Origin: Patescibacteria group bacterium | GTDB lineage: Bacteria; Patescibacteriota; Minisyncoccia; Minisyncoccales; PEYH01 | Direction of reading: 5' to 3' | Length of the DNA: 64,000 nucleotides | NCBI GenBank assembly: GCA_018900835.1 | Contig: JAHIFQ010000004.1 | Coordinates: 1 to 64,000 of the forward strand | Shown: positions 1-64,000 of the stretch, piece by piece | How positions within the stretch are numbered: the first letter of the stretch is position 1 | Layout: each line of letters opens with the position of its first letter | Position numbers and translations under genes: made by a program | The notes under the pieces: generated by a model | Database searches by the model: none | What the model was told of the DNA's origin: nothing | The model's input: only the letters and a program-made list of their open reading frames with translations

Positions 1-1
1 G

Positions 2-922
2 CAGTTAAATGTAAGAAAAAGATTCTCTACAATGGTTTCAGATGATGGCGAAGTTTTGGCTTGCGCTCTAAAAATTAATAATACGCCTGTTGAGTATATG
101 AATTTTTCCGAGTCGCCATGCAACGACTGCACTGCTTCTGTGGATTATACTTTTACTTCAAGAGGGTCTTATTCAGTATTAGCGAGATGTCTTGATAATG
201 ATGGCAATGCTAAAGAAGGAGAGCCAGTAAATATTAGCATTGGCCAAAATTGTCCAGATTGTCACGCTAATAATACTGACAGATGCGAAACTCCTCCTAA
301 ATGCGAAAAAGATTGTGGGGCTGATTCTCAATGCGATGAAAAAGAACGCAATTCCAGCTGGACATCGTCCGGCAACACTTGCAATGGCTGTGGAAATGGC
401 TGTAATTACAGCATAGACACTCAGAAACCCGAAGCATACAAATTAATAAATGATGACTGCTACTATGGCTGTAGTGTAAGCTGTGGTAGCAATGGCTGGA
501 TAAAATTGTATAGCTCTTTGGTCTGTTCAATTAACTCTTGCCCTATCACCAAAACTTCCGGCAACACTTGCTATTCTCTCCGCGGTTGCGGCATTGGCGG
601 CTGTACATATCTAAACGCAGACACGAATAAGGGATGCTCACAATCGGTTTGCGCAGAATCTGGATGGAATAACTCTGCTTGTTCGCAGTATAATAAAGAG
701 CTGTATATTACAGAAGGATTTAATAACTCCGACGATTATATAAGTGGTTATCTATTTTGCGATTCAGATCACCTTATTGTAAGCGGGGATTGTGTCCCAG
801 ATGATAATAATGATAAAATTATCTCCAATTGGCAAACTGGAAGCAGAGGTTGGTTTTGTGAATTTGAGTGTAATGGTTGGTGCACCGCAGACGGTACAAT
901 AAAAATAACTTGTAAGCCATGA
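2..922 (+). CDS. Cysteine-rich secreted protein (5'-partial; reading frame open to window start)
   Basis: The ORF 32..922 has no in-frame stop back to nt 2. It is very Cys-rich with CxC, NGCG and CGxGGC repeats and has no enzyme motifs. It is interpreted as extracellular. Confidence 0.45.
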   Translation, partial: QLNVRKRFSTMVSDDGEVLACALKINNTPVEYMNFSESPCNDCTASVDYTFTSRGSYSVLARCLDNDGNAKEGEPVNISIGQNCPDCHANNTDRCETPPKCEKDCGADSQCDEKERNSSWTSSGNTCNGCGNGCNYSIDTQKPEAYKLINDDCYYGCSVSCGSNGWIKLYSSLVCSINSCPITKTSGNTCYSLRGCGIGGCTYLNADTNKGCSQSVCAESGWNNSACSQYNKELYITEGFNNSDDYISGYLFCDSDHLIVSGDCVPDDNNDKIISNWQTGSRGWFCEFECNGWCTADGTIKITCKP

Positions 923-1055
923 CAAGGATTGTTTCGCGCGGATTGTGTGGATTGACTGCTGTGGATTGACTACTAAGTCCCTTGATCCTTTGATAGATTT
1001 GACTTTCAATTAAAATCAAGATAAAAAAAATAGGCATTTTTGTTGTTTTCTTTTT

Positions 1056-1080
1056 GCCCCCGTAGCTCAATTGGCAGAGC
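1056..1080 (+). pseudogene. tRNA 5'-half-like fragment (acceptor 5' strand + complete D-arm), no 3' half
   Basis: GCCCCCG-TA-GCTC-AATTGGCA-GAGC fits tRNA positions 1-25 and is 72% identical to the 5' end of tRNA-Lys at 2543. It is followed by 21 nt that do not form an anticodon stem, then CTCTTAAGC (1102-1110), which is identical to the anticodon-loop core of the downstream tRNA-Lys. No T-arm or CGGGGGC acceptor 3' strand lies downstream. Confidence 0.5.
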
Positions 1081-1121
1081 AAAAATGTCTGGGACGCACT
1101 ACTCTTAAGCTTCTGTTCATA

Positions 1122-1151
1122 TTGACTTCTGCACATTAAAAATCTTATAAT
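1122..1151 (+). promoter_or_regulatory. sigma70-like promoter TTGACT-18nt-TATAAT driving the first HTH/LAGLIDADG-like gene
   Basis: TTGACT at 1122-1127 and TATAAT at 1146-1151, 38 nt upstream of the ATG at 1190. Confidence 0.4.
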
Positions 1152-1189
1152 AGATATAAGGGCACAGAAAGATATATTAGCCCGTTCGC

Positions 1190-1852
1190 ATGAAACCGAA
1201 ACCAAACGAAAAAAGAATAGTACAGTGCCTCAGGAAGCAAGGATTGAGCTATAATGAAATTCTGCAAAAGGTGCCAGTGACTAAAAGTAGCATTAGTTTT
1301 TGGTGTCAGGGTGTTGAATTAACACCTGAACAAAAAGAAAGGTTAAACAAAAAACGAGAAAGAAATTTGCAAAGGATCATAATCCTTGGACCAAAAGCCA
1401 TAGCCAAGAAAAGAAAAAAAGAAATTCACAAGATAAAAATTGAGGCAAAAAAAGAAATTCACTCCCTTGCCCCTTATGAATTTAAGATAGTCGGCGCAAT
1501 GCTATATTGGGCCGAAGGCAGTAAGAGTGGTGGCGTAGAAATTACCAACTCAGACCCAAAACTAATAAAATTTATGGTTCGCTGGCTTAAACAGGTTTGT
1601 GAGGCACAACCTGAAAGATTAAAGGCACGATTAAACATCCACGCCAATCAAAATGATAAAAAGATAAAAAAATATTGGTCTGAAATTACAAATATCCCCA
1701 TATCTCAATTTGGTAAAAGTTACATTAAACCAGAAGGCACGGGTCATAGGAAAAATATTCTAGATAATGGAGTAATTAGAATAAGATTTGGAAGCGAGGA
1801 TTTGCGCCACAGAATTATGACTTGGATTAAAGTATTATATCAATCGTTATGA
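1190..1852 (+). CDS. HTH + LAGLIDADG-like homing-endonuclease-like protein (paralog 1)
   Basis: An N-terminal helix-turn-helix (GLSYNEILQKVPV..SISFWC) is followed by G-AMLYWAEGSK (LAGLIDADG-like hxhxxEGS block) and NSDPKLIKFMVRWL. It is paralogous to the next ORF, with about 45% identity throughout. Confidence 0.4.
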   Translation: MKPKPNEKRIVQCLRKQGLSYNEILQKVPVTKSSISFWCQGVELTPEQKERLNKKRERNLQRIIILGPKAIAKKRKKEIHKIKIEAKKEIHSLAPYEFKIVGAMLYWAEGSKSGGVEITNSDPKLIKFMVRWLKQVCEAQPERLKARLNIHANQNDKKIKKYWSEITNIPISQFGKSYIKPEGTGHRKNILDNGVIRIRFGSEDLRHRIMTWIKVLYQSL

Positions 1853-2499
1853 AAAAATTATGGCAACTAAGAGAAAATGCTATAAAGCTAAGGAGGTTAG
1901 GTTGGGCTTATTCTGAAATTCAGAAGAAAGTGCCTGTTCACAAAATTACACTTAGCAAATGGTGCCGAGATATTGAACTAACCTCTCGACAAATTAAATC
2001 CCATGGAGGGAGGTATGCTAATCGTCTGAAAGGCGCAAAAGCCAATTGCCTTAAAAGGCAAAAAGAAATAATAAGAATTCAGAAAAAGGCAGAGAACGAA
2101 ATTCATATTCTTACTCCTTATGAACTTAAGATAGCTGGCGCAGCCCTATATTGGGGCGAAGGAAATAAATCTCATGGCTTGGCGTTCAGTAATTCTGATC
2201 CTGAATTAGTGAAATTTATGATGAAGTGGTTTCAAGAAACTTGCGAAGTGCCAAACAAAAAAATAAGAGCGTATCTTTATCTGCATACTGGACAAAATGA
2301 GAAAAAAATGCAAAAATACTGGTCGAGAGTAACAAATATCCCCTTAAATCAATTTAATAAAACTATTTTAAAAAAGGAGGGTTCGGCTAGTCGTAAATAT
2401 AGTCAAGACAAATATAAGGGCACAATAAAGATTCAAGTTCTAAATGAAAATTTAAAGCATAGAATACTTTCCTGGATTGAACAATTTAATTTTACTTGA
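1849..2499 (+). CDS. HTH + LAGLIDADG-like homing-endonuclease-like protein (paralog 2)
   Basis: Same architecture as the preceding ORF (GAALYWGEGNKS, NSDPELVKFMMKWF). Its start overlaps the stop of ORF1 by 4 nt (ATGA). Confidence 0.4.
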   Translation: MKKLWQLRENAIKLRRLGWAYSEIQKKVPVHKITLSKWCRDIELTSRQIKSHGGRYANRLKGAKANCLKRQKEIIRIQKKAENEIHILTPYELKIAGAALYWGEGNKSHGLAFSNSDPELVKFMMKWFQETCEVPNKKIRAYLYLHTGQNEKKMQKYWSRVTNIPLNQFNKTILKKEGSASRKYSQDKYKGTIKIQVLNENLKHRILSWIEQFNFT

Positions 2500-2542
2500 G
2501 GGATAGTTCTTAATTGCCAGAATAATCCTGCATTTTGTAACC

Positions 2543-2615
2543 GCCCCCGTAACTCAACAGGTAGAGTGTCCGCCTCTTAAGCGGGTTGTTCCAGGTTCGA
2601 GTCCTGGTGGGGGCA
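2543..2615 (+). tRNA. tRNA-Lys (anticodon CTT)
   Basis: Full cloverleaf by hand: acceptor GCCCCCG/TGGGGGC, D-arm ACTC-AACAGGTA-GAGT, anticodon stem TCCGC/GCGGG with loop CTCTTAA, T-arm CCAGG-TTCGAGT-CCTGG, discriminator A. CCA is not encoded. Confidence 0.85.
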
Positions 2616-2664
2616 TATTCGCTACGCTCAAGTTAAAAATTAAAAGTTAAAAATAAAAAACAAA

Positions 2665-2692
2665 AATTACGAGACCGGGTCTCGTAATTTTC
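2665..2692 (+). terminator. Rho-independent terminator (perfect 11-bp stem ATTACGAGACC/GGTCTCGTAAT + TTTTC)
   Basis: The palindrome sits directly after the tRNA and is followed by a T-run. Confidence 0.7.
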
Positions 2693-2917
2693 TGGTTTGC
2701 TGTTGACAAAATCGTTGAGTTGATATATTATTACAATGTATTAAACATCGTGCATTACCCCCTCATCTTTTTCACCACCCGGAGTAGCTTGGGGAGGCGT
2801 CAATCCCTCCCCAGCTCTCAACTTGTTGGCGAGAAAGAAAAGGAGTTGTTCATTGTCAATTGATTTCGTTTTACACGCTCTTAGCACTGCTAAGAACGTT
2901 TTCCCTTTTAATAATCC

Positions 2918-2946
2918 TTGACACGAAAAACACCAAGCCATATAAT
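2918..2946 (+). promoter_or_regulatory. Perfect-consensus sigma70 promoter TTGACA-17nt-TATAAT
   Basis: TTGACA at 2918-2923, a 17-nt spacer, then TATAAT at 2941-2946. The predicted transcription start is about 2953. Confidence 0.6.
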
Positions 2947-2952
2947 ACAATT

Positions 2953-3122
2953 AGACATAGGGTTCCAAGAGGTTCTTTGTGGACCTTGTGCGACCTCCTT
3001 ACCAAAGACGCCCTGCTGGCAATCCCTTTCAGTTCTGCCAACTGTTTACCTGTCAGCAGTGGCGTCTCTCGCAAAGAACCAATTGCTCTTTTGTTAAGTC
3101 CTCTTCGGAGGACTTTTTCTTT
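2953..3122 (+). ncRNA. Structured ~170-nt RNA ending in a UUCG-tetraloop intrinsic terminator; candidate rpsO leader/attenuator or small RNA
   Basis: Long-range helices: GGUUCUUUG (2975-2983) pairs with CAAAGAACC (3072-3080). GACGCCCUGCUG pairs with CAGCAGUGGCGUC, 13 bp. The terminator is GUCCUC-UUCG-GAGGAC + U9 at 3098-3122. The small ORFs over this region (2741..3161, both strands) look spurious. Confidence 0.4.
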
Positions 3123-3166
3123 AAACTGTTGCTTTTTAAAAAATTTTCGTATACAATATAAAAACT

Positions 3167-3436
3167 ATGCTTACACAAAAAGACAAAGAAAAAATTATCA
3201 AGGAGCACGAGGTGCACAAGACCGACACTGGCTCACCAGAAGTCCAGTGCGCTCTTTTGACCACAGAAATCAAGCGCCTGCTTTCGCATCTTAAAAAGCA
3301 CCCAAAAGACCTGCATTCTAAGAGAGGGCTTTTGCAGATGGTTGCAAGAAGGCGGAGATTATTAAAGTATCTCCAGCAAAAAAATGTCAGGAGATACAAT
3401 GCCCTTATTAAAAAAATAGGCCTTAAGAAACGATGA
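3167..3436 (+). CDS. rpsO: 30S ribosomal protein S15
   Basis: 89 aa. Carries the S15 signature TGSPEVQ..LT..I..L..HLK.H.KD.HS.RGLL.MV.RRR.LL.YL. Confidence 0.9.
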
Positions 3437-3942
3437 AAAGCCAAAAACATCCAGACCAAAGAGTGGTTGTGTTGATAGACACTCAAAACTTGTATTACTC
3501 GGCAAAAAACTTATACCATTCTAAGGTAAATTTTGAAGAAATTTTGAAATTGGCAATAAGTGGAAGGCGGCTTGTCCGCGCTTTTGCTTATGTGGTTCAA
3601 ACCAAGACAGGAGAGGAAAAACCATTCTTTGAGGCGCTCACTGGTTTAGGTATTGAAACCAGGGTCAAACAATTGCAGGAATATTACGGAGGACTCAAAA
3701 AAGCGGACTGGGATGTTGGAATAGTGGTTGACGGCATCAGGGCATCTACTTCTGCGGATGTAATAATATTGGTTTCTGGAGACGGCGATTTTATTCCTTT
3801 TCTGGAATATCTGAAAAACCAAGGAAAAAGGGTTGAGGTAATCGCTTTCGGCCGGTCTACTTCTTCAAAAATCAAAGAAGAAGCAGACGAATTTATAGAC
3901 ATTGAAAAGGACTATAAAAAATATCTTCTTAAGAAAATTTGA
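3433..3942 (+). CDS. NYN/LabA-like (PIN-related) domain protein
   Basis: [12 protein letters not shown] ... [28 protein letters not shown] is a typical NYN-domain layout. It is inserted in the conserved rpsO-pnp pair. Confidence 0.7.
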
Positions 3943-3960
3943 ATCGATTAAAAATAAAAT

Positions 3961-6072
3961 TTGACTAATATGAAATTTAATAAAGAAATAGGAGGCAAAA
4001 ATTTTGAAGTAGAGATAGATACTTTAGCAGAGCAGGCAAATGGTAGTATTTTTGTAAGAATGGGCGATACGCTCGTTATGGCAACTGCCACAATGTCCCC
4101 CCAAGATTTGGAGGGTCTTAATTTTTTTCCTTTGACAGTTGAGTTCCAGGAAAAATTTTACGCTACTGGAAAAATATTAGGTTCAAGATTTATGAGGAGA
4201 GAAGGCAGACCATCTGAAGAATCAATCCTTACATCCCGCCTGATTGACAGGTGTATAAGACCATTATTCCCAGATGATTTAAAAAGAGAAGTTCAAATAA
4301 TTGTAAGCTGCTATTCTTTTGACAAGGAAAACGACCCTGATATCCCTGGAGTTATGGCTGCTTCATTGGCCCTCGGGATATCTGATATTCCATGGAATGG
4401 ACCAATCGCCCCAATAAGAGTGGCGAAGGTTGATAATAACCTTATCTTAAATCCAAATTACGAAGATAGGGGCAAGGGACATTTGGAAATAATGCTAAGC
4501 GGAGTTCAACAAGGAAAGAATGCTGTAATCAATATGATTGAAGCCCAAGCAAACGAAGCAAAAGAAAACGAAATTTTTGAAGCAACTGAATTTGCTGAAA
4601 AGCATCTTGGAGAAATATTGGATTTTCAAAAAGAGATTATCGCTAAGGCAGGCAAAGAAAAAATTCAAATTGAAAAAGAATCTAATCTAGAAATAGCAGC
4701 AAAGTTAAAGGAATCGTTTTCTCAAAAATTAGAAGACGCAATGACCCAACCCTTATCACTTGAAAGCAAAAGGGCTATGCAGATTCTTGAAAACGAAATT
4801 ATTGAATTCACAAAAGAAAATTTCGGAGAGGAGAAAATAGAAATAGCCAAGAGATTCATTGAAAAGGAACTTACCGAAATTCTCCACAATCTCGTTCTTG
4901 AAAAAGGAAAAAGGCCTGATGGCAGAAAACTGGACGAAGTGCGAAAAATTGATTCTATGATTGAAATTCTGCCAAGGGCTCATGGTTCAGCTGTTTTCAT
5001 AAGGGGAACAACCAAAGCGCTATCCAGCGTTACTCTCGGTCCTCCGGGCGACCAACGGTTGATTGAGGGAATGGAAATCAGTGGAAAGCAAAGATTTATG
5101 CATCACTATAATTTCCCACCTTATTGCTCTGGAGAAGTCAAACCATTAAGAGGTCCTGGCAGAAGAGAAATAGGACACGGAATGCTTGCGGAGAAAGCTC
5201 TGCTTCCACTTATTCCCAAATTTGAAGATTTTCCCTATACTATAAGAATAGTAACAGAAATTCTTTCTTCGAATGGGTCCACTTCAATGGCTTCGGTAAG
5301 CGCTGCTTCGTTGGCATTAATGGATGCTGGAGTACCGATTAAAAATACAGCTGCAGGGATTGCGATTGGCTTGATTAAATCTGACAATGATTATCGCTTG
5401 TTAACAGACATACAGGGACCAGAGGACCATTCTGGCGATATGGACTTTAAGGTTGCTGGGACGCTTGAGGGGATTACAGCAATTCAAATGGATGTTAAAA
5501 TAAATGGTATAGATTTAAACATAATAAAAGAAGCGCTTGAAAAAGCAAAACATGCCAGAGAGCAGATAATAAAAGCTATTCACAAGACCATCGCCAAACC
5601 AAAGCCGAATCTATCTCCTTACGCTCCAAAGATTTTCAGAATTAAAATCAATCCAGAAAAAATAGGCGCTGTAATCGGAACAGGCGGAAAGGTAATCAAC
5701 GAAATTATTGATGTGTGCGGAGTGACTATTGATATAGAAGATGACGGCAATGTCTTTATCTCTGCTGAATCAGAAGAGGCAGCAAAAAAAGCCATTGACT
5801 GGGTAGAAGGACTCACTCGCGAAGTTGTTGTTGGCGAGATATTTCAGGGAAAGGTTGTAAAAATTCTTGACTTCGGCGCGTTTGTGGAGATTCTGCCAGG
5901 CAAAGACGGCTTGGTTCATATATCAGAGTTAGAACAATCCCGCGTCAACAAAGTAGATGATGTGGTGAAGCTTGGCGACATAATACCTGTAAAAGTGATT
6001 TCTGTTGACGACCAAGGAAGAATCAATCTCTCCAAAAAGCAAGCCCAAGCTCAAAAAGGAGGAAAAATATAA
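3961..6072 (+). CDS. pnp: Polyribonucleotide nucleotidyltransferase (PNPase)
   Basis: 703 aa. Two RNase PH-like cores, a KH domain (GKVINEII) and a C-terminal S1 domain (GKVVKILDFGAFVEI). Confidence 0.95.
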   Translation: MTNMKFNKEIGGKNFEVEIDTLAEQANGSIFVRMGDTLVMATATMSPQDLEGLNFFPLTVEFQEKFYATGKILGSRFMRREGRPSEESILTSRLIDRCIRPLFPDDLKREVQIIVSCYSFDKENDPDIPGVMAASLALGISDIPWNGPIAPIRVAKVDNNLILNPNYEDRGKGHLEIMLSGVQQGKNAVINMIEAQANEAKENEIFEATEFAEKHLGEILDFQKEIIAKAGKEKIQIEKESNLEIAAKLKESFSQKLEDAMTQPLSLESKRAMQILENEIIEFTKENFGEEKIEIAKRFIEKELTEILHNLVLEKGKRPDGRKLDEVRKIDSMIEILPRAHGSAVFIRGTTKALSSVTLGPPGDQRLIEGMEISGKQRFMHHYNFPPYCSGEVKPLRGPGRREIGHGMLAEKALLPLIPKFEDFPYTIRIVTEILSSNGSTSMASVSAASLALMDAGVPIKNTAAGIAIGLIKSDNDYRLLTDIQGPEDHSGDMDFKVAGTLEGITAIQMDVKINGIDLNIIKEALEKAKHAREQIIKAIHKTIAKPKPNLSPYAPKIFRIKINPEKIGAVIGTGGKVINEIIDVCGVTIDIEDDGNVFISAESEEAAKKAIDWVEGLTREVVVGEIFQGKVVKILDFGAFVEILPGKDGLVHISELEQSRVNKVDDVVKLGDIIPVKVISVDDQGRINLSKKQAQAQKGGKI

Positions 6073-6169
6073 TTTATATTGGGCACGAGATGTTATTTAC
6101 TCAAAGCCCCAAATCTCATTTAGGAAACCCGTGCCTTCTTTGTTAAAAGTTTGGTGATTTTTTATTCCC

Positions 6170-8854
6170 ATGGCAGAAACAAACCACGAAAAACTAGATA
6201 TCCCGCCTGAAGCAATCCGGACAATGAAAAAGGACTTAGCTGGCATCACTCGAGGAGAGTGGGATTTGGCTTTGGCTGAAGCGGAAATTCAAGAGTTGCT
6301 TCAACAGTTCCGCGAAAGACAAAAACAAGCAGAGGCGCAGAAGCTCATGGAACAACAAAATCTAAAACCACAAAAAGAAGAGCCAAAAGAAAAAAAGGAA
6401 GAAAAAAAGCCCGAAGAACCAGTGGAGGAAGCGCCCGAAGAACCAAAAAAGAAAGAAATAAGCGCTTCAGACCAAGAAAAAATAATTGCGGAGGAAATCA
6501 AGAAACGGGCAAAGAAAAGGGAAGAAATGGTGAATCAGAGCATGGAAAAAGAGGACTTTAAAAAAGCGCTTGAACAAGAAGAAAAAGCAGATGCCCAGAC
6601 AAAAGAAAGAACAGAGAAAGAGCTTCGTGAAAAATTGGAGCGATTGCAGGAGGCGCTTAAAGAAATCCCAAATGAAAAAATCCCTCTTGAAGAAAACCAA
6701 AGTTATTACCTCAAAGACCAAGCAAAAATAGAAAAGGACTTGGAGCCAATTTTAGAAAGCGAAAAGAAAATAGAGGAGAATATAAAATTTATTGAGGGCA
6801 TTGAAAAAACTGCGATTACTCCACGCCAAAAGAAAAAAGCGGAGCAGGAAAGACAATTAGCAGAACAAGAGAGAGAAACCATAGAAAAACAAAGGTGGGA
6901 CTATGAGCAGAAAAAATTTCAAATTGAGAAACAATTAAAAGAAATAGAATTCGGCTTCCATCAACTCGCCCAAAAAGAAGCCAAGATTAAACAGGAAATT
7001 GGCTTGGTCAATCAAGAAATAGAAAAAATTGAGAAAGCCAAAGAAAAAAGAGAAATAGAAATAAAAATCAGCCAATTAGCAAAAGAAAAGGTAGAGCATG
7101 ATGTTATTAAGGCAAAGATTTTATCGCAAAGAAAAGCAATAGAAGAAAAATTGGCAGAAGTGATAATAAGAGAACAAAAGCTGGAAAAAGAATTAAGTTA
7201 TATCCAAGAAGAAGAGCGATTAGCGAGCGAAACGGAAAAACAAAGAGTAGAGCAGGAGAGATGGAAATTGGAAAAAATGCGTTCAGGCATTGAAAAAGAA
7301 AGATGGATAGTAGAAGAAGACAAGACCAAAATCCGCCTTGAAGAAAACCGAATCAATGTAAGATATCAGAAAATATTAGAACAGGAAAATCAGTACAGAA
7401 AAAGAATCCAGGATATTAATCAGATATTAGGAATTATTGTTCCAAAAGAAGTTCTTGACCCGAGAGATAGGCCAGAACCGACTATCAAGCCACAGGAAGA
7501 GCAAATAGAAAAAGATGACTATCTAGAAGAAAAACCAGCATCCGAAAGATTAAAAGAAGATAAATCGCCGACCCCCATAAAAACAGATGAAGACCAAAAG
7601 CAAGCTCCGATAGAAGAGCCAAGCGAGAAAAAGACAGCCCCAGGGCAATTAACAGAGCAGGAACAAGCCAAGGAAGAGTTAGCAAAAATTGAGGCAAAAC
7701 AAAGAAGGGAAGAATTGCTTAAAAAATTAAGGACCGTAAGGGAAAGAGAAACCCAAAACAAGGAAAAACAACTGCTCCAAAGAATCAGGCAGGGAGCGAC
7801 TATCCCTGAACCGCCTACCGAACAACAAGGCCCGACTCCACAAATCTCATCACAACACCCGCCTTTGATGAATCTCCCTTCTGAAAGAGATGTTAAAAAA
7901 TCCAAATTAAGATTATTGCTTATTGGAATTGCTGTTGTTGTTATAATCAGCATTATCGGTTTTTGGTATTGGTATGCCAAGGTGAGAGAAAAACCAGAAG
8001 CGCCTATGCCGCCACAGATAGAAACGCCTACTCCGCCAGCAACCACAACACCTTCTAATGGAACAACAACCGAGCCACTTGTCCCATCCTCAAGCTTAAT
8101 TCCTGTAAACACAACATTTCCTTTGAAAGTATCTGAACAAACAGATGTAGCATTGCTTGTCTCGCAGATTCTTAAAAATACAATTATTGAAAAAAATGTA
8201 TTTTCAAGGATTTTAATAGAAAATACTGTTGAGAAAAAATACTTATCTGTCTCTGAAATGCTCACTGCGCTCCAACTTAATCCTCCTTCCACTCTCTACG
8301 ACCAGATAGAATCAGACGCCACATTTTTTGTTTTTCCAACTGAAAATTATTCGGTCTTTGGGTTTGTTGCCAAGAGCGCCACAGATATAAGCGATAATGA
8401 AATTATGGCGACAATGAAATCATGGGAACCGACTTTAATCACAGACAGCAGGCAGTTTGGGAGTTCTCTTGCTAAAACAAATATGGTGCCTATTGCAAAC
8501 TTTCAGGAAAACAATTATAAGAATAATGTCCTGCGGTATTTGACATTAAGCCCGGCTCCGGACTGCTTCGGCGCCTGCTATGCAGCGATAGACAGCCATC
8601 TTGTCTTTAGTACTTGCTGTAATGTAATTACTAAAATTATAGACGACAAATCTTTATCCCCAACAAACACAATCAATTCGGATAAACCGCCTTCTGTCTC
8701 TGCCCCTAAAATTATCCAAAATATTGTTTCTTGGGGTTACCATACGCCCAAAAACGCCCGCTCAATAGATACAATCGTCATCCATTCTTCATATGACGCG
8801 ATAGGAAGTGATCCATACAGTACATCGGGGGTTATCGCAGAATACAAAACATAA
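6170..8854 (+). CDS. Giant coiled-coil (K/E-rich) protein with one TM helix and the start of a C-terminal amidase_2 domain (N-terminal frame of a frameshifted gene)
   Basis: About 580 aa of E/K-rich heptad-like sequence, a TM segment LLLIGIAVVVIISIIGFWYWYA, an extracellular region, then IDTIVIHSSYD (the IVIH start of the amidase_2/PGRP fold). The ORF stops at 8852-8854 inside the domain. Confidence 0.6.
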   Translation: MAETNHEKLDIPPEAIRTMKKDLAGITRGEWDLALAEAEIQELLQQFRERQKQAEAQKLMEQQNLKPQKEEPKEKKEEKKPEEPVEEAPEEPKKKEISASDQEKIIAEEIKKRAKKREEMVNQSMEKEDFKKALEQEEKADAQTKERTEKELREKLERLQEALKEIPNEKIPLEENQSYYLKDQAKIEKDLEPILESEKKIEENIKFIEGIEKTAITPRQKKKAEQERQLAEQERETIEKQRWDYEQKKFQIEKQLKEIEFGFHQLAQKEAKIKQEIGLVNQEIEKIEKAKEKREIEIKISQLAKEKVEHDVIKAKILSQRKAIEEKLAEVIIREQKLEKELSYIQEEERLASETEKQRVEQERWKLEKMRSGIEKERWIVEEDKTKIRLEENRINVRYQKILEQENQYRKRIQDINQILGIIVPKEVLDPRDRPEPTIKPQEEQIEKDDYLEEKPASERLKEDKSPTPIKTDEDQKQAPIEEPSEKKTAPGQLTEQEQAKEELAKIEAKQRREELLKKLRTVRERETQNKEKQLLQRIRQGATIPEPPTEQQGPTPQISSQHPPLMNLPSERDVKKSKLRLLLIGIAVVVIISIIGFWYWYAKVREKPEAPMPPQIETPTPPATTTPSNGTTTEPLVPSSSLIPVNTTFPLKVSEQTDVALLVSQILKNTIIEKNVFSRILIENTVEKKYLSVSEMLTALQLNPPSTLYDQIESDATFFVFPTENYSVFGFVAKSATDISDNEIMATMKSWEPTLITDSRQFGSSLAKTNMVPIANFQENNYKNNVLRYLTLSPAPDCFGACYAAIDSHLVFSTCCNVITKIIDDKSLSPTNTINSDKPPSVSAPKIIQNIVSWGYHTPKNARSIDTIVIHSSYDAIGSDPYSTSGVIAEYKT

Positions 8855-9176
8855 CGGGGTAGCTCCGCACTATTTAATTGCCCGTAATGGGGACATATAC
8901 CAACTAGTCACCGATAAGGCCGTCGCATATCATGCAGGAAACAGTAAAATGCCTGATGGGAGAACTAACGTAAATAATTTTTCTATCGGCGTTGAGTTGA
9001 TATACGCTAAAAATGATACGCCAACGGAAGTCCAATATGATTCCCTGTCTAAATTGGTTGATTATTTGGTTGATAAATACAAGATTCCATTAAAAAATAT
9101 CGTCGGGCACGAAGACATATCTCCTGCCAATAGACAAGACGATCCTGCTAATTTTGATTGGAACAAAATTTCATAA
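8808..9176 (+). CDS. N-acetylmuramoyl-L-alanine amidase (amidase_2/PGRP) domain, C-terminal part (frame-shifted continuation of 6170..8854)
   Basis: GVAPHYLIARNGDIYQLV...AYHAG...SIGVEL...IVGHEDI...DPANFDW are the conserved amidase_2 blocks. This reading frame opens at 8805, overlapping the upstream ORF by 47 nt. Confidence 0.6.
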   Translation: MIHTVHRGLSQNTKHNGVAPHYLIARNGDIYQLVTDKAVAYHAGNSKMPDGRTNVNNFSIGVELIYAKNDTPTEVQYDSLSKLVDYLVDKYKIPLKNIVGHEDISPANRQDDPANFDWNKIS

Positions 9177-9215
9177 AATTAAAAACATTTAAATCTTTAG
9201 AATAAAAATAGAAAA

Positions 9216-9593
9216 ATGAAAAAAGAGTTTATAGAAAAGCAAAGGGTGCGGTTAGAAGAAAACAAAAAAGCTCTCCAAAAGGAGCTAAGTCTTTTTGCTG
9301 AAAAAGATGAAAAAATAAAAGGCAACTGGAAGTCCTCTTTTCCTGATTTTGACAGTTCTGAAACCGGAGGAGGAAAACTGGAAATAGCCCAAGATGAAGT
9401 GGAGGAATATTTGAACCGTCTTCCAGTGGAGCATTCTATGGAAATCAAACTTCAAAACATAGATTTAGCGTTGGCAAAAGTAAAGAAAGGCACTTACGCA
9501 AAATGCAATAAATGCGGAAAAAGAATTTCCATGGACCGGCTTGAGGCCTGCCCAGAAGCGCAATTTTGCGTGGACTGCAAAGGCAAGGCGTAA
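9216..9593 (+). CDS. DksA/TraR-family C4 zinc-finger protein
   Basis: C-terminal CNKCGKRISMDRLEACPEAQFCVDC (CxxC-17-CxxC) after a coiled-coil. Confidence 0.7.
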   Translation: MKKEFIEKQRVRLEENKKALQKELSLFAEKDEKIKGNWKSSFPDFDSSETGGGKLEIAQDEVEEYLNRLPVEHSMEIKLQNIDLALAKVKKGTYAKCNKCGKRISMDRLEACPEAQFCVDCKGKA

Positions 9594-9609
9594 AAACAAA
9601 TATATCTCC

Positions 9610-9645
9610 CAAACACAAAAACCCAGCGATGGGTTTTTGTGTTTG
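9610..9645 (+). repeat. Palindromic hairpin element copy 1 (16-bp perfect stem CAAACACAAAAACCCA/TGGGTTTTTGTGTTTG, loop GCGA)
   Basis: Member of a 5-copy family with the core AAAACCC-N4-5-GGGTTTT (copies at 9610, 10448, 11305, 12124 and 13225). It acts as a terminator-like cassette boundary. Confidence 0.6.
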
Positions 9646-9671
9646 AAAAAAATAATATACAATGATTATAT

Positions 9672-10346
9672 ATGTCTACTAATATAAGAAATTATATATT
9701 CGTTGACGAATCAGGAGACCCAGGCAAGATTCATAAGATTGATTCCTCTGGGAATAAAATTTATACTGGCGCGAGTTTATTTTATATTCTCTCCGCAGTT
9801 TGTTTGAATTCAAGAGAATTATTTTTGCTAGAAAATAAGATTTTAGAAATTAAAAATAAACATGGATTTAGGAACGAAATAAAAAGCACCATTATTCCTT
9901 TAATTCTATACAAAGACCTCCTTAAAATGATTAACAAATTAGATATAAAAATATTTTATAGATTAATAGATAAAAGGAAATATAAGGGAACATTTGCCGT
10001 TAAGGGTGATAAAAGGCTACACAATGTCTTTGATGAATATAATCTTGCAAAATTAGTCTGTTTTGCTGTTAAGAAGTGTGATATGACCGGAGTAGAAGTA
10101 GTTATAGATAGAACCGACAGAAGGCTACTGGATGGTAACTTCGAGAATTTCAATGATTATCTCAAGGGCAAAATAAATACTAAAACAATCGAAAGGATAA
10201 AACATGTCACTCATGTTAATTCGGAATATGTAAATGCAATGCAGTTATCTGATTTAGTTAGTGGTGCAATAAAAGATAGTTTTACCAAAAAGAATCCATA
10301 TCTTAAAAAGATAATGGAAAAAAGGTTGTTGAAAAAGATATATTAG
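9672..10346 (+). CDS. DUF3800-family protein
   Basis: The N-terminal YIFVDESGDPG matches the DUF3800 y-i-DESG signature. The protein is about 220 aa. Confidence 0.55.
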   Translation: MSTNIRNYIFVDESGDPGKIHKIDSSGNKIYTGASLFYILSAVCLNSRELFLLENKILEIKNKHGFRNEIKSTIIPLILYKDLLKMINKLDIKIFYRLIDKRKYKGTFAVKGDKRLHNVFDEYNLAKLVCFAVKKCDMTGVEVVIDRTDRRLLDGNFENFNDYLKGKINTKTIERIKHVTHVNSEYVNAMQLSDLVSGAIKDSFTKKNPYLKKIMEKRLLKKIY

Positions 10347-10447
10347 GTTAAATAAAAAAAGAAGCGGGCGCCCAGACCTGGGACACGCTTCAATATGATA
10401 ATAGCAATCTCAAAATAATTGTCAAGTCCCCACGCAAAATACCACAC

Positions 10448-10468
10448 AAAAACCCCTGCTGGGTTTTT
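10448..10468 (+). repeat. Palindromic hairpin element copy 2 (AAAAACCC-CTGCT-GGGTTTTT)
   Basis: Same family. It sits 50 nt upstream of comM 5' fragment 1. Confidence 0.55.
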
Positions 10469-10490
10469 AAATTTGGAGAATTAAGATAAT

Positions 10491-10685
10491 ATGAAACAAG
10501 ATAAATCAATAAACAACAATATGTCTTCCAAAATATTCTCCGGAGCAGTTGTCGGTCTGGAAACCCAAATCATTGAGGTTGAATCAGATATTTCTTATGG
10601 ATTAAGGAGTTTTGAGATTGTGGGCTTGCCCGACAAAGCGGTAGAGGAGTCGACTGTCATCACAAAACATTCAAAGTGTTCTTGA
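10491..10685 (+). pseudogene. comM/yifB 5'-end fragment, copy 1 (displaced N-terminal 44 codons + unrelated tail)
   Basis: From the internal MSSKIFSGAVVGLETQIIEVESDISYGLRSFEIVGLPDKAVEES it is about 92% nt-identical to comM 13296-13427, then diverges. It carries an extra MKQDKSINNN leader. Confidence 0.75.
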
Positions 10686-10821
10686 AAACAAAACTCCTCC
10701 CGGTAGAAGAAATAATCGGGCATAGGGTTGAAGTAGAATTGATTGAAAAATAAACTTAACGCAACTTTGACAATATGCGTCTTTTTTGTCAAAATGGAAC
10801 AAATATTAATAAACTGTATAT

Positions 10822-11259
10822 ATGCCAAAAATACCCACTGGCAAATTAGCATCAATGCACATCTCTTATTCCTTTTTTCTTTATATGTTAGGGACGCAGA
10901 TTATTTTTCCCTCCTGGCCATATTTATTAAAGCTCATATTTACCATATTTATTATTCTATTATCAGTGTCTGGCTCTTTATGGTATTTCAAAAAGAGAGG
11001 ATATGTCATCGAAGAAAAACAAAAATTTCTTCGCTTGTCGGCAATTTGGTTTTTCTTGATAAATTTTAGTGTTCCAGTAATGTATACTATTTTGATAGTT
11101 TGGATAATGAGGACAGGCGCAAGTGCCACTGACCTTGCCAAAACATTTGCAATTTTCTTAGTGAGTTCAGGAATAACCACCCTTTTATTTTATTGGTTTA
11201 CTAAAAAACTCATGCCCAGAGTAGAAAGCGGTAAGAGCTTATTAAATTGGAAAAAATAA
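10822..11259 (+). CDS. 4-TM membrane protein, hypothetical (cargo between comM fragments)
   Basis: Four hydrophobic helices and no recognised motifs. Confidence 0.35.
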   Translation: MPKIPTGKLASMHISYSFFLYMLGTQIIFPSWPYLLKLIFTIFIILLSVSGSLWYFKKRGYVIEEKQKFLRLSAIWFFLINFSVPVMYTILIVWIMRTGASATDLAKTFAIFLVSSGITTLLFYWFTKKLMPRVESGKSLLNWKK

Positions 11260-11304
11260 AAAAAGGCATAGTGGAAAATAGCGCTAATTCCACTTTCTCT
11301 CTCT

Positions 11305-11328
11305 TGTCAACAACCAAAAACCCATCAC
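11305..11328 (+). repeat. Palindromic hairpin element copy 3 (CAAAAACCCA-TCAC-TGGGTTTTTG)
   Basis: Same family. Its 5' flank TTCTCTCTC..CAACAACC is shared with copy 5. Confidence 0.55.
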
Positions 11329-11383
11329 TGGGTTTTTGTGTTTAAGAAAGGCGGTTTCTCTTTTTTTTGTTATAGCGACTTTT

Positions 11384-11668
11384 TTAGCTAACAAATTCTA
11401 TTTTAATCCTTTTGTTAAATACTGAGGCAATTCTCTGAAGATTATCAGTAGTAAAATTCTGCCGCCCTGCTTCCATTCTAGCAATAACGCTTTGAGTTGT
11501 GCCAATCTTTTTAGCTAATCCCTGTTGTGATAAGTGTTTCTTCGCTCTCAATTGGACAATCTTATAAGCAACTTCAAGACGATGACATTCTTGTTTATAT
11601 CCCTTGTTGAAATTCTTATCTTTCATCTTGGCCCTAAAATGTTTTTCGTAATTAGTTAATTTAGTCAT
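11384..11668 (-). CDS. XRE-family HTH antitoxin (HigA-like)
   Basis: HTH motif LSQQGLAKKIGTTQSVIARMEAG. It lies downstream of, and overlaps by 8 nt, the RelE/HigB-like toxin gene. Confidence 0.6.
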   Translation of the reverse strand: MTKLTNYEKHFRAKMKDKNFNKGYKQECHRLEVAYKIVQLRAKKHLSQQGLAKKIGTTQSVIARMEAGRQNFTTDNLQRIASVFNKRIKIEFVS

Positions 11669-12029
11669 ATTTATTATTATTTATTAAAAAATCTCTATAA
11701 TTTTTTTCGGCTTTAATAATTTCTTTTTTTGGTGTTTTGCTTGTTTTCTTTAAAAACGCGTGTAAAAGAATAATTTTTTTGCTAACAAATGTAAAATAAA
11801 ATATTCTATGATGATTTTTGGAAAAACCAACTCTCAACTCTCTAATTTTCCCTTTAATGTGTTTTGAATACGGTTCATCCAAATATCCCTTCTTATCTTT
11901 TAATAATTCTAAATATGTAAAAACTTTTACCTGTTCTTTTTTAGACAGTTTATCAATGTATTCTTTCACGACTTCCTTTCCTTTAGAATCAATATAGTAA
12001 TAGATCCTATGGTCCCCTAAATATGTCAT
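11661..12029 (-). CDS. RelE/ParE-superfamily toxin, HigB/Gp49-like
   Basis: Blocks EPYSKHIKGKIRELR and RIFYF...IILLHAF.KK..KTP match the Gp49/HigB family. The toxin-first order matches HigBA. Confidence 0.6.
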   Translation of the reverse strand: MTYLGDHRIYYYIDSKGKEVVKEYIDKLSKKEQVKVFTYLELLKDKKGYLDEPYSKHIKGKIRELRVGFSKNHHRIFYFTFVSKKIILLHAFLKKTSKTPKKEIIKAEKNYRDFLINNNKYD

Positions 12030-12123
12030 ATTCTCTTTATAGCATATATGCTATATGCGTCAAGTATCTGCTGTGGATAACTCAACTAATATTTAAGGTA
12101 TAGTATTATCCTTATTATTTTCC

Positions 12124-12143
12124 CAAAACCCATTTCTGGGTTT
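12124..12143 (+). repeat. Palindromic hairpin element copy 4 (AAAACCCA-TTTC-TGGGTTTT)
   Basis: Same family. It sits 50 nt upstream of comM 5' fragment 2. Confidence 0.55.
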
Positions 12144-12167
12144 TTAAATTTGGAGAATTAAGATAAT

Positions 12168-12383
12168 ATGAAACAAGATAAATCAATAAACAACAATATG
12201 TCTTCCAAAATATTCTCCGGAGCTGTTGTCGGTTTGGAAACCCAAATCATTGAGGTTGAATCAGATATTTCTTATGGATTAAGGAGTTTTGAGATTGTGG
12301 GCTTGCCCGACAAAGCGGTAGAGGAATCAACTGTCGTCACAAAACATTCAAAGTGTTCTCTAAAACACAACTTCTTCCTATAG
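12168..12383 (+). pseudogene. comM/yifB 5'-end fragment, copy 2
   Basis: Same as copy 1, about 95% identical to it across roughly 320 bp including the 5' UTR. It diverges from comM after GCGGTAGAGGAATC. Confidence 0.75.
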
Positions 12384-12599
12384 CGGAAATAATCGGGCAT
12401 AAGGATGAAGCAAAATTGATTGAAAAATAGAATTGACACCACTTTTATAGGACTGAAGTAAAATTAATTGGAAAATAGACCTGACACCATTTTTCTATTT
12501 CATCATTTTCTCATCACCGTTTTTTTCATTTGATGACTGGCAGAAACAAACATGATATACTATAAAAAATTAGAGGAATAAAATTAATAAAATATATTT

Positions 12600-13100
12600 A
12601 TGAAAAATAAAACATTATTGATCGCGATAGTCGCCATTGTAGTATTGGCAATTTTAATTTTTTTAATACTTCTTATTAAGAATAAAACAGCTCCCGTAAT
12701 GTTCCCGACGGACGAGAAAGCTTGCGACGAAATACAGGGACAGAAATTGAAAGATTATTGTTATTTGGGTGCCGCTCAAGCCAAGCAAGACATGTCTATT
12801 TGTGAGATGATACAGGAGCAGTGGGTAAAAAATGACTGTTATTTAAATGTAGCTCAAGCCAAGCAAGATATCTCAATTTGTGAGAATATACAGGATCAAG
12901 AGAGGAAAGATGACTGTTATTTAAATGTAGCTCAAGTCAAGGAAGACATATCTCTTTGTGAGGGAATGCATGGACAGAACAAAAAAGATCTTTGTTATTT
13001 GCGCATTGCTCGAGCCAAGCAAGATATATCTATTTGTGAGATGATACAGGAGCAGAAGATAAAAGAAAATCTTTGTTATAGATACATAAATCCCCAATAA
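12600..13100 (+). CDS. Signal-anchored protein with four ~31-aa Cys-containing repeats (DCYLNVAQAKQDISICE..Q..K)
   Basis: An N-terminal hydrophobic anchor is followed by 4 tandem repeats, each with a conserved CYL...A.AKQD.S.CE pattern. Confidence 0.5.
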   Translation: MKNKTLLIAIVAIVVLAILIFLILLIKNKTAPVMFPTDEKACDEIQGQKLKDYCYLGAAQAKQDMSICEMIQEQWVKNDCYLNVAQAKQDISICENIQDQERKDDCYLNVAQVKEDISLCEGMHGQNKKDLCYLRIARAKQDISICEMIQEQKIKENLCYRYINPQ

Positions 13101-13224
13101 ATTCTGTTAAAATCCGCAATCGCAATTGGTATAAAAAAGTAGGCACACAGACATTGGACGCGCTTCAATATAATAGTGTTGAAAACGACATCAGGTCTAT
13201 TTTTCTCTCTCAAACAACAACCCT

Positions 13225-13245
13225 AAAACCCATCACTGGGTTTTT
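13225..13245 (+). repeat. Palindromic hairpin element copy 5 (AAAACCCA-TCAC-TGGGTTTT)
   Basis: Same family. It sits 50 nt upstream of intact comM. Confidence 0.55.
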
Positions 13246-13295
13246 GTGTTTGAAGAAAGATACATAATAGAATATTATGAATTATAATAAATATT

Positions 13296-14843
13296 ATGTC
13301 TTCCAAAATATTCTCCGGAGCTGTTGTCGGTCTGGAAACTCAAATTATTGAAGTGGAATCAGATATCTCCTATGGATTAAGGAGTTTTGAGATTGTGGGC
13401 TTGCCCGACAAAGCGGTAGAGGAATCAAAAGAAAGAATAAAATCAGCCATAAAGTCATGCGGTCTTCGTCCGCCTTTTTTAAAGCCAGAAAGAATCTTGA
13501 TTAACTTAGCGCCTGCTGATTTGAAAAAAGAAGGTTCGCTTTATGATTTACCCATTGCCATTGCTTATCTTGTAAAAAGCAAACAAATCAATGCAAATTG
13601 TGAAGGAAAGATGTTTGCCGGAGAATTATCATTAGATGGAACTCTGCGTCCCATAAAGGGAGCTCTTGCTTTTGCTCTTAAAGCCAACGAAGCAGATTTT
13701 CCTGAAATAATCCTGCCAATTGAAAATATGAAAGAAGCAACTCTGTGCCAAATCAATACCAATAAAAATAATTTAAGGATAATCGGAGTTGATTCTTTGC
13801 AAGCTGCGATAAATTATCTAGAAGGAAAAATAATCATTGAGCCAGCGATACTGGATATGAACGAGGTTGTTAAAAATAATGATTACAGGATTGGATTGGA
13901 TTGGGTAAAAGGACAAAACCATGCTAAAAGAGCTTTAATAATCGCTGCTGCCGGGGGCCACAATCTCTTACTTGTCGGGCCACCGGGCGGAGGAAAAAGC
14001 TTATTGGCAAAGTCCTTGCCTTCAATCTTGCCAGACTTATCAGCGGAAGAAATGCTTGAACTCACCAAAATCTACAGCATTTCCGGACTGCTTTCAAAAG
14101 AAGAACCGATTGTAACAAAGAGGCCTTTTCGCGCAGCCCACCACACTGCTTCCAAGGTTTCAATAATAGGGGGTGGCACTCCGATTCGGCCTGGCGAGAT
14201 TACTCTTGCCCACAGAGGAATTTTATTCTTAGACGAATTCCCGGAATTCAATAAAGATGTGCTGGAAGCGCTTAGGCAACCATTGGAAGACGGGACTATA
14301 ACTGTAATGCGGGCAGTTCAAAGAATCACATTTCCTTGCCATTTCAGTTTGATTGCTGCTGCCAATCCATGCCCTTGCGGACACTTAAACGACCCGAACA
14401 ATCCGTGCTCATGCACTCCCTCGCAAATAGCAAAATACAAACGCAAACTCTCGGGTCCGATAATTGACAGAATTGACATGGTGGTTGAATTGCCCCAAGT
14501 AGAGTTTGAAAAACTGACAGCTCCTGACAGCAATCAGGAAACAATTGAAGCAAGGGGAGAAATAGAAAAAGCAAGAAAGATTCAGAACGAGCGATTTCAA
14601 GAGAGTAAGATGATAACTAACAGCGAAATGGAGGTGCCGGAAATAAAAAAGCACTGCCAGATAAATTCATCATCAAACAATATCTTGAGGAGCTATGTTA
14701 ACTCTGGCAAACTCTCTGCCCGCGGTTATCATCGGGTATTAAAAATAGCCCGCACTATTGCGGACTTAGCAGGAACAGATGAGATTTTGCTTGAGAATCT
14801 ACACGAGGCATTAATGTATCGCCTCGCTGATATTTCTCACTAA
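13296..14843 (+). CDS. comM: Mg-chelatase-like AAA+ ATPase ComM/YifB
   Basis: 515 aa. Lon-like N-terminal domain, Walker A GPPGGGKS and the C-terminal ChlI-like region. Confidence 0.9.
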   Translation: MSSKIFSGAVVGLETQIIEVESDISYGLRSFEIVGLPDKAVEESKERIKSAIKSCGLRPPFLKPERILINLAPADLKKEGSLYDLPIAIAYLVKSKQINANCEGKMFAGELSLDGTLRPIKGALAFALKANEADFPEIILPIENMKEATLCQINTNKNNLRIIGVDSLQAAINYLEGKIIIEPAILDMNEVVKNNDYRIGLDWVKGQNHAKRALIIAAAGGHNLLLVGPPGGGKSLLAKSLPSILPDLSAEEMLELTKIYSISGLLSKEEPIVTKRPFRAAHHTASKVSIIGGGTPIRPGEITLAHRGILFLDEFPEFNKDVLEALRQPLEDGTITVMRAVQRITFPCHFSLIAAANPCPCGHLNDPNNPCSCTPSQIAKYKRKLSGPIIDRIDMVVELPQVEFEKLTAPDSNQETIEARGEIEKARKIQNERFQESKMITNSEMEVPEIKKHCQINSSSNNILRSYVNSGKLSARGYHRVLKIARTIADLAGTDEILLENLHEALMYRLADISH

Positions 14844-14884
14844 TCACTGACAATAATTATTGATTATTGATGATTGATGATTGA

Positions 14885-15940
14885 TTATTTCGCAAAAGGG
14901 TTTTTGCCTCCCCTTACATCAAAATGAAGATGACATCCTCCTGGACCAGCAGGAATAGTGTGTCCCGAATAACCAATATATCCGATTATCTGGCCTTGAG
15001 AAACTTTCTGCCCAGCGGAAACAGCAATCTTTGACATATGTCCATAAAAGGTAACTACTCCATTAGGATGTAAAATTCTTACATATCTGCCTGCTCTTGT
15101 GTCCCATCCAGTTCTCTGGATTTCTCCTTGCGCAGCAGCGAAAATAGGGGAGTCGCATTCGCCTGTTGCAAAATCAACTGCATTATACCAGTGGAGTCCT
15201 TGAGTAATCTTCCACGGAGAAGGAACTGGAACAATAAAGTATGAATTTGGTATAGCCGTAGTTGTTGGGGCTGAATATATTTTCGGCGCTGGCCTTGTTC
15301 CCCCCGGAATAATCAAAATGTCTCCAACCACAATTGCCCCATTTTCTGATAAATTGTTAAACACAATAATAGTGTCTTTTGACGCCTTGTAATCCCTTGC
15401 TATCTCGCTTATCGTGTCACCATTCTGCGTAATATGCATAGCGCCTGTTACAGGCAGAATAATCAATGTTTTACCCACAGTGAGAGTTGACTTTGTGGTT
15501 AAATTATTTGCCCAAAGTATTGTTTCTGCGCTAATATCAAATTGTTGGGCAATGCTCTTTATTGTATCGCCTTTCTGAATAACATATTCTTCAACCCCTG
15601 TTTCGTCATGGCTCGTGCCGCCGCCTGTTCCTAATGATGCTAATGCCTTGTAATCCAAAACAGTGGAAGCAGAAATAGCCAATAAGCTGTTATCTTGGAT
15701 AGAGAATAAATCAGGATAGTGTTTTTTCTCCTCTCCTTGGCAAAGAGTGGAACAAGAGGATTGCGAGGAGTTGTCTTGATTTGAAATACTTGGAATAATA
15801 ACAGAAAAATCCTTATTGCCTGCATTAGCAATAAGGATTACTATAAGAAACAAGAATAAGAAAAAACAGGGCTTAGTGTATTTCTTAAGCCAAAGGGGGA
15901 ATTTTAAATTTTTTCTGATCGTAGGAATAGCTTTTGGCAA
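14885..15940 (-). CDS. Membrane-anchored LysM x2 + M23 (LytM) peptidase
   Basis: Two LysM repeats (YVIQKGDTIKSIAQQF.., HITQNGDTISEIARDY..) and the M23 motif HLHFDV plus YIGYSGHTIPAGPGG. Confidence 0.8.
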   Translation of the reverse strand: MPKAIPTIRKNLKFPLWLKKYTKPCFFLFLFLIVILIANAGNKDFSVIIPSISNQDNSSQSSCSTLCQGEEKKHYPDLFSIQDNSLLAISASTVLDYKALASLGTGGGTSHDETGVEEYVIQKGDTIKSIAQQFDISAETILWANNLTTKSTLTVGKTLIILPVTGAMHITQNGDTISEIARDYKASKDTIIVFNNLSENGAIVVGDILIIPGGTRPAPKIYSAPTTTAIPNSYFIVPVPSPWKITQGLHWYNAVDFATGECDSPIFAAAQGEIQRTGWDTRAGRYVRILHPNGVVTFYGHMSKIAVSAGQKVSQGQIIGYIGYSGHTIPAGPGGCHLHFDVRGGKNPFAK

Positions 15941-16047
15941 ACAACTGAATCTTTGTTCAGCTGTCGCCTGTTGTCTAAACTATCAAATCTATCTACTTAT
16001 CATTTAATCCCAAAAAGCCAATTTAGTCAAGCTTTTTATCCACAAAA

Positions 16048-16872
16048 ATGGATTTGTGCTCAAAACAAACAATCAAGTCCTTATTGAAAAATAGCAATAT
16101 TTTTCCATCCAAAAAATTGGGACAGAATTTTTTAATTGACCAAGGGATTATTGAAAAAATAATCGAATCAGCTGATTTAAATAATCAAGACATAGTATTG
16201 GAAATAGGGCCAGGGCTTGGCTGTCTTACTCAAGCATTGGGGCAAAAAGCAAAAAAAGTGATTGCAATTGAAAAAGATAGACGGATGATAGAAATATTGA
16301 AAAATAATCTCAAGGAGTTCAAAAATGTAAGGATTGTTTTGGGAGATATTCTTAATATTCAAAATTCAAAATTCAAAATTCAAAATTCGTATAAGGTTGC
16401 GGCGAACTTGCCATATAATATTGCCTTGCCTGTAATCAGAAAATTCATAGAAGCGACAAATCCTCCTGAATTAATGATTTTAATGATTCAAAAAGAAGTA
16501 GCGCAGAAAATATGCGGAGAAAAATCATGCCTACCAAAAATCGCTGTTGAACTGTTCGCTAAATCCGAAATATTATTTTTTGTTCCAAAAGAATCTTTCT
16601 TTCCAGCCCCCAAAGTTGATGGCGCAGTGATTAAAGTTTCTGAAATACAAAAAAATATCCCAAATGTTAATATGGAATTGCTTTTCAGAATTGTAAAAGC
16701 TGGATTTTCTCATCCCAGAAAAACAATTTTAAATAATCTGTCAAAAAAATTAAATATATCCAGGAACGATACAGCCAAATGGCTGGAAAAGACAAATATT
16801 CCCTGTGAAAAAAGGCCTCAAGACATTAATTTAAAAGAGTGGATAAAGCTTGTTGATGGTTTTGATTTTTAA
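16048..16872 (+). CDS. rsmA: 16S rRNA (adenine1518/1519-N6)-dimethyltransferase RsmA/KsgA
   Basis: LGQNFLID, EIGPGLGCLT (SAM motif I) and NLPYNIA. It contains an in-frame (AAAATTC)x4.5 heptamer repeat. Confidence 0.85.
   Translation: MDLCSKQTIKSLLKNSNIFPSKKLGQNFLIDQGIIEKIIESADLNNQDIVLEIGPGLGCLTQALGQKAKKVIAIEKDRRMIEILKNNLKEFKNVRIVLGDILNIQNSKFKIQNSYKVAANLPYNIALPVIRKFIEATNPPELMILMIQKEVAQKICGEKSCLPKIAVELFAKSEILFFVPKESFFPAPKVDGAVIKVSEIQKNIPNVNMELLFRIVKAGFSHPRKTILNNLSKKLNISRNDTAKWLEKTNIPCEKRPQDINLKEWIKLVDGFDF
16357..16388 (+). repeat. Heptanucleotide tandem repeat ATTCAAA/AAAATTC x4.5 inside rsmA coding sequence
   Basis: attcaaaattcaaaattcaaaattcaaaattc. The unit length is not a multiple of 3. 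Confidence 0.8.
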
Positions 16873-16907
16873 TTCGTGTTAAAATTATCAAATAATCGAA
16901 TCCAAAA

Positions 16908-19256
16908 ATGAAGTTAAAAAATTTCCTCATTATATCAAAACGAAAAATACTACTTTGGCTGGTTTTTGCTTTTACAATGATTTTTATCCCATTGCATCCC
17001 ATAAGAGCGCAGTGGGGTATTGAAATCCTTACCGCCCCATTTGTTCTGCTGGCAAAACTCGTGACGTTGTGTATTGTTGGGGTTCCGGTATCTTTTTGGT
17101 GCCTCGATATAGCTCAAATATTTCTGACTTGGGCTGCCAATCCTGCTCTAGTTGGCGGAGTTACCAATAATCCTTTTGTCCTGGCGGGCTGGGCAACGAT
17201 TAGGGATTTCAGCAATCTCTTTTTTATCCTGATTATCGTGGCAATCGGAATAGCGACTGCTTTGAGAGTAAAACAATATGAGGTAAGGAAAACCCTTCCT
17301 CGCCTGATTATTGTCGCTGTATTGATAAACTTTTCTCCTGTAATCTGCGGGGTCTTCATAGACGCTGCTAATATCATTGCTAATTTCTTTTTCACTGCAG
17401 GAGCCGGGGGATTCAGCGACGTCATTACTATTGCGCAAAGTTCAAAAGGTTGGTTGGTAAGAGAACTCTCCAGTATCTCCGGCGTCTGGGCGCAGATAAG
17501 AACAGGCGAACTTTTCTTCAAGGCAATAGCTGTGTTAGTTTTCAATTTATTCGGAACTTTTGTCTTATTCCTAATGGGCATACTTTTCATAGTCAGAAAT
17601 CTTGCTTTGTGGATTTTAGTAATCTTATCTCCTCTAGCATTCCTTTCTTCCATATTCCCCAAAAATCCTGTTACTAAAAAAGCCACTCCTTTTGGTATGT
17701 GGCGAGACCAATTCGTAAAATGGACTTTTGTTGGGGTTACTGGCTCATTCTTCTTATATCTAGCCCAATTGATGATGAGAATGGGAACAAAAACGCTTCT
17801 TAATAACAATCTGCCCGCAACACATGCGTCCGATGCTGGCGGGAATATAATAACCGGCTTAATGGTAATGGCTGTGCCTTTGGTTTTCCTTGGCATAGGA
17901 TATTTTGTTACTGTTTCCAGTTCAGCAATGGGAGCAGGCGCCATCACTAATTTTGGCAAAAAAGGCCTTGCCTGGGGCAAGAGCAAAGCTGGAGGTATGG
18001 CAATAAACAGATTGAGAAAAGATATTGTAGACCCTTATAAGAGAGCAGGACAAAAGGTGGGAGAAAGAATAGCAAACAAGGCGCCAGGGGAAAGAGCAGA
18101 ACGCTACAAGCAATCTCATGGCATTGCTAAGGTTGGTAAAACAATAGCAAGAGGAGCAATTCCTTATTCAATTAGAGAATGGGGTGCTGCAAAATTAAAA
18201 CCTGGTCTAGCTGAAAGAGGTGTTTCTAATGTCGAAAAAGCAAAAGATGAAGCTGGAAAACTAAAAACAAAAGAAGGACGTCGAGCTCAATACAATAAAG
18301 CAAAAAGGGAAAAGAATAGAGAAAAGCAACTTGGAGTTGTCGTGCAAGCAATAGAAAAAGGAGAATTGGATGGATATTCAGATGGAGAAATTCAATCTGC
18401 AATAAAAGACGCTGGACAAATTAATAAAAAATTAGCAGAAGATATAATACAAGCAACTCCTAATTTAGCGCAAGAGATTTATGATGATTATCATGCTGAT
18501 AATCCGAATATAATGACTGAATATAACAACTTAAACACACAATTAACAACTGCTAACGCTGCTGGGAATCAACCATTAGCCGAAAAATTAGAAAGACAAA
18601 TGGATAGAGTTAAACAACCAGCAGATAGTCGAGGGTTATGGATGTCGCCAGAAGACATACAGCACTATGGAACTTTTGAGGCGAAAACAGTACTCACAAC
18701 AAAAGCAAAAGATATTGGAAAGCTAAGAAAAAATTATGTAAAGACAAATAGATTTATGGAAATCGCCCAAGATGCCAGCCACCAAGGCAAAAATGCATTG
18801 AGTGGAAACCATCTATCAAAAATAGCAGAAGAGTACGGAACATCTGCGGTTGATTTGTATAACGATACTTCTGACAGGATAAATCCAACTGGTAGATGGA
18901 TGGCTGATATCGCGCCTGACCGTCCTCATCCTATAAAAAGATATTTAGACACTAATCCTGGGGCTATTGCAGCAGGATATAGAATGCCAACTACAGGAGG
19001 AGGTACAGGAGGAGGAGGAGGAGGTGGTGGGACAATTTTAACACCTTCCCCAACTACTCATGTGAAAACAACTAGTCAACCAAAGATGGACGAAAGACAG
19101 AGAGCAGAAATGGAAGAAGAGCGCAGGAGAAAGAGCAGGGAGACTGGTGATAAAGGCGACCGTGGCGGTGGCGGAGAAGAATCTGATCCAAATCGTCCAG
19201 GAGGTAGACCAGGATATGGAGGAGGAAGTGGTCGTCCCGGAGGTAGACCAGGGTAG
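16908..19256 (+). CDS. VirB6/TrbL-like polytopic membrane protein with long Gly/Pro/Arg-rich C-terminal tail
   Basis: About 6 TM helices in the first 330 aa, then a hydrophilic region ending in poly-Gly and GRPG repeats. The topology and tail resemble TrbL/VirB6. The GC content is higher than in flanking genes. Confidence 0.4.
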   Translation: MKLKNFLIISKRKILLWLVFAFTMIFIPLHPIRAQWGIEILTAPFVLLAKLVTLCIVGVPVSFWCLDIAQIFLTWAANPALVGGVTNNPFVLAGWATIRDFSNLFFILIIVAIGIATALRVKQYEVRKTLPRLIIVAVLINFSPVICGVFIDAANIIANFFFTAGAGGFSDVITIAQSSKGWLVRELSSISGVWAQIRTGELFFKAIAVLVFNLFGTFVLFLMGILFIVRNLALWILVILSPLAFLSSIFPKNPVTKKATPFGMWRDQFVKWTFVGVTGSFFLYLAQLMMRMGTKTLLNNNLPATHASDAGGNIITGLMVMAVPLVFLGIGYFVTVSSSAMGAGAITNFGKKGLAWGKSKAGGMAINRLRKDIVDPYKRAGQKVGERIANKAPGERAERYKQSHGIAKVGKTIARGAIPYSIREWGAAKLKPGLAERGVSNVEKAKDEAGKLKTKEGRRAQYNKAKREKNREKQLGVVVQAIEKGELDGYSDGEIQSAIKDAGQINKKLAEDIIQATPNLAQEIYDDYHADNPNIMTEYNNLNTQLTTANAAGNQPLAEKLERQMDRVKQPADSRGLWMSPEDIQHYGTFEAKTVLTTKAKDIGKLRKNYVKTNRFMEIAQDASHQGKNALSGNHLSKIAEEYGTSAVDLYNDTSDRINPTGRWMADIAPDRPHPIKRYLDTNPGAIAAGYRMPTTGGGTGGGGGGGGTILTPSPTTHVKTTSQPKMDERQRAEMEEERRRKSRETGDKGDRGGGGEESDPNRPGGRPGYGGGSGRPGGRPG

Positions 19257-19334
19257 TAGGTGAAGCGCATTGTAAAAATAAGAGAGGTCAGGGCTTGCCC
19301 TGACCTCTTGTGTCTCTAGTGGATTTCTCCGCTA

Positions 19335-20486
19335 TCAACGCTGTTCCAACAACTCTAGTATCTTCTGAATATCAGCCTTGAGTTGGCTGATCTCTTCGGG
19401 GGTTGTTTTATCTTGTGTTTTTCCAAACACGCCTTTCAGAATCTCCGAAAGACCTGGGACTGATTGAATCGTCAAGCTCGCTGCCAAAGGCGATTTTTCG
19501 ACCGCTTCAAGCGTTCTAACGAGCTTTCCAAGGTCTCCGAAGCGTTGAATCACTTCATAAACCTTTTCAAGGCGAGCAACTTCTCCATCCGCCTCAATTG
19601 ACGCCTTTTCTCGCGTCGCTTCAGCAGTTACGATAGTTGCTTCTTTGTCCATCTCAGCATTGAACTTCTTGAGCGTAGCAGCCCGATAATCAGCAGGTGG
19701 GTCAATGCTTATAACCCCCAAGCTGATAACCTTAATTCCATACTCATTTTCTATCTCTGGAATCGGACCGCCAAGAATAGAGAGCTCGTTGAAAATGTCC
19801 TTTCCGATGTCACTCGCCTTCTTGATGTGCTCGTCGTAGGTTTTTCCTGTGACCTTGTCGCGGACAGCGGCTCGCAAGGGCTGAATAGTCAACTCCAACC
19901 AATTCTGTGCCACGAATAAGGCCTTGTATGGGTTCACCACTCGGAGCTTGAGGATGAAGTGGAGCGATAGCGGAAGCTTATTCATGTCTTCCGCGCCTTC
20001 CACGCTGAAATGGTACTGGTCATCCTTAAGGATGATGTAATCCATCCACTCGCGGGGGTGATGTTGGATAGTCCCATCTGCCTTCACCCCTGTCCACTCA
20101 AAGGTGTATATGAACAGGTCTAAAATGGGCCAAAATCCATACCAGCGCAAACCGCCCAAGAAACGCTTTTTTTCTTGGTCCGGGCCAATACTGATAACAT
20201 TGTAGTCCGCATCAAGGCCATGTCCTTTCCACTGAATTAGCGCTTTCGCAACCTGATCGCCTTTGACAATGAACTTCACCGTGCCTTCGGGCATAAATGT
20301 GAAGAACTTGTTGCGCTGGGCGAGCACGAAGTAGACCAAAGCGAGTATCCCAGCGAGAATCGCTGCAACAACAAGAATAAACACCAAGGTCGGGACAGGT
20401 CTCACAAGAAACGAAATGAAAAGAGCCACTCCAACCACTGCCAACGCTATCCACAATACTGTTCTTTTACTTATCATATCTCTCAT
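19335..20486 (-). CDS. SPFH/band-7 (stomatin/HflC-like) membrane protein
   Basis: An N-terminal TM pair, then a band-7 core and a C-terminal coiled-coil (ATIVTAEATREKASIEADGEVARLEKVYEV). Its GC content is noticeably higher than the window average. Confidence 0.7.
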   Translation of the reverse strand: MRDMISKRTVLWIALAVVGVALFISFLVRPVPTLVFILVVAAILAGILALVYFVLAQRNKFFTFMPEGTVKFIVKGDQVAKALIQWKGHGLDADYNVISIGPDQEKKRFLGGLRWYGFWPILDLFIYTFEWTGVKADGTIQHHPREWMDYIILKDDQYHFSVEGAEDMNKLPLSLHFILKLRVVNPYKALFVAQNWLELTIQPLRAAVRDKVTGKTYDEHIKKASDIGKDIFNELSILGGPIPEIENEYGIKVISLGVISIDPPADYRAATLKKFNAEMDKEATIVTAEATREKASIEADGEVARLEKVYEVIQRFGDLGKLVRTLEAVEKSPLAASLTIQSVPGLSEILKGVFGKTQDKTTPEEISQLKADIQKILELLEQR

Positions 20487-20723
20487 CTCCTTGTATCTCT
20501 TTTTTTATTCTTTTGTGAAGGTACGACTCTACTATATGTAGAAACGGAGGATTCCAATGAATCTCCTTTGTTTCTTATGTCCATATTATACCAATAAATA
20601 CTTGCTCTGTCAACTTTTTTACAGGTTCCGATTCGTGTTCTTTGCTACCTGTTAATTTCTTTCTCTTAATTGCTGTGTTAAAATGGATTAAGATAAATTA
20701 GTATGATAAAATTATAGAACTAA

Positions 20724-21140
20724 ATGTTTATGGAAGAATTATCCCGAGACCAACTTTGGGCAATTTATAATACCCTGTCTGACACTCTAAAAGATGCGAT
20801 ATTTTCAGAAGATACTGCTGATGCTATTTTTAATATCTGTAAACTCTATGAAATAGATAAAAACTCGGAAGTGGCAAAAATAGTGGGCAGAATCCTGATG
20901 GGTCTTTTGCCTCCGGAATTCTTGAAAGACACGCTTCAAGAGGAAACAGGAATAAACGAAGACATTGCGAAGAAAACAACAATGGAGATAGAGCATTTTA
21001 TTTTAAATCCAGTGAAAAAAGAATTAGATGCTCTGTATCAAGAGGTTCAAGAAAAAAAAGAAAAGCCAGCAGGCGATATAAAAGAACAACCCTTGGAGGA
21101 ATTGGAGAAAGAAGATGATTATAGAGAACCAATACAATAA
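20724..21140 (+). CDS. Acidic hypothetical protein
   Basis: 138 aa, with no motifs recognised. Confidence 0.3.
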   Translation: MFMEELSRDQLWAIYNTLSDTLKDAIFSEDTADAIFNICKLYEIDKNSEVAKIVGRILMGLLPPEFLKDTLQEETGINEDIAKKTTMEIEHFILNPVKKELDALYQEVQEKKEKPAGDIKEQPLEELEKEDDYREPIQ

Positions 21141-21169
21141 TTTTTAGTTTTTAATTTTACATTTTACAT

Positions 21170-21595
21170 TTGCGAAGCATGGAGTATCCCTTACCACAAT
21201 TTTTATCAATAAAACCAAAGGTTGCCGGGCCGTTTAATCTGGCGCAATTACTTTGGATTGTTGGCGGAGCATTAGTATCAATAATTTTCTATTTCACTGC
21301 TCCTCTTATGACTTTTGTTTTAATCGGCATTCCGATTATGATTGTTGCTTTTATTTTGGCTTTTGGCAAAAGAAAGGGCTTCCCAATTCCAACAATAATA
21401 GTCCGTTCTTTTTCGTTCATTTTTGCCAGCAAAAGATATCTTTGGAAAAAAATTGACACTCCAGCGATTATGCTTCCAAAAGCAACCAAGGCAAAACCCG
21501 TAGAACCAAAAGACGACAAAGCAATTAGTTTAAAAATTTCCGGGCAGAGCCGTTTAAAAGAAATCGGACGATTAATTGAAATCCATTCCAAGTAA
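21170..21595 (+). CDS. Small 2-TM membrane protein (possible VirB3/PrgI-like)
   Basis: Two hydrophobic helices immediately upstream of the VirB4 genes. The assignment rests on position only. Confidence 0.3.
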   Translation: MRSMEYPLPQFLSIKPKVAGPFNLAQLLWIVGGALVSIIFYFTAPLMTFVLIGIPIMIVAFILAFGKRKGFPIPTIIVRSFSFIFASKRYLWKKIDTPAIMLPKATKAKPVEPKDDKAISLKISGQSRLKEIGRLIEIHSK

Positions 21596-21607
21596 ATTTC
21601 CTATATT

Positions 21608-22246
21608 ATGAATCTATCATCACAACAATTCCTGCCATTGGAACAGATAAAAGAGGGCATTATGATATTGAAAGACCATAGCTTAAGGGGCGTAATGATG
21701 GCATCCTCTTTAAACTTTGCTCTTAAAGCAACCGAAGAACAAGAAGCAATTATCTATCAATTCCAAACATTTTTAAATGCTTTGGATTTTTCCTGCCAAA
21801 TTTTTATTGCTTCAAGAAAAGTGAACATCACCGGCTATCTGGAAAAACTGAAAGAAGTTGAAGAAAAACATGAAAATGAATTAATGGCAACACAGACAAG
21901 GGAATACCGAAAATTTATTGAAAAAATAGTGGCAGGTGGCGCTATTATGAATAAAAATTTCTATATAATCGTGCCATTTTATCTTTCAGAAATGTATGGA
22001 AGCGCTACCAAGGGCGGACTGATATCTTTAAAAGCAATCCCAACATTAACCGAAGAAATGTTCCAAAGAGCAAAGTCCCAACTTTACCAAAGAATGGAAT
22101 TCTTGTCTTTGGGATTGAGAAGGTGCGGGGTTTGGAGCGTTGCATTACAAAGCGAAGAGCTGATAGAGCTTTTCTGGAGCATGTCTCATCCAAAAGAATC
22201 GTCTATCGGTTATTATCCAGAAATCCCGCCCGAATTAATACAATAG
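21608..22246 (+). CDS. VirB4/TrbE-family ATPase, N-terminal domain (ends at in-frame TAG 12 nt before the main VirB4 ORF)
   Basis: LPLEQIKEGIMILKDHSLRGVMMASSLNFAL..EEQEAIIYQFQTFLNAL matches the VirB4/TrbE N-terminal signature (dG.ll.kdGsl...). It is in the same reading frame as 22259..25858. Confidence 0.5.
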   Translation: MNLSSQQFLPLEQIKEGIMILKDHSLRGVMMASSLNFALKATEEQEAIIYQFQTFLNALDFSCQIFIASRKVNITGYLEKLKEVEEKHENELMATQTREYRKFIEKIVAGGAIMNKNFYIIVPFYLSEMYGSATKGGLISLKAIPTLTEEMFQRAKSQLYQRMEFLSLGLRRCGVWSVALQSEELIELFWSMSHPKESSIGYYPEIPPELIQ

Positions 22247-22258
22247 CGAATAAATAAA

Positions 22259-25200
22259 ATGAAACTTTCCTTTTTAGATGGATTATTAGGAAAAAAGACA
22301 GAATATGAGGCTGGTGCAGAACCGCAAGCAATGAACTTGCTTGATTTTATAGCTCCTCCAGCGATTACAATCGGGTCTGACTATTTCCAGATAGGCGAAA
22401 AATTCGCTAAATCATACTTTATTTTCTCTTACCCGAGATATTTGAGCACTGGGTGGTTGGCGCCAATTATAAACTTGGACATTCCATTGGACATTTCTAT
22501 TTTCTTTCATCCGATTGATACTGGGCTTATTCTGAAAAAATTAAGTAAAAAGGTTACTGAAGTTCAGTCGGAAATAATGGAAAAGGAAGAAAAGGGTTTA
22601 ATAAGGGACCCTATCCTTGAGACCGCTTACAAAGACATTGAGGTATTAAGAGACCGGCTCCAAACAGCGCAGGAAAGAATGTTCAGGGTTGGAATGTATC
22701 TGACCATATATGCTGATGACAAAAAGGAGTTGGAAAAAATAGAGGGCACTGTTCGCTCAATCCTTGAATCAAAATTGGTTTATGTAAAACCAGCCCTCTA
22801 CCAACAGGATAAGGCAATGATTTCAGCGTATCCCGCTGGTATAGACCGACTTCAAGTGCATACATCTATCAATACTAGTCCTCTCTCAACAATTTTCCCA
22901 TTTGTGTCTTTTGATTTGAGTTCAAACGAAGGAATCCTTTACGGGATAAACCAGCACAACAGCTCACTAGTGTTGTTTGACAGGTTTAGCTTGGAAAATG
23001 CAAACTCAGTCGTTTTCGGTAAGAGTGGCGGAGGCAAAAGCATTTTATCATCTGAACCAGTTCTGATAAGCGAGAACGGACAAACCAAGATTGAGAACAT
23101 CGGCAAAGTTGTAGAAAGAGCAATAGAAAAACACGGGTGCCATAAAATTGACGAGGAATTAGAGGGAGCAATAAATCCATATATCAAAGTTTGGAGTTTT
23201 GATAAAAATCTTAAAGGCAGTTGGTCAACGGTGACTGTTGCTGCAAGAAAAAAAGCTCCTGAAATATTTTATAAATTCAGAACCCGAAGCGGAAGAGAGG
23301 TGAGCACAACAGGAGACCACAATATGTTAATCCTTAAAAATGGACAAATAACCGCAGAAAAAAGCTCTGAAATTAATGAAGGAGAATTTATCCCGTTGTC
23401 CAGAAGGATTTCTGAAAACTCCTCTCCAGATAAATTCATAAACTTGCTTGAATTACTAAAAAATTCCCACTTGGTTTATGTTTTCAACGCTGAAAAAATC
23501 ATCAAAAAATATTATCATCAGATAAAAAATCTTGATAGTGGTTCCTCTTTAAAAAAATATCTCTATAAATACAAAGATGGTAGAAGGATTCCTATTAAAT
23601 ACTTCCTTGAAATTATTGATTCTTTAAAAATTTCAGAAGCCGAGCTTAATGATTTAAAAATTGTTTCCAAAAATGGAGATATTGCCAATGGCTTAAATAT
23701 AATCTTGCCTATTTCAAATAATCTGTTAAAAATAATCGGATTTATAGCATCAGAAGGAACAGTTGGCGAAAACTTTATAAATATCAGTAACCAAGACGAA
23801 GAATTCATCAAAGAGTGTATGGACTCTTTCAAGAATATTGGGGTTCCGTGCTATCAAGCAGACAAAGCTATTATTTGCGCAAGCCGTATTTTCACAGAAA
23901 TCATCAAGGCATTAGGCGGAAAACAGAAGTCCGGAGATAAGACGGTTTTGCCATTTATATTTAATGCTGAAAAAGAAAAAATTGCGCAATTCCTTTCCGC
24001 TTATTTTGAGGGAGACGGCGGGGTAGAACATGATAAAATATGCGCCACAACCAAATCAAAACAGCTATCTTCTGAAATTTCTTATCTGCTTTACTATTTT
24101 GGAATCATTGCCAGAATCCAAAAGAAAATTAAATGCGCCACCAATACAGAAGAAAAAAGAAAACAAACATATTGGCAAATTTCTGTATCAGGGAAGAATG
24201 ATTTAGAAAAGTTTGCCCAAGAAATTGGATTCATTTCTCACAGGAAAATAAACAAACTAAATAGCATTATTAAAGAAAATGGGAATACAAATGTTGATAT
24301 AATCCCGGGCTTAGCTCCGTTGTTTGAAGAAATCTACAACACCTGTCCTCCGCTCCTTATGGGCATGCAAACGGTCTCTGCTCTAAAGCGCGGGATATAT
24401 AATCCTTCACCAGATAATTTAAAAAACATAATAGAAAAAATAGAAAAACGGATTACTTATTTTAAAGATAGAGGAGAACAAATAAAAGTCCTGTCAGGAT
24501 TGCCAGAAATTCAGGAATTAATTGAATACGGAGAAAACATAGACAAAGAAACAGAAGACAATCTTGATTATAATTATAGTCCACAAGTCATAATGACCGA
24601 GCAAGCAAAGCAAACCGACCGACTTATTTGGCAGGAATACCAAGAAATTTTAAGAAATGGTATTCCAAAAATTGAAAATATTATCAAACGCCTAAAAAAT
24701 CTAGCAAACTCTGATTTATTTTTTGACGAAATCGTAAATATTGAAAAAATAGCCAACAAAGATGAACAATATGTTTATGATTTAACAGTGGACAACGAAG
24801 TATTTCTCTGCGGAAACGGTGGAATGTTTGTTCACAATTCGTACGCAATTAAGTTGGAGATTTTAAGGTCTTTGATGCTTGGAATTGAATCAATTATTAT
24901 TGACCCTGAAAACGAATATAGATTCCTTTCTGACGCAGTGGGCGGGAAGTTCTATAATATTTCTTTGGCATCAGAAAGCCATATAAACCCTTTTGACCTG
25001 CCAGAACCAGTTGATGATGAAGAGCCAAAAGATGTTTTGCGCTCCAACATTATCAACTTGGTTGGGCTTATGAGAATAATGCTTGGCGGGCTCACGCCTG
25101 AAGAGGACTCTGTTATTGACCAAGCTATTAACGAAACATATGCTGCCCGCGACATCACCGCAGACACAGACCCTGGTCTATGGAAAGAAAGGGTGCCATT

Positions 25201-25858
25201 GATGTCTGATTTAGAATCAGTGCTGGAAACAATGGAAGGCGCTGAATCGCTGGTTAAACGATTAAGAAAATTCACCAAAGGCGTTTACGCGGGATTCTTT
25301 AATTATCCAACAAATGTAGTAATGGATAATGCTTTGGTTGTTTTTGGCATTAAAAATCTTGAAACAGAATTAAGGCCATTGGCAATGTTTATTGTTATGC
25401 GCTACATTTGGAACGCCATTAAAGGTGATTTAAAAAAGAGAATCTTGGTGATTGACGAAGCGTGGTGGCTGATGCAAACAGAAGACAGCGCTTCTTTCCT
25501 TTATGGAATTGTAAAAAGAGGAAGAAAATATTGGCTTGGCACAACCACAATCACACAGGATGTGAACGATTTTATGAAATCAGACTATGGCCAGCCCATA
25601 ATCACAAATTCATCTTTGCAACTCTTGATGAAACAATCTCCAGCCACTATTCAGGTTGTAAAAGAGACCTTCAATCTTACTGACCAAGAAAAATACCTGC
25701 TTTTGGAAGCGCCTATTGGCGAAGGAATATTTTTTGCCGGAGAAAAACATGTTTCTATCAGGATTGTTGCTTCCTACACAGAGGACCAAATCATAACAAC
25801 CTCGCCTGAAGAAATGTCTAAAATAAAAAAGCTTAAAAAGATAAAAGAAAATGCCTGA
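22259..25858 (+). CDS. VirB4/TrbE/TraC-family conjugative ATPase containing a ~597-aa intein in the P-loop
   Basis: The exteins carry Walker A GKSGGGKS (aa 254-261), Walker B RILVIDEAWW and a VirB4 C-terminal region. The intein starts right after the P-loop and ends FVHN|S. Confidence 0.8.
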   Translation: MKLSFLDGLLGKKTEYEAGAEPQAMNLLDFIAPPAITIGSDYFQIGEKFAKSYFIFSYPRYLSTGWLAPIINLDIPLDISIFFHPIDTGLILKKLSKKVTEVQSEIMEKEEKGLIRDPILETAYKDIEVLRDRLQTAQERMFRVGMYLTIYADDKKELEKIEGTVRSILESKLVYVKPALYQQDKAMISAYPAGIDRLQVHTSINTSPLSTIFPFVSFDLSSNEGILYGINQHNSSLVLFDRFSLENANSVVFGKSGGGKSILSSEPVLISENGQTKIENIGKVVERAIEKHGCHKIDEELEGAINPYIKVWSFDKNLKGSWSTVTVAARKKAPEIFYKFRTRSGREVSTTGDHNMLILKNGQITAEKSSEINEGEFIPLSRRISENSSPDKFINLLELLKNSHLVYVFNAEKIIKKYYHQIKNLDSGSSLKKYLYKYKDGRRIPIKYFLEIIDSLKISEAELNDLKIVSKNGDIANGLNIILPISNNLLKIIGFIASEGTVGENFINISNQDEEFIKECMDSFKNIGVPCYQADKAIICASRIFTEIIKALGGKQKSGDKTVLPFIFNAEKEKIAQFLSAYFEGDGGVEHDKICATTKSKQLSSEISYLLYYFGIIARIQKKIKCATNTEEKRKQTYWQISVSGKNDLEKFAQEIGFISHRKINKLNSIIKENGNTNVDIIPGLAPLFEEIYNTCPPLLMGMQTVSALKRGIYNPSPDNLKNIIEKIEKRITYFKDRGEQIKVLSGLPEIQELIEYGENIDKETEDNLDYNYSPQVIMTEQAKQTDRLIWQEYQEILRNGIPKIENIIKRLKNLANSDLFFDEIVNIEKIANKDEQYVYDLTVDNEVFLCGNGGMFVHNSYAIKLEILRSLMLGIESIIIDPENEYRFLSDAVGGKFYNISLASESHINPFDLPEPVDDEEPKDVLRSNIINLVGLMRIMLGGLTPEEDSVIDQAINETYAARDITADTDPGLWKERVPLMSDLESVLETMEGAESLVKRLRKFTKGVYAGFFNYPTNVVMDNALVVFGIKNLETELRPLAMFIVMRYIWNAIKGDLKKRILVIDEAWWLMQTEDSASFLYGIVKRGRKYWLGTTTITQDVNDFMKSDYGQPIITNSSLQLLMKQSPATIQVVKETFNLTDQEKYLLLEAPIGEGIFFAGEKHVSIRIVASYTEDQIITTSPEEMSKIKKLKKIKENA
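23048..24838 (+). mobile_element. Intein with LAGLIDADG (dodecapeptide) homing-endonuclease domain inside VirB4
   Basis: Block A lies after GKSGGGKSIL (S-SEPVLISENG). The LAGLIDADG blocks are KIIGFIASEGTVGE and IAQFLSAYFEGDGGVE. The C-terminal splice junction is VHN followed by the +1 Ser. The rejoined extein reads GKSGGGKSIL-SYAIKLEIL. Confidence 0.7.
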
Positions 25859-26153
25859 AACATTGTCAGCAAGAGGAATTATGAGATTGATAATCGCTAT
25901 CATTCTTGATATCTTTGGTTTCCTTTGTTCAGCCATTTCCCTTCTCGGGCTACCAGGAATGTTTATAGGCGGAGCGCTTTCGCTTATTCCAGACGGCTTA
26001 GGATTCATTTTTATAGGCGGAATGAACAGAAAAAAGGATAGGGAATTCTACCTTTCTTTCGTGGCTGAAATTATTCCTGGATTGGGAGCTCTTCCTTTTT
26101 GGACAGCATATGTTCTGCTTGGGAAAGGATATACTCCATCTGACCCTAAATAA
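25851..26153 (+). CDS. Small membrane protein (3 TM), hypothetical
   Basis: Overlaps the VirB4 stop by 8 nt. It is Gly-rich and hydrophobic. Confidence 0.3.
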   Translation: MPETLSARGIMRLIIAIILDIFGFLCSAISLLGLPGMFIGGALSLIPDGLGFIFIGGMNRKKDREFYLSFVAEIIPGLGALPFWTAYVLLGKGYTPSDPK

Positions 26154-26157
26154 AAAA

Positions 26158-28722
26158 ATGACGAATAACACGAAAAAATTTATTCTGTTTATGGGGTCAA
26201 TCTTATTGGCTGTTTTTTTGTTAACAATAGTCCATTTTTCAAGAGTAAGCGCTGCTGATTTGGAAAACATATACCCAGATGTTCCTGGAGCAATAACGCC
26301 AACAACCACTGAAACGCCTCTGCCTGTATTATTAAAATATATTTATAATCTTTCTATTATCTTGGCCGGCTTTATAGCATTTGTAGTCATGGTTTGGGGA
26401 GGTGTGAAATATATTTTAGCTGGACCAAGGCCAGGAAAATTGGCAGACGCCAAGGAACAAATCACGCTCGGATTAGTAGGCATGATGCTGATTTTCGCTT
26501 CATATATGATAGTAAACACCATAAATCCTGACTTTACTAAATTAATAACAATTCTGCCCATTACTTTTACCGATACCTTTATCCCATCAAGCGATAATCC
26601 AAGTTCAATGGATGTCGGACTTTACGAGATTCCTATCGGCTCAATCATCACCTCTGAATTCGGAGCTTCCTCTTTTTTGGCAACCACTAGTCCAGATATT
26701 GACTACGCTAATACCGAATGGCCGCCTACAATCACAAGCACTAGCACCTATGATACTGATTTTCAGGGCGCTCTTTTCGGAGCGCGCCTAAGGCGAATAC
26801 ACGAAGTTGCCAGCACCACTGTGCCAGTGGCAAAAAAATTACACGATTTGAGCAACGGGCTCCATGATTTAATAAATAAATGCACTTGCATGTTCGGATG
26901 TCATGGGAATATCCTATTAATATGCGCCGTATCTACAGATTGCGGATGCGACACAGGATATTTGTGCAGTGATGACACAAAAGACAAAATGGAAAAAAGA
27001 ATAGGGGAAATCGAATCCTTAAAAGACGCTTTTAAGGCCTTCTTAAATCCCAATTCCCTTGTAGAGGATTATTATAACAATAATCAATCAGATATTGACG
27101 GCTTGGATGATGATGAAATAAAAGACCTTATCCAGATGATGATAGAGGTAGAGAATAAGGGCGGTTATAGTCCGAAAAACGACCCGCATGAAAGAGATAT
27201 TGGGAGAAATCTGCTTGAAATGACTGCTTTTATAAATGAAATGAATAAGATGAAAAGAATGCTCAACCCCTATGACCAGGATGTGGGCTATTTAAGCTTG
27301 CTTACATTCGCCGAAGCCACCACGCTGGAAGCCAATATGGATGTAAGCTCCACTATTTATAATTATTTCGCCGCCCTTCCAGCTGGGCTGGAAAAAATTG
27401 ACGAAAAAAACGACCCTGCCACTTTTTATTCAGCAGCCACTCTTCCTTTTCCATATGGGATGCCAGACGATAGACCGTATAATCAAGATGCTCCGGAACC
27501 CGATTTTCTGCCTTATTATCCAGGAGAAAGAAAAATGTCCTATCAAAAAAACATTGCTTTCGCAGCCGTACCATTCGTTCCCCCAAATGTGCAATTTGAT
27601 TTTGACACCCCTCCAAGCACGGGCGGAACCTGTAATTATATATTGGAAATCCCTATCGGCAGAGCATTAGATGAGGCAATCAATCTCGCCCAAGCAATCA
27701 ATAAAGAATTATTTAATATATTCGTCAAAGGACATATAGAAATAATCGGCGCCAATATGCTGATAAAAGCAGCAGAAAAATTCATTGACCTGAAATGCGT
27801 CGATGCCTGCATCAAGCCAACATGTGTCGGCGAACCACCTCTCGCATTATGCGTTCCACCATTCCTCTGTATGCCGACTCTCGAAACAATATTCTTGAAT
27901 GCTCAAAGTGATATTGCCATATTCCTTATTGAATTAACAACTATCCCGGGTATGAACATTGCCATAGATGATATTGAAACTTCATTCAAAAAATTGGACT
28001 CCCAGGAACCGATTTTGATAGACCGCGTGTGTAAAGACGAAAAAGGAAATTGTCGAAAAAGGAACGGAACAATTAATAATAGTAAAGTAGAAGAAAGGGA
28101 ATATACTTTAAAAGAAAAATTAATGGAGGTTCAACTTCTGCTTAATAGGTCTAGGGAGCTCGTCGGCCAGGACAAAGAAAAAAGCGTTTACGAAATCTTG
28201 TTAGAGGATTACATTGCCCTCGGTTTTGGCAAATATTATGAAGATTTGTTAAAATATATAAGGAGGATTGACGCTATTGAAAGAACCGACCTTCAGGACT
28301 GCCACATAATATCCGGAACCATCAAGAAAATAGAGGGAGAGAATTACAGCACATCATTGATGAATTGCCGAGATGCCAAGCTCCTGGACTTGATAGATTT
28401 CTATAATGAAGACATTTGCAGTCCTAATCCTTATCTTGACGCCAATTATTATTTAAAACCCGAAGCCCGCAAGTTAAGGCCTATCAGTTGTTATTGCTAT
28501 GACGAGGATGCTGACAAAAAATACTATAATAAAAAGGATTTCCCTGAACTCTACCAAAGTATAAGCATTATTGTTCCCAGTTTTATGGCTGATATAGAAG
28601 ATTTAGACACTGATGCCCTGCATGATTTGGCGCAACAATGGCAAAATGCCCGTATAGACCTCAATCATTTCTCCGGATTCGGCAATAATTATTTTTGCTG
28701 TATTAAAAATTATGAAGAATAA
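26158..28722 (+). CDS. Large Cys-rich surface protein with pilin-like (VirB2/TrbC-like) N-terminal 2-TM module
   Basis: The start is placed at MTNNTKK, because the ORF track start at 26110 overlaps the previous gene. The N-terminal ~130 aa are homologous to the next ORF (YIYN..II.AG.IA......GG..Y..AG.P....DA.EQI..GLVG.....SYMI.N.INPD). Roughly 700 aa of Cys-rich extracellular domain follow. Confidence 0.45.
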   Translation: MTNNTKKFILFMGSILLAVFLLTIVHFSRVSAADLENIYPDVPGAITPTTTETPLPVLLKYIYNLSIILAGFIAFVVMVWGGVKYILAGPRPGKLADAKEQITLGLVGMMLIFASYMIVNTINPDFTKLITILPITFTDTFIPSSDNPSSMDVGLYEIPIGSIITSEFGASSFLATTSPDIDYANTEWPPTITSTSTYDTDFQGALFGARLRRIHEVASTTVPVAKKLHDLSNGLHDLINKCTCMFGCHGNILLICAVSTDCGCDTGYLCSDDTKDKMEKRIGEIESLKDAFKAFLNPNSLVEDYYNNNQSDIDGLDDDEIKDLIQMMIEVENKGGYSPKNDPHERDIGRNLLEMTAFINEMNKMKRMLNPYDQDVGYLSLLTFAEATTLEANMDVSSTIYNYFAALPAGLEKIDEKNDPATFYSAATLPFPYGMPDDRPYNQDAPEPDFLPYYPGERKMSYQKNIAFAAVPFVPPNVQFDFDTPPSTGGTCNYILEIPIGRALDEAINLAQAINKELFNIFVKGHIEIIGANMLIKAAEKFIDLKCVDACIKPTCVGEPPLALCVPPFLCMPTLETIFLNAQSDIAIFLIELTTIPGMNIAIDDIETSFKKLDSQEPILIDRVCKDEKGNCRKRNGTINNSKVEEREYTLKEKLMEVQLLLNRSRELVGQDKEKSVYEILLEDYIALGFGKYYEDLLKYIRRIDAIERTDLQDCHIISGTIKKIEGENYSTSLMNCRDAKLLDLIDFYNEDICSPNPYLDANYYLKPEARKLRPISCYCYDEDADKKYYNKKDFPELYQSISIIVPSFMADIEDLDTDALHDLAQQWQNARIDLNHFSGFGNNYFCCIKNYEE

Positions 28723-30256
28723 AGAGATGAAAAAAATCATATTAATAATAAGTGTTTTGGTTGTCCTCTCTTGCGCAGGACTAATATACGCCCTTGAAGT
28801 AGAATATCCAACTGTAGGCGGTATGCAGGGCCCACAGGATACTGGAGTCAAATTAACAACCTATATCCGTTATATCTATAACTTTGCCATTATAAGCGGA
28901 GGACTGATTGCTTTATTGGCTTTAATTTACGGCGGATTCAGATTTTTGACTTCAGCTGGCAATCCAAGCGCTATCACAGACGCAAGAGAACAAATCTTAG
29001 CAGGACTTTTGGGATTGGTTGTTATTTTGGGTTCATATATAATACTAAACGAACTGAATCCTGACTTAGTGTCATTGAGAATCCCGGGGATTGACGCAAA
29101 CAGAAAGGGAATAATTTTATATAGTCAGGCCGGTTGCGGTGGATTGAGCGATGATGACGCTTCTATGCCCGAGGTTGCTGATATCCCTGACGGCCTGCTT
29201 TACAAAGCAATGAACAGCAGCGGATCAATAACAGATCAAGACGGAAACAGTTTTCTTCCTGTGTCTCTGTTTTCTTTTCAGGATTCAAAAGATTTAATAA
29301 TACAATTTTATTCCAATGACAAATGCGAAGGAAACACGGTTCCAGCGCCACAACTTAATTCTAACCAATGTTTAGATATCAGCGCTTCTAATCTTAAGTG
29401 CATAAAGTTCATTTGGTACAAGCCCGGGGTCTGGGTCTTCAACCAATTAGAAAATGGAGCTAATGTGCCTGACCCCGGTGACCTGCCTCTTGGATGGGAA
29501 GAAGGAAAAGAATATATAGTATTCCAGAGCAATCAAGAATCTTTACCAAACAACTTCCACGACCAAATTGTGGCTCTGGTAATCGTGCCCAGTAAAGAGT
29601 CCGAGGAAGGATTGGGGAAAAACTACGGCGTAATCGCCCACAATATCCCCGGACCCATGCTCAAAGAAAAAGGTTGGGCCCATATTTATCTGCCGGGAAA
29701 CGGTTCTGCTTCGGGTTGCCGATTATCTGGAGAGATAACTAAGTGCGGACCATTTGAAAATAATTCTTCTGATATTTCTTCGTTAACAATATTCAATATG
29801 CCCAAAGAAGGAACAGCCACTAAGGCAATAAAGGTTTGCCGAAATGACAGATGCGAGCCGCAGAGAGTCGGAGATGACTTCTTTGATGTTTATAAAGAAT
29901 ATTTTCCGGGAAGCGGACTTCAAGAAAGAACCAGTGTTTTCGGAGGAGCGGTGTCTCCCTATAACCTCGGAAGCGGAATAGTGTATGGTAAAAATCTTAA
30001 TGGTGAAAATTGGGATACTGGCAATCCTATTGTTCTTGGCAGGAATCAGGCAGACGGGGTTTCAGCTATTGAAATAGATGAAGGAGCCCGTTATCTGACG
30101 CTCCTTTACGACGAATATCTTGATTTTTCCAATATTAATACTAACACTTCGGCTGACGCAGCCATTATCAATATTTCTATGCCATCTTTGAGAACAATTC
30201 AAATGGATGGTAGAGTTGGGACAATTATAGTTATCCGAGTGGGGACAGAAGATTAA
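28712..30256 (+). CDS. Second surface protein with the same pilin-like N-terminal module, different C-terminal domain
   Basis: N-terminal motifs YIYNFAIISGGLIALLALIYGGFRFLTSAGNPSAITDAREQILAGLLGLVVILGSYIILNELNPD. Its start overlaps the upstream gene by 11 nt. Confidence 0.45.
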   Translation: MKNKEMKKIILIISVLVVLSCAGLIYALEVEYPTVGGMQGPQDTGVKLTTYIRYIYNFAIISGGLIALLALIYGGFRFLTSAGNPSAITDAREQILAGLLGLVVILGSYIILNELNPDLVSLRIPGIDANRKGIILYSQAGCGGLSDDDASMPEVADIPDGLLYKAMNSSGSITDQDGNSFLPVSLFSFQDSKDLIIQFYSNDKCEGNTVPAPQLNSNQCLDISASNLKCIKFIWYKPGVWVFNQLENGANVPDPGDLPLGWEEGKEYIVFQSNQESLPNNFHDQIVALVIVPSKESEEGLGKNYGVIAHNIPGPMLKEKGWAHIYLPGNGSASGCRLSGEITKCGPFENNSSDISSLTIFNMPKEGTATKAIKVCRNDRCEPQRVGDDFFDVYKEYFPGSGLQERTSVFGGAVSPYNLGSGIVYGKNLNGENWDTGNPIVLGRNQADGVSAIEIDEGARYLTLLYDEYLDFSNINTNTSADAAIINISMPSLRTIQMDGRVGTIIVIRVGTED

Positions 30257-30715
30257 TTAAACTGGTTTGATGATGATTTTACGGTAAGGGTCTGCGCCAA
30301 TGCTTTCGGTTTTGACATCGCTCCTATCTTTGAGTTCTATATGAACAATTCTTCTTTCATAAGCTGACATTGGTTTCAGCTCTTTTTCTTGTCTGGAAAG
30401 AGCGACATCATCAGCATAACTTTTAGCAGTATCTTTTAAATAATCAAGTTTCTTTTTCTTGTAATCATTGATATCCAAATCAATATAAAACTCTTCTTTA
30501 AATTTTTTTCTTAAAAACTTGTTCAACAGGTTCTGGATTTCAAAAAGAGTCCTGCCATTTTCGCCAATCAGGATTTGCGGTTCTTCCATTTGAATCAAAA
30601 CCGGCATTGATGAGTCAGTCATTTCCTCAACCTCTACTTTTGTTTCAAGGGTGGTTTTTTTAAAAAATTCCTGAACTGCTTTTCTCACTTTTTGGCTTAG
30701 TTTCCTTTCAAACAT
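30257..30715 (-). CDS. jag: Jag/KhpB-like KH + R3H RNA-binding protein
   Basis: KH-like ILIGENGRTLFEIQNLL and R3H MSAYERRIVHIELKDRSDVKTESIG. It sits in the conserved position after yidC. Confidence 0.65.
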   Translation of the reverse strand: MFERKLSQKVRKAVQEFFKKTTLETKVEVEEMTDSSMPVLIQMEEPQILIGENGRTLFEIQNLLNKFLRKKFKEEFYIDLDINDYKKKKLDYLKDTAKSYADDVALSRQEKELKPMSAYERRIVHIELKDRSDVKTESIGADPYRKIIIKPV

Positions 30716-30716
30716 A

Positions 30717-31445
30717 TTATTTTTTCGTTAAATAATATTTTTTTCTTATGAAAAACTGCTGGCCTGCCATAAATATCCCTGCCACGAGTAAATAAAGCCC
30801 GAGCGCAGATGGCAAACGAAAAAGAATAACAGTAATCAGGATAGGGAACAGGAATAACATTTGTTTCTGGAACATATCTGCGAAACCCGGTTTTTTGGAG
30901 GACTGCTCTTCTGATTTGTCTTTTTTAGGCATAGCAAATTTGCTTTGGAGAAAAAAGGTTATCCCTGCTATCACAGCCAAAATCGGGGACGGCTCGTTCA
31001 AATTAATTCCGAGAAACATAGGATTAATCACTTCTGGCCTCTGGACAAAACTATAAAGATAAACAAAACTTTCTTCCTGTATGCCCTGCCAAAACATCCT
31101 GTAAAGAATAAATAAAATCGGCAACTGAACAAGGGTAACAAAAAACGCTGAAAAAGGATTAATTTTTTCGGTCTTATAAAGCCCCATCATTGCTTTTGCC
31201 TGCTCCTCTTTATTGTTTTTGTATTTTGCCTGAATCTCTTTCAGTTTTGGCTGTAATGCCTGCATTGCCAACTGGGACTTGCTTGCCTTATCTTGCAAAG
31301 GATATAAAATAATCCTGATAAGCAGGGTTAAGGTGATAATTGCCACTCCAAGATTATGGCCAGGCAAATAATAACAAAGCAAAATCAAGAGATTAAACAA
31401 GGGCTGCCACAATATTACATGAAAAAAATTGGTAAAAGCATTCAT
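30717..31445 (-). CDS. yidC: Membrane protein insertase YidC (short form)
   Basis: Five TM helices and a conserved 60-kDa inner-membrane-protein core. Sits in the rpmH-rnpA-yidC order. Confidence 0.85.
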   Translation of the reverse strand: MNAFTNFFHVILWQPLFNLLILLCYYLPGHNLGVAIITLTLLIRIILYPLQDKASKSQLAMQALQPKLKEIQAKYKNNKEEQAKAMMGLYKTEKINPFSAFFVTLVQLPILFILYRMFWQGIQEESFVYLYSFVQRPEVINPMFLGINLNEPSPILAVIAGITFFLQSKFAMPKKDKSEEQSSKKPGFADMFQKQMLFLFPILITVILFRLPSALGLYLLVAGIFMAGQQFFIRKKYYLTKK

Positions 31446-31449
31446 TGGT

Positions 31450-31800
31450 TTATTTCTTTTTAATAATCCCTGATTTTAATAATAGTTCTCCGATGGTTTT
31501 TTTTATTGTCTGAAAATCAATTGTCTTGTTAACTCCGTTCAAGGCGCTGATAATAATATCTTGCCCCGGGCTTATGGCTGAAAGCATTTCTTTAATTGCT
31601 CCCCTGATTCTTCTTTTAATCAAATTTCTTTCCGTTGCTTTTGAAGCAATCTTTTTACTCACCACAATCCCTATCCGTGAAACATTGGAATCATTTGTTG
31701 TAAATTTTAAAAATAAAAAATCCTGCTTAAAGCCCTTGCCTTTTTTATAAACCCTTTCAAAATCATTTTTCTTTTTAAGACGATGGATTCTTGGCAACAT
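31450..31800 (-). CDS. rnpA: RNase P protein component
   Basis: 116 aa. Carries RIGIVVSKKI...KATERNLIKRRIR (RnpA RNR motif). Confidence 0.85.
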   Translation of the reverse strand: MLPRIHRLKKKNDFERVYKKGKGFKQDFLFLKFTTNDSNVSRIGIVVSKKIASKATERNLIKRRIRGAIKEMLSAISPGQDIIISALNGVNKTIDFQTIKKTIGELLLKSGIIKKK

Positions 31801-31809
31801 TTTATACAG

Positions 31810-31944
31810 TTATACGGTGATTCTTTTTCTTCCTTTTTTCCTTCTATTTTGCAGAATTTTCCTGCCGTCGCTTGTCGCTGACCGCTTCAAAAAGCCATGT
31901 TTTTTCTTCCTTTTCTTTTTGTTTTGTTTGTAAGTAATCGCCAT
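31810..31944 (-). CDS. rpmH: 50S ribosomal protein L34 (44 aa; below ORF-track length cutoff)
   Basis: Hand translation of the minus strand gives MAITYKQNKKKRKKKHGFLKRSATSDGRKILQNRRKKGRKRITV. It matches L34 (..K.HGF..R....GR..L..RR.KGRK.L.V) and lies upstream of rnpA. Confidence 0.8.
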   Translation of the reverse strand: MAITYKQNKKKRKKKHGFLKRSATSDGRKILQNRRKKGRKRITV

Positions 31945-32127
31945 AAATTAGTTTCATTAAAATTAATTTGTATTTTGTTTAACCAGTATAATCATTAAAG
32001 ACACATAAGTCAACCGATTTCTTCCACCCATAATCCCCATTTTATCCCCATCTTTTCAACACCATGCTTTGATTTATGCGGTAAACCATTGATTTGCCTT
32101 TTAAAAAAATATAGCATAGTATGAGAA
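31945..32127 (+). promoter_or_regulatory. rpmH-dnaA divergent intergenic region with DnaA-box-like sites (dnaA promoter region)
   Basis: TTATCCCCA (1 mismatch to TTATCCACA) near 32040 and AT-rich flanks. Confidence 0.3.
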
Positions 32128-33507
32128 TTGAGATTAACCCTCCCAAACATTATGAACAAAGAAGAGCTCTGGCAAGCTATCCTGTCCCAAATCCAGTTCA
32201 ATATATCCCAGGCGAATTTTAGCACCTGGTTTAAGAACACATACATTCTTTCAAACGATAACGGGACAATAATAATAGCTGTGCCAAACAATTTTTCAAA
32301 AGAATGGTTGGAAAGAAAATATAACAAGCTTATTTTAAATGGGTTAGAGGAATTAAATGAAAGAGTTAAGGTAATAGAATATAGGGTAGTGAATGTCCCT
32401 GCCCCCCAGATGCCAAAAAAATCTGTGAAAGCAGAAATAGCTGATATAAACCAGTTAGAATTGGAGGAACTGGCGCTTGATAAATATACTAATCTTAATC
32501 CTAGATACACTTTTGATAATTTTGTAGTCGGCCCATTTAATGAATTAGCGCATGCCGCTGGGTGGGCAGTGAGCCAAAAGCCGGGATTGGTATATAATCC
32601 ATTTTTTGTTTATGGCGGAGTAGGACTTGGTAAGACCCATCTGCTTCAAGCAATAGGGAATAAGGTCTATGGACAGTCCGCCAAAAAGAAAATTAAATAT
32701 GTTTCTTCTGAAAGATTCATATCCGGCATTATTAATTCTATAAGAAATCAAACTATTGATGAATTTAAAAACACTTACCGTGATTTTGATATGCTGATAA
32801 TTGATGATATCCAATTTCTGGCAGGCAAAGAAAAGACCCAAGAAGAATTCTTTCATCTTTTCAATATCCTATATGAATCCAATAAACAAATCATCATCTC
32901 ATCCGACAGGCCACCTAAAGCGATTTCAGCGCTGGAAGAGCGATTGCGTTCGAGATTTGAAGGCGGGATGATAACAGATATAGGAACTCCTGATTTTGAA
33001 AGCAGAATCGCGATTTTAAAACAGAAAATTCAAGAAAAAAAGGCAGGTATAAGCGGAGAGGTTTTAGAGTATATCGCCTCAAACATACAAAAGAATGTAA
33101 GGGAACTTGAGGGCGCCTTGAAATCCTTAGCTGCATGGAAACAGCTCCACAACCAAGACATTGACCTTGATTTGGCAAAAAAGGTTTTGAAAAGAACTAT
33201 AAACCCGCAACCCAAAGGACTTAATTTTCAGAAAATAATCAACACAGTGGCGGAGTTCTATAATATGAAAGATAAGGACTTGTATGTTAGCTCAAGAAAA
33301 AAAGAAATCGTTAGACCACGACAGATAGCTATGTATTTTTTGAGGGAAGAATTGAAGAGTTCTTTTCCGTTTATTGGTAAAAAATTCGGGGGCAAGGACC
33401 ACACCACAGCCATTTATGCCTGTGAAAAAATTTCAAAAGAAATAATTGAAAATGAACAATTCGCAGAAGAAATAATTCTTATCAAGGAAAAGATTTACTC
33501 TTATTAG
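32128..33507 (+). CDS. dnaA: Chromosomal replication initiator DnaA
   Basis: AAA+ Walker A GGVGLGKTHL, the sensor motifs and the C-terminal DNA-binding domain (IGKKFGGKDHTT). Confidence 0.95.
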   Translation: MRLTLPNIMNKEELWQAILSQIQFNISQANFSTWFKNTYILSNDNGTIIIAVPNNFSKEWLERKYNKLILNGLEELNERVKVIEYRVVNVPAPQMPKKSVKAEIADINQLELEELALDKYTNLNPRYTFDNFVVGPFNELAHAAGWAVSQKPGLVYNPFFVYGGVGLGKTHLLQAIGNKVYGQSAKKKIKYVSSERFISGIINSIRNQTIDEFKNTYRDFDMLIIDDIQFLAGKEKTQEEFFHLFNILYESNKQIIISSDRPPKAISALEERLRSRFEGGMITDIGTPDFESRIAILKQKIQEKKAGISGEVLEYIASNIQKNVRELEGALKSLAAWKQLHNQDIDLDLAKKVLKRTINPQPKGLNFQKIINTVAEFYNMKDKDLYVSSRKKEIVRPRQIAMYFLREELKSSFPFIGKKFGGKDHTTAIYACEKISKEIIENEQFAEEIILIKEKIYSY

Positions 33508-33768
33508 GAGAATTAACTGATGTGAATAATCTGTTAAGAAACACTGAAAAACCATGGGATAAGCGATTGGATAACAAGTGGACAAAACAAGACCTTTAAA
33601 AACCTAAAAAATTATCCAAATCTAATTAAGGGGTTATCAACTGATATATCAACTAAGTTATCAACTTTTTCTCCCCAAAACTAACCCTTGCGCAACTTAA
33701 AGAAACAATTAAAATAGAGTCGTAAACTAGACGCATAGTAGTAATAATTAATGTATTAATTAAATAAT
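33508..33768 (+). promoter_or_regulatory. Candidate oriC (dnaA-dnaN intergenic): cluster of DnaA-box-like 9-mers + AT-rich unwinding region
   Basis: ATTGGATAA (8/9 to TGTGGATAA), TTATCCAAA (8/9), three tandem (G/A)TTATCAACT repeats at about 33630-33670, and AGTGGACAA. The 3' 80 nt are more than 80% A+T. Confidence 0.5.
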
Positions 33769-34902
33769 ATGAAGATAATAATACTTAAAGAAAAATTGGC
33801 TAAAGGATTAAGTATGGTTGAGAAAATAACTGGAAGAAACTTTACTCTTCCGATTTTAAATAATGTTTTGATTTCTGCTGAAGATAACTCATTGAAATTA
33901 TCAACCACTGACCTTGAATTAGGGATTAGCTATTGGGGACTTGCGAAGGTAGAAGAAAAAGGAGAAATCACTATCCCAGTGAAAACCCTTTCTAGTTTTG
34001 TCTCTCTTATTGGAGAAGAGAAAGTGACAATAGAGAGCAAGGAAAAAACACTTTATTTAAAGGGAGAAAATTATAAGACACAGATAAAGGGGCTTGAAGC
34101 AAAGGATTTTCCAATTATCCCGGAAGTTGTTTCAGATAAATGGATTGAATTTGACGCAACTACATTTTGTAAAGGGATAATGCTTGTAATGGATTTTTGC
34201 GCACTCACTCAAGTAAGGCCTGAACTCTCTGGCTTATATTTTGTTTTTCAAAAAAATTCGGCTAAAATCGTGGCTACCGACAGTTTTCGTTTAGCGGAAA
34301 AAAGCATTGCTTTAGATGGGGCTACTCAAGGAATAGACGGTCCACAGTCATTTATTCTTCCAAGAAATGCTGCCAGGGAATTAGTCAATATTTTTTCAGA
34401 GCACAATGGAAAAATCAAGTTTTATTTATCTCCGAGTCAAATTATGGTTGAAAGCTATGTTGACGAAACCAAAAACCCACAAGCGCGCTTAGTTTCCCGT
34501 TTGATTGAAGGTGAATACCCTGATTATGAAGCAGTGATTCCAAAAGAGTTTAAAACACGGCTCACTCTTTCCAGGGAAGAATTCTCAAACCAGATTAAAA
34601 TTGCCAGTTTATTCAGCGGAAGAACGAATGAAGTAAAATTGGAAATAAGCCCTAAAAAAGGAAATGTTTTGATATCTTCGCAAAGCGTTGATTTGGGGGA
34701 AACAGAATCCAAAATGGCGATAGACGCAAGCGGAGATGATGTGGAGATAAGCTTTAATTACAAGTTTTTGTCTGAAGGATTGAATCAAATAAAATCAGAA
34801 AAAATCGTTCTTGAGCTTAATGGTCAAGACGGACCTGGTGTTTTAAAATCCAGTGACGATTCAACTTATATTTATGTAATAATGCCGATTAAGGCATCTT
34901 GA
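33769..34902 (+). CDS. dnaN: DNA polymerase III beta sliding clamp
   Basis: 377 aa with a three-domain clamp layout and the N-terminal MKIIILKEKL...NFTLPILNNVLI. Confidence 0.9.
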   Translation: MKIIILKEKLAKGLSMVEKITGRNFTLPILNNVLISAEDNSLKLSTTDLELGISYWGLAKVEEKGEITIPVKTLSSFVSLIGEEKVTIESKEKTLYLKGENYKTQIKGLEAKDFPIIPEVVSDKWIEFDATTFCKGIMLVMDFCALTQVRPELSGLYFVFQKNSAKIVATDSFRLAEKSIALDGATQGIDGPQSFILPRNAARELVNIFSEHNGKIKFYLSPSQIMVESYVDETKNPQARLVSRLIEGEYPDYEAVIPKEFKTRLTLSREEFSNQIKIASLFSGRTNEVKLEISPKKGNVLISSQSVDLGETESKMAIDASGDDVEISFNYKFLSEGLNQIKSEKIVLELNGQDGPGVLKSSDDSTYIYVIMPIKAS

Positions 34903-35195
34903 TGTTTGAGCCAATATCAAGAATTATAAGCAAGAGGGCAGACCGCTTCTCTTTTAAAAGGGAAATTTTGGCAGTAGAGGTTTGCCAGATATGGCCAAAA
35001 ATCATAGCGCGATTATTTAACAAAGAAACAGTTGATTACACTAAAGCCCTGTCTTTTAGAGATGGGGTTTTAATTGTGAGAGTCCAGAGCCCGGCATTGA
35101 TGCAGGAGTTCCAAATAGAGAATGAAAATATAATCGCTTCCCTGAACAGGGAAGCCAGAAAAAACATTATCCAGAAAATTATTTATAAGATGTGA
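34899..35195 (+). CDS. DUF721-like small protein (DciA-like?) downstream of dnaN
   Basis: About 100 aa, basic, in the dnaA-dnaN neighbourhood where DUF721/DciA genes commonly sit. The call rests on weak sequence signal only. Confidence 0.35.
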   Translation: MMFEPISRIISKRADRFSFKREILAVEVCQIWPKIIARLFNKETVDYTKALSFRDGVLIVRVQSPALMQEFQIENENIIASLNREARKNIIQKIIYKM

Positions 35196-35275
35196 AGCAG
35201 AGAATTGCTAATCAGTGTAATATATTTAGTTCAGAAGTATAGGTTGGAATAAGTGGCGATGGGGATATGTAGTCA

Positions 35276-35911
35276 TTGACAACTGTATGCTGCAGACATA
35301 CAATTGTATGTAGTGAGCAAACATTTGATATGTCTCTAAATTTTACTAAAAATCAAACATTAATTCTTGGAATCCTTTTTAATCATCCAGAAAAATCCTA
35401 TTATTTAAGAGAAATAGGCAGGTTGGTAGGGAAAGAACCGGGTGTTTTTCAAAAAGATATTAACAAATTGGTTGAGAGCGGCATTTTGACCAGCGAATAT
35501 CGCGCAAAAAGCCGCTTTTTTGCGTTAAATAAGCTGCATCCCCTATATAAAGAGTACAAAAGCATTTTTTTCAAAACAATTGGCGCGGAAGGACAACTGA
35601 AATTAATTTTGAAAAATATTGAAAATATTAAAGTAGCTTTTATCTATGGCTCATTTGCTACCGGAAAAGAAGATGCTTTTTCAGATATTGATTTGATGAT
35701 AATCGGAAATCCCGATGAAGATGTTTTAATCAGAAAAATTTCTTTACTGGAAAGAAAAATAGACAGAGAAATTAATTATAATATTTTTTCACCAACAGAT
35801 ATTAGGAATAATTTATTAAATAATGAAATTTTCCTAAAAGAAATAATGGAAAGACCCAAGGCATTCATTATCGGAGACCAAAATGAACTGGAAGAAATTA
35901 TTGGAAAATAA
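35276..35911 (+). CDS. wHTH-fused minimal nucleotidyltransferase (MNT-type antitoxin)
   Basis: wHTH (LREIGRLVGKEPGVFQKDINKLVESGIL) plus the NTase motif FIYGSFATGKEDAFSDIDLMIIG (GS...D.D). Confidence 0.6.
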   Translation: MTTVCCRHTIVCSEQTFDMSLNFTKNQTLILGILFNHPEKSYYLREIGRLVGKEPGVFQKDINKLVESGILTSEYRAKSRFFALNKLHPLYKEYKSIFFKTIGAEGQLKLILKNIENIKVAFIYGSFATGKEDAFSDIDLMIIGNPDEDVLIRKISLLERKIDREINYNIFSPTDIRNNLLNNEIFLKEIMERPKAFIIGDQNELEEIIGK

Positions 35912-36335
35912 AAGCTTACAGAAAAAAAGAATCAGCTTCCAAGAAGTGGGAGGGGTTTTAGTAAAGGCGGAGAAATGTCTTAGGGCGGCAGAGTTGCTAT
36001 TGGCAAAAGATGTAGATGAGTCGGTTTTTAAAGAAGCTTATGACTCTATGATTTTAGCTGGGCGGGCGTTAATGTTTTCTTTAGGGTTAAAGCCGCGTAC
36101 CATTGGATCGCACACCATAACCATTGATTTCTGCTCCGATTATTTAGGAAATGATTTTAAGACATTGACCGAAAAGTTTAGAAAAATGAAGAAGAAAAGA
36201 AACTATTTGATTTATGGCATCGGGTTAATCGTTTCCAAGACTGAAGCAGAGAATGCGCTCAAAACCGCGAAAGAATTTGTTGATAAAATCTCAAAATTTA
36301 TTCAAGCAAAAAATCCTCAGAAAAAGTTAGTTTAA
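35883..36335 (+). CDS. HEPN-domain protein (putative toxin partner of MNT)
   Basis: An all-alpha ~150-aa protein overlapping the MNT gene by 29 nt, with an R-x4-6-H-like motif (KKKRNYLIYG). The HEPN/MNT pairing is an established TA architecture. Confidence 0.5.
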   Translation: MNWKKLLENKSLQKKRISFQEVGGVLVKAEKCLRAAELLLAKDVDESVFKEAYDSMILAGRALMFSLGLKPRTIGSHTITIDFCSDYLGNDFKTLTEKFRKMKKKRNYLIYGIGLIVSKTEAENALKTAKEFVDKISKFIQAKNPQKKLV

Positions 36336-36355
36336 GCACCAAGACAAAAATATTA

Positions 36356-38284
36356 TTAGTAGTTAATTAGTGTAAGGGCTTTTTGGAAAAAGTTGCGCCA
36401 AATTGGTCCGGCTATCACAATACCGGGCATTTTTGCTATAGCGCTATTGTTGTTATTCCCCGTCCAAACACCAACAGCTAAGTCAGAAGTATAGCCAATG
36501 GTCCAGGCGTCCCTATATTGGTCAGTTGTTCCTGTTTTTGCGGAAACTTCGTAGCCAGGGAAATATAAAAGTGAGCGCGGCCCAAACATAGGAGTTCGGG
36601 CGACATTATCAGAAAGAACGTTGGTTATCATCTGACAGACCTCCTCGCTTATCACTCTTCTGGTTGCGCTTTTGTTTTCTTCAATAATATTTCCATCATT
36701 ATCTTCTATTTTTAATATCGCAGTAGGTTGTACCCGCAACCCATTATTGGCAAATACTCCATAAGCAGAGACCATATCTATCAATTTTACCTCTCCTGAC
36801 CCTAAGACCAGCGATGGACCGTAAAAACTGGAGCCCTGATTAAGGGTTGTGATGCCCATGTTATGGGCAGTGGCTATTGTATCAGCAATACCAGCTGCCA
36901 AGAGCACCTTAATTGACGGAATATTCAATGATTGAGCTAACGCCTGTCTAAGGGTAACCGAGCCCCTGTACAACCCATCATAGTTTTCAGGGACATAATC
37001 CTGGTCTCCCCATTTTCCAAAATTTGTTTTTTCATCAACTACGACATCGTCAGGAGTATAGCCCTTTTTAAAAGCAGTGGCATAAGCAAATGGCTTAAAA
37101 GCAGAACCAGGTTGTTGTCCTTCCCCATATGTTGCTACATTTACCTTTGGCTCAAACTTGCAATTAAGCCCAGGGACACATGCTTTTGGATATGACTCTC
37201 CAAAATAATCTTTTGACCCGACCATTGCCATTATTTCCCCGTTTTTCGGGCTTATTGCCACTAATGCTGCATTATATGACCCGTATGATTCGTTTATCTT
37301 CACGCCTTCTTTAACCGCTTTCTCTGCCGATGCCTGCAGTTCCAAATCAAGAGTTGTGTAGACCTTCAATCCATGTTCTTTAAGAAAGTCGCCACCATAT
37401 TTTTGATATAGATAGTTTTCTACGAAAAGAATAAAATGAGGAGCATCTTTAAAAGCAGAATCAAGGCCCACAAATTCGACCACTGCCTGAATTGTCTCAT
37501 CGTATAACTCTTCTGAAATATATTTTTCATCCAACATTCTTTTGAGGATAAAGTTTTTTCTTCTTAAAAGCGCGTCTTGGTGTTCTCCATAAGGGTAATA
37601 ATAGCTTGGCGCTTGGATAAGGGAGGCGATAACAGCTGCTTCCGGTAGAGTGATGTCTTGGATTGATTTTCCGAAATAAATACGGCTTGCTTCGCCTATG
37701 CCGTAGATATTCGGACCAAATGGAATCTGGTTCAGATACCATTCCAAGATTTGGTCTTTAGAATAACGCCTCTCAAGCTCTAATGTAAGGACCAATTCTC
37801 GTATTTTTCTCTTTGCGCTTTTTTCAAGCGATAAAAATGTTGAGCGGATAAGTTGTTGGGTTATAGTGGAAGCGCCTTGTGCTGGCTTTCTAAGCTTTAA
37901 ATCAATAAGTATAGCTCTTGCAATTCCAGCGAAGTCCACTCCGTGATGGTTATAAAAATTATCATCTTCAGCTGCCAATACTGCCTTAATCAAATGGTCT
38001 GGAACATCGCTTAAAGCCACGAGTTCTCTTTTTTCTTCTCCGTAAATTGTTCTTAATAATGTTTCTCCTGTGCGGTCATAGATTCGTGTAGGCATCACTT
38101 GTTCTCTTTCTGTGAAGACCTCGGGCCTTGGCAGGTCTTTCGCAAAATAAATAAAAACAGATAATCCAATAAAGCTAAAACCGATAATTGAAAATAAAAA
38201 AATCCGCCCCATTTTCTTTAAAATGCGCTTTGACCTGGAATTATCTCCATATGTTTGGTGATGATAAATTTTTAAGAACATCAT
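36356..38284 (-). CDS. Class A penicillin-binding protein (PBP1A; GT51 transglycosylase + transpeptidase)
   Basis: GT51 motifs (EDDNFYNHHGVD, RKPAQGASTITQQL) and the transpeptidase motifs SAFKPF, SLN and KTGT. Confidence 0.85.
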   Translation of the reverse strand: MMFLKIYHHQTYGDNSRSKRILKKMGRIFLFSIIGFSFIGLSVFIYFAKDLPRPEVFTEREQVMPTRIYDRTGETLLRTIYGEEKRELVALSDVPDHLIKAVLAAEDDNFYNHHGVDFAGIARAILIDLKLRKPAQGASTITQQLIRSTFLSLEKSAKRKIRELVLTLELERRYSKDQILEWYLNQIPFGPNIYGIGEASRIYFGKSIQDITLPEAAVIASLIQAPSYYYPYGEHQDALLRRKNFILKRMLDEKYISEELYDETIQAVVEFVGLDSAFKDAPHFILFVENYLYQKYGGDFLKEHGLKVYTTLDLELQASAEKAVKEGVKINESYGSYNAALVAISPKNGEIMAMVGSKDYFGESYPKACVPGLNCKFEPKVNVATYGEGQQPGSAFKPFAYATAFKKGYTPDDVVVDEKTNFGKWGDQDYVPENYDGLYRGSVTLRQALAQSLNIPSIKVLLAAGIADTIATAHNMGITTLNQGSSFYGPSLVLGSGEVKLIDMVSAYGVFANNGLRVQPTAILKIEDNDGNIIEENKSATRRVISEEVCQMITNVLSDNVARTPMFGPRSLLYFPGYEVSAKTGTTDQYRDAWTIGYTSDLAVGVWTGNNNNSAIAKMPGIVIAGPIWRNFFQKALTLINY

Positions 38285-38323
38285 AAGACAAAACCCCTGC
38301 CAGAAGGCAGGGGTTTTGAGGAA

Positions 38324-38515
38324 TTAAACTTCTTCTTCATCAAGATTCTCTTCTGTTCCGCCTTCCTCTGTGGTCTCTTCTTCCACAGGAGCCTCTTCTA
38401 CTTCCGCTCCTTCTTCCACGCCCTCTTCAACTGGCAGACCTTCTTCTACGCCTCCCAATTCTTCCTCTTCTTCCTGATTGGTCAAGATGTTAACGCTTTT
38501 ATCTTCGTATTCCAT
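38324..38515 (-). CDS. Small highly acidic (E/V/G-repeat) protein, hypothetical
   Basis: 63 aa of low complexity. It could be a spurious ORF. Confidence 0.2.
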   Translation of the reverse strand: MEYEDKSVNILTNQEEEEELGGVEEGLPVEEGVEEGAEVEEAPVEEETTEEGGTEENLDEEEV

Positions 38516-38597
38516 AATTGATTAAACTTAATTTACATTGGAAAATGAACGACCTTTTTAAATTGATATGCTCATTATAATTTTATCAAGTCGTTTG

Positions 38598-39092
38598 TCA
38601 AGCTTTTTTCGGAAATCTTTTAGATTCTAGGAGATATACGCAACAAATAGCCAGACCCAAGGCATCGGCAGCGTCGTCTGATTTGGGCACCTCATCCAAG
38701 TCCAAAAGTTTTTTAATCATTTTTTGCATTTGCATTTTTTGAGCTCTGCCATAACCGACAATATTCATTTTAACCTCCAAAGGAGTGAATTCGTAGATAG
38801 GTATTTTTTTTCTTTCTCCTGCCAACAATATAACTCCACGGGCCTGACTTACAGGAATGGCGGTCTTGGCATTTTTAAAGAAAAACAATCTTTCTACAGA
38901 CAAAGCATCTGGAGAAAAATCCTTTATCAAACCATTAACTTGGTTAAAAATTTGATTCAGTCGATTCTCTGGGGAATCATCTGGGGATGTCTTAATGCAT
39001 CCGCATGCAACAAAATCTATTCCTCTTTGAGATTTTCTAACAACCCCGTAGCCAGTCCTTGCCGTTCCGGGGTCTATTCCTAAAATAATCAT
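38598..39092 (-). CDS. ruvC: Holliday junction resolvase RuvC
   Basis: MIILGIDPGTARTGYGVV and the catalytic D/E residues. Confidence 0.9.
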   Translation of the reverse strand: MIILGIDPGTARTGYGVVRKSQRGIDFVACGCIKTSPDDSPENRLNQIFNQVNGLIKDFSPDALSVERLFFFKNAKTAIPVSQARGVILLAGERKKIPIYEFTPLEVKMNIVGYGRAQKMQMQKMIKKLLDLDEVPKSDDAADALGLAICCVYLLESKRFPKKA

Positions 39093-39101
39093 GAGTAGAA
39101 A

Positions 39102-39821
39102 TTATAATTTTATATTTGAGTAAATATCTTGCACATCATCATTATCATCAAGCGCCTCGAAAAGCCTTCCTATTGATGCCTTTTCTTTTTCATCAACATC
39201 TATCTCTTCTTTTGCTATCCACCCTAAATTGACTGATTCTATATTAAATTTCTTTTCTTCAAGAGCCCTTTTTACGGTTTCTAAATCTTCTGGCTTGGTG
39301 CAAACCTCAATAAGGTCATTTATTTTTTTGATATCCTCGGCGCCTGCTTCAATGATTGCCATTTCCAAATCATTTTCTTCCATTGCTTCAGGGATTTCTA
39401 AAATAATAATTCCCATATTTTCAAACTGCCATTTTACCGAACCTTCGTTTGCTAACTTAGCATTATTGTGAGATAAAAGTTGCTTTATATCAGTAAGAGT
39501 TCTGTTCTTGTTATTAGTAATTCCAGTGATTATAAGAGCGCTTTTAGCTGGCCCATAGGCCTCAAAACAAAATTCTTCCAATATCTCGTCCTGTAATTCG
39601 CCAATGCCTTTTTTGATTGCCCTTTCAATATTCTCGCTTGGCATATTAGCTTTTTTCGCTTGTTCAACAGCAATCCTTAGGCTTGGGTTCATTTGAGGGT
39701 CTCCTCCTATTTTTGCGGCAACTGAAATAACCCGGGATAATTTTGAAAAAATCTGCGCCCGTTTCCGGTCTTCTGCTTCTTTGCCTCTTTTAATTGTAGC
39801 CCAATGGCTGTGCCCACTCAT
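39102..39821 (-). CDS. yebC: YebC/PmpR-family transcriptional regulator
   Basis: MSGHSHWATIKRGKEAEDRKRAQIFSKL is the invariant N-terminus of the family. Confidence 0.9.
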   Translation of the reverse strand: MSGHSHWATIKRGKEAEDRKRAQIFSKLSRVISVAAKIGGDPQMNPSLRIAVEQAKKANMPSENIERAIKKGIGELQDEILEEFCFEAYGPAKSALIITGITNNKNRTLTDIKQLLSHNNAKLANEGSVKWQFENMGIIILEIPEAMEENDLEMAIIEAGAEDIKKINDLIEVCTKPEDLETVKRALEEKKFNIESVNLGWIAKEEIDVDEKEKASIGRLFEALDDNDDVQDIYSNIKL

Positions 39822-39870
39822 AAATATTAATTACTTATTACTAATCACTCGTCTGCCTCGGGCGGATTAA

Positions 39871-40494
39871 TCATTGATATTTTATCTTACTTGATTTTTT
39901 CCTTATTTTCAACCAAATTGCAGAAAAAACAACAGAAATACAAGCAGAAGCGCCTATGCTGATTGACAATACAGGAGCAAATTTTGAGCTCTTATAATTT
40001 TTGTCAGAAATAATAAGCTCTTTTTTAGGAACAATATTTTCATTTGGGCTGTTTTCTGATTTTGGCGTGCCTCCTGGGCTCTGGCTTGTTTTCCAATTGT
40101 TAGGGTCAGACCCTAACACATGAGAAACAATTCTTTCCATTGTTTTTTTATTCTCATTGTTTCCAGCAAACCATCCTAAAGAACAATCAATATTATCAAC
40201 AACTTGACCAATATTATCTAAAAGCAAAAGCTGTTTTCCCTGATTATTTAATCCGCCCTTGTATATGATGTCAGCAATGATTTCAGGTATTGTTGAATCA
40301 TCTGTCCGCTCAAGCAGAAAATATGATTTTGCCCCAATGCTTCCTGATAATTTTATTTTCAGCGATTCATCTTTTGTTTGAATAGTCCAAGCATCCAGAT
40401 TTACAGGATAATCGCCTGGGTTATAAAGTTCAATCCATTCGTCATTAAAAGAGTTCTCTGTGCCCATCCATGCCAGCTCATTTATAACAACCAT
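39871..40494 (-). CDS. Lamin-tail-domain (LTD) protein with C-terminal TM anchor
   Basis: VINELAWMGTENSFNDEWIELYNPGDYPVNLDAWTIQ matches the LTD signature (INE.......EWIELYN.....DLSGW.L). A C-terminal hydrophobic helix is present. Confidence 0.5.
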   Translation of the reverse strand: MVVINELAWMGTENSFNDEWIELYNPGDYPVNLDAWTIQTKDESLKIKLSGSIGAKSYFLLERTDDSTIPEIIADIIYKGGLNNQGKQLLLLDNIGQVVDNIDCSLGWFAGNNENKKTMERIVSHVLGSDPNNWKTSQSPGGTPKSENSPNENIVPKKELIISDKNYKSSKFAPVLSISIGASACISVVFSAIWLKIRKKSSKIKYQ

Positions 40495-40562
40495 CGGGTT
40501 TTCCTTGGCTAAAACAAAATTGGTTGCGCTGAAGCAAGCAGTTAGAAAAAGAAATTCAAAAA

Positions 40563-41618
40563 CTATAATAATTTTGTATTTTGTATTTTTGATTTTGGAT
40601 TTATCCCAAGGTGCTCGTATGCCTTTTGGGTGGCTATTCTTCCCTTGGGGCTTCTTATAATCAAGCCGAGTTGCAGTAAATATGGCTCGTAGACCGCCAA
40701 GATATTGTCTTGTTCTTCGTTGGTTGAAGCAGCCAATGCCTGTAAACCAACTGGACCGCCATCAAATTTCCGAATTAGTATTTCAAGAATTTTTCTATCC
40801 TGCGGCTCCAGCCCCATTTTATCTATTTCTAATGCTGATAATCCCAATTCAGTTATTTCCTTGTTGATTCTTTTCATTCCTTCTACTTGGGCAAAATCCC
40901 GGATTCTTTTAAGGAGTCGGTTGGCTATGCGCGGAGTGAATCTTGAGCATTGGCTTATGAGCATTATTGCTTCATCGTCTATTTCTAAGCATAAAATATT
41001 AGCAGACCTTTTTATGATTTTTTGGACATCATCTTCAGAGTAGAACTCAACCTGAAAAGTGGCTCCAAACCGGTCTCTCAATGGAGAAGTGAGTAGTCCA
41101 ACCCTTGTTGTTGCTCCTATAAGAGTGAATGGGGGAAGGTCTATTTCTAAAGTTCTTGCCATTGGTCCAGTGCCTGTTATAATATGCAGCTTAAAGTCCT
41201 CCATAGCTGGATAGATAATTTCTTCGCATGTTTTATTTAAACGGTGAATTTCATCAACAAAAAGAACATCTCTTTCAGATAGAGATGTTAGAATTGCTGC
41301 CAAGTCACCTGGCCTTTGAATCGCAGGGCCGGTTATAATTCTTATATTAGAGCCAATACTTTTGGCAACTAAGCGCGATAAAGTTGATTTTCCAAGACCA
41401 GGTCCGCCGCAAAAAAGAAGGTGGTCAACCGCTTCTTTTCTTTCTTGGGCTGCTTGCAGGATAATCTGGATATTTTTTTTTATTCTCTCTTGCCCGATAA
41501 AGTCCCCCCATTGTTTTGGTCGCAGAGTTTGGTCTAATGTTTCTTCTTCTTTTGAATCAACATTGTTAAGCAATGTTTTCTTTTTTTGAGCAAATTCACG
41601 AGAGGGGTTGACAATCAT
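40563..41618 (-). CDS. ruvB: Holliday junction helicase RuvB
   Basis: AAA+ with GPPGLGKSTL, DEIHRL and a C-terminal winged helix. Confidence 0.95.
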   Translation of the reverse strand: MIVNPSREFAQKKKTLLNNVDSKEEETLDQTLRPKQWGDFIGQERIKKNIQIILQAAQERKEAVDHLLFCGGPGLGKSTLSRLVAKSIGSNIRIITGPAIQRPGDLAAILTSLSERDVLFVDEIHRLNKTCEEIIYPAMEDFKLHIITGTGPMARTLEIDLPPFTLIGATTRVGLLTSPLRDRFGATFQVEFYSEDDVQKIIKRSANILCLEIDDEAIMLISQCSRFTPRIANRLLKRIRDFAQVEGMKRINKEITELGLSALEIDKMGLEPQDRKILEILIRKFDGGPVGLQALAASTNEEQDNILAVYEPYLLQLGLIIRSPKGRIATQKAYEHLGINPKSKIQNTKLL

Positions 41619-41753
41619 TTTGTTATTTGTTATAATAAAAGCGATCCCTGGCTGCTTAGGGGTTTTTCTTAGCCCGGGTAAACTGGCTCCGGCTGGGTTA
41701 TTCCTCGGAAAAATTCTGGTCTTTGTTGCCTACGAAGATATGTAGTCAGGGAT

Positions 41754-43055
41754 TTAGTTTTCACTAGTGACTCTTTTCACTTCTTCTATTGTGGTTATTT
41801 GTTCGAGAACTTTTATCATTCCATCTTGGAACATCGTAATCATTCCGTTTTCGGCAATGATTTTTTTAATTTCAGGAACAGCTGGTTTTTTCACAATAAG
41901 GGACTCAAGCTGGTCATTGATTAAAAATGCTTCAAATATACCCTGCCGGCCCTTGTATCCGGTAAAACTGCATTCTTTACATCCTTTTATAACAGCCATT
42001 TTTATCGGCTCCTGAACAATGGAATTAGGAATATTTTTCATCACCCTTTTTATTTCTTCTGATTCTTCCGGTGTTGCCTCTCTTATCCCAGCGCATTTCT
42101 TACAAACCCTTCTAACTAATCGCTGGGCGATTACCATATTTATGGCTGGGCCGATATTAATAGGGTCAGACCCCAAAGATATCAAGCGGGGGATGGCTCC
42201 AGCTGCGTCGTTTGTATGCAGGGTAGAAAAAACGAGGTGTCCAGTGAGGGCTGCTTGAAGGGATATTTTTGCTGTTTCTAAATCCCTGATTTCTCCGACC
42301 AAGATTACATCAGGGTCTTGTCTTACTATAGAACGCAGTCCGCTCGCAAAATCATATCCTTGGCTAGGATTAACTTCTGTTTGAGAAGTGCCGTCAAGCC
42401 GATACTCAATAGGGTCTTCAATGGTGATGATTTTGATTTCTGGATTTTGAATATATTTTAAAAAAGCGTAAAGAGTGGTGGTTTTGCCAGACCCGGTCGG
42501 TCCTGTAACAATTATCATCCCATTTGGTTTTTTGATTTCTTTTTTGAACGACTCCAACAAATCCTGCCTTAACCCAAGTTCTTCCATGCTTTTTAAACTT
42601 TCTGGATTTAGAATTCTCATCACAACCGATTCTCCGAAATCCGCTGGCAGGGCTGATGTTCTGATTTCTATCTCCTGCTCTTTATTTGTTTTTGTTTGTA
42701 TGGCGATAGAGAAGCTCCCGTCTTGCGGCTTATTATGGACATTTAGTTTAAGGCCTGCAAGAAGTTTTATTCTGGAAAGAAGTAAGCGGTATGTTTCTGG
42801 GGGAAAAAACATTACATCATGGAGCATGCCGTCTAACCGTATCCGCAGACGGATATCTTCTTCTCTGGGCTCAAAATGAATATCAGAAGCAGATAAAGAA
42901 ATTGCGCCTAACAAAACCTTTTCAATAATTTTTGTTGTCTCTTCATTTATATTTTTTTCTAATTCTGCCTTAAAATCAGCCGTTGATTTTATCGCTTTTT
43001 GCATTTGTTCGGATATTTGAAGAGGTATTATGATTTTGTCAGTGATTTTTACCAT
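41754..43055 (-). CDS. pilB: Type IV pilus/type II secretion assembly ATPase (PilB/GspE family)
   Basis: Walker A VTGPTGSGKTTTLYAF, Asp/His boxes and a C-terminal tetracysteine (CKKC...CKEC). Confidence 0.85.
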   Translation of the reverse strand: MVKITDKIIIPLQISEQMQKAIKSTADFKAELEKNINEETTKIIEKVLLGAISLSASDIHFEPREEDIRLRIRLDGMLHDVMFFPPETYRLLLSRIKLLAGLKLNVHNKPQDGSFSIAIQTKTNKEQEIEIRTSALPADFGESVVMRILNPESLKSMEELGLRQDLLESFKKEIKKPNGMIIVTGPTGSGKTTTLYAFLKYIQNPEIKIITIEDPIEYRLDGTSQTEVNPSQGYDFASGLRSIVRQDPDVILVGEIRDLETAKISLQAALTGHLVFSTLHTNDAAGAIPRLISLGSDPINIGPAINMVIAQRLVRRVCKKCAGIREATPEESEEIKRVMKNIPNSIVQEPIKMAVIKGCKECSFTGYKGRQGIFEAFLINDQLESLIVKKPAVPEIKKIIAENGMITMFQDGMIKVLEQITTIEEVKRVTSEN

Positions 43056-43065
43056 AAATAAAATG

Positions 43066-44157
43066 CTAAAAAATGATTTCCATTATTTTTTCTTTTATAT
43101 CATTTATCTTACCATTTTTTGATTTAAATATAATACCCTTGCCCTTGCGTTCTCCATTAAATGCCTCAAGTATCTTGCTCCCAGAGTAGGGCTTGGAAGA
43201 ATAAAAAACGCCACTTATGGTGGTTTGGTTGTCTTGACTTTCCCACAGAAGGAGAAGAGAAGGAAATTGCAGGAGATTGCTTGTGAGTTCTTTTAATATA
43301 AAAATTAAGTCCCTCGCATTAGCTCCTGATTCTTGAAAATCTTTTTTCATCAAAGAAATAGAAGGAAGTCGTTTGTCTCTGCGGAATTCGATTTTTTTCA
43401 AAGCGATTTCTAGGATTTTAAGCTGTTGAGCGCTGCCATTGTTCGCAAAAAGATTTAGCAATTCTTTATATTGAATATTAGGCGTTATCAGCTCTAAAAC
43501 ATTGTCCATTATTTCTTGATTAAAGCCATTGTCTTTGGAAAAAGCGATTATTCCAGCCAAAATCCATGTTTTAATATTTTGGTCTATTTGACCCTGAAGC
43601 AATTCAAGCAGTTGGTTGGATATTAAGGCCATTGGCAGGTTTTCAGAAATTAGATTTATGTTGCCAAACTTGTTGTTTGTCGTTTGATTATCTATATTCA
43701 GTATGGTGGTCTGATAAAAAAGCTTGAAATTTTTTTCATAGAAGTCCCCTAATCTTTCTAACCTATCTATCCCTATTGTTATCAGGAGGTCTGGCTCTGT
43801 TTCTGACAATTTTTGAAAATCGTCAAATATTATATCATCCTTGGTAATTTTTTTGCCCCGTGGACTCAAAAATATTTTGAGTATCTGTTTTTCCTTTTCA
43901 TAATACAACTCGGAGATTTCTTTGCCTTTGATAGAAATAACAAACCTATTTGGATTAGCGGTTTGAGGAAACAGTAAGGCATATTTTTGGGGTATTGCAT
44001 GAGGATGCAAATTTACAATCTTGCCTTTATTGTTTAAAGTATAAGAGAGGGAAACAGCCGATGCCAATGAATCAATGTTCGAATTTTGAGAAGTGAGCAC
44101 TAAAATATTTTTAGCGCCATCAATAAGTTTTTTTGCTTGGTATAGGCCTTCAGTCAT
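43066..44157 (-). CDS. DHH/NrnA-like fold protein with degenerate catalytic motifs
   Basis: The N-terminus ILVLTSQNSNIDSLASAVSLSYTL aligns to the DHH motif I-II region (HxNPDGDalgS), but the Asp/His residues are replaced. Confidence 0.3.
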   Translation of the reverse strand: MTEGLYQAKKLIDGAKNILVLTSQNSNIDSLASAVSLSYTLNNKGKIVNLHPHAIPQKYALLFPQTANPNRFVISIKGKEISELYYEKEKQILKIFLSPRGKKITKDDIIFDDFQKLSETEPDLLITIGIDRLERLGDFYEKNFKLFYQTTILNIDNQTTNNKFGNINLISENLPMALISNQLLELLQGQIDQNIKTWILAGIIAFSKDNGFNQEIMDNVLELITPNIQYKELLNLFANNGSAQQLKILEIALKKIEFRRDKRLPSISLMKKDFQESGANARDLIFILKELTSNLLQFPSLLLLWESQDNQTTISGVFYSSKPYSGSKILEAFNGERKGKGIIFKSKNGKINDIKEKIMEIIF

Positions 44158-44191
44158 TAATTCAATCTATATTTTATCAATTTAAAAGTCA

Positions 44192-44653
44192 ATGAGAAAA
44201 AAGATACAAACAAATTCCCATATCAAAACCCAGCATTTAGCGGAGAATATCGCTAAAAAATGCCTTAAAACTGGTCCTGATTTTGAAAATAATCAAGCGA
44301 TGGTTTTTGCTATGCATGGCGACTTGGGGAGCGGAAAAACGACTTTTACTCAAGGCTTTGCAAAAGGGCTGGGGGTTGTGGATAAAATTTTGAGTCCAAC
44401 ATTCGTAATTCTTAAAAAATTCCAAATTCCAAACTCTGAATTTCAATATCTTTATCACATTGATTGTTATAGAATAAATGATTCGCGAGAAATTCAGGAC
44501 TTGGGCTTCAAAGAAATAATTTCTGACCCGAAAAATATAATTATTATTGAATGGGCAGAAAAGATTGAAAAAGCCCTGCCAAAATATATTACAATTATTA
44601 ATTTTGAGTTTAAGCATAAGAATATCCGAGAAATTATTATTAAAAGCAAATAA
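44192..44653 (+). CDS. tsaE: tRNA t6A37 biosynthesis ATPase TsaE (YjeE)
   Basis: P-loop GDLGSGKTTFTQG and SPTFVILKKF (TsaE SPTF motif). Confidence 0.75.
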   Translation: MRKKIQTNSHIKTQHLAENIAKKCLKTGPDFENNQAMVFAMHGDLGSGKTTFTQGFAKGLGVVDKILSPTFVILKKFQIPNSEFQYLYHIDCYRINDSREIQDLGFKEIISDPKNIIIIEWAEKIEKALPKYITIINFEFKHKNIREIIIKSK

Positions 44654-44654
44654 A

Positions 44655-45581
44655 ATGTTGGATAAAAAACGATTAGTTATAATTGACAGCAATGCCTTGG
44701 TTCATAGGGCGTTTCATGCCCTACCTCCCCTTACCTCTCCTAAGGGGGAGTTAGTAAATGCTGTTTACGGATTTCTCTTGGTCTTTTTGAAGGCGCTTAA
44801 AGATATGAGGCCTGATTGCGTGGCTGCGACATTTGATTTGCCAGGCCCTACTTTTAGAGACAAGATATACGAGGAATATAAGGCAAAAAGAGTAAAAGCG
44901 CCGGATGAGCTTTATAACCAGATTCCGATAATAAAAAGAGTGCTTGAGGCGTTTGGAGTTCCTGTTTTTGAGAAACAAGGATTTGAAGCCGATGATGTGA
45001 TAGGCACCATAGCAAAGCATGCCAAAAGAAAGCAGATAATCCCAGAGATAGAAGTGATTATTGTTACCGGAGATTTGGATGCCTTGCGTTTGGTTGATAA
45101 AAATACAAAGGTTTATACTCTTAAAAGGGGCCTTTCTGATACAGTGATTTATGATGAGCAATTAGTCAGAGAAAGGTACGATGGATTAGCCCCCGAGCAA
45201 TTGACAGATTATCGCGCATTGAGGGGAGACCCATCTGACAATATACCTGGCGTGACAGGCATTGGCCCAAAGACAGCCATAGGGCTGTTAAAAGAATTTG
45301 GGTCTGTGGACAATATCTACAAAGCGATTGAGAGCGGAGAAAGCAAGGATTTAATCTCGCTTCGCATTAAAGAAAAACTTATTGCCTATAAAGAGCAAGC
45401 GCTTTTTTCAAGGGCGCTGGCGGAGATAAACACCGATGTTCCGATTGATTTTGTTCTTGAGCAATGCCAATGCCGACCGCTGGATAGAGAAAAAATAATA
45501 AAAATTTTTCAGGAGCTTGGATTTTACAGTTTGATTAAAAGATTACCAGAGTCGCATCAGACAAAATTAGGAGATTTTTGA
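44655..45581 (+). CDS. 5'-3' exonuclease (Pol I N-terminal/FEN-like, ExoIX-type)
   Basis: The start is placed at MLDKKRLVIIDSNALVHRAFHAL. The 36-codon extension in the ORF track overlaps tsaE and is rejected. An H3TH region (GDPSDNIPGVTGIGPKTA) is present. Confidence 0.8.
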   Translation: MLDKKRLVIIDSNALVHRAFHALPPLTSPKGELVNAVYGFLLVFLKALKDMRPDCVAATFDLPGPTFRDKIYEEYKAKRVKAPDELYNQIPIIKRVLEAFGVPVFEKQGFEADDVIGTIAKHAKRKQIIPEIEVIIVTGDLDALRLVDKNTKVYTLKRGLSDTVIYDEQLVRERYDGLAPEQLTDYRALRGDPSDNIPGVTGIGPKTAIGLLKEFGSVDNIYKAIESGESKDLISLRIKEKLIAYKEQALFSRALAEINTDVPIDFVLEQCQCRPLDREKIIKIFQELGFYSLIKRLPESHQTKLGDF

Positions 45582-45666
45582 TTTTAACGGTTCAAATCAC
45601 TTTATATTCTCAATCAAAATTCCTTTCAATGGAATAAATTGTTATAATAAATGAATTAAAAAAATA

Positions 45667-46614
45667 TTGATGGCAAAAGAGCTTAAAAAAGAAAGCCAAA
45701 TTAAGTCAACTATATTAGAAAACCTGGGCAAAGAGAAGGAGCGCAGAAAATATATTATTTTGGGGGTAATTGCGCTTTTTTTAGTAATGAGAATCATACT
45801 CAAACCATTCCCTTATTTTTATCATATAATTGGCGGTTATTTGATAGTTCTTTTTTTAATAATCCCAATTACATCATACTTAAGCAACCGTCCCAATATA
45901 GGACTAAAGATGGCCAGATTGATTGTGGGGCTTATGGTCTTCGCAGAGTTAATGGCATTGAGCGCAGTTCTATACCTCTTTATGCCGGTTGCTGTTTTTT
46001 ATCAAATGCGCATTTCCATTATCTCTATTCCGTTTTTCTTATTATACGCTGTTTTGATTCATCCCTTGCTTATTTCCAAGAGGGTAAATGATTTTTTCTA
46101 CCTTTTTTCATTAGCAATTTTAATCACCCTGTCAATATTGGAATATACGGGTAGGTATCCTGCTTATTCTAACTATCCTATTCTTGAGAGCCCTCTCCAA
46201 CATTTGCGTGTGGCGATTATCCCTGTCGCTATTGCGCTATTCGTTTTTTTAATAATTAGAAGTTCAATAGACCAATTTTGGGGGCGGTTCAGCAGGGCGA
46301 ACATTGAACTCAAGGACATAAATGTTGGACTTGAAGAAAAAGTGAAAGAAAGGACAATAGAATTGCAGAAAAAATCAGAAGAATTAGGTGAGGCGAAAAA
46401 TGTTTTAGAAATCAGGGTTGCTGCAAGAACCAGGGAGTTGAAAGAATTTGCCGAAAAATTAGAGGAAAACATTGAATTGAGAACCAGAGAATTACAGGAA
46501 AGGATAGACGAATTAGAGACATTCCATAAACTTACTGTTGGCCGGGAATTAAAGATGATTGAACTCAAGGAAGAGATAAGCGGCCTAAAAGAACAATTAA
46601 TGAAAAAATTATAA
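45667..46614 (+). CDS. Polytopic membrane (sensor-like) protein with C-terminal coiled-coil; possible detached sensor module of the downstream kinase
   Basis: About 7 TM segments, then a coiled-coil ending ..ELETFHKLTVGRELKMIELKEEI. It stops 1 nt before the histidine-kinase ATG. Confidence 0.35.
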   Translation: MMAKELKKESQIKSTILENLGKEKERRKYIILGVIALFLVMRIILKPFPYFYHIIGGYLIVLFLIIPITSYLSNRPNIGLKMARLIVGLMVFAELMALSAVLYLFMPVAVFYQMRISIISIPFFLLYAVLIHPLLISKRVNDFFYLFSLAILITLSILEYTGRYPAYSNYPILESPLQHLRVAIIPVAIALFVFLIIRSSIDQFWGRFSRANIELKDINVGLEEKVKERTIELQKKSEELGEAKNVLEIRVAARTRELKEFAEKLEENIELRTRELQERIDELETFHKLTVGRELKMIELKEEISGLKEQLMKKL

Positions 46615-46615
46615 A

Positions 46616-48175
46616 ATGGTTCGACAGGCAGAAAAAGAGATAAAGAGATTGAAGCAAGACCTGAATGAGGTGACTGCTTATTTGGATGATTTTCTTGCTT
46701 TTTTGCCTTTGTCAATTTGCGATGTAAGCCCGACCGGGATGATAAGCAATATTAACAAGGCATTTGAAAAACTAACTAACTTTCGCTTCAGCGAGGTGGT
46801 TGGAGAATATTTATATAGTTTTTTTACTGAAAAAAGCGATATTAATGAGTGTCTTAATTCGTCAAAACAAGATAGCGTGGTCAAGAATAAAGAATTATCT
46901 TTGATAGTTAAAGGCAAAGGGAAAATACCGGTGAGCGCATCATTCGCAGCGAAGAGAGACAGTAAGGGGGAATTGACAGGATATTTTGTAGGGATTACAG
47001 ATATTACCATTTTGAAGGGTCTGCAAACTAAGACAGAGGAAAGAATCAAAGCGAGAACAAAGGATTTAGAGAACTCAAGAACCGCCTTGCTTAATATGCT
47101 TGAGGATACCGAAGCAGCTAAACAGCAAATAGAAAAAACAAAAAATAGAAGTCAGGTAATTTTTAACAATTTTATTGACGGATTGTTGATATTTGATTCT
47201 GCGGGAGAATTGGAGTTGTTGAACCCGCGGGCAGAGGAACTTTTAAAAATAAAACAAGATGTTCTTATTGGGAAAACAATCGCTGAATTAGCAAATTGGT
47301 CGCAGGCAAAAGATTTGGCAAAAATACTTGAAGCTAGGAAGAAAGATGTTTTTAGGGAAGAATTGCCTTTCAAAGAAGGAGAATTGGTTGTAGAGGTTAC
47401 GACACAGACGTTGAATCCAGGGGAAGAAGACGCTTCTACTTTGGTTATTCTTCATGACATTTCCAGAGAAAAGGTTATAGAGCGCTTAAAGAGCCAGTTT
47501 GTTTCAGTGGCAGCCCATCAGTTAAGGACACCTCTTTCAATTATAAAATGGTCATTATCTATGATTTTGGAGGGAGAGATGGGAACTCTTAATTCTGAAC
47601 AAAAAGAGATGTTGTCCCGCGCTAATCAGACGAATGAAAGAATGATTCGCCTGATTAATGATTTATTAAATGTTGCTAGGATAGAAGAAGGAAGATTTAT
47701 GTATAAACCGACAATAATAGATTTTGGGGAGCTTGTAGAGTCAATGATTGTCTCGCTGAAGCCATTAGCGCAAAAGAAAGGCGTAAAGTTTATTTTTAAA
47801 ACTTCTAAGACCAAAGCCCCGAAAGTCATTAGGGCGGATATTGAAAAATTGACCCTTGCTGTCAAAAATATTATTGAAAATGCTATATTTTATACTGATT
47901 TGGGAGGTAGCGTAGAAATTTCCCTGACCAGAAAGAAAAACGAAGTAGAGTTGTCTATTAAAGACAGCGGAATAGGCATTCCCAAAGACCAACACGACAG
48001 AGTTTTTACCAAATTTTTCAGGGCTGATAATGCTGTGAGAAAAGAGACCGAAGGCACTGGATTAGGTTTATTTATTGCAAAGAATGTTGTAGAATCACAC
48101 AAGGGCAGGATTTTATTCGTTTCAGAAGAGAAAAAAGGCACCACATTTACTATTTTTCTGCCAGCCATAGGATAA
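46616..48175 (+). CDS. PAS-domain sensor histidine kinase (HisKA + HATPase_c), no TM segment
   Basis: H-box SVAAHQLRTPLS and the N, G1 (DSGIGI) and G2 (GTGLGL) boxes. Confidence 0.85.
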   Translation: MVRQAEKEIKRLKQDLNEVTAYLDDFLAFLPLSICDVSPTGMISNINKAFEKLTNFRFSEVVGEYLYSFFTEKSDINECLNSSKQDSVVKNKELSLIVKGKGKIPVSASFAAKRDSKGELTGYFVGITDITILKGLQTKTEERIKARTKDLENSRTALLNMLEDTEAAKQQIEKTKNRSQVIFNNFIDGLLIFDSAGELELLNPRAEELLKIKQDVLIGKTIAELANWSQAKDLAKILEARKKDVFREELPFKEGELVVEVTTQTLNPGEEDASTLVILHDISREKVIERLKSQFVSVAAHQLRTPLSIIKWSLSMILEGEMGTLNSEQKEMLSRANQTNERMIRLINDLLNVARIEEGRFMYKPTIIDFGELVESMIVSLKPLAQKKGVKFIFKTSKTKAPKVIRADIEKLTLAVKNIIENAIFYTDLGGSVEISLTRKKNEVELSIKDSGIGIPKDQHDRVFTKFFRADNAVRKETEGTGLGLFIAKNVVESHKGRILFVSEEKKGTTFTIFLPAIG

Positions 48176-48279
48176 GATGGTAAAAATAATGTGTTCGTTA
48201 TAAAATAAGAAAAAGGGGTTTGCGTTTGACAGTCCCTGTCAAATGGTTAAAATAGATATAGAATTAAAATCCAAAAAAT

Positions 48280-48663
48280 ATGGCTAAGAAAATTTTAATT
48301 ATAGAAGACGAAGAATTGCTTTTGAATCTATTAAAAAAGAAGTTGAGTGAATTGGGTTACGAGGTTTTTACGGCTATTGACGGATTGCAAGGACTGGAAG
48401 GAATTAAAGAAATTGTGCCTGATTTAATATTGTTGGATATAGTTATGCCAAAAATGGGAGGATTTGAGCTTTTGGAGAAAAAACAGGAAGACGATTCCAT
48501 AAAAAATATCCCAGTGATTATTATTTCCAACTCTGGACAGCCGGTGGAATTGGAAAAAGCGAAACAATTAGGGGCCAATGATTGGCTTGTTAAAACAGAG
48601 TTTGACCCAGTGGAAGTGGTGGAAAAAGTTATAAAACAAATCGGAGACAGCAACAATAATTAA
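48280..48663 (+). CDS. Single-domain response regulator (CheY-like receiver)
   Basis: ILIIEDE ... DLILLDIVMPKMGGFELL ... K (the receiver D-D-T-K pattern). Confidence 0.8.
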   Translation: MAKKILIIEDEELLLNLLKKKLSELGYEVFTAIDGLQGLEGIKEIVPDLILLDIVMPKMGGFELLEKKQEDDSIKNIPVIIISNSGQPVELEKAKQLGANDWLVKTEFDPVEVVEKVIKQIGDSNNN

Positions 48664-48668
48664 GTTAA

Positions 48669-49076
48669 TTGAGTAAAATTATGCAAGAACATATTCTCGT
48701 TATAGAAGATGATAAATTCCTAAGAGAGCTTATATCAAGAAAGCTTTTAAGCGAGGGATTTAAAATAGATGAAGCAATAGACGGAGAAGAGGGCTTGAGA
48801 AAAATAGAGGAGGCAAAACCGGACTTGGTTTTGCTTGACCTCATTCTGCCGGGACTTGATGGCTTTGAGGTGTTAGAGAGGATAAAAGACAATCCGAGCA
48901 CAAATATAGTGCCTGTGCTTATACTTTCAAATCTGGGGCAAAGAGACGAGATAGAGAGGGGGCTGAAATTGGGGGCAGTTGATTTCCTGGTAAAGGCGCA
49001 TTTTACACCAGAGGAAATAGTGGAAAAGATTAAAAACATTTTTGAGAAGAAATCCGCGCCCAGCAAAAGCGAATAG
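48669..49076 (+). CDS. Single-domain response regulator (CheY-like receiver), second copy
   Basis: ILVIEDD ... DLVLLDLILPGLDGFEVL. Confidence 0.8.
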   Translation: MSKIMQEHILVIEDDKFLRELISRKLLSEGFKIDEAIDGEEGLRKIEEAKPDLVLLDLILPGLDGFEVLERIKDNPSTNIVPVLILSNLGQRDEIERGLKLGAVDFLVKAHFTPEEIVEKIKNIFEKKSAPSKSE

Positions 49077-49081
49077 TTCCA

Positions 49082-50080
49082 TTGGTCTTGGCAAGAATAA
49101 TCTCGAGGAAAGTCCTGAGCAAGGACTTTTCTTCGCGCAATATGCTTGTTTTAATTTTTGGAAAAGATACTTATAGGGCATGGCAAAAACTAAAAGAGAT
49201 AGTTAGCGCTTTTGAAAAGGAAAATAAGATTTCTTTGTCTTTGGATTCGCTTGGGGATGAAGTTGTTACAATAGAAGATTTAAAAAACGAGTTAAGGCAT
49301 AGCTCAATGTTTGAAAAGAAAAAAATAGTTATCCTAAGGAATGTTCTTGGCAATGCGAATTTTAAAGAAGGAATTATAAAAGAAATTAAAAGCTTATCAG
49401 GGAACGAAGATGTCTCAATAATTTTTTATGAAGAAGGCAATGCGTCTATTGATGCGGATTTTCTAAAACTTTTAAAGAAACAAGGCACTGTTTATAAATT
49501 TGACCTTTTAAAAGCAGAGGATTCAAAAAAATGGATTAAAGAAGAATTATCTTTACTTGGAGCGACCATTAAGCCGGATGCGCTTGTTTTATTGGTCAAT
49601 TCAACAGGTGGCGATTTGTGGCGATTATCATCAGAAATCAAAAAGCTCGTTGCTTATAAGGCGGAAAAAAAGAGCATTGAAAAAAAGGATGTGGAATTAT
49701 TGGTAAGACCGAACATTGAAGCCGTGATTTTTAAGACCATTGATGCAATTGCTTCGGGAAACAAAAAAATTGCGCTTGATTTGCTATACAAACATTTGGG
49801 AAAAGGCGATTCCCCGTTCTATATCTTTTCAATGATAATATATCAATTTAGAAATTTATTGATTGTCAAAGAATTAGAGAGCAGTTCTTTTGAGGAAAAA
49901 GTGAAGATTTTAAGGCCCATGCATCCTTTTGTTGTAAAAAAAAGCTCTTGGCTTGCCAACGAGTTTTCTTTGGTTCAACTGAAAGATATTTATTTAAAAA
50001 TTTTTAAAATGGATTTGGCAGTTAAAACAGGAAAAATAAAACCAGAGACAGCTCTGGAATTATTGATTGCAGATATTTAG
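49082..50080 (+). CDS. DNA polymerase III delta subunit-like (HolA-like)
   Basis: An N-terminal LVLIFGKDTY (the i-y-l-l-y-G-e-e-y-l pattern) and an all-alpha C-terminal half. Sequence signal is weak. Confidence 0.4.
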   Translation: MVLARIISRKVLSKDFSSRNMLVLIFGKDTYRAWQKLKEIVSAFEKENKISLSLDSLGDEVVTIEDLKNELRHSSMFEKKKIVILRNVLGNANFKEGIIKEIKSLSGNEDVSIIFYEEGNASIDADFLKLLKKQGTVYKFDLLKAEDSKKWIKEELSLLGATIKPDALVLLVNSTGGDLWRLSSEIKKLVAYKAEKKSIEKKDVELLVRPNIEAVIFKTIDAIASGNKKIALDLLYKHLGKGDSPFYIFSMIIYQFRNLLIVKELESSSFEEKVKILRPMHPFVVKKSSWLANEFSLVQLKDIYLKIFKMDLAVKTGKIKPETALELLIADI

Positions 50081-50086
50081 AGGATT

Positions 50087-50341
50087 TTACTTTAGAATCC
50101 GGGTGACGCTGGATTTTTTTCTATTAGCAGTATTTTTCTTGATGACATTTTCTTTTGCCGCCTTATCAACTGCTTTGTAATACTTGGGAAGCAATTCTAA
50201 CGCTTCCTTTATTTTGTTTTCTTTTTTTAAAGAAAGGATTTGTTTCTGCAAGTCCTTAATTGTTTTTTTATAACGCAAATTAGACGCCCTGTTCCTGCGT
50301 TCTTTTCTTAGTGACTTGATGGCTGCTTTTTTAATAGGCAT
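50087..50341 (-). CDS. rpsT: 30S ribosomal protein S20
   Basis: The start is placed at MPIKKAAIKSLRKERRNRASNLRYKKTIKDL. The 20-codon upstream extension in the ORF track, which runs through the heptamer repeat, is rejected. Confidence 0.85.
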   Translation of the reverse strand: MPIKKAAIKSLRKERRNRASNLRYKKTIKDLQKQILSLKKENKIKEALELLPKYYKAVDKAAKENVIKKNTANRKKSSVTRILK

Positions 50342-50350
50342 ATTCTTTTT

Positions 50351-50384
50351 AGTAAAATTAAAAATGAAAAATGAAAAATGAAAA
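50351..50384 (+). repeat. Heptanucleotide tandem repeat (AAAAATG)x4.5, 10-43 nt upstream of the rpsT start codon (minus strand CATTTTT)
   Basis: aaaatgaaaaatgaaaaatgaaaaatgaaaaata. Confidence 0.8.
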
Positions 50385-50470
50385 ATGAAAAATAGAAACA
50401 AGATATCTCCTTATAATTTCTTGTGATTGATACAATATCATATCTTGATTTTTGTTTCAAGTCCAAATGA

Positions 50471-50812
50471 TTGAAAAGAGACGAGGAATGGGGTAATATT
50501 AAAGCAGATATGGAAAAAATACCCCAATTTTTGCAGAAATATTTTTGGGATGTGGAATTTTTAACCCTGGACATAAAAAAGCACTCACAATTTGTTATTG
50601 AGAGGATTTTAGAATATGGAGACAAAAAATCAATAAAATGGATGGAAGATAATTTTCCTTCAGAAGAAATTAAAAATACCCTTTCTATTTCCAAAAACCT
50701 TTCGCAAAAATCAGCCAATTTTTGGCAGCTTATTTTTGATTTAGATAAGAATAAAATTTTATGCTTGAACAAATCATTTCAAAAAAAACACAAAGCAATC
50801 TGGAGATATTAA
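50471..50812 (+). CDS. Hypothetical protein overlapping the AbiEii-like gene start; candidate cognate antitoxin
   Basis: 113 aa with no HTH recognised. The assignment rests on the 52-nt overlap with the downstream NTase gene. Confidence 0.25.
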   Translation: MKRDEEWGNIKADMEKIPQFLQKYFWDVEFLTLDIKKHSQFVIERILEYGDKKSIKWMEDNFPSEEIKNTLSISKNLSQKSANFWQLIFDLDKNKILCLNKSFQKKHKAIWRY

Positions 50813-51378
50813 AAAAATCAGGCCTGATTGCAAATTTTTATCTTGTTGGCGGCACAGGGTTGGCTTTATATTTAAAGCATCGCATTTCTGTTGATTTGGA
50901 TTTTTTCAGCAAAAAAGAGTTCAACAGCCAATCAATGATTCAGAAGATTAAAAAGTTAGGTAAATTTTCAATCGCAAAAGAATCAGAAAATACTTTGACA
51001 GGAGTTTTTAATGACACAAAAATCGCTTTTTTGACATACGATTATCCGCTTCTTTTTCCGTTGAAAAAAATTGGCAATATTAATGTTGCTGACATAAAAG
51101 ATATCGCTTGTATGAAAATTTCTGCGATTTCTTCCCGTGGAAGCAAGAAGGACTTTATTGATTTATACTTTATTTGCCAGCAGGGCATTTCATTAAAACA
51201 GGCATTAGTATTGTTTGAAAAGAAATATAAGAGCATTGATTATAATATGGTGCATATTTTGAAAAGTTTGGTCTTTTTTGATGATGCTCACAATGACCCT
51301 ATGCCAAAAATGTTAGTTCCCGTTATGTGGGAACAGGTTAAGAGATTTTTTCAAGAAAAAGTAAAAACGAGTCAATGA
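50761..51378 (+). CDS. AbiEii/AbiGii-family nucleotidyltransferase (type IV TA toxin-like)
   Basis: NFYLVGGTGLALYLKHRISVDLDFF matches the GG.AL....HR.S.D.D signature of the AbiEii NTase family. Confidence 0.55.
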   Translation: MLEQIISKKTQSNLEILKKSGLIANFYLVGGTGLALYLKHRISVDLDFFSKKEFNSQSMIQKIKKLGKFSIAKESENTLTGVFNDTKIAFLTYDYPLLFPLKKIGNINVADIKDIACMKISAISSRGSKKDFIDLYFICQQGISLKQALVLFEKKYKSIDYNMVHILKSLVFFDDAHNDPMPKMLVPVMWEQVKRFFQEKVKTSQ

Positions 51379-51500
51379 TTTCTTTTATCAGGGGTAAAAT
51401 AAAAGCAAAAGATGAAGAATTTGTTATTGTTGAAAACAATGATATTGGTTTTAAGGTTTTTGTTTCCCCAAAGACCTTGGAAAAATTAAATATAGGAGAG
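51375..51500 (+). pseudogene. ruvA 5'-end fragment (first 42 codons), 100% identical to the start of intact ruvA at 53298
   Basis: 128-bp perfect direct repeat 51373-51500 = 53296-53423. The ORF 51375..51575 reads through into unrelated GC-rich sequence. Confidence 0.8.
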
Positions 51501-51689
51501 GTCGGGTTCGACGCGTACAGGGTCGGCTATGCCTATCAGCACTGTGGGTCGGCGTCCGGCTTTCTCCCGCAGTAGCGCTTTGTACTCTTGAGACTTTTGA
51601 ACCCTTTTGGGGGTTTGATTCCTTGTCTCCGGAGCGAAAAACATGAACGAGGGCTGGCCACACATGGTGGACAGCCCTCCTCCTCTTTT
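51501..51689 (+). ncRNA. GC-rich (~58% versus ~35% window) structured-RNA-like segment ending in an intrinsic terminator; identity unknown
   Basis: Starts GTCGGGTTCGACGCG (resembling the tmRNA 5' GGAUUCGACGGG motif). Contains GUCCGGCUUUCUCC and the hairpin GGGCUG-GCCACACAUGGUGGA-CAGCCC followed by UCCUCCUCUUUU. Confidence 0.3.
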
Positions 51690-51957
51690 AAAATATGTAT
51701 AGATTTGATATACTGATAAATGAGTATAGGCTAATGTATAGCAGTTTACGGATTGCTATCGCCGAACTCTCTCTTCAATAAAGAAAGAGAAAAAACAACC
51801 AGAATCTTGACGACTACGGTTTTCAAGAGCGAGTTGTCTTGAGGAGATACTGCTTGCTTCTGTCTATGGTAGATGTCCTGAGTTTATTAATGGGCTGCTA
51901 CCGAATAAAATACAGGAAGAAGTAGAGAAATTAGGGACGTGTAGCATTTTACTTAAA

Positions 51958-53004
51958 TTGTTAAAAATAAATATGAATAATTTTAAAAATTATTTAATAG
52001 CACAAATCAAAAAATTAACTAGCAATAAAAAAAATGTATGGATAACTGGCATTGTTATATTAATTTTAATTATTTCAATAGGAGCATGGAAAGTACTGAG
52101 CAATAAAACGCCTCTTGATATAAACTCGTCAATTGAAGAAGTATCCTTGGGCACGGATAAGACTGAACACTCTCAAGGCGAAGAAAAAGTAACCTTGGTC
52201 ACAGATAAGACAGAATATGCTCAAGGTGAAAGCGTGAAAATTGATATTTCTAATTTAACAACGAAAAATATTGAATATAGTCCAAGTTTCTCGCCATGTT
52301 GCGGCGGTGTTTTTATAGATAAAAAGAATAGTGAAAATGTATGGAAACGTATTTATACTTCAATTGCTGAGCCACGAATAGGACCATCTTCGTCAGAAGA
52401 AAGAATGAATGAGGGCTGGCTCTTGCTAGAACCAAAGATACAAATACAAATAGAATCGGACATGTTGGTACAAGTCGAAGGATCAAGAATTCAAGCTCCA
52501 GCTGGCATTTATCGAATTGGATTTAGATGGTATTATTCGTCTTCAGAAGACGGCAATGTGTCTTATTCTAACGAGTTTATGATTGAAGGAGATGAGAAAA
52601 TGAGTTTTAACAAACAACCAACTGTTTCAACAAATAAATTAGAGTATGTACAAGGCGAAGAAATTATAATAAAAATACACAATCAAGGTACGCCTATTTT
52701 TTATCAGCCCAATCTTTGTCAACCAGAGTGTTGCTTTGCTCAAAAAACTATAAATGGAAGATTTAGAGTAGTAGATATATCACCATGCCTATCACCACCC
52801 CAAGCTCCACCTGGCGTAGACTTCGAAAGGATTCCTAGCAAGATAGAATCTGGGGAAGAAATTATTGAAATATTAGAAACAAATCCAGAATGGGAAGATG
52901 AAATAGAAGTTGGCACCTATAGACTCTTTTTTTATTATTCACGTAACGAAGAAATGCAAGATAGCCATGCTGTATACTCTAACGAGTTTACAATTAGTCA
53001 ATAG
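51958..53004 (+). CDS. Signal-anchored protein with three internal ~90-aa repeats (..KTEY.QGE..KI.I.N.....YSNEF.I)
   Basis: An N-terminal TM (VWITGIVILILIISIGAW). The repeats end in YSNEFMIEG and YSNEFTISQ, each with conserved CC and QPEC pairs. Confidence 0.45.
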   Translation: MLKINMNNFKNYLIAQIKKLTSNKKNVWITGIVILILIISIGAWKVLSNKTPLDINSSIEEVSLGTDKTEHSQGEEKVTLVTDKTEYAQGESVKIDISNLTTKNIEYSPSFSPCCGGVFIDKKNSENVWKRIYTSIAEPRIGPSSSEERMNEGWLLLEPKIQIQIESDMLVQVEGSRIQAPAGIYRIGFRWYYSSSEDGNVSYSNEFMIEGDEKMSFNKQPTVSTNKLEYVQGEEIIIKIHNQGTPIFYQPNLCQPECCFAQKTINGRFRVVDISPCLSPPQAPPGVDFERIPSKIESGEEIIEILETNPEWEDEIEVGTYRLFFYYSRNEEMQDSHAVYSNEFTISQ

Positions 53005-53297
53005 TTATAGCAAATTAGGCAAATTAGAGACGTGTACCATTTTACCCATTTTACTGAATGCGTTCAACAAGGGGAGCTGTTCCAAAAACCCTCTATTCAT
53101 GAGGGTTTTTGAATCATTTGGCGTAGGATGTTAGAACTTTTTCAATTGGTCCATCCCGCGCAAAACATTATGTCGCCTCCTTGTGTGCGGTTTTTTTACA
53201 TTGAGCGTGATATAAAGTCAAATTTTGAAAATAATTGTTTGAAAATGATAGCGAGTGGGTAGTTGAAAACAGGCGGGGAATAGGGTAATATTAAACA

Positions 53298-53867
53298 ATG
53301 ATTTCTTTTATCAGGGGTAAAATAAAAGCAAAAGATGAAGAATTTGTTATTGTTGAAAACAATGATATTGGTTTTAAGGTTTTTGTTTCCCCAAAGACCT
53401 TGGAAAAATTAAATATAGGAGAGATAGTAGAGTTTTTTATTTTTTTCGCTATTCGCAATGAAAAGCCGGAATTATACGGGCTTTTGACGCAGGAAGAATT
53501 AAGGGTCTTTGAAATTATAGAAAAAGTTTCAGGAATCGGGCCCAAAGGAGCAATGCTTATCGCCTCATTGGGAACATTTGACGAGCTTAAAGAAGCCATA
53601 GAAATCCAGGATTTTGGTTTTTTCTCCAAAATTAAAGGAATCGGGAAAAAGAAAATTCAGAAGATTATCTTGGAATTAGGGGGCAGCATAAAAAGAATCG
53701 AGGAAATAAAAGATAAAAGTCCGCAACAAGACGAGGCATTCAGGGGCTTGGTAGCATTAGGGTTTTCTCAAAAAGAAGCGAAAGAGGCGTTATCAAATGT
53801 GCCAATGGAAGTCAAAGACACGAGTCAAAGAGTCCAACAGGCGTTAAGACAATTCACAAAGAAATGA
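53298..53867 (+). CDS. ruvA: Holliday junction DNA helicase RuvA
   Basis: OB-fold N-terminus, HhH motifs (GIGPKGA, IKGIGKK) and a C-terminal domain III. Confidence 0.9.
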   Translation: MISFIRGKIKAKDEEFVIVENNDIGFKVFVSPKTLEKLNIGEIVEFFIFFAIRNEKPELYGLLTQEELRVFEIIEKVSGIGPKGAMLIASLGTFDELKEAIEIQDFGFFSKIKGIGKKKIQKIILELGGSIKRIEEIKDKSPQQDEAFRGLVALGFSQKEAKEALSNVPMEVKDTSQRVQQALRQFTKK

Positions 53868-55174
53868 TAAAAAGAATCCTAAAAAAGATTTTTCCGCAAT
53901 TTCTTCTGAACTGGTATTACCAGTTTTTTCCTCTATTAGGCGCTGTTTTATATAGATTCCCGTCAAGAAAAATAGTGGTGGTTGGAGTGACTGGAACTAA
54001 TGGAAAATCCACGACAATTCAGCTAATTTCGGATATTCTAAGGCAAGCGGGATTTATGGTTGCTTCGCTTTCTTCAATTCGTTTCCAAATAGGAGATAAA
54101 ACAAGACAGAATAAACTTAAAATGACAATGCCGGGCCGGCTTAAGATGCATCATTTTTTAAGACAAGCGGTAAATAAAGGATGTCAATACGCTGTGCTGG
54201 AGGTAACATCTGAAGGAATCAAGCAGTTTCGTCATAAGTTTATCAATTTTGACGCGGTGATTTTCACCAATTTAGAGAAAGAACATATTGAATCCCATGG
54301 TTCATTTGAAAAATATCAACAAGCCAAAGAAAAGTTGTTCCAAGTCCGCGGGATTAAGAGCTCTATAGTTAATTTAGACGACAGGTATGCCAATGGTTTT
54401 CTGAAATTTCCAATTGAGGAGAAATGGGGATATATGATAAAGCCAAAAGCCAAAAGCCAAAAACTAGAAACAGAAAGCCAAAAGCCAAAAACAGAAACAA
54501 AGGGAATAAATATTGTAAGCGGAGAAGCAATAAGATTATTTGATGACCATTCGGAATTTTCTGTAAAAGGACAGGGATTTTTCATTCCTTTGGTCGGAGA
54601 GTTTAATATTTATAACGCTCTGGCAGCTGTTTCTTTCGGGATGTCCCAGGGTATAGATTTAAATGTGATGGCAGAGGCCTTGAAGAAAACAGAATCTATT
54701 CCGGGTAGGATGGAATTCGTGATAAAAGAGCCGTTTAAAGTAGTGGTTGATTATGCCCATACGCCTAAAGCTCTTGAAAGCGTATATAAAACGCTTTCTA
54801 TGGGAAAACAGCAGAACGCAGAAAAGAAATTAATATGTGTTTTAGGTTCTTGCGGGGGCGGTAGGGATAAATGGAAAAGACCGGCTTTCGGGTCTTTAGC
54901 AGGCCAATATTGCGATAAGATTATTTTAACCAATGAAGACCCTTATGACGAAGACCCGATTCAAATTATTGAAGAAGTTGAGGCAGGCGTTCCCCAGAGC
55001 GCTAATTGCGAGAAGATTTTTGACAGACGAGAGGCGATTAGGAGGGCGCTGTCCTTAGCCAACCCCGGGGACACAGTGGCGATTACAGGCAAAGGGGGCG
55101 AGCCCTGGATTTGTGCGGCTGGAGGGAAAAAGATTTCCTGGGATGACAGGCAGGTAGCAAGAGAGGAAATGTAA
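53864..55174 (+). CDS. Mur ligase family protein (MurE-like) with in-frame heptamer-repeat-encoded KPKAKSQK linker
   Basis: VVGVTGTNGKSTT (Mur ligase P-loop), TNLEKEHIESHGSFEKYQQAK and C-terminal GKGGEPW. Confidence 0.7.
   Translation: MIKRILKKIFPQFLLNWYYQFFPLLGAVLYRFPSRKIVVVGVTGTNGKSTTIQLISDILRQAGFMVASLSSIRFQIGDKTRQNKLKMTMPGRLKMHHFLRQAVNKGCQYAVLEVTSEGIKQFRHKFINFDAVIFTNLEKEHIESHGSFEKYQQAKEKLFQVRGIKSSIVNLDDRYANGFLKFPIEEKWGYMIKPKAKSQKLETESQKPKTETKGINIVSGEAIRLFDDHSEFSVKGQGFFIPLVGEFNIYNALAAVSFGMSQGIDLNVMAEALKKTESIPGRMEFVIKEPFKVVVDYAHTPKALESVYKTLSMGKQQNAEKKLICVLGSCGGGRDKWKRPAFGSLAGQYCDKIILTNEDPYDEDPIQIIEEVEAGVPQSANCEKIFDRREAIRRALSLANPGDTVAITGKGGEPWICAAGGKKISWDDRQVAREEM
54441..54489 (+). repeat. 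Heptanucleotide repeats (AGCCAAA)x3 ... (AGCCAAA)x2 inside the Mur ligase gene
   Basis: agccaaaagccaaaagccaaa-aactagaaacagaa-agccaaaagccaaa. Confidence 0.8.
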
Positions 55175-55195
55175 TTTTTGAAATAATTTCTAAAT

Positions 55196-56632
55196 ATGGT
55201 TAAAGATGCATTCAAAAAAATAGACCAATATTTATGGGAATTACCAGCGTCTTTTAGGCAAGGAATGAGGGTGGGCGTTAGAATCTATTCTTCTGATAAA
55301 TTATGGGCGCAAATAGAAGAAGAGTCCTTAGAGCAATTGATGAATTGCGCTTTTTTGCCGGGAATTATTGGTTACGCTTTTGGTATGCCTGATATCCATT
55401 CTGGTTATGGTCCGCCGATTGGAGGAGTTGGAGCAATGGAGATAAGCCAAGGAGTAATTTCTCCTGGATTTGTAGGGTTTGACGAAAATTGTGGGGTGCG
55501 TTTGCTTAAATCGCAACTTAATCAAAAGGAGATTGAGCCATATTTAGAAAAGTTGGCAGACAGAATTGAAAAGGAAATTCCTTCGGGATTGGGCAGAGGC
55601 AGAAAAACAAAATTAAGCATTAACCAAATAAATAAAGTGCTTGATAATGGTGTGCCATGGTTAGTAGAGCAGGGTTATGGCGTAGAACAAGATATTGAAA
55701 ATTGTGAAGAAGGGGGATGTATGCGCGATGCTGATTCCGCATTCGTTTCAGACAGAGCAAAAAATCGCGGGAGAGACCAGCTCGGAACCTTGGGAAGCGG
55801 AAATCATTTTTTAGAAATTCAAACAGTGGAAGAAATTTATGACAAACAAGTAGCTGAAACATTTGGATTATTTACCGGACAAATAGTGGCAATGATTCAT
55901 ACTGGTTCGCGGGGTTTGGGACATCAGAATTGTTCTGATTATTTAAAATCTGCTTTACAAGCAATGCCAAAGTATAAGATTAGTGTGCCAGACAAGGAAT
56001 TGGCTTGCACCCCGTTTAATTCTCCAGAAGGTCAAAATTTTCTGAAAGCAATGTATGCTGTTTGTAATTTTGCTTGGGCAAATAGGCAGATTGTCACCCA
56101 TTATGCCCGCAAGGCGTTTAAGGAAATAATTGGCAATTCCAATGACCTTGTTCTTTTGTATGATGTGGCTCATAATATTGTTAAAATTGAGGAACACGAA
56201 GTTAATGGCGGAATTATGAAGTTAATAGTTCATCGCAAAGGTGCAACAAGAGCTTTCCCAGCTGGGCATTCCGGGATTCCGGAAAGATATAAGTCGGCTG
56301 GACAGCCGGTTCTTATCCCTGGTTCTATGGGAACATCTTCTTATGTCTGCGTGGGCACGGAAAAGTCAAAAGAGGCCTGGCATACAGTAAATCACGGGGC
56401 AGGGAGAGCAATGTCCAGGCATGCGGCAATTAACCAAATCAGGGGGGAAGATGTTGTTAATCACTTGCAAAAACAGGGAATTTTGGTAAAGTGTCATTCA
56501 GCGAGGAATATTGCCGAAGAAGCACCTTTGGCTTATAAAAATATTAATGATGTAGTAGATGTAGTTCAGGGAGCAGGGCTTGCCAGAAAAGTTGCTCGAT
56601 TGAAACCATTGGCAGTTATAAAGGGAGAATAA
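55196..56632 (+). CDS. rtcB: RNA 3'-phosphate/2',3'-cyclic-phosphate ligase RtcB
   Basis: GSGNHFLEIQ, HNHAG-equivalent VNHGAGR, the Cys/His metal ligands and the lysyl region. Confidence 0.9.
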   Translation: MVKDAFKKIDQYLWELPASFRQGMRVGVRIYSSDKLWAQIEEESLEQLMNCAFLPGIIGYAFGMPDIHSGYGPPIGGVGAMEISQGVISPGFVGFDENCGVRLLKSQLNQKEIEPYLEKLADRIEKEIPSGLGRGRKTKLSINQINKVLDNGVPWLVEQGYGVEQDIENCEEGGCMRDADSAFVSDRAKNRGRDQLGTLGSGNHFLEIQTVEEIYDKQVAETFGLFTGQIVAMIHTGSRGLGHQNCSDYLKSALQAMPKYKISVPDKELACTPFNSPEGQNFLKAMYAVCNFAWANRQIVTHYARKAFKEIIGNSNDLVLLYDVAHNIVKIEEHEVNGGIMKLIVHRKGATRAFPAGHSGIPERYKSAGQPVLIPGSMGTSSYVCVGTEKSKEAWHTVNHGAGRAMSRHAAINQIRGEDVVNHLQKQGILVKCHSARNIAEEAPLAYKNINDVVDVVQGAGLARKVARLKPLAVIKGE

Positions 56633-56635
56633 AAA

Positions 56636-56860
56636 TTGAAAAATTTTATGAATAAAAAATTAAATAAAAGCGCTCGCAAACATATCCGTCAGGAAAAAGC
56701 TCGTATTCGCCGGGGGACTTCAGATATTAGTAAAAGAGAAGATATGATTAAACAGTTGTATGCCAAATTTGATAATACAGCGCAAAAAGAGGTGGCTCCA
56801 AAGATATTGAAAAAATCAAAAACTTTAAAAAAACCTAAAACAGTAAAAGTTTCTGAATAA
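56636..56860 (+). CDS. Small basic protein, hypothetical
   Basis: 74 aa, K/R-rich. Confidence 0.25.
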   Translation: MKNFMNKKLNKSARKHIRQEKARIRRGTSDISKREDMIKQLYAKFDNTAQKEVAPKILKKSKTLKKPKTVKVSE

Positions 56861-57807
56861 TGAAAATACAAGACATTCATGATTTAGCAGTTCAGATGGC
56901 TATGACTGCTGACCTCCGAGGCAGAGAGGCAGTAGAAAAGTTTTTAAGCAAAAAACAGCGCGATTATGAAAATTTTTCTGAAAAAGAAAAACAGGACTTT
57001 GATTTAGAAATGCTTAAAAATCCATACTCTGATTCTCGCATTTTAAACATATCTGAAGACAAGGAAATAAAAAAGATTTTAATCGGTATAGATATAGACC
57101 CGGCCGAGCTTTTGATGGCAAAAGAAATTGGGAATATTGATTTGATTATTTCTCATCATCCATTAGGAAAAGCGTTAGCAACTCTTCATGAAGTAATGAA
57201 TCTCCAATGCGAAGTTCTTGCCAAATACGGAGTCCCGATAAATATAGCAGAGGGGCTGATGAGAGAGAAAATATCAGAAGTGGCCCGCGGCTTAAACAAG
57301 CCAAATTCTCAAAGAACAGTTGACGCAGCTAAGCTTTTGAAATCCAATTTAATCTGTCTCCATACTGTTTGTGATAATTTGGCAGCCGATTTCCTCAAAA
57401 AAATTGTTGAAAGCAAAAAACCGGAGACAGTGGGAGAACTGTTGGATATTATAGAAAAAATTCCCGAATATAAATTATCAATCAAAAATGGAATTGGACC
57501 CAAGATTTTTGTAGGCAAAAAAGACAGTCATTGCGGAAGAATCGCTTTTACAGAGATTACCGGAGGCACAGAGGGCTCGCCAAAGCTTTATGAAAAAATG
57601 GCGCAGGCAGGGGTTGGAACCATTGTAGGAATGCATGTTTCAGAAGAGCATAAAAGAGAAGCGGAATCAGCTCATATTAATATGGTGATAGCCGGACATA
57701 TGGCTTCCGATTCCCTTGGCGTGAATCTCTTTTTAGACGAATTGGAGAAAAAAGGGATTGAAATCGTGCCTTGCTCCGGCTTGATTAGGGTCTCCCGGAA
57801 TCAATAA
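56860..57807 (+). CDS. NIF3-like (YqfO/YbgI) dinuclear metal-centre protein
   Basis: IISHHPL and AGHMASDSLG correspond to the two NIF3 metal-binding blocks. Confidence 0.45.
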   Translation: MKIQDIHDLAVQMAMTADLRGREAVEKFLSKKQRDYENFSEKEKQDFDLEMLKNPYSDSRILNISEDKEIKKILIGIDIDPAELLMAKEIGNIDLIISHHPLGKALATLHEVMNLQCEVLAKYGVPINIAEGLMREKISEVARGLNKPNSQRTVDAAKLLKSNLICLHTVCDNLAADFLKKIVESKKPETVGELLDIIEKIPEYKLSIKNGIGPKIFVGKKDSHCGRIAFTEITGGTEGSPKLYEKMAQAGVGTIVGMHVSEEHKREAESAHINMVIAGHMASDSLGVNLFLDELEKKGIEIVPCSGLIRVSRNQ

Positions 57808-57953
57808 TCAATTATGTATGAAAAAATATTTTTCCAAACAAGCGAAAAAAGGAAAAGCAGGTAATACTGCTTTTAGAACTCCATCTCCCTTTATAGGCAG
57901 AAAGTGCCAAATAAAACGCAAAATAATCCAAGGAAAGTAAAATCAAGGCAGAT

Positions 57954-59555
57954 TTATTGCAGTTTTTTTATCATATAAGTTTGCTTCAGTCCATATCCTA
58001 ATTTTCTGTAATAACCCCTCACTCCAACTCCGGATATCACAGCGATATTTTTCAAGCCGAATTCTTTTTTAATAATTCTTTCTGCTTCCTGCATCAATTT
58101 TTTACCAAGCCCTCGGTGCTGGGGAGCTTTTATTTTTCGGGATATTGGCACTAATTTTCCGTAAGTGTGAATTTCCCTTACAATGCCTGAATTTTTTAGA
58201 ACAGGCAAAACAATCTCGCCAGGTATTCTTAACCGCAACAAGCTGTGGAGCAGAGTTCGGTTTTTATTCTCAAAACTTAAAAATATTTCTTTTCCATTAG
58301 ACGCTTCATAATCAGTTCGGAAAAGATATATTTTTTCTTTTGGATTGTAGTTGTCTTTAACTTCCCTGCACCTAATGCACTTACATTGCCATCCTTGCTG
58401 TTTTGATATTTTTTCTATCATCTGCCTTAAATTAGATGTTTTAGTTCCGCCCTGTATTATATATTGGGACGGAATATCCCTAATAATTCTTTGTATCCGA
58501 CAGTAATATGGGACTGTCTTTTTGATTGCGATTATGATTTCCAAAAGTTGTTTTTCTGTGTAGGGCTTATATTCTCGTTCTTCCCAGATATCATACAAAG
58601 GAGCTTCTCTTAATAATGCGCAGGGATATATTTTTAAATAATCAGGCCTAAAATCTGGATTTGAGAAAAGTTGTTCAAACATCTCAACATCCTTGTTCGG
58701 GTCAGACCCCAACAGGTTTGGCATCATCTGAAAACAAATTTTAAATCCAGCGTCTTTTAAGAGTTGAGTTGCCTTTATTGTTGCGTCAATATTATGCCCC
58801 CTTTTATTTATTTTTAAAATATTGTCATAGATGCTCTGAACTCCGAGCTCAACCCTGGTCATCCCAAGTTCCCTTAATCGTTTTATTTCTTTTTTATCAA
58901 TAAAGTCCGGTCTTGTTTCAATTGTAATTCCGATTATCCTGTGTCCCGCCTTTTCATTTTCTTTTTGTATTTGTTTTAGGTTTTTATTTTTTGCATGTGG
59001 TTTTGGCTTTTGGTTTTTTTGTTTTTGATTGTAGTTGTTCGCTCCCTTAAAACATTCTTTAATAAACCAATTTTGATAATTTTTCGGGTAAAACGACCAT
59101 GTTCCGCCGATAATTCTTAAATCAATTTTATCTGTTGGGTGGCCGATTGCCTCAAGCGCGCGAATCCGCAATTGAACTTGTTTATATGGGTTATATTCGC
59201 ATCTAATCGCCCTTGCCACTGCTGGCTCTTCTTTAAGATAGCTTTTCGGCGCATTAGCTTGGGAAGGGCAGTAAATACATTTTCCCGGACAAGGAAATGG
59301 TTTTGTAAGGACAGAAACAATAACTATCCCTGAAAGCGACCGGATTTTTTTAATCCGCAAAGCTTCCTCAATTTTCTGGCTTGGCCTTATTCTTTTATCT
59401 TTGATTAAGGTGTGATAAGCTTCTAATAATTGGGAGTTTGGAATCATTTTCGCGCTTTTTTTCTTGGAATAAGAACGCTTCAATGAACTCAAAATCTCGG
59501 GGCTTAAATCCTTTTCTTTAAAAAGAGCGATAATGATTTCTTTTGCCAATTCCAT
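57954..59555 (-). CDS. Elp3-family radical-SAM/GNAT protein (tRNA cm5U34 synthase homologue)
   Basis: Radical SAM CPGKCIYCP, a central Elp3 region and a C-terminal GNAT (HRGLGKKLMQEAERI..GVRGYYRKLGY). Confidence 0.8.
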   Translation of the reverse strand: MELAKEIIIALFKEKDLSPEILSSLKRSYSKKKSAKMIPNSQLLEAYHTLIKDKRIRPSQKIEEALRIKKIRSLSGIVIVSVLTKPFPCPGKCIYCPSQANAPKSYLKEEPAVARAIRCEYNPYKQVQLRIRALEAIGHPTDKIDLRIIGGTWSFYPKNYQNWFIKECFKGANNYNQKQKNQKPKPHAKNKNLKQIQKENEKAGHRIIGITIETRPDFIDKKEIKRLRELGMTRVELGVQSIYDNILKINKRGHNIDATIKATQLLKDAGFKICFQMMPNLLGSDPNKDVEMFEQLFSNPDFRPDYLKIYPCALLREAPLYDIWEEREYKPYTEKQLLEIIIAIKKTVPYYCRIQRIIRDIPSQYIIQGGTKTSNLRQMIEKISKQQGWQCKCIRCREVKDNYNPKEKIYLFRTDYEASNGKEIFLSFENKNRTLLHSLLRLRIPGEIVLPVLKNSGIVREIHTYGKLVPISRKIKAPQHRGLGKKLMQEAERIIKKEFGLKNIAVISGVGVRGYYRKLGYGLKQTYMIKKLQ

Positions 59556-59558
59556 ATT

Positions 59559-60260
59559 ATGAAAAAAGATTTTGCTGAATATTTATTGGATAAGACAAGG
59601 CAGGACTATGATGTGATTGCAGATGATTTTGATAAAAAGCGAGATTATATTCCTCCTGATTTTGCGATTTTACAGGACTATATTAATGAAGGAGACAAGA
59701 TTCTGGATTTAGGATGCGGAAATGGGCGGTTCAAGGAAGTGGTCGGGGATAATGTTGATTATCGCGGAGTTGATGTTTCCGGCGCCTTAATACGAATCGC
59801 TAAAGCCAAATATCCAGATGCCAAGTTTTTTGTCAGCAAGCCATTATCTCTGCCTTTTGAGGATAATTTTTTTGACAAAGTATTTTGCTTGGCTGTTTTC
59901 CATCATATCCCGTCAAGCGCTATAAGAAAAGAGTTTTTAAAGGAAGTGAGGCGGGTTTTAAGACCAGAAGGCAGGATTGTCTTAACTGTTTGGGATTTAA
60001 ATGATAACAAGAAAGCGAGACGACTTTTATTAAAATATATTTTGCTTAAATTAATAGGCAGAACAAAGCTTGATTTCAAAGATATTTTTTATCCTTGGAA
60101 AAACAGCGCTGGCAAGCTTGTTATAAACAGATATATTCATATTTTTTCAGAAAAGGAGTTGGAAAAGATTATTGAAAGCGCGGGATTTGTAATAAAAGAA
60201 AAAGGAATTTTAGAAAGAAGCAAAAAAGGAAAAAACATTTTCATAATCGCCCAAAAATAA
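59559..60260 (+). CDS. Class I SAM-dependent methyltransferase
   Basis: Motif I ILDLGCGNGRF and motif post-I DYRGVDVS. It is divergent from the Elp3 gene. Confidence 0.7.
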   Translation: MKKDFAEYLLDKTRQDYDVIADDFDKKRDYIPPDFAILQDYINEGDKILDLGCGNGRFKEVVGDNVDYRGVDVSGALIRIAKAKYPDAKFFVSKPLSLPFEDNFFDKVFCLAVFHHIPSSAIRKEFLKEVRRVLRPEGRIVLTVWDLNDNKKARRLLLKYILLKLIGRTKLDFKDIFYPWKNSAGKLVINRYIHIFSEKELEKIIESAGFVIKEKGILERSKKGKNIFIIAQK

Positions 60261-60290
60261 TTTTGGAAACCAGGTTTCCAAAATGATTTA

Positions 60291-60362
60291 GTCCCTGTGG
60301 TTCAATGGATAAAACACCTCCCTCCGGAGGAGGAAATGGCTGTTCGAATCAGCCCAGGGACA
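60291..60362 (+). tRNA. tRNA-Arg (anticodon CCG)
   Basis: Acceptor GTCCCTG/CAGGGAC, anticodon arm CCTCC-CTCCGGA-GGAGG, T-arm GGCTG-TTCGAAT-CAGCC, discriminator A. Confidence 0.8.
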
Positions 60363-60429
60363 CAAGATTCGAACCCTACCCCCGGAGCAATATTTGACAC
60401 AATCTTTGTAGTTAATATATAATAAAAAT

Positions 60430-60678
60430 ATGTTAACCCAAGAAGATATACAAAAAATAGCAGAAGTCTGTGCTACGAAAGAGGATATAAAAGAGATGAG
60501 AGAAGATATTAATGGGCTGAGAGAATCAGTACAATTTTTAGTAATTTCCGTAGATGGTTTAGTAAAAGCTATCTCTGATTTGAAGACAGAATATATTAGC
60601 ATAACTTCTCAAATAGATAGACACGATAAGTGGATTCAATTATTAGCCGAGAAATTAAATCTGAAGTTAGAATATTAG
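60430..60678 (+). CDS. Small coiled-coil protein, hypothetical
   Basis: 82 aa. It is followed by a 230-nt GC-richer untranslated region ending in the terminator AGAAGC-GAGA-GCTTCT + T8 (60888-60912). Confidence 0.25.
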   Translation: MLTQEDIQKIAEVCATKEDIKEMREDINGLRESVQFLVISVDGLVKAISDLKTEYISITSQIDRHDKWIQLLAEKLNLKLEY

Positions 60679-60968
60679 TTAAAGGACCACTATTTTAGTG
60701 TTTTTTTATTTTTATGAACGCATAAAATAATTCTAACATCGTCTAATCTGCGGAGCTGATAAAAACAATAGTGAGTGGCAGGGTGGAGTAGATTAGGGAG
60801 CAGTCAAAGTTGGTATCTCAAACCACTCTTTTGTGGTCTGCCAGTAGGTTCGAACGTCGTCCGCTTCCCGGAGCCAATGTGTACAGATAGAAGCGAGAGC
60901 TTCTGTTTTTTTTAAAAACTGTCACGGATGGAAAAATCTACAAAAATCAATTATTGAAATAATTTAGT

Positions 60969-62759
60969 TTATTTATTTCTGCTTGCCTTAGTTCTTCCGT
61001 TTTCGGTTAGAAATTGTTTTCTTAAACGAATGTTAAGTGGAGTAATTTCTAAGTATTCATCTTGGTTCATAATCCCAATGCCTTTCTCGAGCGTTAGTTT
61101 CACTGGAGGCGTTAAAGTAATTGCCTCGTCAGATCCTGAAGCGCGCATATTTGATAATTCTTTCCCTTTTGTTGGATTTACAGTTAAGTCATGTCCCTTC
61201 GCCGTGTTTCCAATAACCATTCCTTCATATACCTCTGTGCTCGGCTTAATATATAAAGTTCCTCTATTTTGAAGATTAAAAAGAGAGAACCCAAGAGTTT
61301 TTCCGGTTGCCATTGAAATCATTGACCCCATATCATTTTTTTTGATATCTCCAACATAGGGCTTAAATCCTATGATTTGAGCATAAATAATCCCTTCGCC
61401 TCTAGTATCAACTATAAATTCATTGCGATATCCAAGTAATCCCCTGACTGGAATCTCAAAAATAATTTTTACATTACTACGCTTGGACATTATTTTAATC
61501 ATTTTGCCGCATCGACTCGAAAGTTTTTTAATAACAGTTCCAGACATTTCTTTGGGCACAATGATGGTAACCTCTTCAAACGGTTCCAGCTTTATGCCAT
61601 CTTTTTCTTTGATAATTACATGTGGTTGTGATATTTGCATTTCATAACCTTCGCGACGCATATTTTCAAGCAGGATTGCGATATGCATTTCACCCCTGCC
61701 ATAGATTTTATAATAATCAAGAGCAGAAAAGTCAATTTTTAAACCAACATTAACCTCTAATTCTTTTATTAATCTTTTTTTAAGTTGGTTATTTGTGACA
61801 TATTTTCCGTCTTGCCCAGCAAACGGGGAGTTGTTTACCAATAAATTTAACGAGATTGTTGGTTCGTCAATACTAATAGCTGGCAAAGCTTTTTGTTCCA
61901 CATCCACGCAAATAGTTTCTCCAATAAATATATTAGGAAGACCGGCAATCATTATGATGTCTCCGGTAAAACCTTCTTCAATTTCTTTTCTTTTTAATCC
62001 CTCAAAAGTAAACAATTTTGTGATTTTGCCTTCACGAGTTTCACCCTTTATATCTTTAATGATTATATTAGAGTTGTTTTTTATTTTTCCTTCATAAATT
62101 CTTCCAATCGCGAGTCGTCCCATAAAGTTATCATAAGCAAGATTAAAGGGTTGCATGCGAAGAGGTTTATTTCTTGCTTTTTCATTGGAAGAGATAGATA
62201 CTTCTTTCAAAATTGTATCTAGGAGGGGAGTCAAATCTTTAGAATCATCATCTATCCCTATTTTGGCAATGCCATCTCGAGCGATAGCATAAATTGTAGT
62301 AAATTCCAGCTGTTCATCGCTTGCTTCTAAATCAAGGAAAAGCTCATAAATCATTTCTTGCACAATATCGGGTCTTGCTGCAGGCTTATCTATTTTATTC
62401 AGCACTACAATTGGTTTCAGTCCCAATTCAAGTGATTTTTTCAAAACAAATTTTGTTTGAGGCATTGGGCCTTCTTGGGCGTCAACTACTAAAATGACAG
62501 AATCTATAGAACGCAAAACACGCTCAACTTCTGAACCAAAGTCAGCGTGGCCTGGCGTATCCACAATATTTATCTTTGTATTCTTGTAATAAACAGAGGT
62601 ATTTTTTGAATAGATTGTCATTCCTCTTTCCTTTTCAAGAACATCACTATCCATGCTGTCCCCGATCTCTGACATTCCTGTTTGCCGCATTAATGCGTCA
62701 GTAAGGGCTGTCTTGCCGTGGTCAACATGAGCGATAATTGCAATATTTCTTATTTCCAT
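60969..62759 (-). CDS. typA: Translational GTPase TypA/BipA
   Basis: [22 protein letters not shown] and a C-terminal BipA-specific domain. Confidence 0.9.
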
Positions 62760-62950
62760 AAAAATTAAAACCGCCTTTATAAAGCGGTAAAACAGCTTTA
62801 AATTATGCGAATCTCTATACTTTATTTATACTACAAAATTTTTAAAAGGTCAATCTCTTCCATTTTTTAAAATGGCGTTAACTCTGGTTTTTGACACTAT
62901 TTTTTATTATAATATACAAATATGGCAAGATTATTAAGAATAACTCTTCC

Positions 62951-63005
62951 AAAATTAGCTCAATATCCGGAGTAGGAGATAGCTGTTCGAATCAGCCAAG
63001 AGACA
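62951..63005 (+). pseudogene. tRNA-like fragment: D-arm-like TAGCTCAAT + 3' half (anticodon-loop TCCGGAG through T-arm GCTGTTCGAATCAGCC and acceptor 3' strand) resembling tRNA-Arg(CCG)
   Basis: TCCGGAGTAGGAGATAGCTGTTCGAATCAGCCAAGAGACA compared with tRNA-Arg TCCGGAGGAGGAAATGGCTGTTCGAATCAGCCCAGGGACA (33/40). No matching 5' acceptor strand is present. Confidence 0.4.
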
Positions 63006-63042
63006 CAACTAAATTAGAGATGTTTATTATTTTTGTTTAAAT

Positions 63043-63774
63043 ATGATCATAAGAGAGGTTCGGCCAAAAACCATTTTATCTAAATCCAAAATTTTCCCTT
63101 ATGTTATTAATCCATATGTTGGCTGTGAGCATAGTTGTTCGTATTGCTATGCTCGTTTTATGAAAAGGTTTACAGGATACAAGGAACCATGGGGCCAATT
63201 TGTTGATGTTAAAATTAATGCCCCTGATTTGTTGAGGTCGGAAGTTGGCAGGAAAAAACAAGACAAGGTTTGGATAAGCGGAGTATGCGACCCATATCAG
63301 CCAATAGAAGAGAAATACAAGCTTACGCGCCAATGTTTAGAGATATTGGCGTGTGCTGGCTGGCCAGTGGTGATTCAGACAAAATCCCTTTTAGTTTTGC
63401 GGGACATGGATATTTTGAAAAAAGGGAAAAATTTTGAGGTTGGTTTCAGTATTGCCACAGCTGATGATAGTGTTAGAAGAATTTTTGAACCTCAAGCCCC
63501 TCCAATAAAAGACAGAATTAGGGCGCTTGATAAATTGCATAGCGCTGGCATAAGGACCTATGTTATGATTGCGCCGATACTTCCGGGGACAGTAGGCCTT
63601 CCAGAAATGCTCGCAGGAAAAGTTGACTATGCGATAATTGATAGAATGAATTATCATTATGCTGATTGGGTATATTCGAAATACGGATTGGAAAACAAAA
63701 TGACTGACGACTTTTTTTGCCAGACAGAGCAGAATCTTTCTTCAACATTTGCGAAATTGGGAATCAGTTGTTGA
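63043..63774 (+). CDS. SPL/SplB-like radical SAM protein (DNA-repair photolyase family)
   Basis: The N-terminal INPYVGCEHSCSYCYA (CxxxCxxC) is typical of SPL-family radical SAM proteins. Confidence 0.65.
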   Translation: MIIREVRPKTILSKSKIFPYVINPYVGCEHSCSYCYARFMKRFTGYKEPWGQFVDVKINAPDLLRSEVGRKKQDKVWISGVCDPYQPIEEKYKLTRQCLEILACAGWPVVIQTKSLLVLRDMDILKKGKNFEVGFSIATADDSVRRIFEPQAPPIKDRIRALDKLHSAGIRTYVMIAPILPGTVGLPEMLAGKVDYAIIDRMNYHYADWVYSKYGLENKMTDDFFCQTEQNLSSTFAKLGISC

Positions 63775-64000
63775 AATACGCTTTATTTACAATGAGTTTG
63801 CAACGAGACCCGGCCTCGTTGCGAGTTTGGAAACCAGGTTTCCAAGATGAGGCTTCCAAAATGATAGATACAAAGAATCGCTTTTTGAGCGTATATGTCT
63901 AAGAGGTTTATTGAATGACTAGAATAGATTAATAACCCAGCCCCAAATCTTCAAAATATTAAAATCAGGTCAAAACCGTGAAAAACTATCAAAAATCGTA

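Follow-up and report, generated by a model that had tools for sequence, protein, structure and literature searches.

How does a gene come to have its own beginning present three times, with only the last copy running on into a complete reading frame? This is the question raised by comM in the window, the whole 64,000-nucleotide (64 kb) stretch of Patescibacteria DNA analysed here. The first-pass annotation took the two upstream copies, or decoys, for resident 5′ ends displaced by successive insertions at a single point. The answer that we favour with moderate confidence, jointly with the recombination scheme set out below, is that the region from 9.6 to 13.4 kb is a cassette array filling the dksA-comM spacer, and that the comM start would be present three times because accessory-gene cassettes precede it, each flanked by a portable copy of the comM promoter and codons 1–44. 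The features run as follows.

9216–9593, plus strand: dksA/traR-type zinc-finger gene (Pfam zf-dskA_traR), conserved left anchor of the array
9605–9650, no strand: hairpin H0 after dksA, long and perfect, 16-bp stem, terminator-like (fold energy -24.1 kcal/mol, z = -7.6)
9672–10346, plus strand: cargo 0, DUF3800 protein (Pfam DUF3800, E = 2e-12)
10447–10520, plus strand: upstream part of module 1, short hairpin H1 (10447–10469) and type-B leader
10521–10652, plus strand: comM 5′ copy 1 (codons 1–44, by alignment)
10653–10753, plus strand: tail 1, in the comM frame TVITKHSKCS and stop
10822–11259, plus strand: cargo 1, predicted membrane protein of 145 aa, no Pfam match
11294–11343, no strand: cassette right-end motif (TTTCTCTCTC..AACAAC), hairpin H2 and GTGTTT (start of a type-A leader)
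11384–12029, minus strand: cargo 2, HigA-like HTH antitoxin (11384–11668; Pfam HTH_3, 3.5e-13) and Gp49/HigB-like toxin (11661–12029; Pfam Gp49, 1.5e-24)
12124–12197, plus strand: upstream part of module 2, hairpin H3 (12124–12146) and type-B leader
12198–12329, plus strand: comM 5′ copy 2 (codons 1–44), orthologous to L003 8003–8134
12330–12430, plus strand: tail 2, in the comM frame TVVTKHSKCSLKHNFFL and stop
12424–12495, no strand: motif AAAATAGAnnTGACACCAnTTTT, two copies in tandem
12600–13100, plus strand: cargo 3, protein of 166 aa, membrane anchor at the N-terminus, four repeats of 26 aa, no Pfam match
13183–13295, plus strand: cassette right-end motif, hairpin H4 (13225–13244) and the native-type (A) leader of comM
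13296–14843, plus strand: intact comM, 515 aa, with Lon-like N-terminal domain, AAA+ Mg-chelatase-type ATPase and C-terminal domain (Pfam ChlI, Mg_chelatase, Mg_chelatase_C)

A repeat search of the window returns one family of three copies (10447–10746, 12124–12423 and 13222–13521), within which alignment places comM nt 1–132 at 10521–10652, 12198–12329 and 13296–13427. The two decoys and the intact gene are thus there as first described, at 93–97% identity: copies 1 and 2 differ at 4 of the 132 positions (97.0% identity), copies 1 and 3 at 9 (93.2%) and copies 2 and 3 at 7 (94.7%). As also described, both decoys diverge from comM into the same tail of about 100 nt, identical at 86 of 100 positions; they leave comM after GAGGA(G/A)TC(G/A) and continue as ACTGTC, and a 21-nt core of the tail has exactly two occurrences in the 64 kb, where 0.02 would be expected. 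Upstream of copies 1 and 2, 70 of 75 nt are identical, hairpin included. The different untranslated region assigned to intact comM is confined to the roughly 50 nt between hairpin and ATG, as the intact gene likewise has a hairpin upstream. The window holds four occurrences of AAACCCN6GGGTTT (expected 0), none of them outside 9.6–13.3 kb, and a variant at 10447–10469. The segment 11294–11343 is 82% identical to 13202–13251 in the same repeat search and forms a synteny breakpoint, homology to L003/L082 beginning directly after it, at 11344/11350. Motif AAAATAGAnnTGACACCAnTTTT also lies 3′ of tails in L003 and L073 and, inverted, 5′ of hairpins in L002, L003 and L073.

Divergence among the copies had been put down to older events or different donor lineages, of which only the first holds, and for part of the array. 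All variable sites among the three copies are synonymous (10/10) and all residues identical (44/44), a pattern with a chance of about 5e-7 under random point changes. The three are closest to each other (93–98%, versus at most 90% to any copy elsewhere), and in L003 the decoy carries amino-acid variants of its own intact comM, which indicates that the comM copies within a genome are evolving in concert and do not stem from different donors. The HigBA cassette with copy 2 has orthologues in L003 and L082 at about 82–83% (window versus L003 81.8%), that is, as diverged as comM (78–83%), and on this measure that part of the array is therefore old; the toxin-antitoxin module of cargo 2 has orthologues in L003, L080 and L082.

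The layout is not private to this genome and is common to many related Patescibacteria. In the data, all from metagenome assemblies, about 30 Patescibacteria loci have this junction and tail in the interval from dksA to comM, with cargo that varies by locus (toxin-antitoxin pairs, DUF3800, NYN, membrane proteins, SufSE). A dksA/traR-type gene also stands before the array or before comM in L002, L003, L004, L073, L080, L081, L089 and L107. The order PNPase, large protein, dksA, array, comM, M23 peptidase recurs in L002 (four copies), L003 (three copies) and L073 with the same junction and different cargo, and in L004, a close relative, the site is empty, so that the comparison of relatives called for by the first-pass annotation yields zero, three and four copies; comM orthologues in L002–L004 are 85–90% identical. 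A metagenome scan with the tail pattern gave 24 loci. Twenty hold a comM fragment, mostly the first 44 codons directly 5′ of the tail, with intact comM 1–6 kb downstream where the contig reaches; three have dksA and/or M23 peptidase with no comM match (L087, L100) or only intact comM on a contig beginning at the tail (L095), and one (L096) is unrelated. The comM-tail junction is unchanged in hosts with ComM only 55–60% identical to that of the window, and in L090/L091 the tail also follows a second GAAGAATCG within comM, at codon ~250.

The leaders bear on displacement. Type B stands before copies 1 and 2 and type A before intact comM, and type A equals the dksA-comM spacer of the empty L004 site, i.e. 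it is native. H0 is homologous to the intergenic hairpin of that same site, and the type-A-like leader after it here drives the DUF3800 gene, an arrangement of hairpin, leader and cargo also found in L002 and L100. Intact comM is preceded by type A in the window and L002 and by type B in L003/L080; among decoys, the first in L003 carries type A and one in L002 type B. As the intact gene in the window has the native-type leader and the decoys type B, the decoys are not simply displaced resident ends. The recurrent hotspot at codon 44/45 is borne out nevertheless, and the pattern that displacement as originally modelled predicts, with the native leader on the dksA-proximal copy and the imported leader on the intact gene, is seen in L003 and the L081/L089 lineage. 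The proposal that comM is kept intact by a supplied 5′ end also stands, promoter and 5′ end both being duplicated. The peptide leader MKQDKSINNN is not conserved in relatives (a stop codon in L003, no ATG in L002).

The breakpoints lie within the repeats. L081 and L095 share 1.75 kb at 100%, from the tail through cargo and leader to about nt 100 of comM, while their comM bodies are 71–80% identical; one cassette, identical in hosts whose comM differs by 20–29%, has evidently been transferred recently between diverged hosts. The left edge of this block lies at most 10 nt from the comM-tail junction, which speaks against the model proposed below. Between L081 and L088, identity is complete from dksA as far as comM nt 110, with divergence beyond, and homology between the window and L003/L082 begins or ends directly after hairpins and also about 50 nt into the tail. 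Breakpoints as aligned thus fall inside the comM copy and at the locus-specific hairpin, not at one core. No recombinase-like cargo ORF was found in the 15 arrays compared, which have no cargo ORF in common. For the source genome the search covered the 64 kb window: a Pfam scan of 40 window ORFs found RuvA, RuvB, RuvC and ComM and no integrase or transposase, and tblastn with the L090/91 recombinases gave no match in the window or other loci. A recombinase encoded elsewhere in that genome may still act in trans. The sole array with recombinases is an untidy 11.8-kb tail-bearing element, L090/91, which carries a large serine recombinase, a resolvase and restriction-modification cargo; its insertion is not clean, 31 codons of comM being absent, and the recombinase gene does not need the tail to be complete.

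We propose a model that most reasonably fits these observations, and to which the moderate confidence stated above applies. The lack of a recombinase, breakpoints within repeats, the likeness of copies within a genome and a fully identical cassette in diverged hosts together suggest an old integrase-free cassette platform, maintained and reshuffled by homologous (Campbell-type and replacement) recombination. The unit would be a portable module of about 300 nt, made of a copy of the native dksA-terminator hairpin, the comM leader/promoter and comM codons 1–44, fused to the conserved tail at the fixed point where GA(A/G)TC(A/G) meets ACTGTC. Cargo (toxin-antitoxin pairs, DUF3800, membrane or secreted proteins) would follow the tail up to the next hairpin. 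As each module repeats the chromosomal segment before comM, a circle or incoming fragment carrying module and cargo could recombine there by ordinary homologous recombination. A single crossover within the comM copy would leave a decoy with the native leader and comM with the imported one, as in L003; a crossover in the hairpin would leave a decoy with the imported leader and comM with the native one, as in the window. Cassettes would be exchanged between strains through double crossovers in the repeated flanks and lost through recombination between direct repeats, and gene conversion would keep decoys similar to the host comM, which would remain uninterrupted throughout. We infer the circular or transformed intermediates, and likewise that the first comM-tail junction arose in a single ancient event or through a site-specific enzyme.

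Serial site-specific integration we consider doubtful as the general explanation. Here, a tyrosine or serine recombinase acting in trans would insert integrase-less, CIME-like islets in succession, crossing over at comM codon 43-44 within a GAATCR core. A replacement promoter and 5′ end would come with each element, and the decoys would be attL and hybrid att sites. The constancy of the junction in about 45 instances counts in its favour. The unchanged junction in the 55–60% identical hosts and the second site at codon ~250, which has TTGAAGAATC in common, fit a sequence-specific enzyme better than homology alone. A host-like comM copy joined to a tail more conserved than host sequence, the dksA-proximal decoy with native leader in L003, L081 and L089, the recombinases of the 11.8-kb element, and precedents in dusA islands (PMC4482086) and SXT at prfC (PMC2791158) point the same way. 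However, no integrase was found in the other arrays or the 40 window ORFs scanned, and the one element with recombinases has the untidy structure noted above. Furthermore, the leader arrangement in the window is opposite to prediction, right-hand breakpoints lie at least 20–30 nt upstream of the proposed core, and the repeats span 130–300 nt rather than a short core.

The first-pass annotation regarded the copies as decaying fragments, which is true of some decoys and not of the tail. In the -1 frame after the A-run, pN/pS is 0.19 across 27 tails; in nine tails from outside the metagenome pattern scan (seven from protein searches or extra copies, and the window's two) it is 0.25, with pS 0.70, against 0.72 for the comM frame and 1.8 for the third. 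These values, near 0.2, indicate purifying selection on the -1 frame of the tail; tail entropy is highest at that frame's third codon positions, and comM-frame H-to-L and S-to-L changes are synonymous in it. The frame reads DCHHKTFKVFLKTKLLPVEEIIGHRVEVELIEK and stop in tail 1 (10652–10750) and NCRHKTFKVFSKTQLLPIAEIIGHKDEAKLIEK and stop in tail 2 (12329–12427), and is without a start codon; expression of a small protein by frameshift from decoy plus tail is plausible. As the peptide is conserved, the modules probably have a function of their own, and leftover copies with so conserved a short coding tail are probably not junk. Taken further, the decoys would be no footprints but a bona fide small gene heading each cassette, with a product of ~75-80 aa: comM codons 1–44 and ~5 more, a -1 ribosomal slip on A_AAA_C, then the peptide TFKVFLKTQLLP... 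Selection for this protein would account for the repeated comM start. We hold this only tentatively as the explanation, though it can coexist with either recombination model. The L103 allele, with A5 in place of A4, directly encodes the predicted fusion in one frame, L105 has A7, the canonical slippery heptamer A_AAA_AAA, and an SD-like GAGGA/GAAGA can be read 13–15 nt 5′ of the A-run. ORFs of exactly 54 aa, of the form comM1-44 plus TVxxKHSxxx, are kept in about 40 protein clusters. On the other hand, A_AAA_C is a weak slippery site, downstream structure is not conserved (z about 0), and the in-frame allele is 1 of ~60, on a 1.2-kb contig with a possible homopolymer sequencing error. Some decoys are clearly decaying, through 70 bp inserted in L002, truncation at codon ~32 or loss of the comM part (L084, L087 and L097); gene conversion accounts for the conservation of the comM part, and homology and domain searches detected no homologue or domain for the peptide.

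Far less probable is an integron-like or hairpin-directed capture, in which the hairpin, attC-like or IS200/IS605-like, would serve as the site of recombination and the comM fragment and tail would be mere passengers. The hairpin is limited to the array, with five copies in 3.7 kb and none elsewhere in the 64 kb, and two synteny breakpoints adjoin hairpins. Its stem, however, is plain (8-9 bp), descends from the native dksA terminator and has no attC features; neither an IntI-type nor a Y1-transposase gene turned up among the window ORFs scanned, and distant arrays keep junction and tail with the hairpin absent or different. That a metagenome assembler concatenated strain variants of one locus is scarcely credible, for although repeats in such data are prone to mis-joining, the copies are separated by unique cargo, the array is also present in the public assembly GCA_018898995.1 (where both short ORFs are annotated as genes), decoy 1 is recorded on two contigs, and homologous arrays come from unrelated studies and assemblers.

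The proposed platform resembles several known systems and coincides with none. Campbell-type insertion-duplication, or island replacement via conserved flanks after transformation, is normally a laboratory or sporadic event. The array shares with it direct duplication of the homology segment around the insert, a target left intact if promoter and 5′ end are included, crossover points that vary within the repeat, and repeats subject to gene conversion and deletion; unlike it, the array is seemingly institutionalised, with a lineage-wide module, fixed internal junction and selected tail. CIMEs, as in the ICESt1/CIME system of Streptococcus thermophilus, are short integrase-less islets bounded by att-like repeats that accrete in tandem at one chromosomal site and depend on the integrase that a related ICE there provides; their repeats are short att cores. 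Our array likewise piles up short elements without recombination genes in tandem, but no cognate ICE or integrase was found in the arrays compared or the 64 kb window. Like integron arrays, it holds tandem, mostly single-gene and diverse cassettes with a repeated structured element between them beside a fixed platform; unlike them, it has no IntI, attC-type sites or attI, and its repeated element copies the start of the gene next to it. The dusA islands and prophages, with their own tyrosine integrase (DAI) and 21-bp semiconserved repeats at the flanks (Farrugia et al. 2015, PMC4482086), also target the 5′ end of a housekeeping gene, supply a new one that keeps the gene functional and leave a remnant upstream; here, there is no integrase, the repeats are 130–300 nt and include the promoter, and several tiny cassettes lie in tandem with a conserved coding tail after each remnant. 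SXT/R391 ICEs at the prfC 5′ end, which are conjugative, ~100 kb in size and equipped with Int, Xis and transfer genes, similarly use a gene 5′ end as site, show tandem occupancy and recombine with each other (PMC2791158; PMC2786100), but the present cassettes are 0.7–4 kb and without mobility genes. Finally, the AbaR islands of Acinetobacter also target the comM locus with accessory or selfish cargo, interrupting and inactivating the gene and thereby curbing transformation (PMC11441513; survey PMC4774983), whereas in the arrays described here comM is preserved in all but two, L073 and L090/91.

We propose a model for the region ahead of comM to which, on balance, we lean: the array would be an integrase-free cassette platform built on a repeated module of hairpin, leader, comM codons 1-44 and a tail of about 100 nt. 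The module would provide homology arms through which cassettes could be inserted (Campbell-type), exchanged or lost, a terminator and promoter to insulate comM and drive the cassette, and probably also a small ORF of its own. A single crossover within the comM copy of a circle made of module and cargo would produce the arrangement seen in L003, the homologous locus of a close relative, and a crossover in the hairpin would produce that of the window. Here 3.7 kb of accessory DNA fills the space between a dksA-type gene (9216-9593) and comM (13296-14843), which is intact. In the following layout type A is the native-type comM leader, type B is the other leader and a decoy is a copy of comM codons 1-44 fused to a tail.

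Features of the array in the window
9605-9650: long terminator hairpin of the dksA-type gene
9672-10346: DUF3800 gene behind a type-A-like leader
10447-10469: hairpin of module 1, then a type-B leader
10521-10652: comM codons 1-44 of module 1
10653-10753: tail of module 1
10822-11259: 145-aa membrane protein
11294-11343: right-end motif and hairpin
11384-12029, minus strand: predicted HigA/HigB-type toxin-antitoxin pair
12124-12146: hairpin of module 2, then a type-B leader
12198-12329: comM codons 1-44 of module 2
12330-12430: tail of module 2
12600-13100: 166-aa repeat protein
13225-13244: hairpin, preceded by a right-end motif and followed by a type-A leader and the intact comM

On domain content the minus-strand cargo pair qualifies as a predicted HigB/HigA-type toxin-antitoxin system, with a Gp49/HigB-family toxin gene (Pfam Gp49, 1.5e-24) overlapping by 8 nt the antitoxin gene downstream (HTH_3, 3.5e-13). 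The 166-aa cargo protein consists in part of four tandem repeats of 78 nt (26 aa) with the motif CYL.(V/A)AQAKQDISICE and has no family match. A further motif, AAAATAGAnnTGACACCAnTTTT, stands 3′ of tails and, as a degenerate inverted copy, ahead of the hairpin that closes a cassette (12424-12495 and 13183-13207, as well as three related loci, L002, L003 and L073); it could represent a promoter/operator or a small element's inverted termini.

As the first-pass annotation had observed in proposing a serial-insertion hotspot, the comM start is present three times in tandem. The copies are 93-97% identical, and copies 1 and 2 leave comM at GAGGA(G/A)TC(G/A), directly followed by ACTGTC, for a common tail in which 86 of 100 nt are identical. 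All ten variable sites among the three copies are synonymous (by-chance P about 5e-7). The repeat takes in the native dksA-terminator hairpin, the leader and comM up to nt 132, and the insert is flanked by direct copies of the target segment. Within the 64 kb the hairpin, AAACCCN6GGGTTT, is confined to the array and the tail core occurs just twice; the annotation was right to place the hairpin before copies 1 and 2, although it also precedes the intact copy. Its suggestion of different donor lineages is ruled out because the window copies cluster together, and the leader peptide that it singled out, MKQDKSINNN, is not conserved among relatives.

The window matches GCA_018898995.1, a Patescibacteria MAG, and a ComM scan of one genome per species returned three close relatives with identical synteny. 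Their states agree with what serial insertion would leave in sister genomes: L004 is an empty site, ordered dksA, hairpin, type-A leader and comM, and there are three comM starts in L003 and four in L002. In the more distant L073 a decoy and tail are present and comM lacks codons 45 to about 318. Most tails came from searching metagenomes for a degenerate 25-nt pattern of the tail (19 bases fixed); this yielded 24 loci, one of them (L096) unrelated. A comM fragment is present in 20 of the 24, mostly as the first 44 codons directly 5′ of the tail, and where the contig is long enough intact comM follows 1-6 kb downstream. Two further loci, L087 and L100, have dksA and/or an M23 peptidase, with intact comM not found, and the L095 contig begins at the tail. 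The odd left contexts of L084, L087 and L097 look like decoys that have lost their comM part, and not like new sites. Among tail-bearing loci ComM can be as little as 55-60% identical to that of the window, and protein searches recovered about 40 clusters (90% identity) of ORFs of exactly 54 aa, of the form comM1-44 + TVxxKHSxxx. Cargo is diverse and of kinds typical of accessory DNA: toxin-antitoxin-type pairs (RelE/Phd, HicAB, VapBC, HigBA, SocA-like), DUF3800, NYN and membrane proteins and, in L107, SufS-SufE with a two-component system. All sequences are metagenome assemblies; the tail pattern had no match in viral contigs, and the literature searched contains no account of comM-start cassette arrays in CPR/Patescibacteria.

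The proposed model draws support from several comparisons between loci. Over 1.75 kb that take in tail, cargo, leader and comM as far as nt ~100, L081 and L095 are 100% identical, while their comM bodies are just 71-80% identical. Between L081 and L088 identity is complete from dksA up to nt 110 of comM, beyond which the two diverge; these limits place breakpoints inside the comM copy, 20-30 nt ahead of the junction core. Homology between the window and L003/L082 has its limits directly after hairpins and also some 50 nt inside the tail. Leaders have likewise changed places, as type A stands on the intact comM in the window and L002 and on the first decoy in L003, with type B reversed. In L003, L081 and L089 the native dksA-coupled copy is now the decoy and an imported leader and 5′ end stand on the intact comM; as at dusA genomic islands and SXT, the old 5′ end is left upstream, a new one is supplied and gene function is kept. 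Crossovers are scattered within the homology, giving the mosaic repeats and gene conversion of Campbell-type exchange. Copies of comM from one genome are closer to each other than to copies elsewhere, and the L003 decoy carries amino-acid variants of its own comM, which indicates gene conversion. The HigBA cassette and module 2 are orthologous in L003 and L082 at comM-like divergence, so the array is partly old and vertically inherited. From these alignments we conclude that homologous recombination between repeated modules probably dominates present-day dynamics. RuvA, RuvB, RuvC and ComM are all encoded in the window, and dnaA and dnaN lie about 19 kb from the array; the regions concerned are 32128-34902 and 38598-41618.

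A classical site-specific integrase acting in trans is possible, though we consider it doubtful. It would account well for the comM-tail junction (GAATCR, then ACTGTC), which is invariant across very diverged hosts, for the second comM site joined to the tail, which shares TTGAAGAATC with the codon-44 junction, and for the left edge of the L081/L095 identical block, within 10 nt of the junction. This constant junction and second site exist alongside right-hand breakpoints that fall either at hairpins or, in comM, at nt ~100-110, and such breakpoints within repeats speak against an integrase, as does the recombinase-free state of every array but the pair L090/L091. Neither the window array nor any of 15 others has a recombinase ORF, a domain scan of 40 ORFs of the 64-kb window, the part of this genome covered, detected no integrase or transposase, and the element-encoded tyrosine or serine integrase that accompanies the att site of dusA islands and SXT has no counterpart in the arrays. 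L090/L091 carry an 11.8-kb element inside comM, with a tail at its left end after a second GAAGAATCG at comM codon ~250, cargo of SocA-like, ClpP-like and restriction-modification genes, and a resolvase and a 540-aa large serine recombinase at its right end, where comM codons ~251-281 are missing; the loss of these 31 codons shows that this is not a clean integration. As a general enzyme the large serine recombinase was rejected, being confined to that untidily inserted element, and the L091 recombinases gave no match as tblastn queries against the window and the other loci. We conclude that the first comM-tail junction arose either in a single ancient event or through an enzyme that is not encoded in cis.

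In the intact comM of L081 (4397-4405) and L094 (3555-3563), GAAGAAAGC, with the Ser codon AGC, replaces GAAGAATCR at codons 42-44, and these alleles are without the GAATCR motif that every junction has; this allele could be a resistant target. By eye, GARGAR at the end of the comM copy does not covary consistently with YTCYTC in the tail. A GC-rich, repeat-like insertion of ~70 bp (..GCATTGCTACGCCAGCCCGCATTGCTATGCAAAAGCGTTGCAGGCGGGCAAAGCGTTGCAGGCGGGGCTGCC) splits a decoy at codon 37 in L002 (8137-8210; L092 5348-5441) and resembles a miniature insertion element. In L087 (1735-1830) a tRNA-like 3′ fragment (GGGGGTTCGAGTCCTGCCAGGGGAGTCA) comes straight after a truncated tail, which suggests that remnants of different integration systems may pile up at one spot.

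A functional small gene within the module, compatible with either recombination model, is a tentative reading that we would not put above the trans-acting integrase. Its case begins with 27 distinct tails, in which the changes fall mainly on every third base (in the -1 frame relative to comM, entropy at codon positions 1, 2 and 3 is 7.2, 4.1 and 12.0). Pairwise pN/pS 3′ of the A-run (ACAAAAC), which pools non-independent comparisons, has the values 0.19 (-1 frame), 0.67 (comM frame) and 1.64 (third frame); nine tails from outside the pattern scan, namely the window's two and seven found by protein searches or as extra copies, gave 0.25, 0.72 and 1.82 (pS 0.70). The -1-frame peptide, ...KTFKVFLKT(Q/K)LLP(I/V)xE(V/I)..., runs 21-35 codons from junction to stop, and its C-terminal sub-families are common to cassettes with different cargo. 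This frame lacks a start codon, and in every context it is closed 2-21 codons upstream. As in known programmed frameshift genes, a conserved -1-frame ORF overlaps the end of a 0-frame ORF. Most alleles have only A_AAA_C as slippery sequence, and L105/L106 have A7, the canonical A_AAA_AAA heptamer. In L103, with A5 for A4, comM-start, TIMIK and TFKAFLKTQLLPITEVIKHRERELVKV are encoded in one frame, exactly the product expected of a -1 slip of tRNA-Lys on A_AAA_C, and in L104 an unrelated ORF start of 19 codons precedes the peptide. The A-run has an SD-like GAGGA/GAAGA 13-15 nt upstream, in the same bases as comM codons E42-E43. A downstream stimulatory fold is neither significant nor conserved in the tails, and some decoys are clearly decaying; expression of a tail small protein by frameshift is thus a serious hypothesis and not an established one. 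The first-pass view of the decoys as decaying fragments holds for those and sits poorly with the -1-frame selection on the tail.

Other origins of the tail were rejected. Exhaustive HMMER against 1.84 billion representatives found the peptide in just three small ORFs and in no long protein, which speaks against the tail as the 3′ end of a longer protein, whether of an element gene spanning attP or of a primary target gene; a tail word search was empty, though short ORFs probably escape it. Neither hhalign nor Pfam gave a match for the tail as diverged comM from codon 45 on, and an RNA family or structured RNA had no Rfam match or significant fold. A minus-strand ORF is contradicted by Leu-codon variants (CTA) that are TAG stops on that strand, and an internal TTG start overlapping the TGA stop by alleles with CTA, TTA or TCT, which mark it as a Leu codon.

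At its most specific the small-gene reading becomes unlikely: initiation at the copied comM start, 49 codons and a -1 slip on A_AAA_C into the TFKVFLKTQLLP... peptide would give from every cassette a ~77-aa ComM mimic that might tune or poison ComM assembly, shielding cassettes from deletion by transformation, or act in cassette recombination. Such a product would carry the first strands of ComM's Lon-like hexamerisation domain and, with the hairpin, would turn the array into a cassette-capture system that maintains itself without an integrase and is specific to Patescibacteria.

The window has other features of note, among them a parallel case at ruvA (50471-53867). There the first 128 nt (with 2 nt upstream) are present twice with 100% identity (51373-51500 and 53296-53423), and a 33-nt leader motif likewise (50471 and 53263, 88%). 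Ahead of the ruvA decoy stands a DUF6922 + AbiEii toxin-antitoxin pair, with its stop overlapping the ATG of the decoy; behind the decoy come a GC-rich stretch of about 190 nt containing a tRNA/tmRNA-like T-arm (GGGGGTTTGATTCC) and an ORF for a 348-aa membrane protein. A comM-type tail is absent from this duplication. In the region 60291-63008 the 3′ 43 nt of tRNA-Arg(CCG) (60323-60365) recur beyond bipA at 62966-63008 (88%), which could reflect an old att-type duplication or the remains of a tRNA. A 1199-aa TraG/VirB4-like ATPase (22259-25858), with an intein bearing a LAGLIDADG endonuclease, sits within a PrgI/TraC-like/T4SS-pilin gene cluster (20.7-30.3 kb).

Patescibacteria have tiny genomes with few recognisable mobile elements, and their gain and exchange of accessory genes is poorly understood. 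The comM locus points to a simple route, in which a portable promoter and the first 44 codons supply the homology to insert, swap or delete cassettes with the gene unharmed. It also offers a ready marker of strain-level accessory variation in these lineages, and the -1-frame tail is a concrete, testable candidate for a frameshift-dependent small protein from the ComM N-terminus. ComM drives branch migration in natural transformation (PMC6158740), and in other bacteria its gene is usually destroyed by mobile elements (PMC4774983, PMC11441513).

An integron is a poor comparison, since dksA and comM flank the array in place of intI, attI and Pc, an integrase is absent, and the hairpins come from the dksA terminator and have perfect stems of 8-9 bp and loops of 4-5 nt, unlike the imperfect 57-141-nt palindromes with extrahelical bases of attC. 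In CIMEs, integrase-less islets accrete in tandem. Inserted elements also replace the 5′ end of the target gene at dusA islands (PMC4482086) and in SXT/R391 at prfC (PMC2791158). In contrast to these systems, the comM array lacks any integrase, its repeats are long and contain a promoter, its cassettes are small and numerous, its breakpoints are spread within the repeats, and it has a conserved, selected tail.

What the first reader, a model, noticed from the sequence alone, without database searches (positions are those of the whole stretch)
16908..30256. T4SS/conjugation-like membrane machinery block: TrbL/VirB6-like, SPFH protein, VirB3-like?, split VirB4 with intein, and two giant pilin-headed surface proteins
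Consecutive genes encode: (i) a polytopic membrane protein with a Gly/Pro/Arg-rich tail (TrbL/VirB6-like), (ii) an SPFH scaffold on the opposite strand, (iii) small membrane proteins, (iv) a VirB4-family ATPase, and (v) two very large Cys-rich extracellular proteins sharing a pilin-like 2-TM N-terminal module. There is no relaxase, coupling protein (VirD4) or VirB10/B9 here, so this is not a canonical conjugative transfer region. It may be a minimal VirB4-powered surface-filament or DNA-uptake system of the kind proposed for episymbiotic ultra-small bacteria. GC content of 16.9-20.5 kb is visibly higher than the flanks, hinting at acquisition.
Basis: partly seen in the sequence, partly recalled or inferred. 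Interest (0 to 1): 0.6.

Follow-up and report, generated by a model that had tools for sequence, protein, structure and literature searches.

The report
Patescibacterial type IV secretion gene cluster
This is the chromosomal type IV secretion gene cluster typical of ultra-small Patescibacteria (Parcubacteria/Paceibacteria branch), a published kind of system whose function is still unknown; this copy has a self-splicing intein in its motor ATPase and pilin-like anchors fused to large surface domains.

Summary
Window 16908-30256 encodes, in order:
- a VirB6/TrbL-like channel protein
- an SPFH protein on the opposite strand
- a conserved soluble 138-aa protein
- PrgI/VirB3
- a TrsD-like protein that corresponds to the N-terminal segment of VirB4
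- a VirB4 ATPase interrupted in its Walker A loop by a 600-aa LAGLIDADG intein
- a 100-aa membrane protein
- two proteins (854 and 514 aa) with a VirB2-type pilin head and a large ectodomain

No relaxase, coupling protein or VirB8-11 was found in the 64 kb.

The block lies between ksgA and jag-yidC-rnpA-dnaA, next to the replication origin. The same order recurs in dozens of Nealsonbacteria, Staskawiczbacteria and Parcubacteria genomes, so it is inherited vertically. The raised GC comes from a Gly/Pro/Arg tail and from the SPFH gene alone, not from acquisition of the block.

This is the Patescibacteria-clade T4SS described in 2023-2025: related to Gram-positive MPF-FATA systems, lacking a relaxase, carrying pilin arrays, origin-proximal. 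It is essential in one Saccharibacterium, and its function is unknown.

The points specific to this locus are the P-loop intein, which recurs in other Patescibacterial VirB4 genes, and the long pilin-ectodomain fusions, one of which has beta-gamma-crystallin folds.

Verdict: real, correctly read, a new member of a known kind.

The parts
14885..15940 (-). LysM + M23 peptidase. Candidate cell-wall hydrolase partner (VirB1 analogue). Membership of the system is inferred only.
   Evidence: Pfam Peptidase_M23 5.9e-23 and LysM 3.4e-19. A homologue is present in 26 of 83 related loci. In this clade it sits on the minus strand just upstream of ksgA. In 8 more distant loci, some of them named Moraniibacteriota, it is the plus-strand gene listed directly before VirB6. 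The literature notes M23/LysM hydrolases as possible VirB1 substitutes.
16908..19256 (+). Extended VirB6/TrbL-like polytopic membrane protein, 782 aa. Transmembrane domain about residues 1-370, hydrophilic C-terminal domain, Gly/Pro/Arg tail at 691-782.
19335..20486 (-). SPFH/Band-7 membrane scaffold protein, 383 aa, transcribed on its own.
   Evidence: Pfam Band_7 3.5e-9. N-terminal hydrophobic stretch at residues 4-59. A 12/12 consensus promoter at 20613..20585 and a hairpin terminator at 19308..19283. Orthologues occupy the same slot, always on the minus strand, in 8 related loci. GC3 of 0.54 is an outlier.
20724..21140 (+). Conserved soluble 138-aa protein of unknown family: a roughly 105-aa domain, an acidic linker and a C-terminal D-x-Y-R-E motif. 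First gene of the likely operon.
   Evidence: No Pfam, NCBIfam or PDB match. Homologues lie between VirB6 and PrgI in 27 related loci. Alignment A2 shows the conserved N-domain and the terminal YRE motif.
21179..21595 (+). PrgI/VirB3-like small membrane protein (138 aa from ATG 21179; the mechanical ORF starts at TTG 21170).
   Evidence: PF12666 PrgI 4.1e-7, 30.9 bits against a cut-off of 27. Hydrophobic stretch at residues 21-69. Matches positions 22-116 of the Mycoplasma VirB3-VirB4 fusion profile. Present in 77/83 loci.
21608..22246 (+). TrsD/TraC-like protein, 212 aa. It corresponds to the N-terminal segment of full-length VirB4, encoded as a separate gene.
   Evidence: NCBIfam: VirB4_plasma positions 104-233 (5.7e-8), CD1110 VirB4 positions 5-123 (1.4e-5), TrsD 2e-3. 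PF26593 TraC-like on orthologues. Present in 81/83 loci. 81% identical to the L001 orthologue. Not a paralogue of the N-domain retained in VirB4.
22259..25858 (+). VirB4 ATPase precursor, 1199 aa. Exteins total 599 aa (residues 1-260 and 861-1199).
   Evidence: NCBIfam conju_CD1110 7.1e-104, Pfam P-loop_TraG 7e-20. The exteins match the T. pseudethanolicus VirB4 structure 4AG5 at 7.8e-44 and TrwK at 1.1e-5. 83% identical to the intein-free orthologue in L001.
23039..24838 (+). Class-1 intein, 600 aa, with a LAGLIDADG homing-endonuclease domain, inserted in Walker A between GKSGGGK and S.
   Evidence: Pfam Intein_splicing 1.6e-17 and LAGLIDADG_3 7.2e-20. TIGR intein N- and C-terminal models. 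Ser1, TGDH block B, terminal His-Asn and Ser+1 are present, and removal restores GKSGGGKS. Alignment with L001 VirB4 breaks exactly at 260|861 with no residues lost. Both LAGLIDADG motifs are conserved, and the intein lacks about 64 aa relative to its closest relative.
25851..26153 (+). Small hydrophobic 100-aa membrane protein of unknown family.
   Evidence: Hydrophobic segments at about residues 4-56, no family hit. It overlaps the VirB4 stop by 8 nt. Weak homologues were found in 8 related loci; in 6 of them the ORF lies directly after VirB4, and in L018 and L019 it lies upstream of VirB6. NCBI and Logan gene calls also include it.
26158..28722 (+). Pilin-headed surface protein 1, 854 aa: signal/TM helix, VirB2-type helical hairpin, then a roughly 700-aa ectodomain with conserved Cys and no recognisable fold family.
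   Evidence: PF18895 T4SS_pilin 1.1e-7, 32.2 bits against a cut-off of 26.6. 31/32 family members carry PF18895, and 12 Cys columns are invariant with 10 more nearly invariant. No PDB or Pfam match for the ectodomain. NCBI names orthologues 'pilin'.
28712..30256 (+). Pilin-headed surface protein 2, 514 aa: signal/TM helix, VirB2-type hairpin (residues 48-115), then a beta-rich ectodomain with beta-gamma-crystallin-like Greek-key domains.

Best explanation
SHOWN. The block is the chromosomal, origin-proximal, vertically inherited type IV secretion gene cluster of a Patescibacterium of the Paceibacteria/Parcubacteria branch. Its closest relatives are labelled Nealsonbacteria and Staskawiczbacteria. 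It belongs to the Patescibacteria-clade T4SS, which derives from monoderm MPF-FATA conjugation machinery.

Its parts are:
- an extended VirB6-like channel/platform protein
- PrgI/VirB3
- VirB4 encoded in two genes, a TrsD-like N-segment plus the ATPase
- two VirB2-type pilin-headed proteins with large ectodomains
- clade-specific accessories: an SPFH scaffold, a soluble 138-aa protein and a 100-aa membrane protein

There is no relaxase or coupling protein nearby. The VirB4 gene carries a 600-aa LAGLIDADG intein in the Walker A loop. All splicing residues are intact.

INFERRED.
- The seven tightly packed genes from 20724 to 30256 form one operon.
- The VirB4 precursor must splice itself to rebuild GKSGGGKS before it can bind ATP.
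- TrsD, VirB4 and PrgI assemble on VirB6 at the membrane, possibly corralled by the SPFH scaffold.
- By analogy with Gram-negative systems, where VirB4 dislocates VirB2 pilin from the membrane onto a VirB6 platform, the machine extracts the pilin hairpins. It then polymerises or displays them, so their variable ectodomains (beta-gamma-crystallin-like or Cys-rich) project from the cell surface and bind the host cell.
- The assembled channel then moves an unidentified cargo (protein, nucleic acid or other host-derived material) between epibiont and host. It does not perform relaxase-dependent conjugation.
For: Component identities.

Collinear tiling of PrgI, TrsD, N-extein and C-extein on the fused Mycoplasma VirB3-VirB4 profile (22-116, 104-233, 291-528, 529-893) and on the CD1110 profile (5-123, 181-428, 430-733).

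Synteny: the order ksgA, VirB6, (SPFH), g138, PrgI, TrsD, VirB4, (g100), 1-4 pilin-headed ORFs, jag, yidC, rnpA, dnaA recurs across 83 related loci. Counts are VirB4 83, TrsD 81, PrgI 77, VirB6 60, pilin head 54, dnaA 36. Many loci are cut by contig ends.

Purifying selection: against L001, VirB4 is 83% and TrsD 81% identical, compared with PNPase 66%, ComM 64% and KsgA 60%. Surface parts diverge faster, at 43-51%.

Operon packing: gaps of 38, 12, 12, -8, 4 and -11 nt.

Intein: intact junctions and an exact excision point.

No relaxase, T4CP or VirB8-11 among the window's larger ORFs.

Literature: the same repertoire, the lack of a relaxase and the dnaA/ksgA/rnpA neighbourhood are described for Paceibacteria. 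The T4SS and its pilin array are essential in S. epibionticum.
Against: - Function is unproven anywhere in the phylum; a 2024 perspective calls it 'completely unknown'.
- Only 64 kb was searched, so a distant VirD4 or relaxase cannot be excluded. The paper finds VirD4 homologues far from virB4 in many Patescibacteria.
- No VirB8-like or VirB1 protein was recognised.
- The 782-aa protein itself has no direct Pfam hit, so the VirB6 assignment rests on homologues, a profile search and fold.
- Ectodomains of 400-700 aa on every subunit may be hard to pack in a VirB2-type helical filament (own reasoning, not tested), and the window has no short pilin. Polymerisation is therefore doubtful, and display or tip roles are equally possible.
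- Splicing competence is inferred from motifs only.
Confidence: 0.88

Rival explanations
1. It is a DNA-uptake (competence-type) T4SS, like H. pylori ComB or the archaeal Ced/Ted importers. It would import host or environmental DNA as a nucleotide source or for recombination.
For: - The system has no relaxase or T4CP yet keeps the pilin, VirB4 and VirB6 core.
- The N-extein weakly matches the CedB DNA-import ATPase model, 5e-5.
- The pilin hairpin resembles the A. pernix conjugation/import pilin.
- comM, ruvA, ruvB and ruvC lie in the same 64 kb, and comM is syntenic in 16 loci.
- DNA uptake is proposed as a candidate role in the literature.
Against: - The CedB match is far weaker than the match to conjugative VirB4 models, 6.5e-44.
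- comM and the ruv genes are housekeeping genes near the origin, and no functional link was shown.
- In S. epibionticum, comEC competence is dispensable while the T4SS is essential. This neither proves nor excludes DNA import by the T4SS.
Confidence: 0.15
2. It is a conjugative element, or the remnant of one (ICE or plasmid-derived), recently acquired by horizontal transfer as the raised GC suggested.
For: - VirB4, PrgI and TrsD are homologous to the MPF-FATA conjugation genes of Firmicutes and Mycoplasma ICEs.
- GC is locally raised at 17-20 kb.
- The SPFH gene has anomalous GC3.
Against: - No integrase, relaxase, T4CP or flanking repeats or tRNA at the borders.
- The block lies between the same housekeeping genes in dozens of species-level genomes.
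- VirB4 is more conserved than the flanking housekeeping genes.
- GC3 of all block genes except SPFH is in the genome's range, and the VirB6 tail's GC lies at codon positions 1 and 2.
Confidence: 0.03
3. The pilin-headed proteins are ordinary membrane-anchored surface adhesins that use the two-helix head only as an anchor. They would be inserted by Sec/YidC and would not be substrates of the VirB4/VirB6 machine. Co-location would reflect co-regulation only.
For: - The ectodomains are large, at 400-700 aa.
- The window has no short major pilin, and across the clade only 7 of 92 pilin-headed ORFs are under 200 aa.
- Gram-positive T4SSs normally use surface adhesins rather than pili.
- yidC is adjacent.
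Against: - The head is specifically a T4SS_pilin/VirB2-family module. 31 of 32 family members hit PF18895, and one also hits TrbC/VirB2.
- The genes follow virB4 in the same operon, with overlapping stops and starts, in 54 of 83 loci.
- The pilin array is essential together with the T4SS in S. epibionticum.
Confidence: 0.2
4. The VirB4 gene is an inactivated relic, disrupted by the intein, so the cluster is non-functional in this organism.
For: - The insertion splits the Walker A loop, so the unspliced protein cannot bind ATP.
- The intein lacks about 64 aa that its closest relative has.
Against: - The reading frame is open through all 1199 codons.
- Ser1, block B TxxH, His-Asn and Ser+1 are intact.
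- The exteins are 94% identical to an intein-bearing relative and 83% to an intein-free one.
- At least 16 of 20 inspected relatives of the intein sit at the same VirB4 site in diverse lineages, as expected for a functional homing intein.
- The missing segment is also absent from other VirB4 inteins.
Confidence: 0.04

Closest known systems
Patescibacteria-clade T4SS (Southlakia epibionticum SEML1_0006-0019, Wang et al. 2023; survey by Quinonero-Coronel et al. 2025, PMC12102498)
   Same: - MPF-FATA-like VirB4, with TrsD, PrgI/VirB3 and VirB6
- an array of VirB2-like pilin genes beside virB4
- no relaxase or T4CP nearby
- a chromosomal site next to dnaA, dnaN, rnpA and ksgA, as reported for Paceibacteria
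   Different: - This locus has an intein in VirB4.
- It has an SPFH gene inside the cluster.
- Its 'pilins' are 514-854-aa fusion proteins.
The main text of the 2025 survey mentions neither inteins nor SPFH and treats VirB2 as a small protein. The Saccharibacterial cluster has six structurally conserved pilins and was tested genetically; this one was not.
Gram-positive MPF-FATA conjugation systems (CTn2 CD1110 VirB4; pCF10 PrgH/I/J; pGO1 TrsC/D/E) and Mycoplasma ICE Mbov_0395-0397
   Same: - Best VirB4 model is CD1110, 7e-104.
- PrgI and TrsD families are matched.
- The pilin-like Mbov_0395 family is weakly matched.
- PrgI, TrsD and VirB4 are collinear with the fused Mycoplasma VirB3-VirB4.
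   Different: Those systems are on mobile elements with a relaxase and T4CP, and they transfer DNA. Here both are absent from the window and the cluster is a fixed chromosomal locus. Gram-positive systems generally lack VirB2 pilins.
R388 Trw / Agrobacterium VirB T4SS (TrwI/VirB6, TrwK/VirB4, VirB2 pilus)
   Same: - VirB6 fold and profile match to TrwI.
- VirB4 ATPase domain matches TrwK.
- VirB2-family pilin module is present.
   Different: There is no outer-membrane core (VirB7/9/10), VirB5, VirB8 or VirB11. VirB6 carries a 400-aa hydrophilic extension. The pilin carries a large C-terminal ectodomain instead of being about 70-120 aa long.
P-loop inteins of ATPases (DnaB, MCM, RFC; VirB4 inteins listed by Novikova et al. 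2016, PMC4760082)
   Same: A class-1 intein with a LAGLIDADG endonuclease, inserted in the Walker A loop of a P-loop ATPase. VirB4 is already listed as an intein host, with 5 cases in Firmicutes and Proteobacteria.
   Different: The host here is the chromosomal Patescibacterial VirB4. My search shows a family of allelic inteins at this exact site in diverse Patescibacteria-like VirB4 proteins. I did not find that described in the papers I read.
Microbial beta-gamma-crystallin domain proteins (Protein S, spherulin 3a, clostrillin, flavollin)
   Different: Sequence identity is only 6-16%. The Ca-binding motif was not examined. The domain is fused to a T4SS pilin head, an architecture I did not see described.

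Membership tests
Patescibacteria-clade T4SS | VirB4 of the MPF-FATA-related type whose nearest relatives are Patescibacterial | tested here: met
   The best model is CD1110 VirB4, 7e-104. The 80 best genome hits (55-75% identity) are overwhelmingly MAGs labelled Patescibacteria, Parcubacteria or member candidate phyla; a few carry other or generic labels. No formal phylogeny was built.
Patescibacteria-clade T4SS | TrsD-like and PrgI/VirB3-like genes adjacent to virB4 | tested here: met
   PrgI matches PF12666 above its gathering score, and TrsD matches NCBIfam TrsD and the VirB4 N-segment. Both lie immediately upstream of virB4.
Patescibacteria-clade T4SS | VirB2-like pilin genes in an array near virB4 | tested here: met
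   Two tandem PF18895-headed genes lie directly downstream. Related loci carry 1-4 such genes.
Patescibacteria-clade T4SS | No relaxase or coupling protein associated with the cluster | tested here: met
   No such family was found among the window's larger ORFs. The rest of the genome was not available.
Patescibacteria-clade T4SS | Origin-proximal chromosomal context (dnaA, dnaN, rnpA, ksgA) as reported for Paceibacteria | tested here: met
   ksgA lies directly upstream, and jag-yidC-rnpA-dnaA-dnaN lie directly downstream. This agrees.
Conjugative T4SS (MPF module of a mobile element) | Relaxase and type IV coupling protein (VirD4/TcpA) present, on a mobile element | tested here: not met
   None in 64 kb, no integrase, and a fixed syntenic chromosomal position in dozens of genomes. 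The whole genome could not be tested.
VirB6/TrbL | Polytopic membrane protein with 5 or more helices and sequence membership of the TrbL/VirB6 families | tested here: inconclusive
   The protein itself has no Pfam hit. 12/55 homologues hit PF04610, and the family profile hits TrwI at E=1.3e-3. Homology is supported transitively, not directly.
VirB6/TrbL | VirB6 fold | tested here: met
VirB2 / T4SS_pilin | Signal sequence plus two-helix hydrophobic hairpin matching the pilin family model | tested here: met
   PF18895 scores 32.2 bits (cut-off 26.6) for the 854-aa protein. It scores 25.6 bits, just under the cut-off, for the 514-aa protein, whose head is homologous to the first at E=4e-22. AF2 predicts a hairpin at residues 48-115.
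VirB2 / T4SS_pilin | Small protein (about 70-150 aa) that polymerises into a conjugative pilus | tested here: not met
   The proteins are 854 and 514 aa with large ectodomains. The clade median is 429 aa. Polymerisation cannot be tested with these tools.
Class-1 intein with LAGLIDADG homing endonuclease | N-terminal Ser/Cys, block B TxxH, C-terminal His-Asn, +1 Ser/Thr/Cys, and two LAGLIDADG motifs | tested here: met
   Ser1, TGDH, His-Asn|Ser, and the motifs IIGFIASEG and FLSAYFEGDGG. Pfam and TIGR intein models and LAGLIDADG_3 also match.
Class-1 intein with LAGLIDADG homing endonuclease | Precise excision restores a contiguous host protein | tested here: met
   The alignment with intein-free L001 VirB4 breaks at 260|861 with no gap or overlap, and restores GKSGGGKSYAIKLE.
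Class-1 intein with LAGLIDADG homing endonuclease | Splicing and homing activity | not testable with these tools
   This needs expression and splicing assays, plus endonuclease assays on the intein-free allele.
SPFH/Band 7 | Membrane anchor plus SPFH domain | tested here: met
   PF01145 at 3.5e-9, 37.4 bits against a cut-off of 23.6. N-terminal hydrophobic stretch at residues 4-59.
Beta-gamma-crystallin superfamily (ectodomain of the 514-aa protein) | Paired Greek-key fold; in microbial members, an N/D-N/D-x-x-S/T-S calcium motif | tested here: inconclusive

The most novel reading that the evidence does not exclude
In Paceibacteria the VirB2-type hairpin may work as an export-and-assembly handle. 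The VirB4/VirB6 machine would pull pilin-headed fusion proteins out of the membrane and display or polymerise them. Their large, fast-evolving ectodomains (beta-gamma-crystallin-like, or a Cys-rich domain of no known fold) would be the host-recognition adhesins that surveys report as missing from Patescibacterial T4SSs, and would set host range. A secondary, less likely reading is that the Walker-A intein makes production of active VirB4 conditional on splicing, acting as a post-translational switch.
Probability: 0.3. Interest if true: 0.6.

Novelty: new member of a known kind. Interest (0 to 1): 0.3.

Why it matters
The Patescibacterial T4SS is essential in the only species where it was tested, and its cargo and mechanism are unknown. 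This locus does not change what is known about the system, but it gives a cleanly dissected Paceibacterial example:
- The VirB3, TrsD and VirB4 genes tile a fused VirB3-VirB4 profile, which shows that TrsD is the detached N-segment of VirB4.
- 'Pilins' in this branch are mostly long fusion proteins, with a predicted beta-gamma-crystallin or a conserved Cys-rich ectodomain. These are concrete candidates for host-binding determinants.
- An SPFH scaffold gene recurs in a fixed slot in the cluster.
- A family of allelic inteins occupies the VirB4 P-loop.

These points are useful for annotation and for designing experiments. They are not a surprise to specialists.

Tried and rejected
Searches that found nothing useful:
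- Direct PDB sequence search with the 782-aa protein gave only low-complexity matches to the Gly-rich tail.
- Profiles of the 138-aa family, TrsD, PrgI and the 854-aa pilin-headed family found nothing significant in the PDB. VirB3/TrwM in particular was not recovered.
- No VirB8-like, VirB1 (lytic transglycosylase), VirB11, VirD4 or relaxase family was found in any window ORF scanned.
- A jackhmmer search with the pilin head found no short pilin anywhere in the window.
- The AFDB50 fold library was unavailable.
- Exact-sequence look-ups of P0144 and of TrsD failed. The VirB4 look-up succeeded and located the same gene in GCA_018898995.1.

Hypotheses rejected:
- TrsD as a duplicate of the N-domain kept in VirB4. 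hhalign probability was 0.4%, and the two tile different parts of the VirB4 profiles.
- Horizontal acquisition of the block, on synteny and codon-position GC.
- The intein as unique to this genome. None of the 83 related loci has it, but the search of 1.8 billion cluster representatives found many VirB4 proteins with an intein at the same site.

Full report
**1. What is in the sequence**

Window 16908-30256 holds nine ORFs. Pfam and NCBIfam identify six of them directly:
- an SPFH/Band_7 protein on the minus strand (19335-20486, E=3.5e-9)
- a PrgI/VirB3-family protein (21170-21595; PF12666, 30.9 bits, above the gathering score)
- a 212-aa protein that matches the N-terminal part of VirB4 models and the TrsD family (21608-22246)
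- a 1199-aa VirB4 ATPase (22259-25858; CD1110-type VirB4, 7e-104) that also matches intein-splicing and LAGLIDADG models

The two pilin heads are 34% identical over 129 residues, E=4e-22. That alignment, the 4-nt gap to the previous gene, and NCBI's own gene call all place the real start of the first pilin gene at 26158, giving 854 aa.

The 138-aa ORF (20724-21140) has no hydrophobic segment and is not a membrane protein. The 100-aa ORF (25851-26153) is hydrophobic.

**2. The VirB6 claim**

The 782-aa protein has no direct family hit. Three indirect lines support the assignment:
- 123 homologues were found, many with precomputed TrbL-type annotations. In a re-scan, 12 of 55 hit PF04610 TrbL/VirB6.
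- A profile of the family has TrwI, the VirB6 of plasmid R388, as its top PDB hit at E=1.3e-3.

The 400-residue hydrophilic C-terminal half makes it an 'extended VirB6' in the sense of the 2025 FEMS review.

**3. The 'split VirB4' and the intein**

The gene products tile VirB4 profiles without overlap.

| Profile | PrgI | TrsD-like protein | N-extein | C-extein |
|---|---|---|---|---|
| CD1110 VirB4 (752 positions) | - | 5-123 | 181-428 | 430-733 |
| Mycoplasma fused VirB3-VirB4 (894 positions) | 22-116 | 104-233 | 291-528 | 529-893 |

The gene order PrgI, TrsD, VirB4 is therefore collinear with a single fused protein. TrsD is the detached N-segment of VirB4, not a duplicate of the domain that VirB4 keeps (hhalign probability 0.4%).

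The fission is ancient and stable. TrsD is present in 81 of 83 related loci and is 81% identical to its orthologue in L001.

The intein is residues 261-860 (nt 23039-24838).
- It has Ser1, a TGDH block B, two LAGLIDADG motifs, and a terminal His-Asn followed by Ser+1.
- Removing it restores the Walker A motif GKSGGGKS.
- The alignment with the intein-free orthologue in L001 breaks exactly at 260|861 with nothing lost.

None of the 83 related loci carries the intein. A search of 1.8 billion cluster representatives found 3167 relatives of it. Of the 20 I inspected, 16 are VirB4 proteins with the intein at the same GxxGxGK|S site, in divergent exteins.

The closest of these, P0177, has 94% identical exteins and an 80% identical intein. 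The window's intein lacks about 64 residues that P0177 has, in a segment that other VirB4 inteins also lack.

VirB4 was already listed as an intein host, and P-loops as a preferred insertion site (PMC4760082).

**4. Context and conservation**

The block is flanked by ksgA/rsmA upstream and by jag, yidC, rnpA, dnaA and dnaN downstream, so it lies next to the replication origin.

I fetched three metagenomic contigs through VirB6 homologues and 80 species-representative genomes through VirB4. I then labelled their ORFs with phmmer against the window's proteins.

The order ksgA, VirB6, (SPFH on the minus strand), 138-aa protein, PrgI, TrsD, VirB4, (small membrane protein), one to four pilin-headed ORFs, jag, yidC, rnpA, dnaA recurs throughout. 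The genomes are labelled Nealsonbacteria, Staskawiczbacteria, Parcubacteria and Paceibacterota. Many loci are truncated by contig ends, so the counts are lower bounds.

| Component | Loci with a hit (of 83) |
|---|---|
| VirB4 | 83 |
| TrsD | 81 |
| PrgI | 77 |
| VirB6 | 60 |
| Pilin head | 54 |
| dnaA | 36 |
| 138-aa protein | 27 |
| SPFH | 8 |

Identity to the orthologues in L001:

| Protein | % identity |
|---|---|
| VirB4 | 83 |
| TrsD | 81 |
| PNPase | 66 |
| ComM | 64 |
| KsgA | 60 |
| Pilin-headed proteins | 48-51 |
| VirB6 | 46 |
| 100-aa protein | 43 |

This pattern fits a strongly constrained motor with fast-evolving surface parts.

No relaxase, coupling protein, VirB8-11 or integrase is encoded in the 64 kb.

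**5. The GC argument**

GC is indeed higher at 17-18 kb (0.43) and 19-20 kb (0.49) than the window mean of 0.37. Two local causes account for most of it:
- The VirB6 tail is GC-rich only at codon positions 1 and 2 (0.61 and 0.69, with GC3 0.25), because it is rich in Gly, Pro and Arg.
- The SPFH gene is the only real outlier, with GC3 of 0.54 against 0.22-0.42 elsewhere.

The VirB6 transmembrane segment is also slightly above the mean (GC 0.42), but its GC3 of 0.40 lies within the genome's range.

SPFH also has its own perfect extended promoter and a strong terminator. Its orthologues have GC3 of about 0.35-0.6 regardless of their genome's GC. The block as a whole is therefore not a recent acquisition. 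The SPFH gene may have its own history or its own codon bias.

**6. The pilin-headed proteins**

The AF2 model of the 514-aa protein (pLDDT 79) has three parts: an N-terminal helix, a helical hairpin at residues 48-115, and a confident beta-rich region at 130-514.
- Foldseek's only significant hit is gamma-crystallin, E=7e-4.

The 854-aa family (32 sequences) has the pilin head in 31 members. It has 12 invariant and 10 nearly invariant Cys, and its roughly 700-aa ectodomain has no recognisable domain or solved relative.

In the 83 related loci I found 92 pilin-headed ORFs, with a median length of 429 aa and a maximum of 1809. Only 7 are under 200 aa. The window has no short pilin.

**7. Comparison with what is known**

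The cluster matches the Patescibacteria-clade T4SS described by Quinonero-Coronel et al. 2025:
- a VirB4 related to monoderm MPF-FATA systems
- abundant TrsD and PrgI next to virB4
- VirB6
- arrays of VirB2-like pilins
- almost no relaxases
- proximity to dnaA, dnaN, rnpA and ksgA in Paceibacteria

Wang et al. 2023 showed that the T4SS and its pilin array are essential in Southlakia epibionticum and lack a recognisable coupling protein and relaxase. Later reviews call the function unknown and mention effector delivery or DNA or nucleotide uptake as possibilities.

The main text of the 2025 survey does not mention inteins or SPFH. It treats VirB2 as small and reports that no adhesins were detected. 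NCBI already annotates orthologues of the 854-aa protein as 'pilin', and this exact VirB4 gene is in GCA_018898995.1.

**8. Most likely mechanism (inferred)**

- The seven tightly packed genes from 20724 to 30256 (gaps of 38 to -11 nt) form an operon. VirB6 follows ksgA, and SPFH is transcribed separately.
- VirB4 must splice to rebuild its P-loop.
- TrsD, VirB4 and PrgI dock on VirB6.
- By analogy with the R388 and Agrobacterium models, VirB4 extracts the pilin hairpins from the membrane. The hairpins are assembled or displayed so that their ectodomains face outward and contact the host.
- The channel then moves an unknown cargo.

Whether the large fusions can polymerise is doubtful on steric grounds. 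This is my own reasoning and was not tested. Tip, minor-subunit or anchored-display roles are equally possible.

Rival readings:

| Reading | Confidence |
|---|---|
| Plain membrane-anchored adhesins, independent of the machine | 0.2 |
| DNA-uptake system | 0.15 |
| Intein-killed relic | 0.04 |
| ICE remnant | 0.03 |

**9. Verdict**

The finding is real and was read correctly. It is a typical Paceibacterial member of a published system rather than a new kind. The intein, the SPFH slot, the TrsD tiling and the ectodomain folds are useful details with modest novelty. Interest is 0.3.

Noticed in passing
window 19335-20486 (-), promoter 20613..20585, terminator 19308..19283: The SPFH gene is a compositional outlier, with GC 0.48 and GC3 0.54 against 0.22-0.42 for every other gene measured. 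It has a 12/12 consensus extended -10 promoter and a strong hairpin terminator. Its orthologues keep GC3 of about 0.35-0.6 whatever the GC of their genome. This suggests gene-specific codon bias (possibly high expression) or cassette-like exchange at a fixed slot.
   Followed up: partly
window 6170-8854 (+) and 8808-9176 (+): An 894-aa protein has a Lys/Glu-rich, coiled-coil-like region, one TM segment and an ectodomain, and it ends in what looks like the start of an Amidase_2 domain (IDTIVIHSS...). The overlapping 122-aa ORF carries the rest of that domain (PF01510, 1.6e-26, profile positions 33-130). This looks like one gene for a membrane-anchored peptidoglycan amidase split by a frameshift or a sequencing error. 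The L001 orthologue (898 aa) appears to lack the amidase part.
   Followed up: partly
window 9600-13200: A low-GC stretch of about 3.7 kb (GC 0.25-0.34) lies between the dksA-like gene and comM. It carries a DUF3800 gene, a Gp49/HigB-like toxin gene (11661-12029, minus strand) and two unknown ORFs. In L001 the dksA-like gene is followed directly by comM, so this looks like an inserted accessory island.
   Followed up: partly
window 35276-36335; 50761-51378: Toxin-antitoxin or defence-type genes are scattered in the origin region. A nucleotidyltransferase (Polbeta) and HEPN pair sits just after dnaN, and an AbiEii-family nucleotidyltransferase toxin sits further on.
   Followed up: no
window 41754-43055 (-): A T2SSE-family (PilB/PilT/GspE-type) secretion ATPase, E=1.6e-114, lies next to ruvB. 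It is a likely component of the type IV pilus or competence machinery that Patescibacteria also depend on. It is not part of the T4SS block.
   Followed up: no
window 20724-21140 and alignment A2: The conserved 138-aa T4SS-associated protein ends in a strongly conserved D-x-Y-R-E-(P/x)-(I/V)-E motif after a variable acidic or Pro-rich linker. In more distant relatives the linker expands to 300-500 aa. This could be a docking peptide.
   Followed up: partly
loci L049, L050, L053, L054, L057, L059, L062, L064: In 8 more distant relatives, some of them named Moraniibacteriota, the M23-family peptidase gene is on the same strand as VirB6 and is listed directly before it. In the window it sits on the opposite strand, across ksgA. 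This strengthens the idea that it is the cell-wall hydrolase partner of the system.
   Followed up: partly
window 24400-24560 (within the intein): The window's intein lacks a segment of about 64 aa between the endonuclease domain and the C-terminal splicing block. Its 80%-identical relative P0177 has that segment, as do P0179 and P0182. The flanking residues have also diverged, which may be early decay of an accessory domain.
   Followed up: partly
window 39871-40494 (-): A 207-aa protein with a lamin-tail domain (LTD, 6e-12) lies between the yebC-like and ruvB genes.
   Followed up: no

Follow-up and report, generated by a model that had tools for sequence, protein, structure and literature searches.

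A predicted class-1 intein with a LAGLIDADG endonuclease in the P-loop of a Patescibacteria VirB4-like ATPase

PI-PkoII (the Tko Pol-2 intein, 2cw7/2cw8) and PI-PfuI (1dq3) are archaeal Ser/Cys-1 inteins with a LAGLIDADG endonuclease and extra domains. Like the intein described below, they have a three-part architecture, in which a Hint domain is split by a two-motif LAGLIDADG endonuclease and accessory domains are added. Inteins in the P-loop (GK-S/T) are known from DnaB (site b), MCM (site a), RFC-S (site a), UvrB and VirB11/GspE-like proteins (Novikova et al. 2015, PMC4760082), and five VirB4 (COG3451) inteins from Firmicutes and Proteobacteria were tabulated in the same study (Table 3, PMC4760082). 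A 2025 survey of the Patescibacteria T4SS does not mention inteins (PMC12102498), and our search of the literature on inteins and Patescibacteria/CPR found nothing on VirB4 inteins.

We analysed 64,000 nucleotides of a Patescibacteria group bacterium (contig JAHIFQ010000004.1; this whole stretch is called the window), and observed what is very probably a 600-aa class-1 intein with a two-motif LAGLIDADG endonuclease, which separates Lys260 from the Walker A serine in a chromosomal Patescibacteria VirB4-like ATPase. It shares with the known P-loop inteins the same place in the nucleotide-binding loop and the use of the Walker A Ser/Thr as +1 nucleophile, while the host family differs. Distant homologues were found at GK-S or GK-T in UvrB-, VirB11-, MCM- and DUF87-type ATPases, and the sub-clade above 35% identity is essentially confined to Patescibacteria VirB4-like proteins. 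The five published VirB4 inteins have the same host ATPase (the comparison being by host protein), but they come from other phyla, whereas the present one lies in a chromosomal, apparently non-conjugative T4SS. The initial annotation of this DNA had called inteins uncommon in conjugative ATPases. This is fair, but they are not new, with five tabulated in 2015 (PMC4760082) and about 35 Patescibacteria VirB4 clusters seen here. Inteins have been described before both from P-loops and from VirB4, and this one is an ordinary example.

The precursor and its parts are as follows.

22259..25858, + strand: precursor open reading frame (from the ORF listing), 1199 aa plus TGA; intein-containing, predicted VirB4-like T4SS ATPase (CD1110 family)
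22259..23038, + strand: N-extein, aa 1-260, ending in the first seven Walker A residues (from the 599-aa orthologue alignment and the DNA alignment)
23018..23038, + strand: Walker A part GKSGGGK, aa 254-260
23039..24838, + strand: predicted class-1 intein, 600 aa (S261..N860), starting with Ser1 and enclosing a LAGLIDADG endonuclease
24839..25855, + strand: C-extein, aa 861-1199, starting with Ser861
25439..25468, + strand: Walker B RILVIDEAWW in the C-extein (ILVIDEAWW is aa 1062-1070)

The reading frame was unbroken throughout, and an exact look-up returned the 1199-aa precursor in GenBank as MBU3964189.1 / MBU4162056.1, labelled 'hypothetical protein'. With NCBIfam NF045971 (conju_CD1110), the precursor gave a score of 348.6 bits (cut-off 325) over two stretches, one on either side of the intein, and it also matched Pfam P-loop_TraG (7e-20) and AAA_10. 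Judged from its sequence, the host protein belongs to the CD1110 family of VirB4-like T4SS ATPases (MPF-FATA type; Patescibacteria T4SS). When the intein was removed in silico, Walker A (GKSGGGK plus S) and Walker B were both intact, and the resulting 599-aa sequence was co-linear with the orthologues, with 94% identity to the closest intein-free one.

The genes around virB4 are those of a T4SS.

21170..21595, + strand: PrgI/VirB3-like protein upstream of virB4 (Pfam PrgI, 4e-07)
21608..22246, + strand: TrsD/TraC-N-like protein, 212 aa; the syntenic gene in three related loci (L001, L004 and L005) has PF26593 (TraC-like)
25851..30256, + strand: downstream T4SS partners, namely a 100-aa membrane protein overlapping the VirB4 stop, followed by 870-aa and 514-aa proteins

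The 870-aa and 514-aa proteins have an N-terminal T4SS_pilin domain (Pfam 1e-07 and 1e-05, the second just under the cut-off), and the downstream gene order is conserved in synteny. The cluster is chromosomal and adjoins jag-yidC-rnpA-dnaA-dnaN; these neighbours and the proximity to dnaA agree with the description of the Patescibacteria T4SS (PMC12102498). The machinery had been called conjugative in the initial annotation. Its identity as VirB4/T4SS holds, but it is not the usual conjugation apparatus, being a chromosomal, relaxase-less Patescibacteria T4SS beside dnaA. A scan of 20400..30400 for promoters and terminators gave counts about as in shuffled sequence.

We aligned the DNA with an intein-free locus (L001), and the only indel was a gap of exactly 1800 nt, at 23039..24838. 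The intein-free junction in L001 reads GGCGGAGGAAAG followed directly by TCGTACGCAATC. All of the aligned orthologues (12/12) read GK-SYA, without 'SIL', and the best orthologues without an intein have a length of exactly 599 aa, which is 1199 minus 600. The insertion separates the Lys of Walker A from its Ser (GKSGGGK-S), in frame and at a conserved site. The Walker A serine (GxxGxGK-S) is Ser861, which is at the same time the +1 nucleophile. It does not vary among the VirB4 orthologues, nor does Y862, and the Ser861 codon, TCG, is identical to that of the intein-free allele. From base composition, the chance of a 600-codon open frame is about 3e-22. The GC content is 0.337 in the intein against 0.396 in the exteins, with the intein only about 2 sd off the genes of the window, and this lower GC is a weak sign of foreign origin. 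No co-conversion tract was seen beside the insertion, where identity to the intein-free L001 was flat (0.75-0.90 per 60 nt). No further inteins were found within the window, as a profile built from the intein family matched this copy alone. An assembly artefact was ruled out, since inteins occupy this site, in the same syntenic locus, in independent assemblies (L004 from NCBI and L005 from JGI).

The initial annotation had placed the N-terminal boundary at 23048 (Ser264), which gives an intein of 597 aa and an extein that keeps GKSGGGKSIL before SYAIK. Ser264 is a possible nucleophile, and 'SEPVLISENG' looks like block A when read on its own. Such a start is nevertheless scarcely credible, as 'SIL' is absent from all 12 aligned orthologues, the orthologue length is 599 aa and not 602, and the 1800-nt gap opens at 23039. 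In addition, in the alignment with PI-PkoII (2cw7), which starts 'SILPEE...', the first residues of the two inteins coincide, as do their HN ends, and PI-PkoII and all family members begin S-(I/V/L)-x-x-x-E-P-V directly after GK. A junction of the form GxxGxGKSIL-S would also insert three residues where the helix after the P-loop begins. The orthologue and DNA alignments refute the Ser264 start, which is three codons late; the true start is 23039 (Ser261), giving 600 aa. The excision product proposed earlier, GKSGGGKSIL-SYAIKLEIL, has to be corrected likewise, to the GKSGGGK-SYAIKLEIL seen in the orthologues. The comparison with intein-free VirB4, which had been suggested as a check, thus upheld the C-terminal boundary (...GGMFVHN, then Ser at 24839) and moved the N-terminal one to 23039.

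The splicing domain comprises the following blocks.

23039..23080, + strand: splicing block A, SILSSEPVLISENG; with the predicted N-terminal nucleophile Ser261 (intein residue 1)
23291..23335, + strand: splicing block B, GREVSTTGDHNMLIL; TxxH is T351-G-D-H354 (intein T91, H94)
24767..24838, + strand: splicing blocks F and G, QYVYDLTVDNEVFLCGN-GGMFVHN; block F Asp841, penultimate His859 and terminal Asn860

In an alignment of related inteins (A2), S1 was invariant in 12/12, as were T91, D93 and H94 of block B and V579, Y580, D581, L582, H599 and N600 at the C-terminal end. All relatives read GK-S(I/V/L) at the N-junction, and GK-S ... HN-S was found in every relative whose junction is on its (often partial) sequence. 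The precursor matched Pfam Intein_splicing (1.6e-17), and TIGR01445 and TIGR01443 both exceeded their cut-offs (TIGR01443, intein_Cterm, at 18.7 bits against 15.6). Ser1, the block B TxxH, the block F Asp, HN followed by Ser+1, a precise in-frame insertion and a Hint fold were all found. On these residues, the element is a canonical class-1 intein with every splicing residue. We infer that the precursor undergoes actual splicing, because these residues are conserved and the exteins are under purifying selection.

The AF2 model of the intein had a pLDDT of 87 and a pTM of 0.84. Its top Foldseek match was PI-PkoII (2cw7; E 1.7e-28, TM 0.73 normalised to the target), followed by the TliVMA intein and PI-PfuI, and both full inteins and mini-inteins were matched (e.g. 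5o9i, with an rmsd of 1.9 Å over 121 columns). PI-PkoII was also the best PDB sequence match (3.9e-15), and it starts 'SIL...' and ends '...HN' like the window intein. However, identity to PI-PkoII and PI-PfuI is only about 17%, and whereas their host is an archaeal DNA polymerase, here it is the P-loop of a bacterial T4SS ATPase. Differences also lie in the accessory regions, with an insert at intein 131-225 and, behind the endonuclease, a helical region. The secondary structure of the model indicated a pseudo-dimeric alpha-beta-beta-alpha-beta-beta-alpha core at intein 227-396, and this endonuclease core matched PI-PkoII, PI-PfuI, I-DmoI and I-Tsp061I in Foldseek.

Three features of the endonuclease region are needed here.

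23723..23764, + strand: LAGLIDADG motif 1, LLKIIGFIASEGTV; GFIASE499G, with putative catalytic Glu499 (intein E239)
23981..24025, + strand: LAGLIDADG motif 2, IAQFLSAYFEGDGGV; YFEGD586GG, with putative catalytic Asp586 (intein D326)
24539..24619, + strand: internal deletion scar, a 27-aa low-confidence, fast-diverged linker replacing a helical module of about 90 aa in relatives

Pfam LAGLIDADG_3 matched the precursor in two stretches (7e-20), and the two dodecapeptide motifs already read in this region were found at 23729..23764 and 23993..24025. Both motifs end in an intact catalytic acidic residue (E239 and D326). In alignment A2, G234, E239 and G240 are conserved across the intein family, with the exception of one degenerate allele (P0039), and Y322, E324, G325, D326 and G327 are conserved in motif 2. 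The motifs and fold identify the protein, at the level of prediction, as a monomeric, two-motif LAGLIDADG homing endonuclease. The initial reading of an intein with a LAGLIDADG endonuclease in the VirB4 P-loop GKSGGGK was thus borne out by domain models, the orthologue alignment, the structure model and the junctions conserved in relatives. Neither of the two outcomes named beforehand as contrary to it was seen: the aligned orthologues read GK-SYA without the segment, and HN-S or HN-T is kept in every relative with a C-junction.

At the scar, the alignment with the closest relative (P0161) gave a net loss of 64 aa. Amino acid identity was 40% there against about 80% elsewhere (codon and DNA alignments), and the pLDDT fell below 50 at intein 506-519. 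The corresponding stretch of the relative's intein, about residues 491-583, was modelled with confidence as helical, and most of it is absent here. The module is kept by the closest relative and by all seven other VirB4-hosted inteins of more than 570 aa in alignment A2; more distant members in DUF87/HerA-like and UvrB hosts are without it, so it is possibly dispensable. It had no Pfam match. A weak HTH_3-like signal (E 0.026, below the cut-off) was seen just upstream of it, at intein 442-475. As the 64-aa helical module is gone, the endonuclease activity, or its DNA recognition, may be impaired.

About 35 other alleles or clusters of Patescibacteria VirB4 had a related intein at this site; most orthologues are without an intein, and the insert is absent from more than 99% of those listed as close. 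Within the closest extein clade, two of the four alleles have the intein and two do not. P0161 (JGI 3300004238) has the same insertion point in the same dnaA-adjacent syntenic locus, and its 664-aa intein is 81% identical and retains the 64-aa module that the window copy lost. P0039 (GCA_021129555.1) also shares the insertion point and the dnaA-adjacent locus, and its intein, about 53% identical, is degenerate: it is 391 aa long, its motif 1 has been deleted, and motif 2, now YFEKYAK, has lost its acidic residue. In a neighbour-joining tree, which is indicative only, P0039 was placed among intein-free sisters. The data fit a single ancestral gain and repeated homing alike.

Against the L005 locus, which holds the closest intein-bearing relative (81% identical intein), dN/dS was 0.017 for the N-extein, 0.021 for the C-extein and 0.073 for the intein overall (Hint-N 0.045, LAGLIDADG core 0.074); these values are approximate, as dS is saturated (1.2-2.2). 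The dS was similar between intein and exteins, and the extein dN/dS was about 0.02 against intein-free and intein-bearing relatives alike. From these substitution rates, the intein and the exteins are both under purifying selection.

We propose the following course, by the standard pathway. The 1199-aa precursor would be translated with a split P-loop and, because of this split, would be unable to bind or hydrolyse ATP. An N-O acyl shift at Ser261 would be followed by attack of Ser861 and trans-esterification, by cyclisation of Asn860 with His859 assisting, and by an O-N shift that would ligate the exteins into GKSGGGK-SYAIKLEIL, giving the 599-aa ATPase. The predicted Glu-C peptide across the ligated junction is NANSVVFGKSGGGKSYAIKLE; trypsin would cut exactly at K260. 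As the intein interrupts the P-loop, the ATPase would be functional only after splicing. The earlier statement that the machinery works only after splicing is therefore supported by the position of the intein, in a genome that is known to about 99 kb only and leaves room for a second, intein-free virB4 copy elsewhere. The freed intein would be a PI-PkoII-like endonuclease and, by analogy, may cleave intein-free virB4 at the P-loop codons; repair of the cut allele would copy the intein in. Such cutting and repair copying would explain the sporadic occurrence at exactly one site across Patescibacteria. That the homing endonuclease spreads the allele, as was claimed at the outset, is plausible in view of the intact catalytic residues and the purifying selection on the domain, but the loss of a module kept by relatives counts against it.

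This loss raises the question of how much of the intein is still active. Splicing may be intact with the endonuclease dead or dying, the 64-aa deletion being a first step to a mini-intein, and the element persisting only because an important gene would be destroyed if it were lost imprecisely. We regard this as a tentative but real possibility. The deletion with its scrambled 27-aa remnant (40% against about 80% identity), the confident fold of the lost helical module in the relative, and the absence of a homing-type co-conversion tract against L001 all point that way, and P0039, with motif 1 deleted and motif 2 changed to YFEKYAK, shows that the family degenerates. However, both motifs and both catalytic acidic residues are intact here, the LAGLIDADG core has kept a dN/dS of 0.074 over a divergence at which dS is saturated, and the DUF87/HerA-like and UvrB-hosted members suggest that the module may be dispensable. 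It is very improbable that splicing itself has been lost, so that a former intein is fixed as a permanent domain or virB4 is a pseudogene in this lineage. The GenBank label 'hypothetical' would fit such a state, but the residues for all four splicing steps are conserved, a Walker A split at GK-S is incompatible with ATPase function as long as the insert stays in place, purifying selection on the exteins is very strong (dN/dS about 0.02), and more than 99% of the listed close orthologues are without the insert.

We also considered whether splicing answers an environmental or host cue and so activates the T4SS ATPase post-translationally. The intein lies in the catalytic P-loop of a signature ATPase, in a T4SS reported as essential for epibiotic growth in one Saccharimonadia strain (PMC12102498); it has been kept under purifying selection over a long divergence, and conditional splicing has been proposed for the P-loop inteins of other ATPases (PMC4760082). 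We consider such a switch unlikely here, as most orthologues, even those 94% identical, have no intein and a regulatory role cannot be general; Ser1 and Ser+1 leave no redox-sensitive Cys at the junctions, and the sequence suggests no sensor. The fuller proposal, that the intein is a post-translational gate of the T4SS (opened, for example, by host contact) and that its endonuclease is kept for a host-beneficial or addiction-like role and not for homing, appears no likelier. If it were true, ATPase activation and secretion-system assembly in an epibiotic, reduced-genome bacterium would depend on splicing. A splicing class-1 intein with a homing endonuclease remains the reading that we prefer.

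These findings leave the current understanding of inteins unchanged, and their value is mainly one of annotation: a 'hypothetical' protein is identified as the signature ATPase of the Patescibacteria T4SS. Many intein-bearing virB4 genes are fragmented in assemblies, and searches filtered by length or coverage could miss or misjudge them. The full 664-aa intein, the module-deleted 600-aa form, the 391-aa form with a dead endonuclease and the empty sites together offer a natural series for intein persistence in ultra-small genomes, in which a core T4SS component beside oriC tolerates a selfish element in its catalytic loop.

We observed that the segment 22259..25858 (+ strand) is a single uninterrupted ORF of 1199 codons; the probability of 600 stop-free codons at the local base composition is ~3e-22. 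In Pfam searches the 1199-aa protein matched Intein_splicing (1.6e-17) and LAGLIDADG_3 (7.2e-20, in two stretches), with P-loop_TraG, AAA_10 and weak CagE_TrbE_VirB signals on either side. Among NCBIfam models, NF045971 ('VirB4-like conjugal transfer ATPase, CD1110 family') covered the two outer parts (348.6 bits vs a cut-off of 325), and both intein_Nterm (TIGR01445) and intein_Cterm (TIGR01443) exceeded their cut-offs. The domain models thus bear out the intein with a LAGLIDADG endonuclease that the initial annotation had read in this gene, and the strings that it had quoted (the P-loop, both dodecapeptides, and GGMFVHN followed by Ser) were all present:

23018..23038, + strand: P-loop GKSGGGK (aa 254-260)
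23729..23764, + strand: LAGLIDADG motif 1, KIIGFIASEGTV
23993..24025, + strand: LAGLIDADG motif 2, LSAYFEGDGGV
24818..24838, + strand: intein C-terminus GGMFVHN, then SYAIKLEIL from 24839

The public label of this VirB4 precursor (window 22259..25858) is 'hypothetical protein'; in GenBank the identical protein, encoded on a ~99-kb contig, is MBU3964189.1 / MBU4162056.1, 'hypothetical protein KJ562_00420 [Patescibacteria group bacterium]'.

When the spliced VirB4 sequence was used as the query, thousands of Patescibacteria VirB4-like proteins were retrieved, the nearest orthologues being the intein-free P0001 and P0002 (94% and 93% identity, each exactly 599 aa). In a 13-sequence alignment the intein-free orthologues all read ...GKSG(G/S)GK-SYA(I/V)KLEIL..., with zero residues between Lys and Ser, and the segment is absent from them. 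The window gene aligned with the intein-free virB4 locus L001 (83% nt identity) with one gap of exactly 1800 nt (window 23039..24838) and no further indels, and the Ser codon of the intein-free allele, TCG, paired with TCG at window 24839 rather than with AGC at 23039. The orthologue alignment, the single gap and the codon match together establish the intein as S261..N860 (600 aa, nt 23039..24838). Independent support came from an end-to-end alignment with PI-PkoII (2cw7), which starts 'SILPEE...' and whose residue 1 pairs with intein residue 1 (precursor S261) and terminal HN with N600. The C-terminal end given in the initial annotation (N860, then Ser) was correct, but its start at 23048 was three codons too late. 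With the corrected boundaries, the insertion point therefore falls within Walker A and separates the invariant Lys from the Ser. The Ser of the P-loop NTPase motif GxxGxGK(S/T) coordinates Mg2+, and here the Walker A Ser after the intein doubles as the +1 splicing nucleophile.

Splicing competence was evaluated in an alignment of the window intein with eleven related inteins (28-53% identical). S1, T91, D93 and H94 (block B TxxH), V579-Y580-D581-L582 (block F), H599 and N600 were invariant, the splicing residues being S261, T351, H354, D841, H859 and N860 in precursor numbering. Acidic residues were kept in both endonuclease motifs (E239 and D326; precursor E499 and D586). Built on that alignment, an AlphaFold2 model of the intein was confident, with a mean pLDDT of 87 and a pTM of 0.84, and had one disordered stretch (intein 506-519). 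The best Foldseek match in the PDB was PI-PkoII (E 1.7e-28, TM 0.73 normalised to target), followed by the endonuclease-containing TliVMA intein, PI-PfuI and PI-SceI; the Hint part matched mini-inteins (e.g. 5o9i, rmsd 1.9 Å), and the endonuclease core matched I-DmoI and I-Tsp061I.

From established class-1 intein chemistry we infer that the precursor, with its P-loop split, should be inactive. An N-O acyl shift at Ser261 would give an ester that is attacked by Ser861; Asn860 cyclisation, aided by His859 and the block F Asp, and an O-N shift would then restore GKSGGGK-S in the resulting 599-aa ATPase. The freed intein would be a PI-PkoII-like endonuclease, expected to recognise empty alleles at their intact P-loop codons.

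An intein-only query matched 41 protein clusters, ~35 of them Patescibacteria VirB4-like proteins, with hosts among Yanofsky-, Falkow-, Andersen-, Uhr-, Wildermuth- and Pacebacteria. Many of these homologues are partial and end at contig edges; wherever the junctions are present on the sequence, they read GxGK-S(I/V/L)... and ...HN-SY(x)VK. Remoter inteins occupy the equal P-loop position in DUF87/HerA-like, UvrB, ResIII-helicase, VirB11/GspE-like and MCM-type ATPases, and the greater similarity of intein (~38%) than extein (~29%) in DUF87-type hosts fits transfer between ATPase families. When 1.84 billion cluster representatives were searched exhaustively, 96 matched at E ≤ 1e-30, and the search also found one close relative, P0161 (1263 aa), with an intein 81% identical at the same insertion residue, an extein 94% identical to that of the window, and the same synteny (locus L005). 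In a neighbour-joining extein tree, the nearest clade holds the window and P0161 with the intein and P0001 and P0002 without it, while P0039, a third intein-bearing allele, falls in a separate clade with intein-free sisters around it. A profile of the intein family found no second intein in the whole window. PilB-like T2SSE ATPase and RtcB families often host inteins elsewhere; the window copies (41754..43055, - strand, and RtcB ligase 55196..56632, + strand) are both intein-free.

When the window and L005 were compared codon by codon, dN/dS was 0.017-0.021 for the exteins, 0.073 for the whole intein, 0.045 for Hint-N and 0.074 for the LAGLIDADG core; for the exteins against the intein-free L001 it was 0.021. 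dS was alike in intein and exteins and saturated (1.2-2.2). The similar dS and the low dN/dS throughout indicate that the intein diverged jointly with its host gene and has been constrained throughout, endonuclease included. The sporadic presence is the pattern expected of a homing element, gain and loss being inseparable with saturated dS and a simple tree.

Aligned with P0161 and seven other VirB4-hosted inteins of 579-670 aa, the window intein is 64 aa short, with a remnant at the deletion:

24539..24619, + strand: 27-aa deletion remnant, scrambled at the DNA level (precursor aa 761-787, intein ~501-527)

The remnant is 40% identical to P0161, vs ~80% elsewhere in the intein, and coincides with the sole low-confidence stretch of the window model. 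The matching region of the P0161 intein model (~residues 491-583) is confident and all-helical, and is mostly missing in the window copy. The 64-aa helical module matched no Pfam family, and a weak HTH_3-like Pfam signal lies just upstream of it. The module may, for instance, help the endonuclease to recognise DNA; since shorter family members in other hosts wholly lack it, it may be dispensable. Because of this deletion, the earlier proposal that the window copy can spread the allele is uncertain, as is its endonuclease activity. P0039 (L004 1036..4002, GCA_021129555.1; another Paceibacteria lineage) has an allelic intein of only 391 aa at the GK-S site, in which LAGLIDADG motif 1 is deleted, motif 2 is mutated to YFEKYAK and the splicing blocks are intact. 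P0039 illustrates complete endonuclease decay within the family and resembles a naturally occurring step on the way to a mini-intein.

The window comes from the chromosome of a Patescibacteria MAG. The gene order is comM-like, LysM/M23, ksgA, a 782-aa protein and a Band_7 protein upstream; PrgI/VirB3-like, TrsD/TraC-N-like, VirB4 and a 100-aa membrane protein around virB4; and two large T4SS_pilin proteins, jag, yidC, rnpA, dnaA and dnaN downstream. The same order has been published for the Patescibacteria T4SS; that system is a relative of monoderm MPF-FATA machinery, usually lacks a relaxase, lies near the replication origin and, in one Saccharimonadia strain, is essential for epibiotic growth (PMC12102498). 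At 30257..34902 the T4SS cluster directly adjoins jag-yidC-rnpA and dnaA-dnaN, which puts the presumed origin of replication within a few kb of the intein-bearing virB4, as has been described in many Patescibacteria (PMC12102498). We also noted the following ORFs:

25851..26153, + strand: 100-aa membrane protein, 8-nt overlap with the VirB4 stop codon
26110..28722, + strand: 870 aa, T4SS_pilin (VirB2-like) domain only at the N-terminus, then a long Cys-rich extension
28712..30256, + strand: 514 aa, T4SS_pilin domain only at the N-terminus
6170..8854, + strand: 894 aa, no Pfam match

Homologues of the 100-aa protein (93-99 aa) occupy the same position in L001, L004 and L005, and it is probably a translationally coupled T4SS subunit without family assignment. 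The 870-aa and 514-aa proteins, unusually large for pilins, are kept in synteny in the same three loci. In the 894-aa ORF the long N-terminal half is Glu/Lys-rich and coiled-coil-like, and the remainder comprises a Pro/Thr-rich linker, a single TM segment and a globular C-terminal part; its coding strand is strongly A-rich, with an AT skew of ~0.46 over 6-8 kb, the window maximum.

ATPase P-loops are a documented intein hot spot (DnaB site b, MCM site a, RFC-S site a), and five VirB4 (COG3451) inteins have been tabulated, likewise VirB4-hosted but from Firmicutes and Proteobacteria (PMC4760082). LAGLIDADG endonucleases abound in the rRNA introns of CPR genomes (PMC11270868). Inteins are unmentioned in the Patescibacteria T4SS paper (PMC12102498), and in literature on inteins and Patescibacteria or CPR we found nothing on VirB4. 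Since P-loop and VirB4 inteins are documented, and none was found for VirB4 in the Patescibacteria/CPR literature, the window intein is a previously unannotated case of an already documented type. The original observation of an intein in the VirB4 P-loop holds, with its N-terminal boundary moved to 23039, and its interpretation was largely right. Given the 'hypothetical' label and the many intein-bearing homologues that are partial at contig ends, inteins may cause under-calling of virB4 in Patescibacteria surveys.
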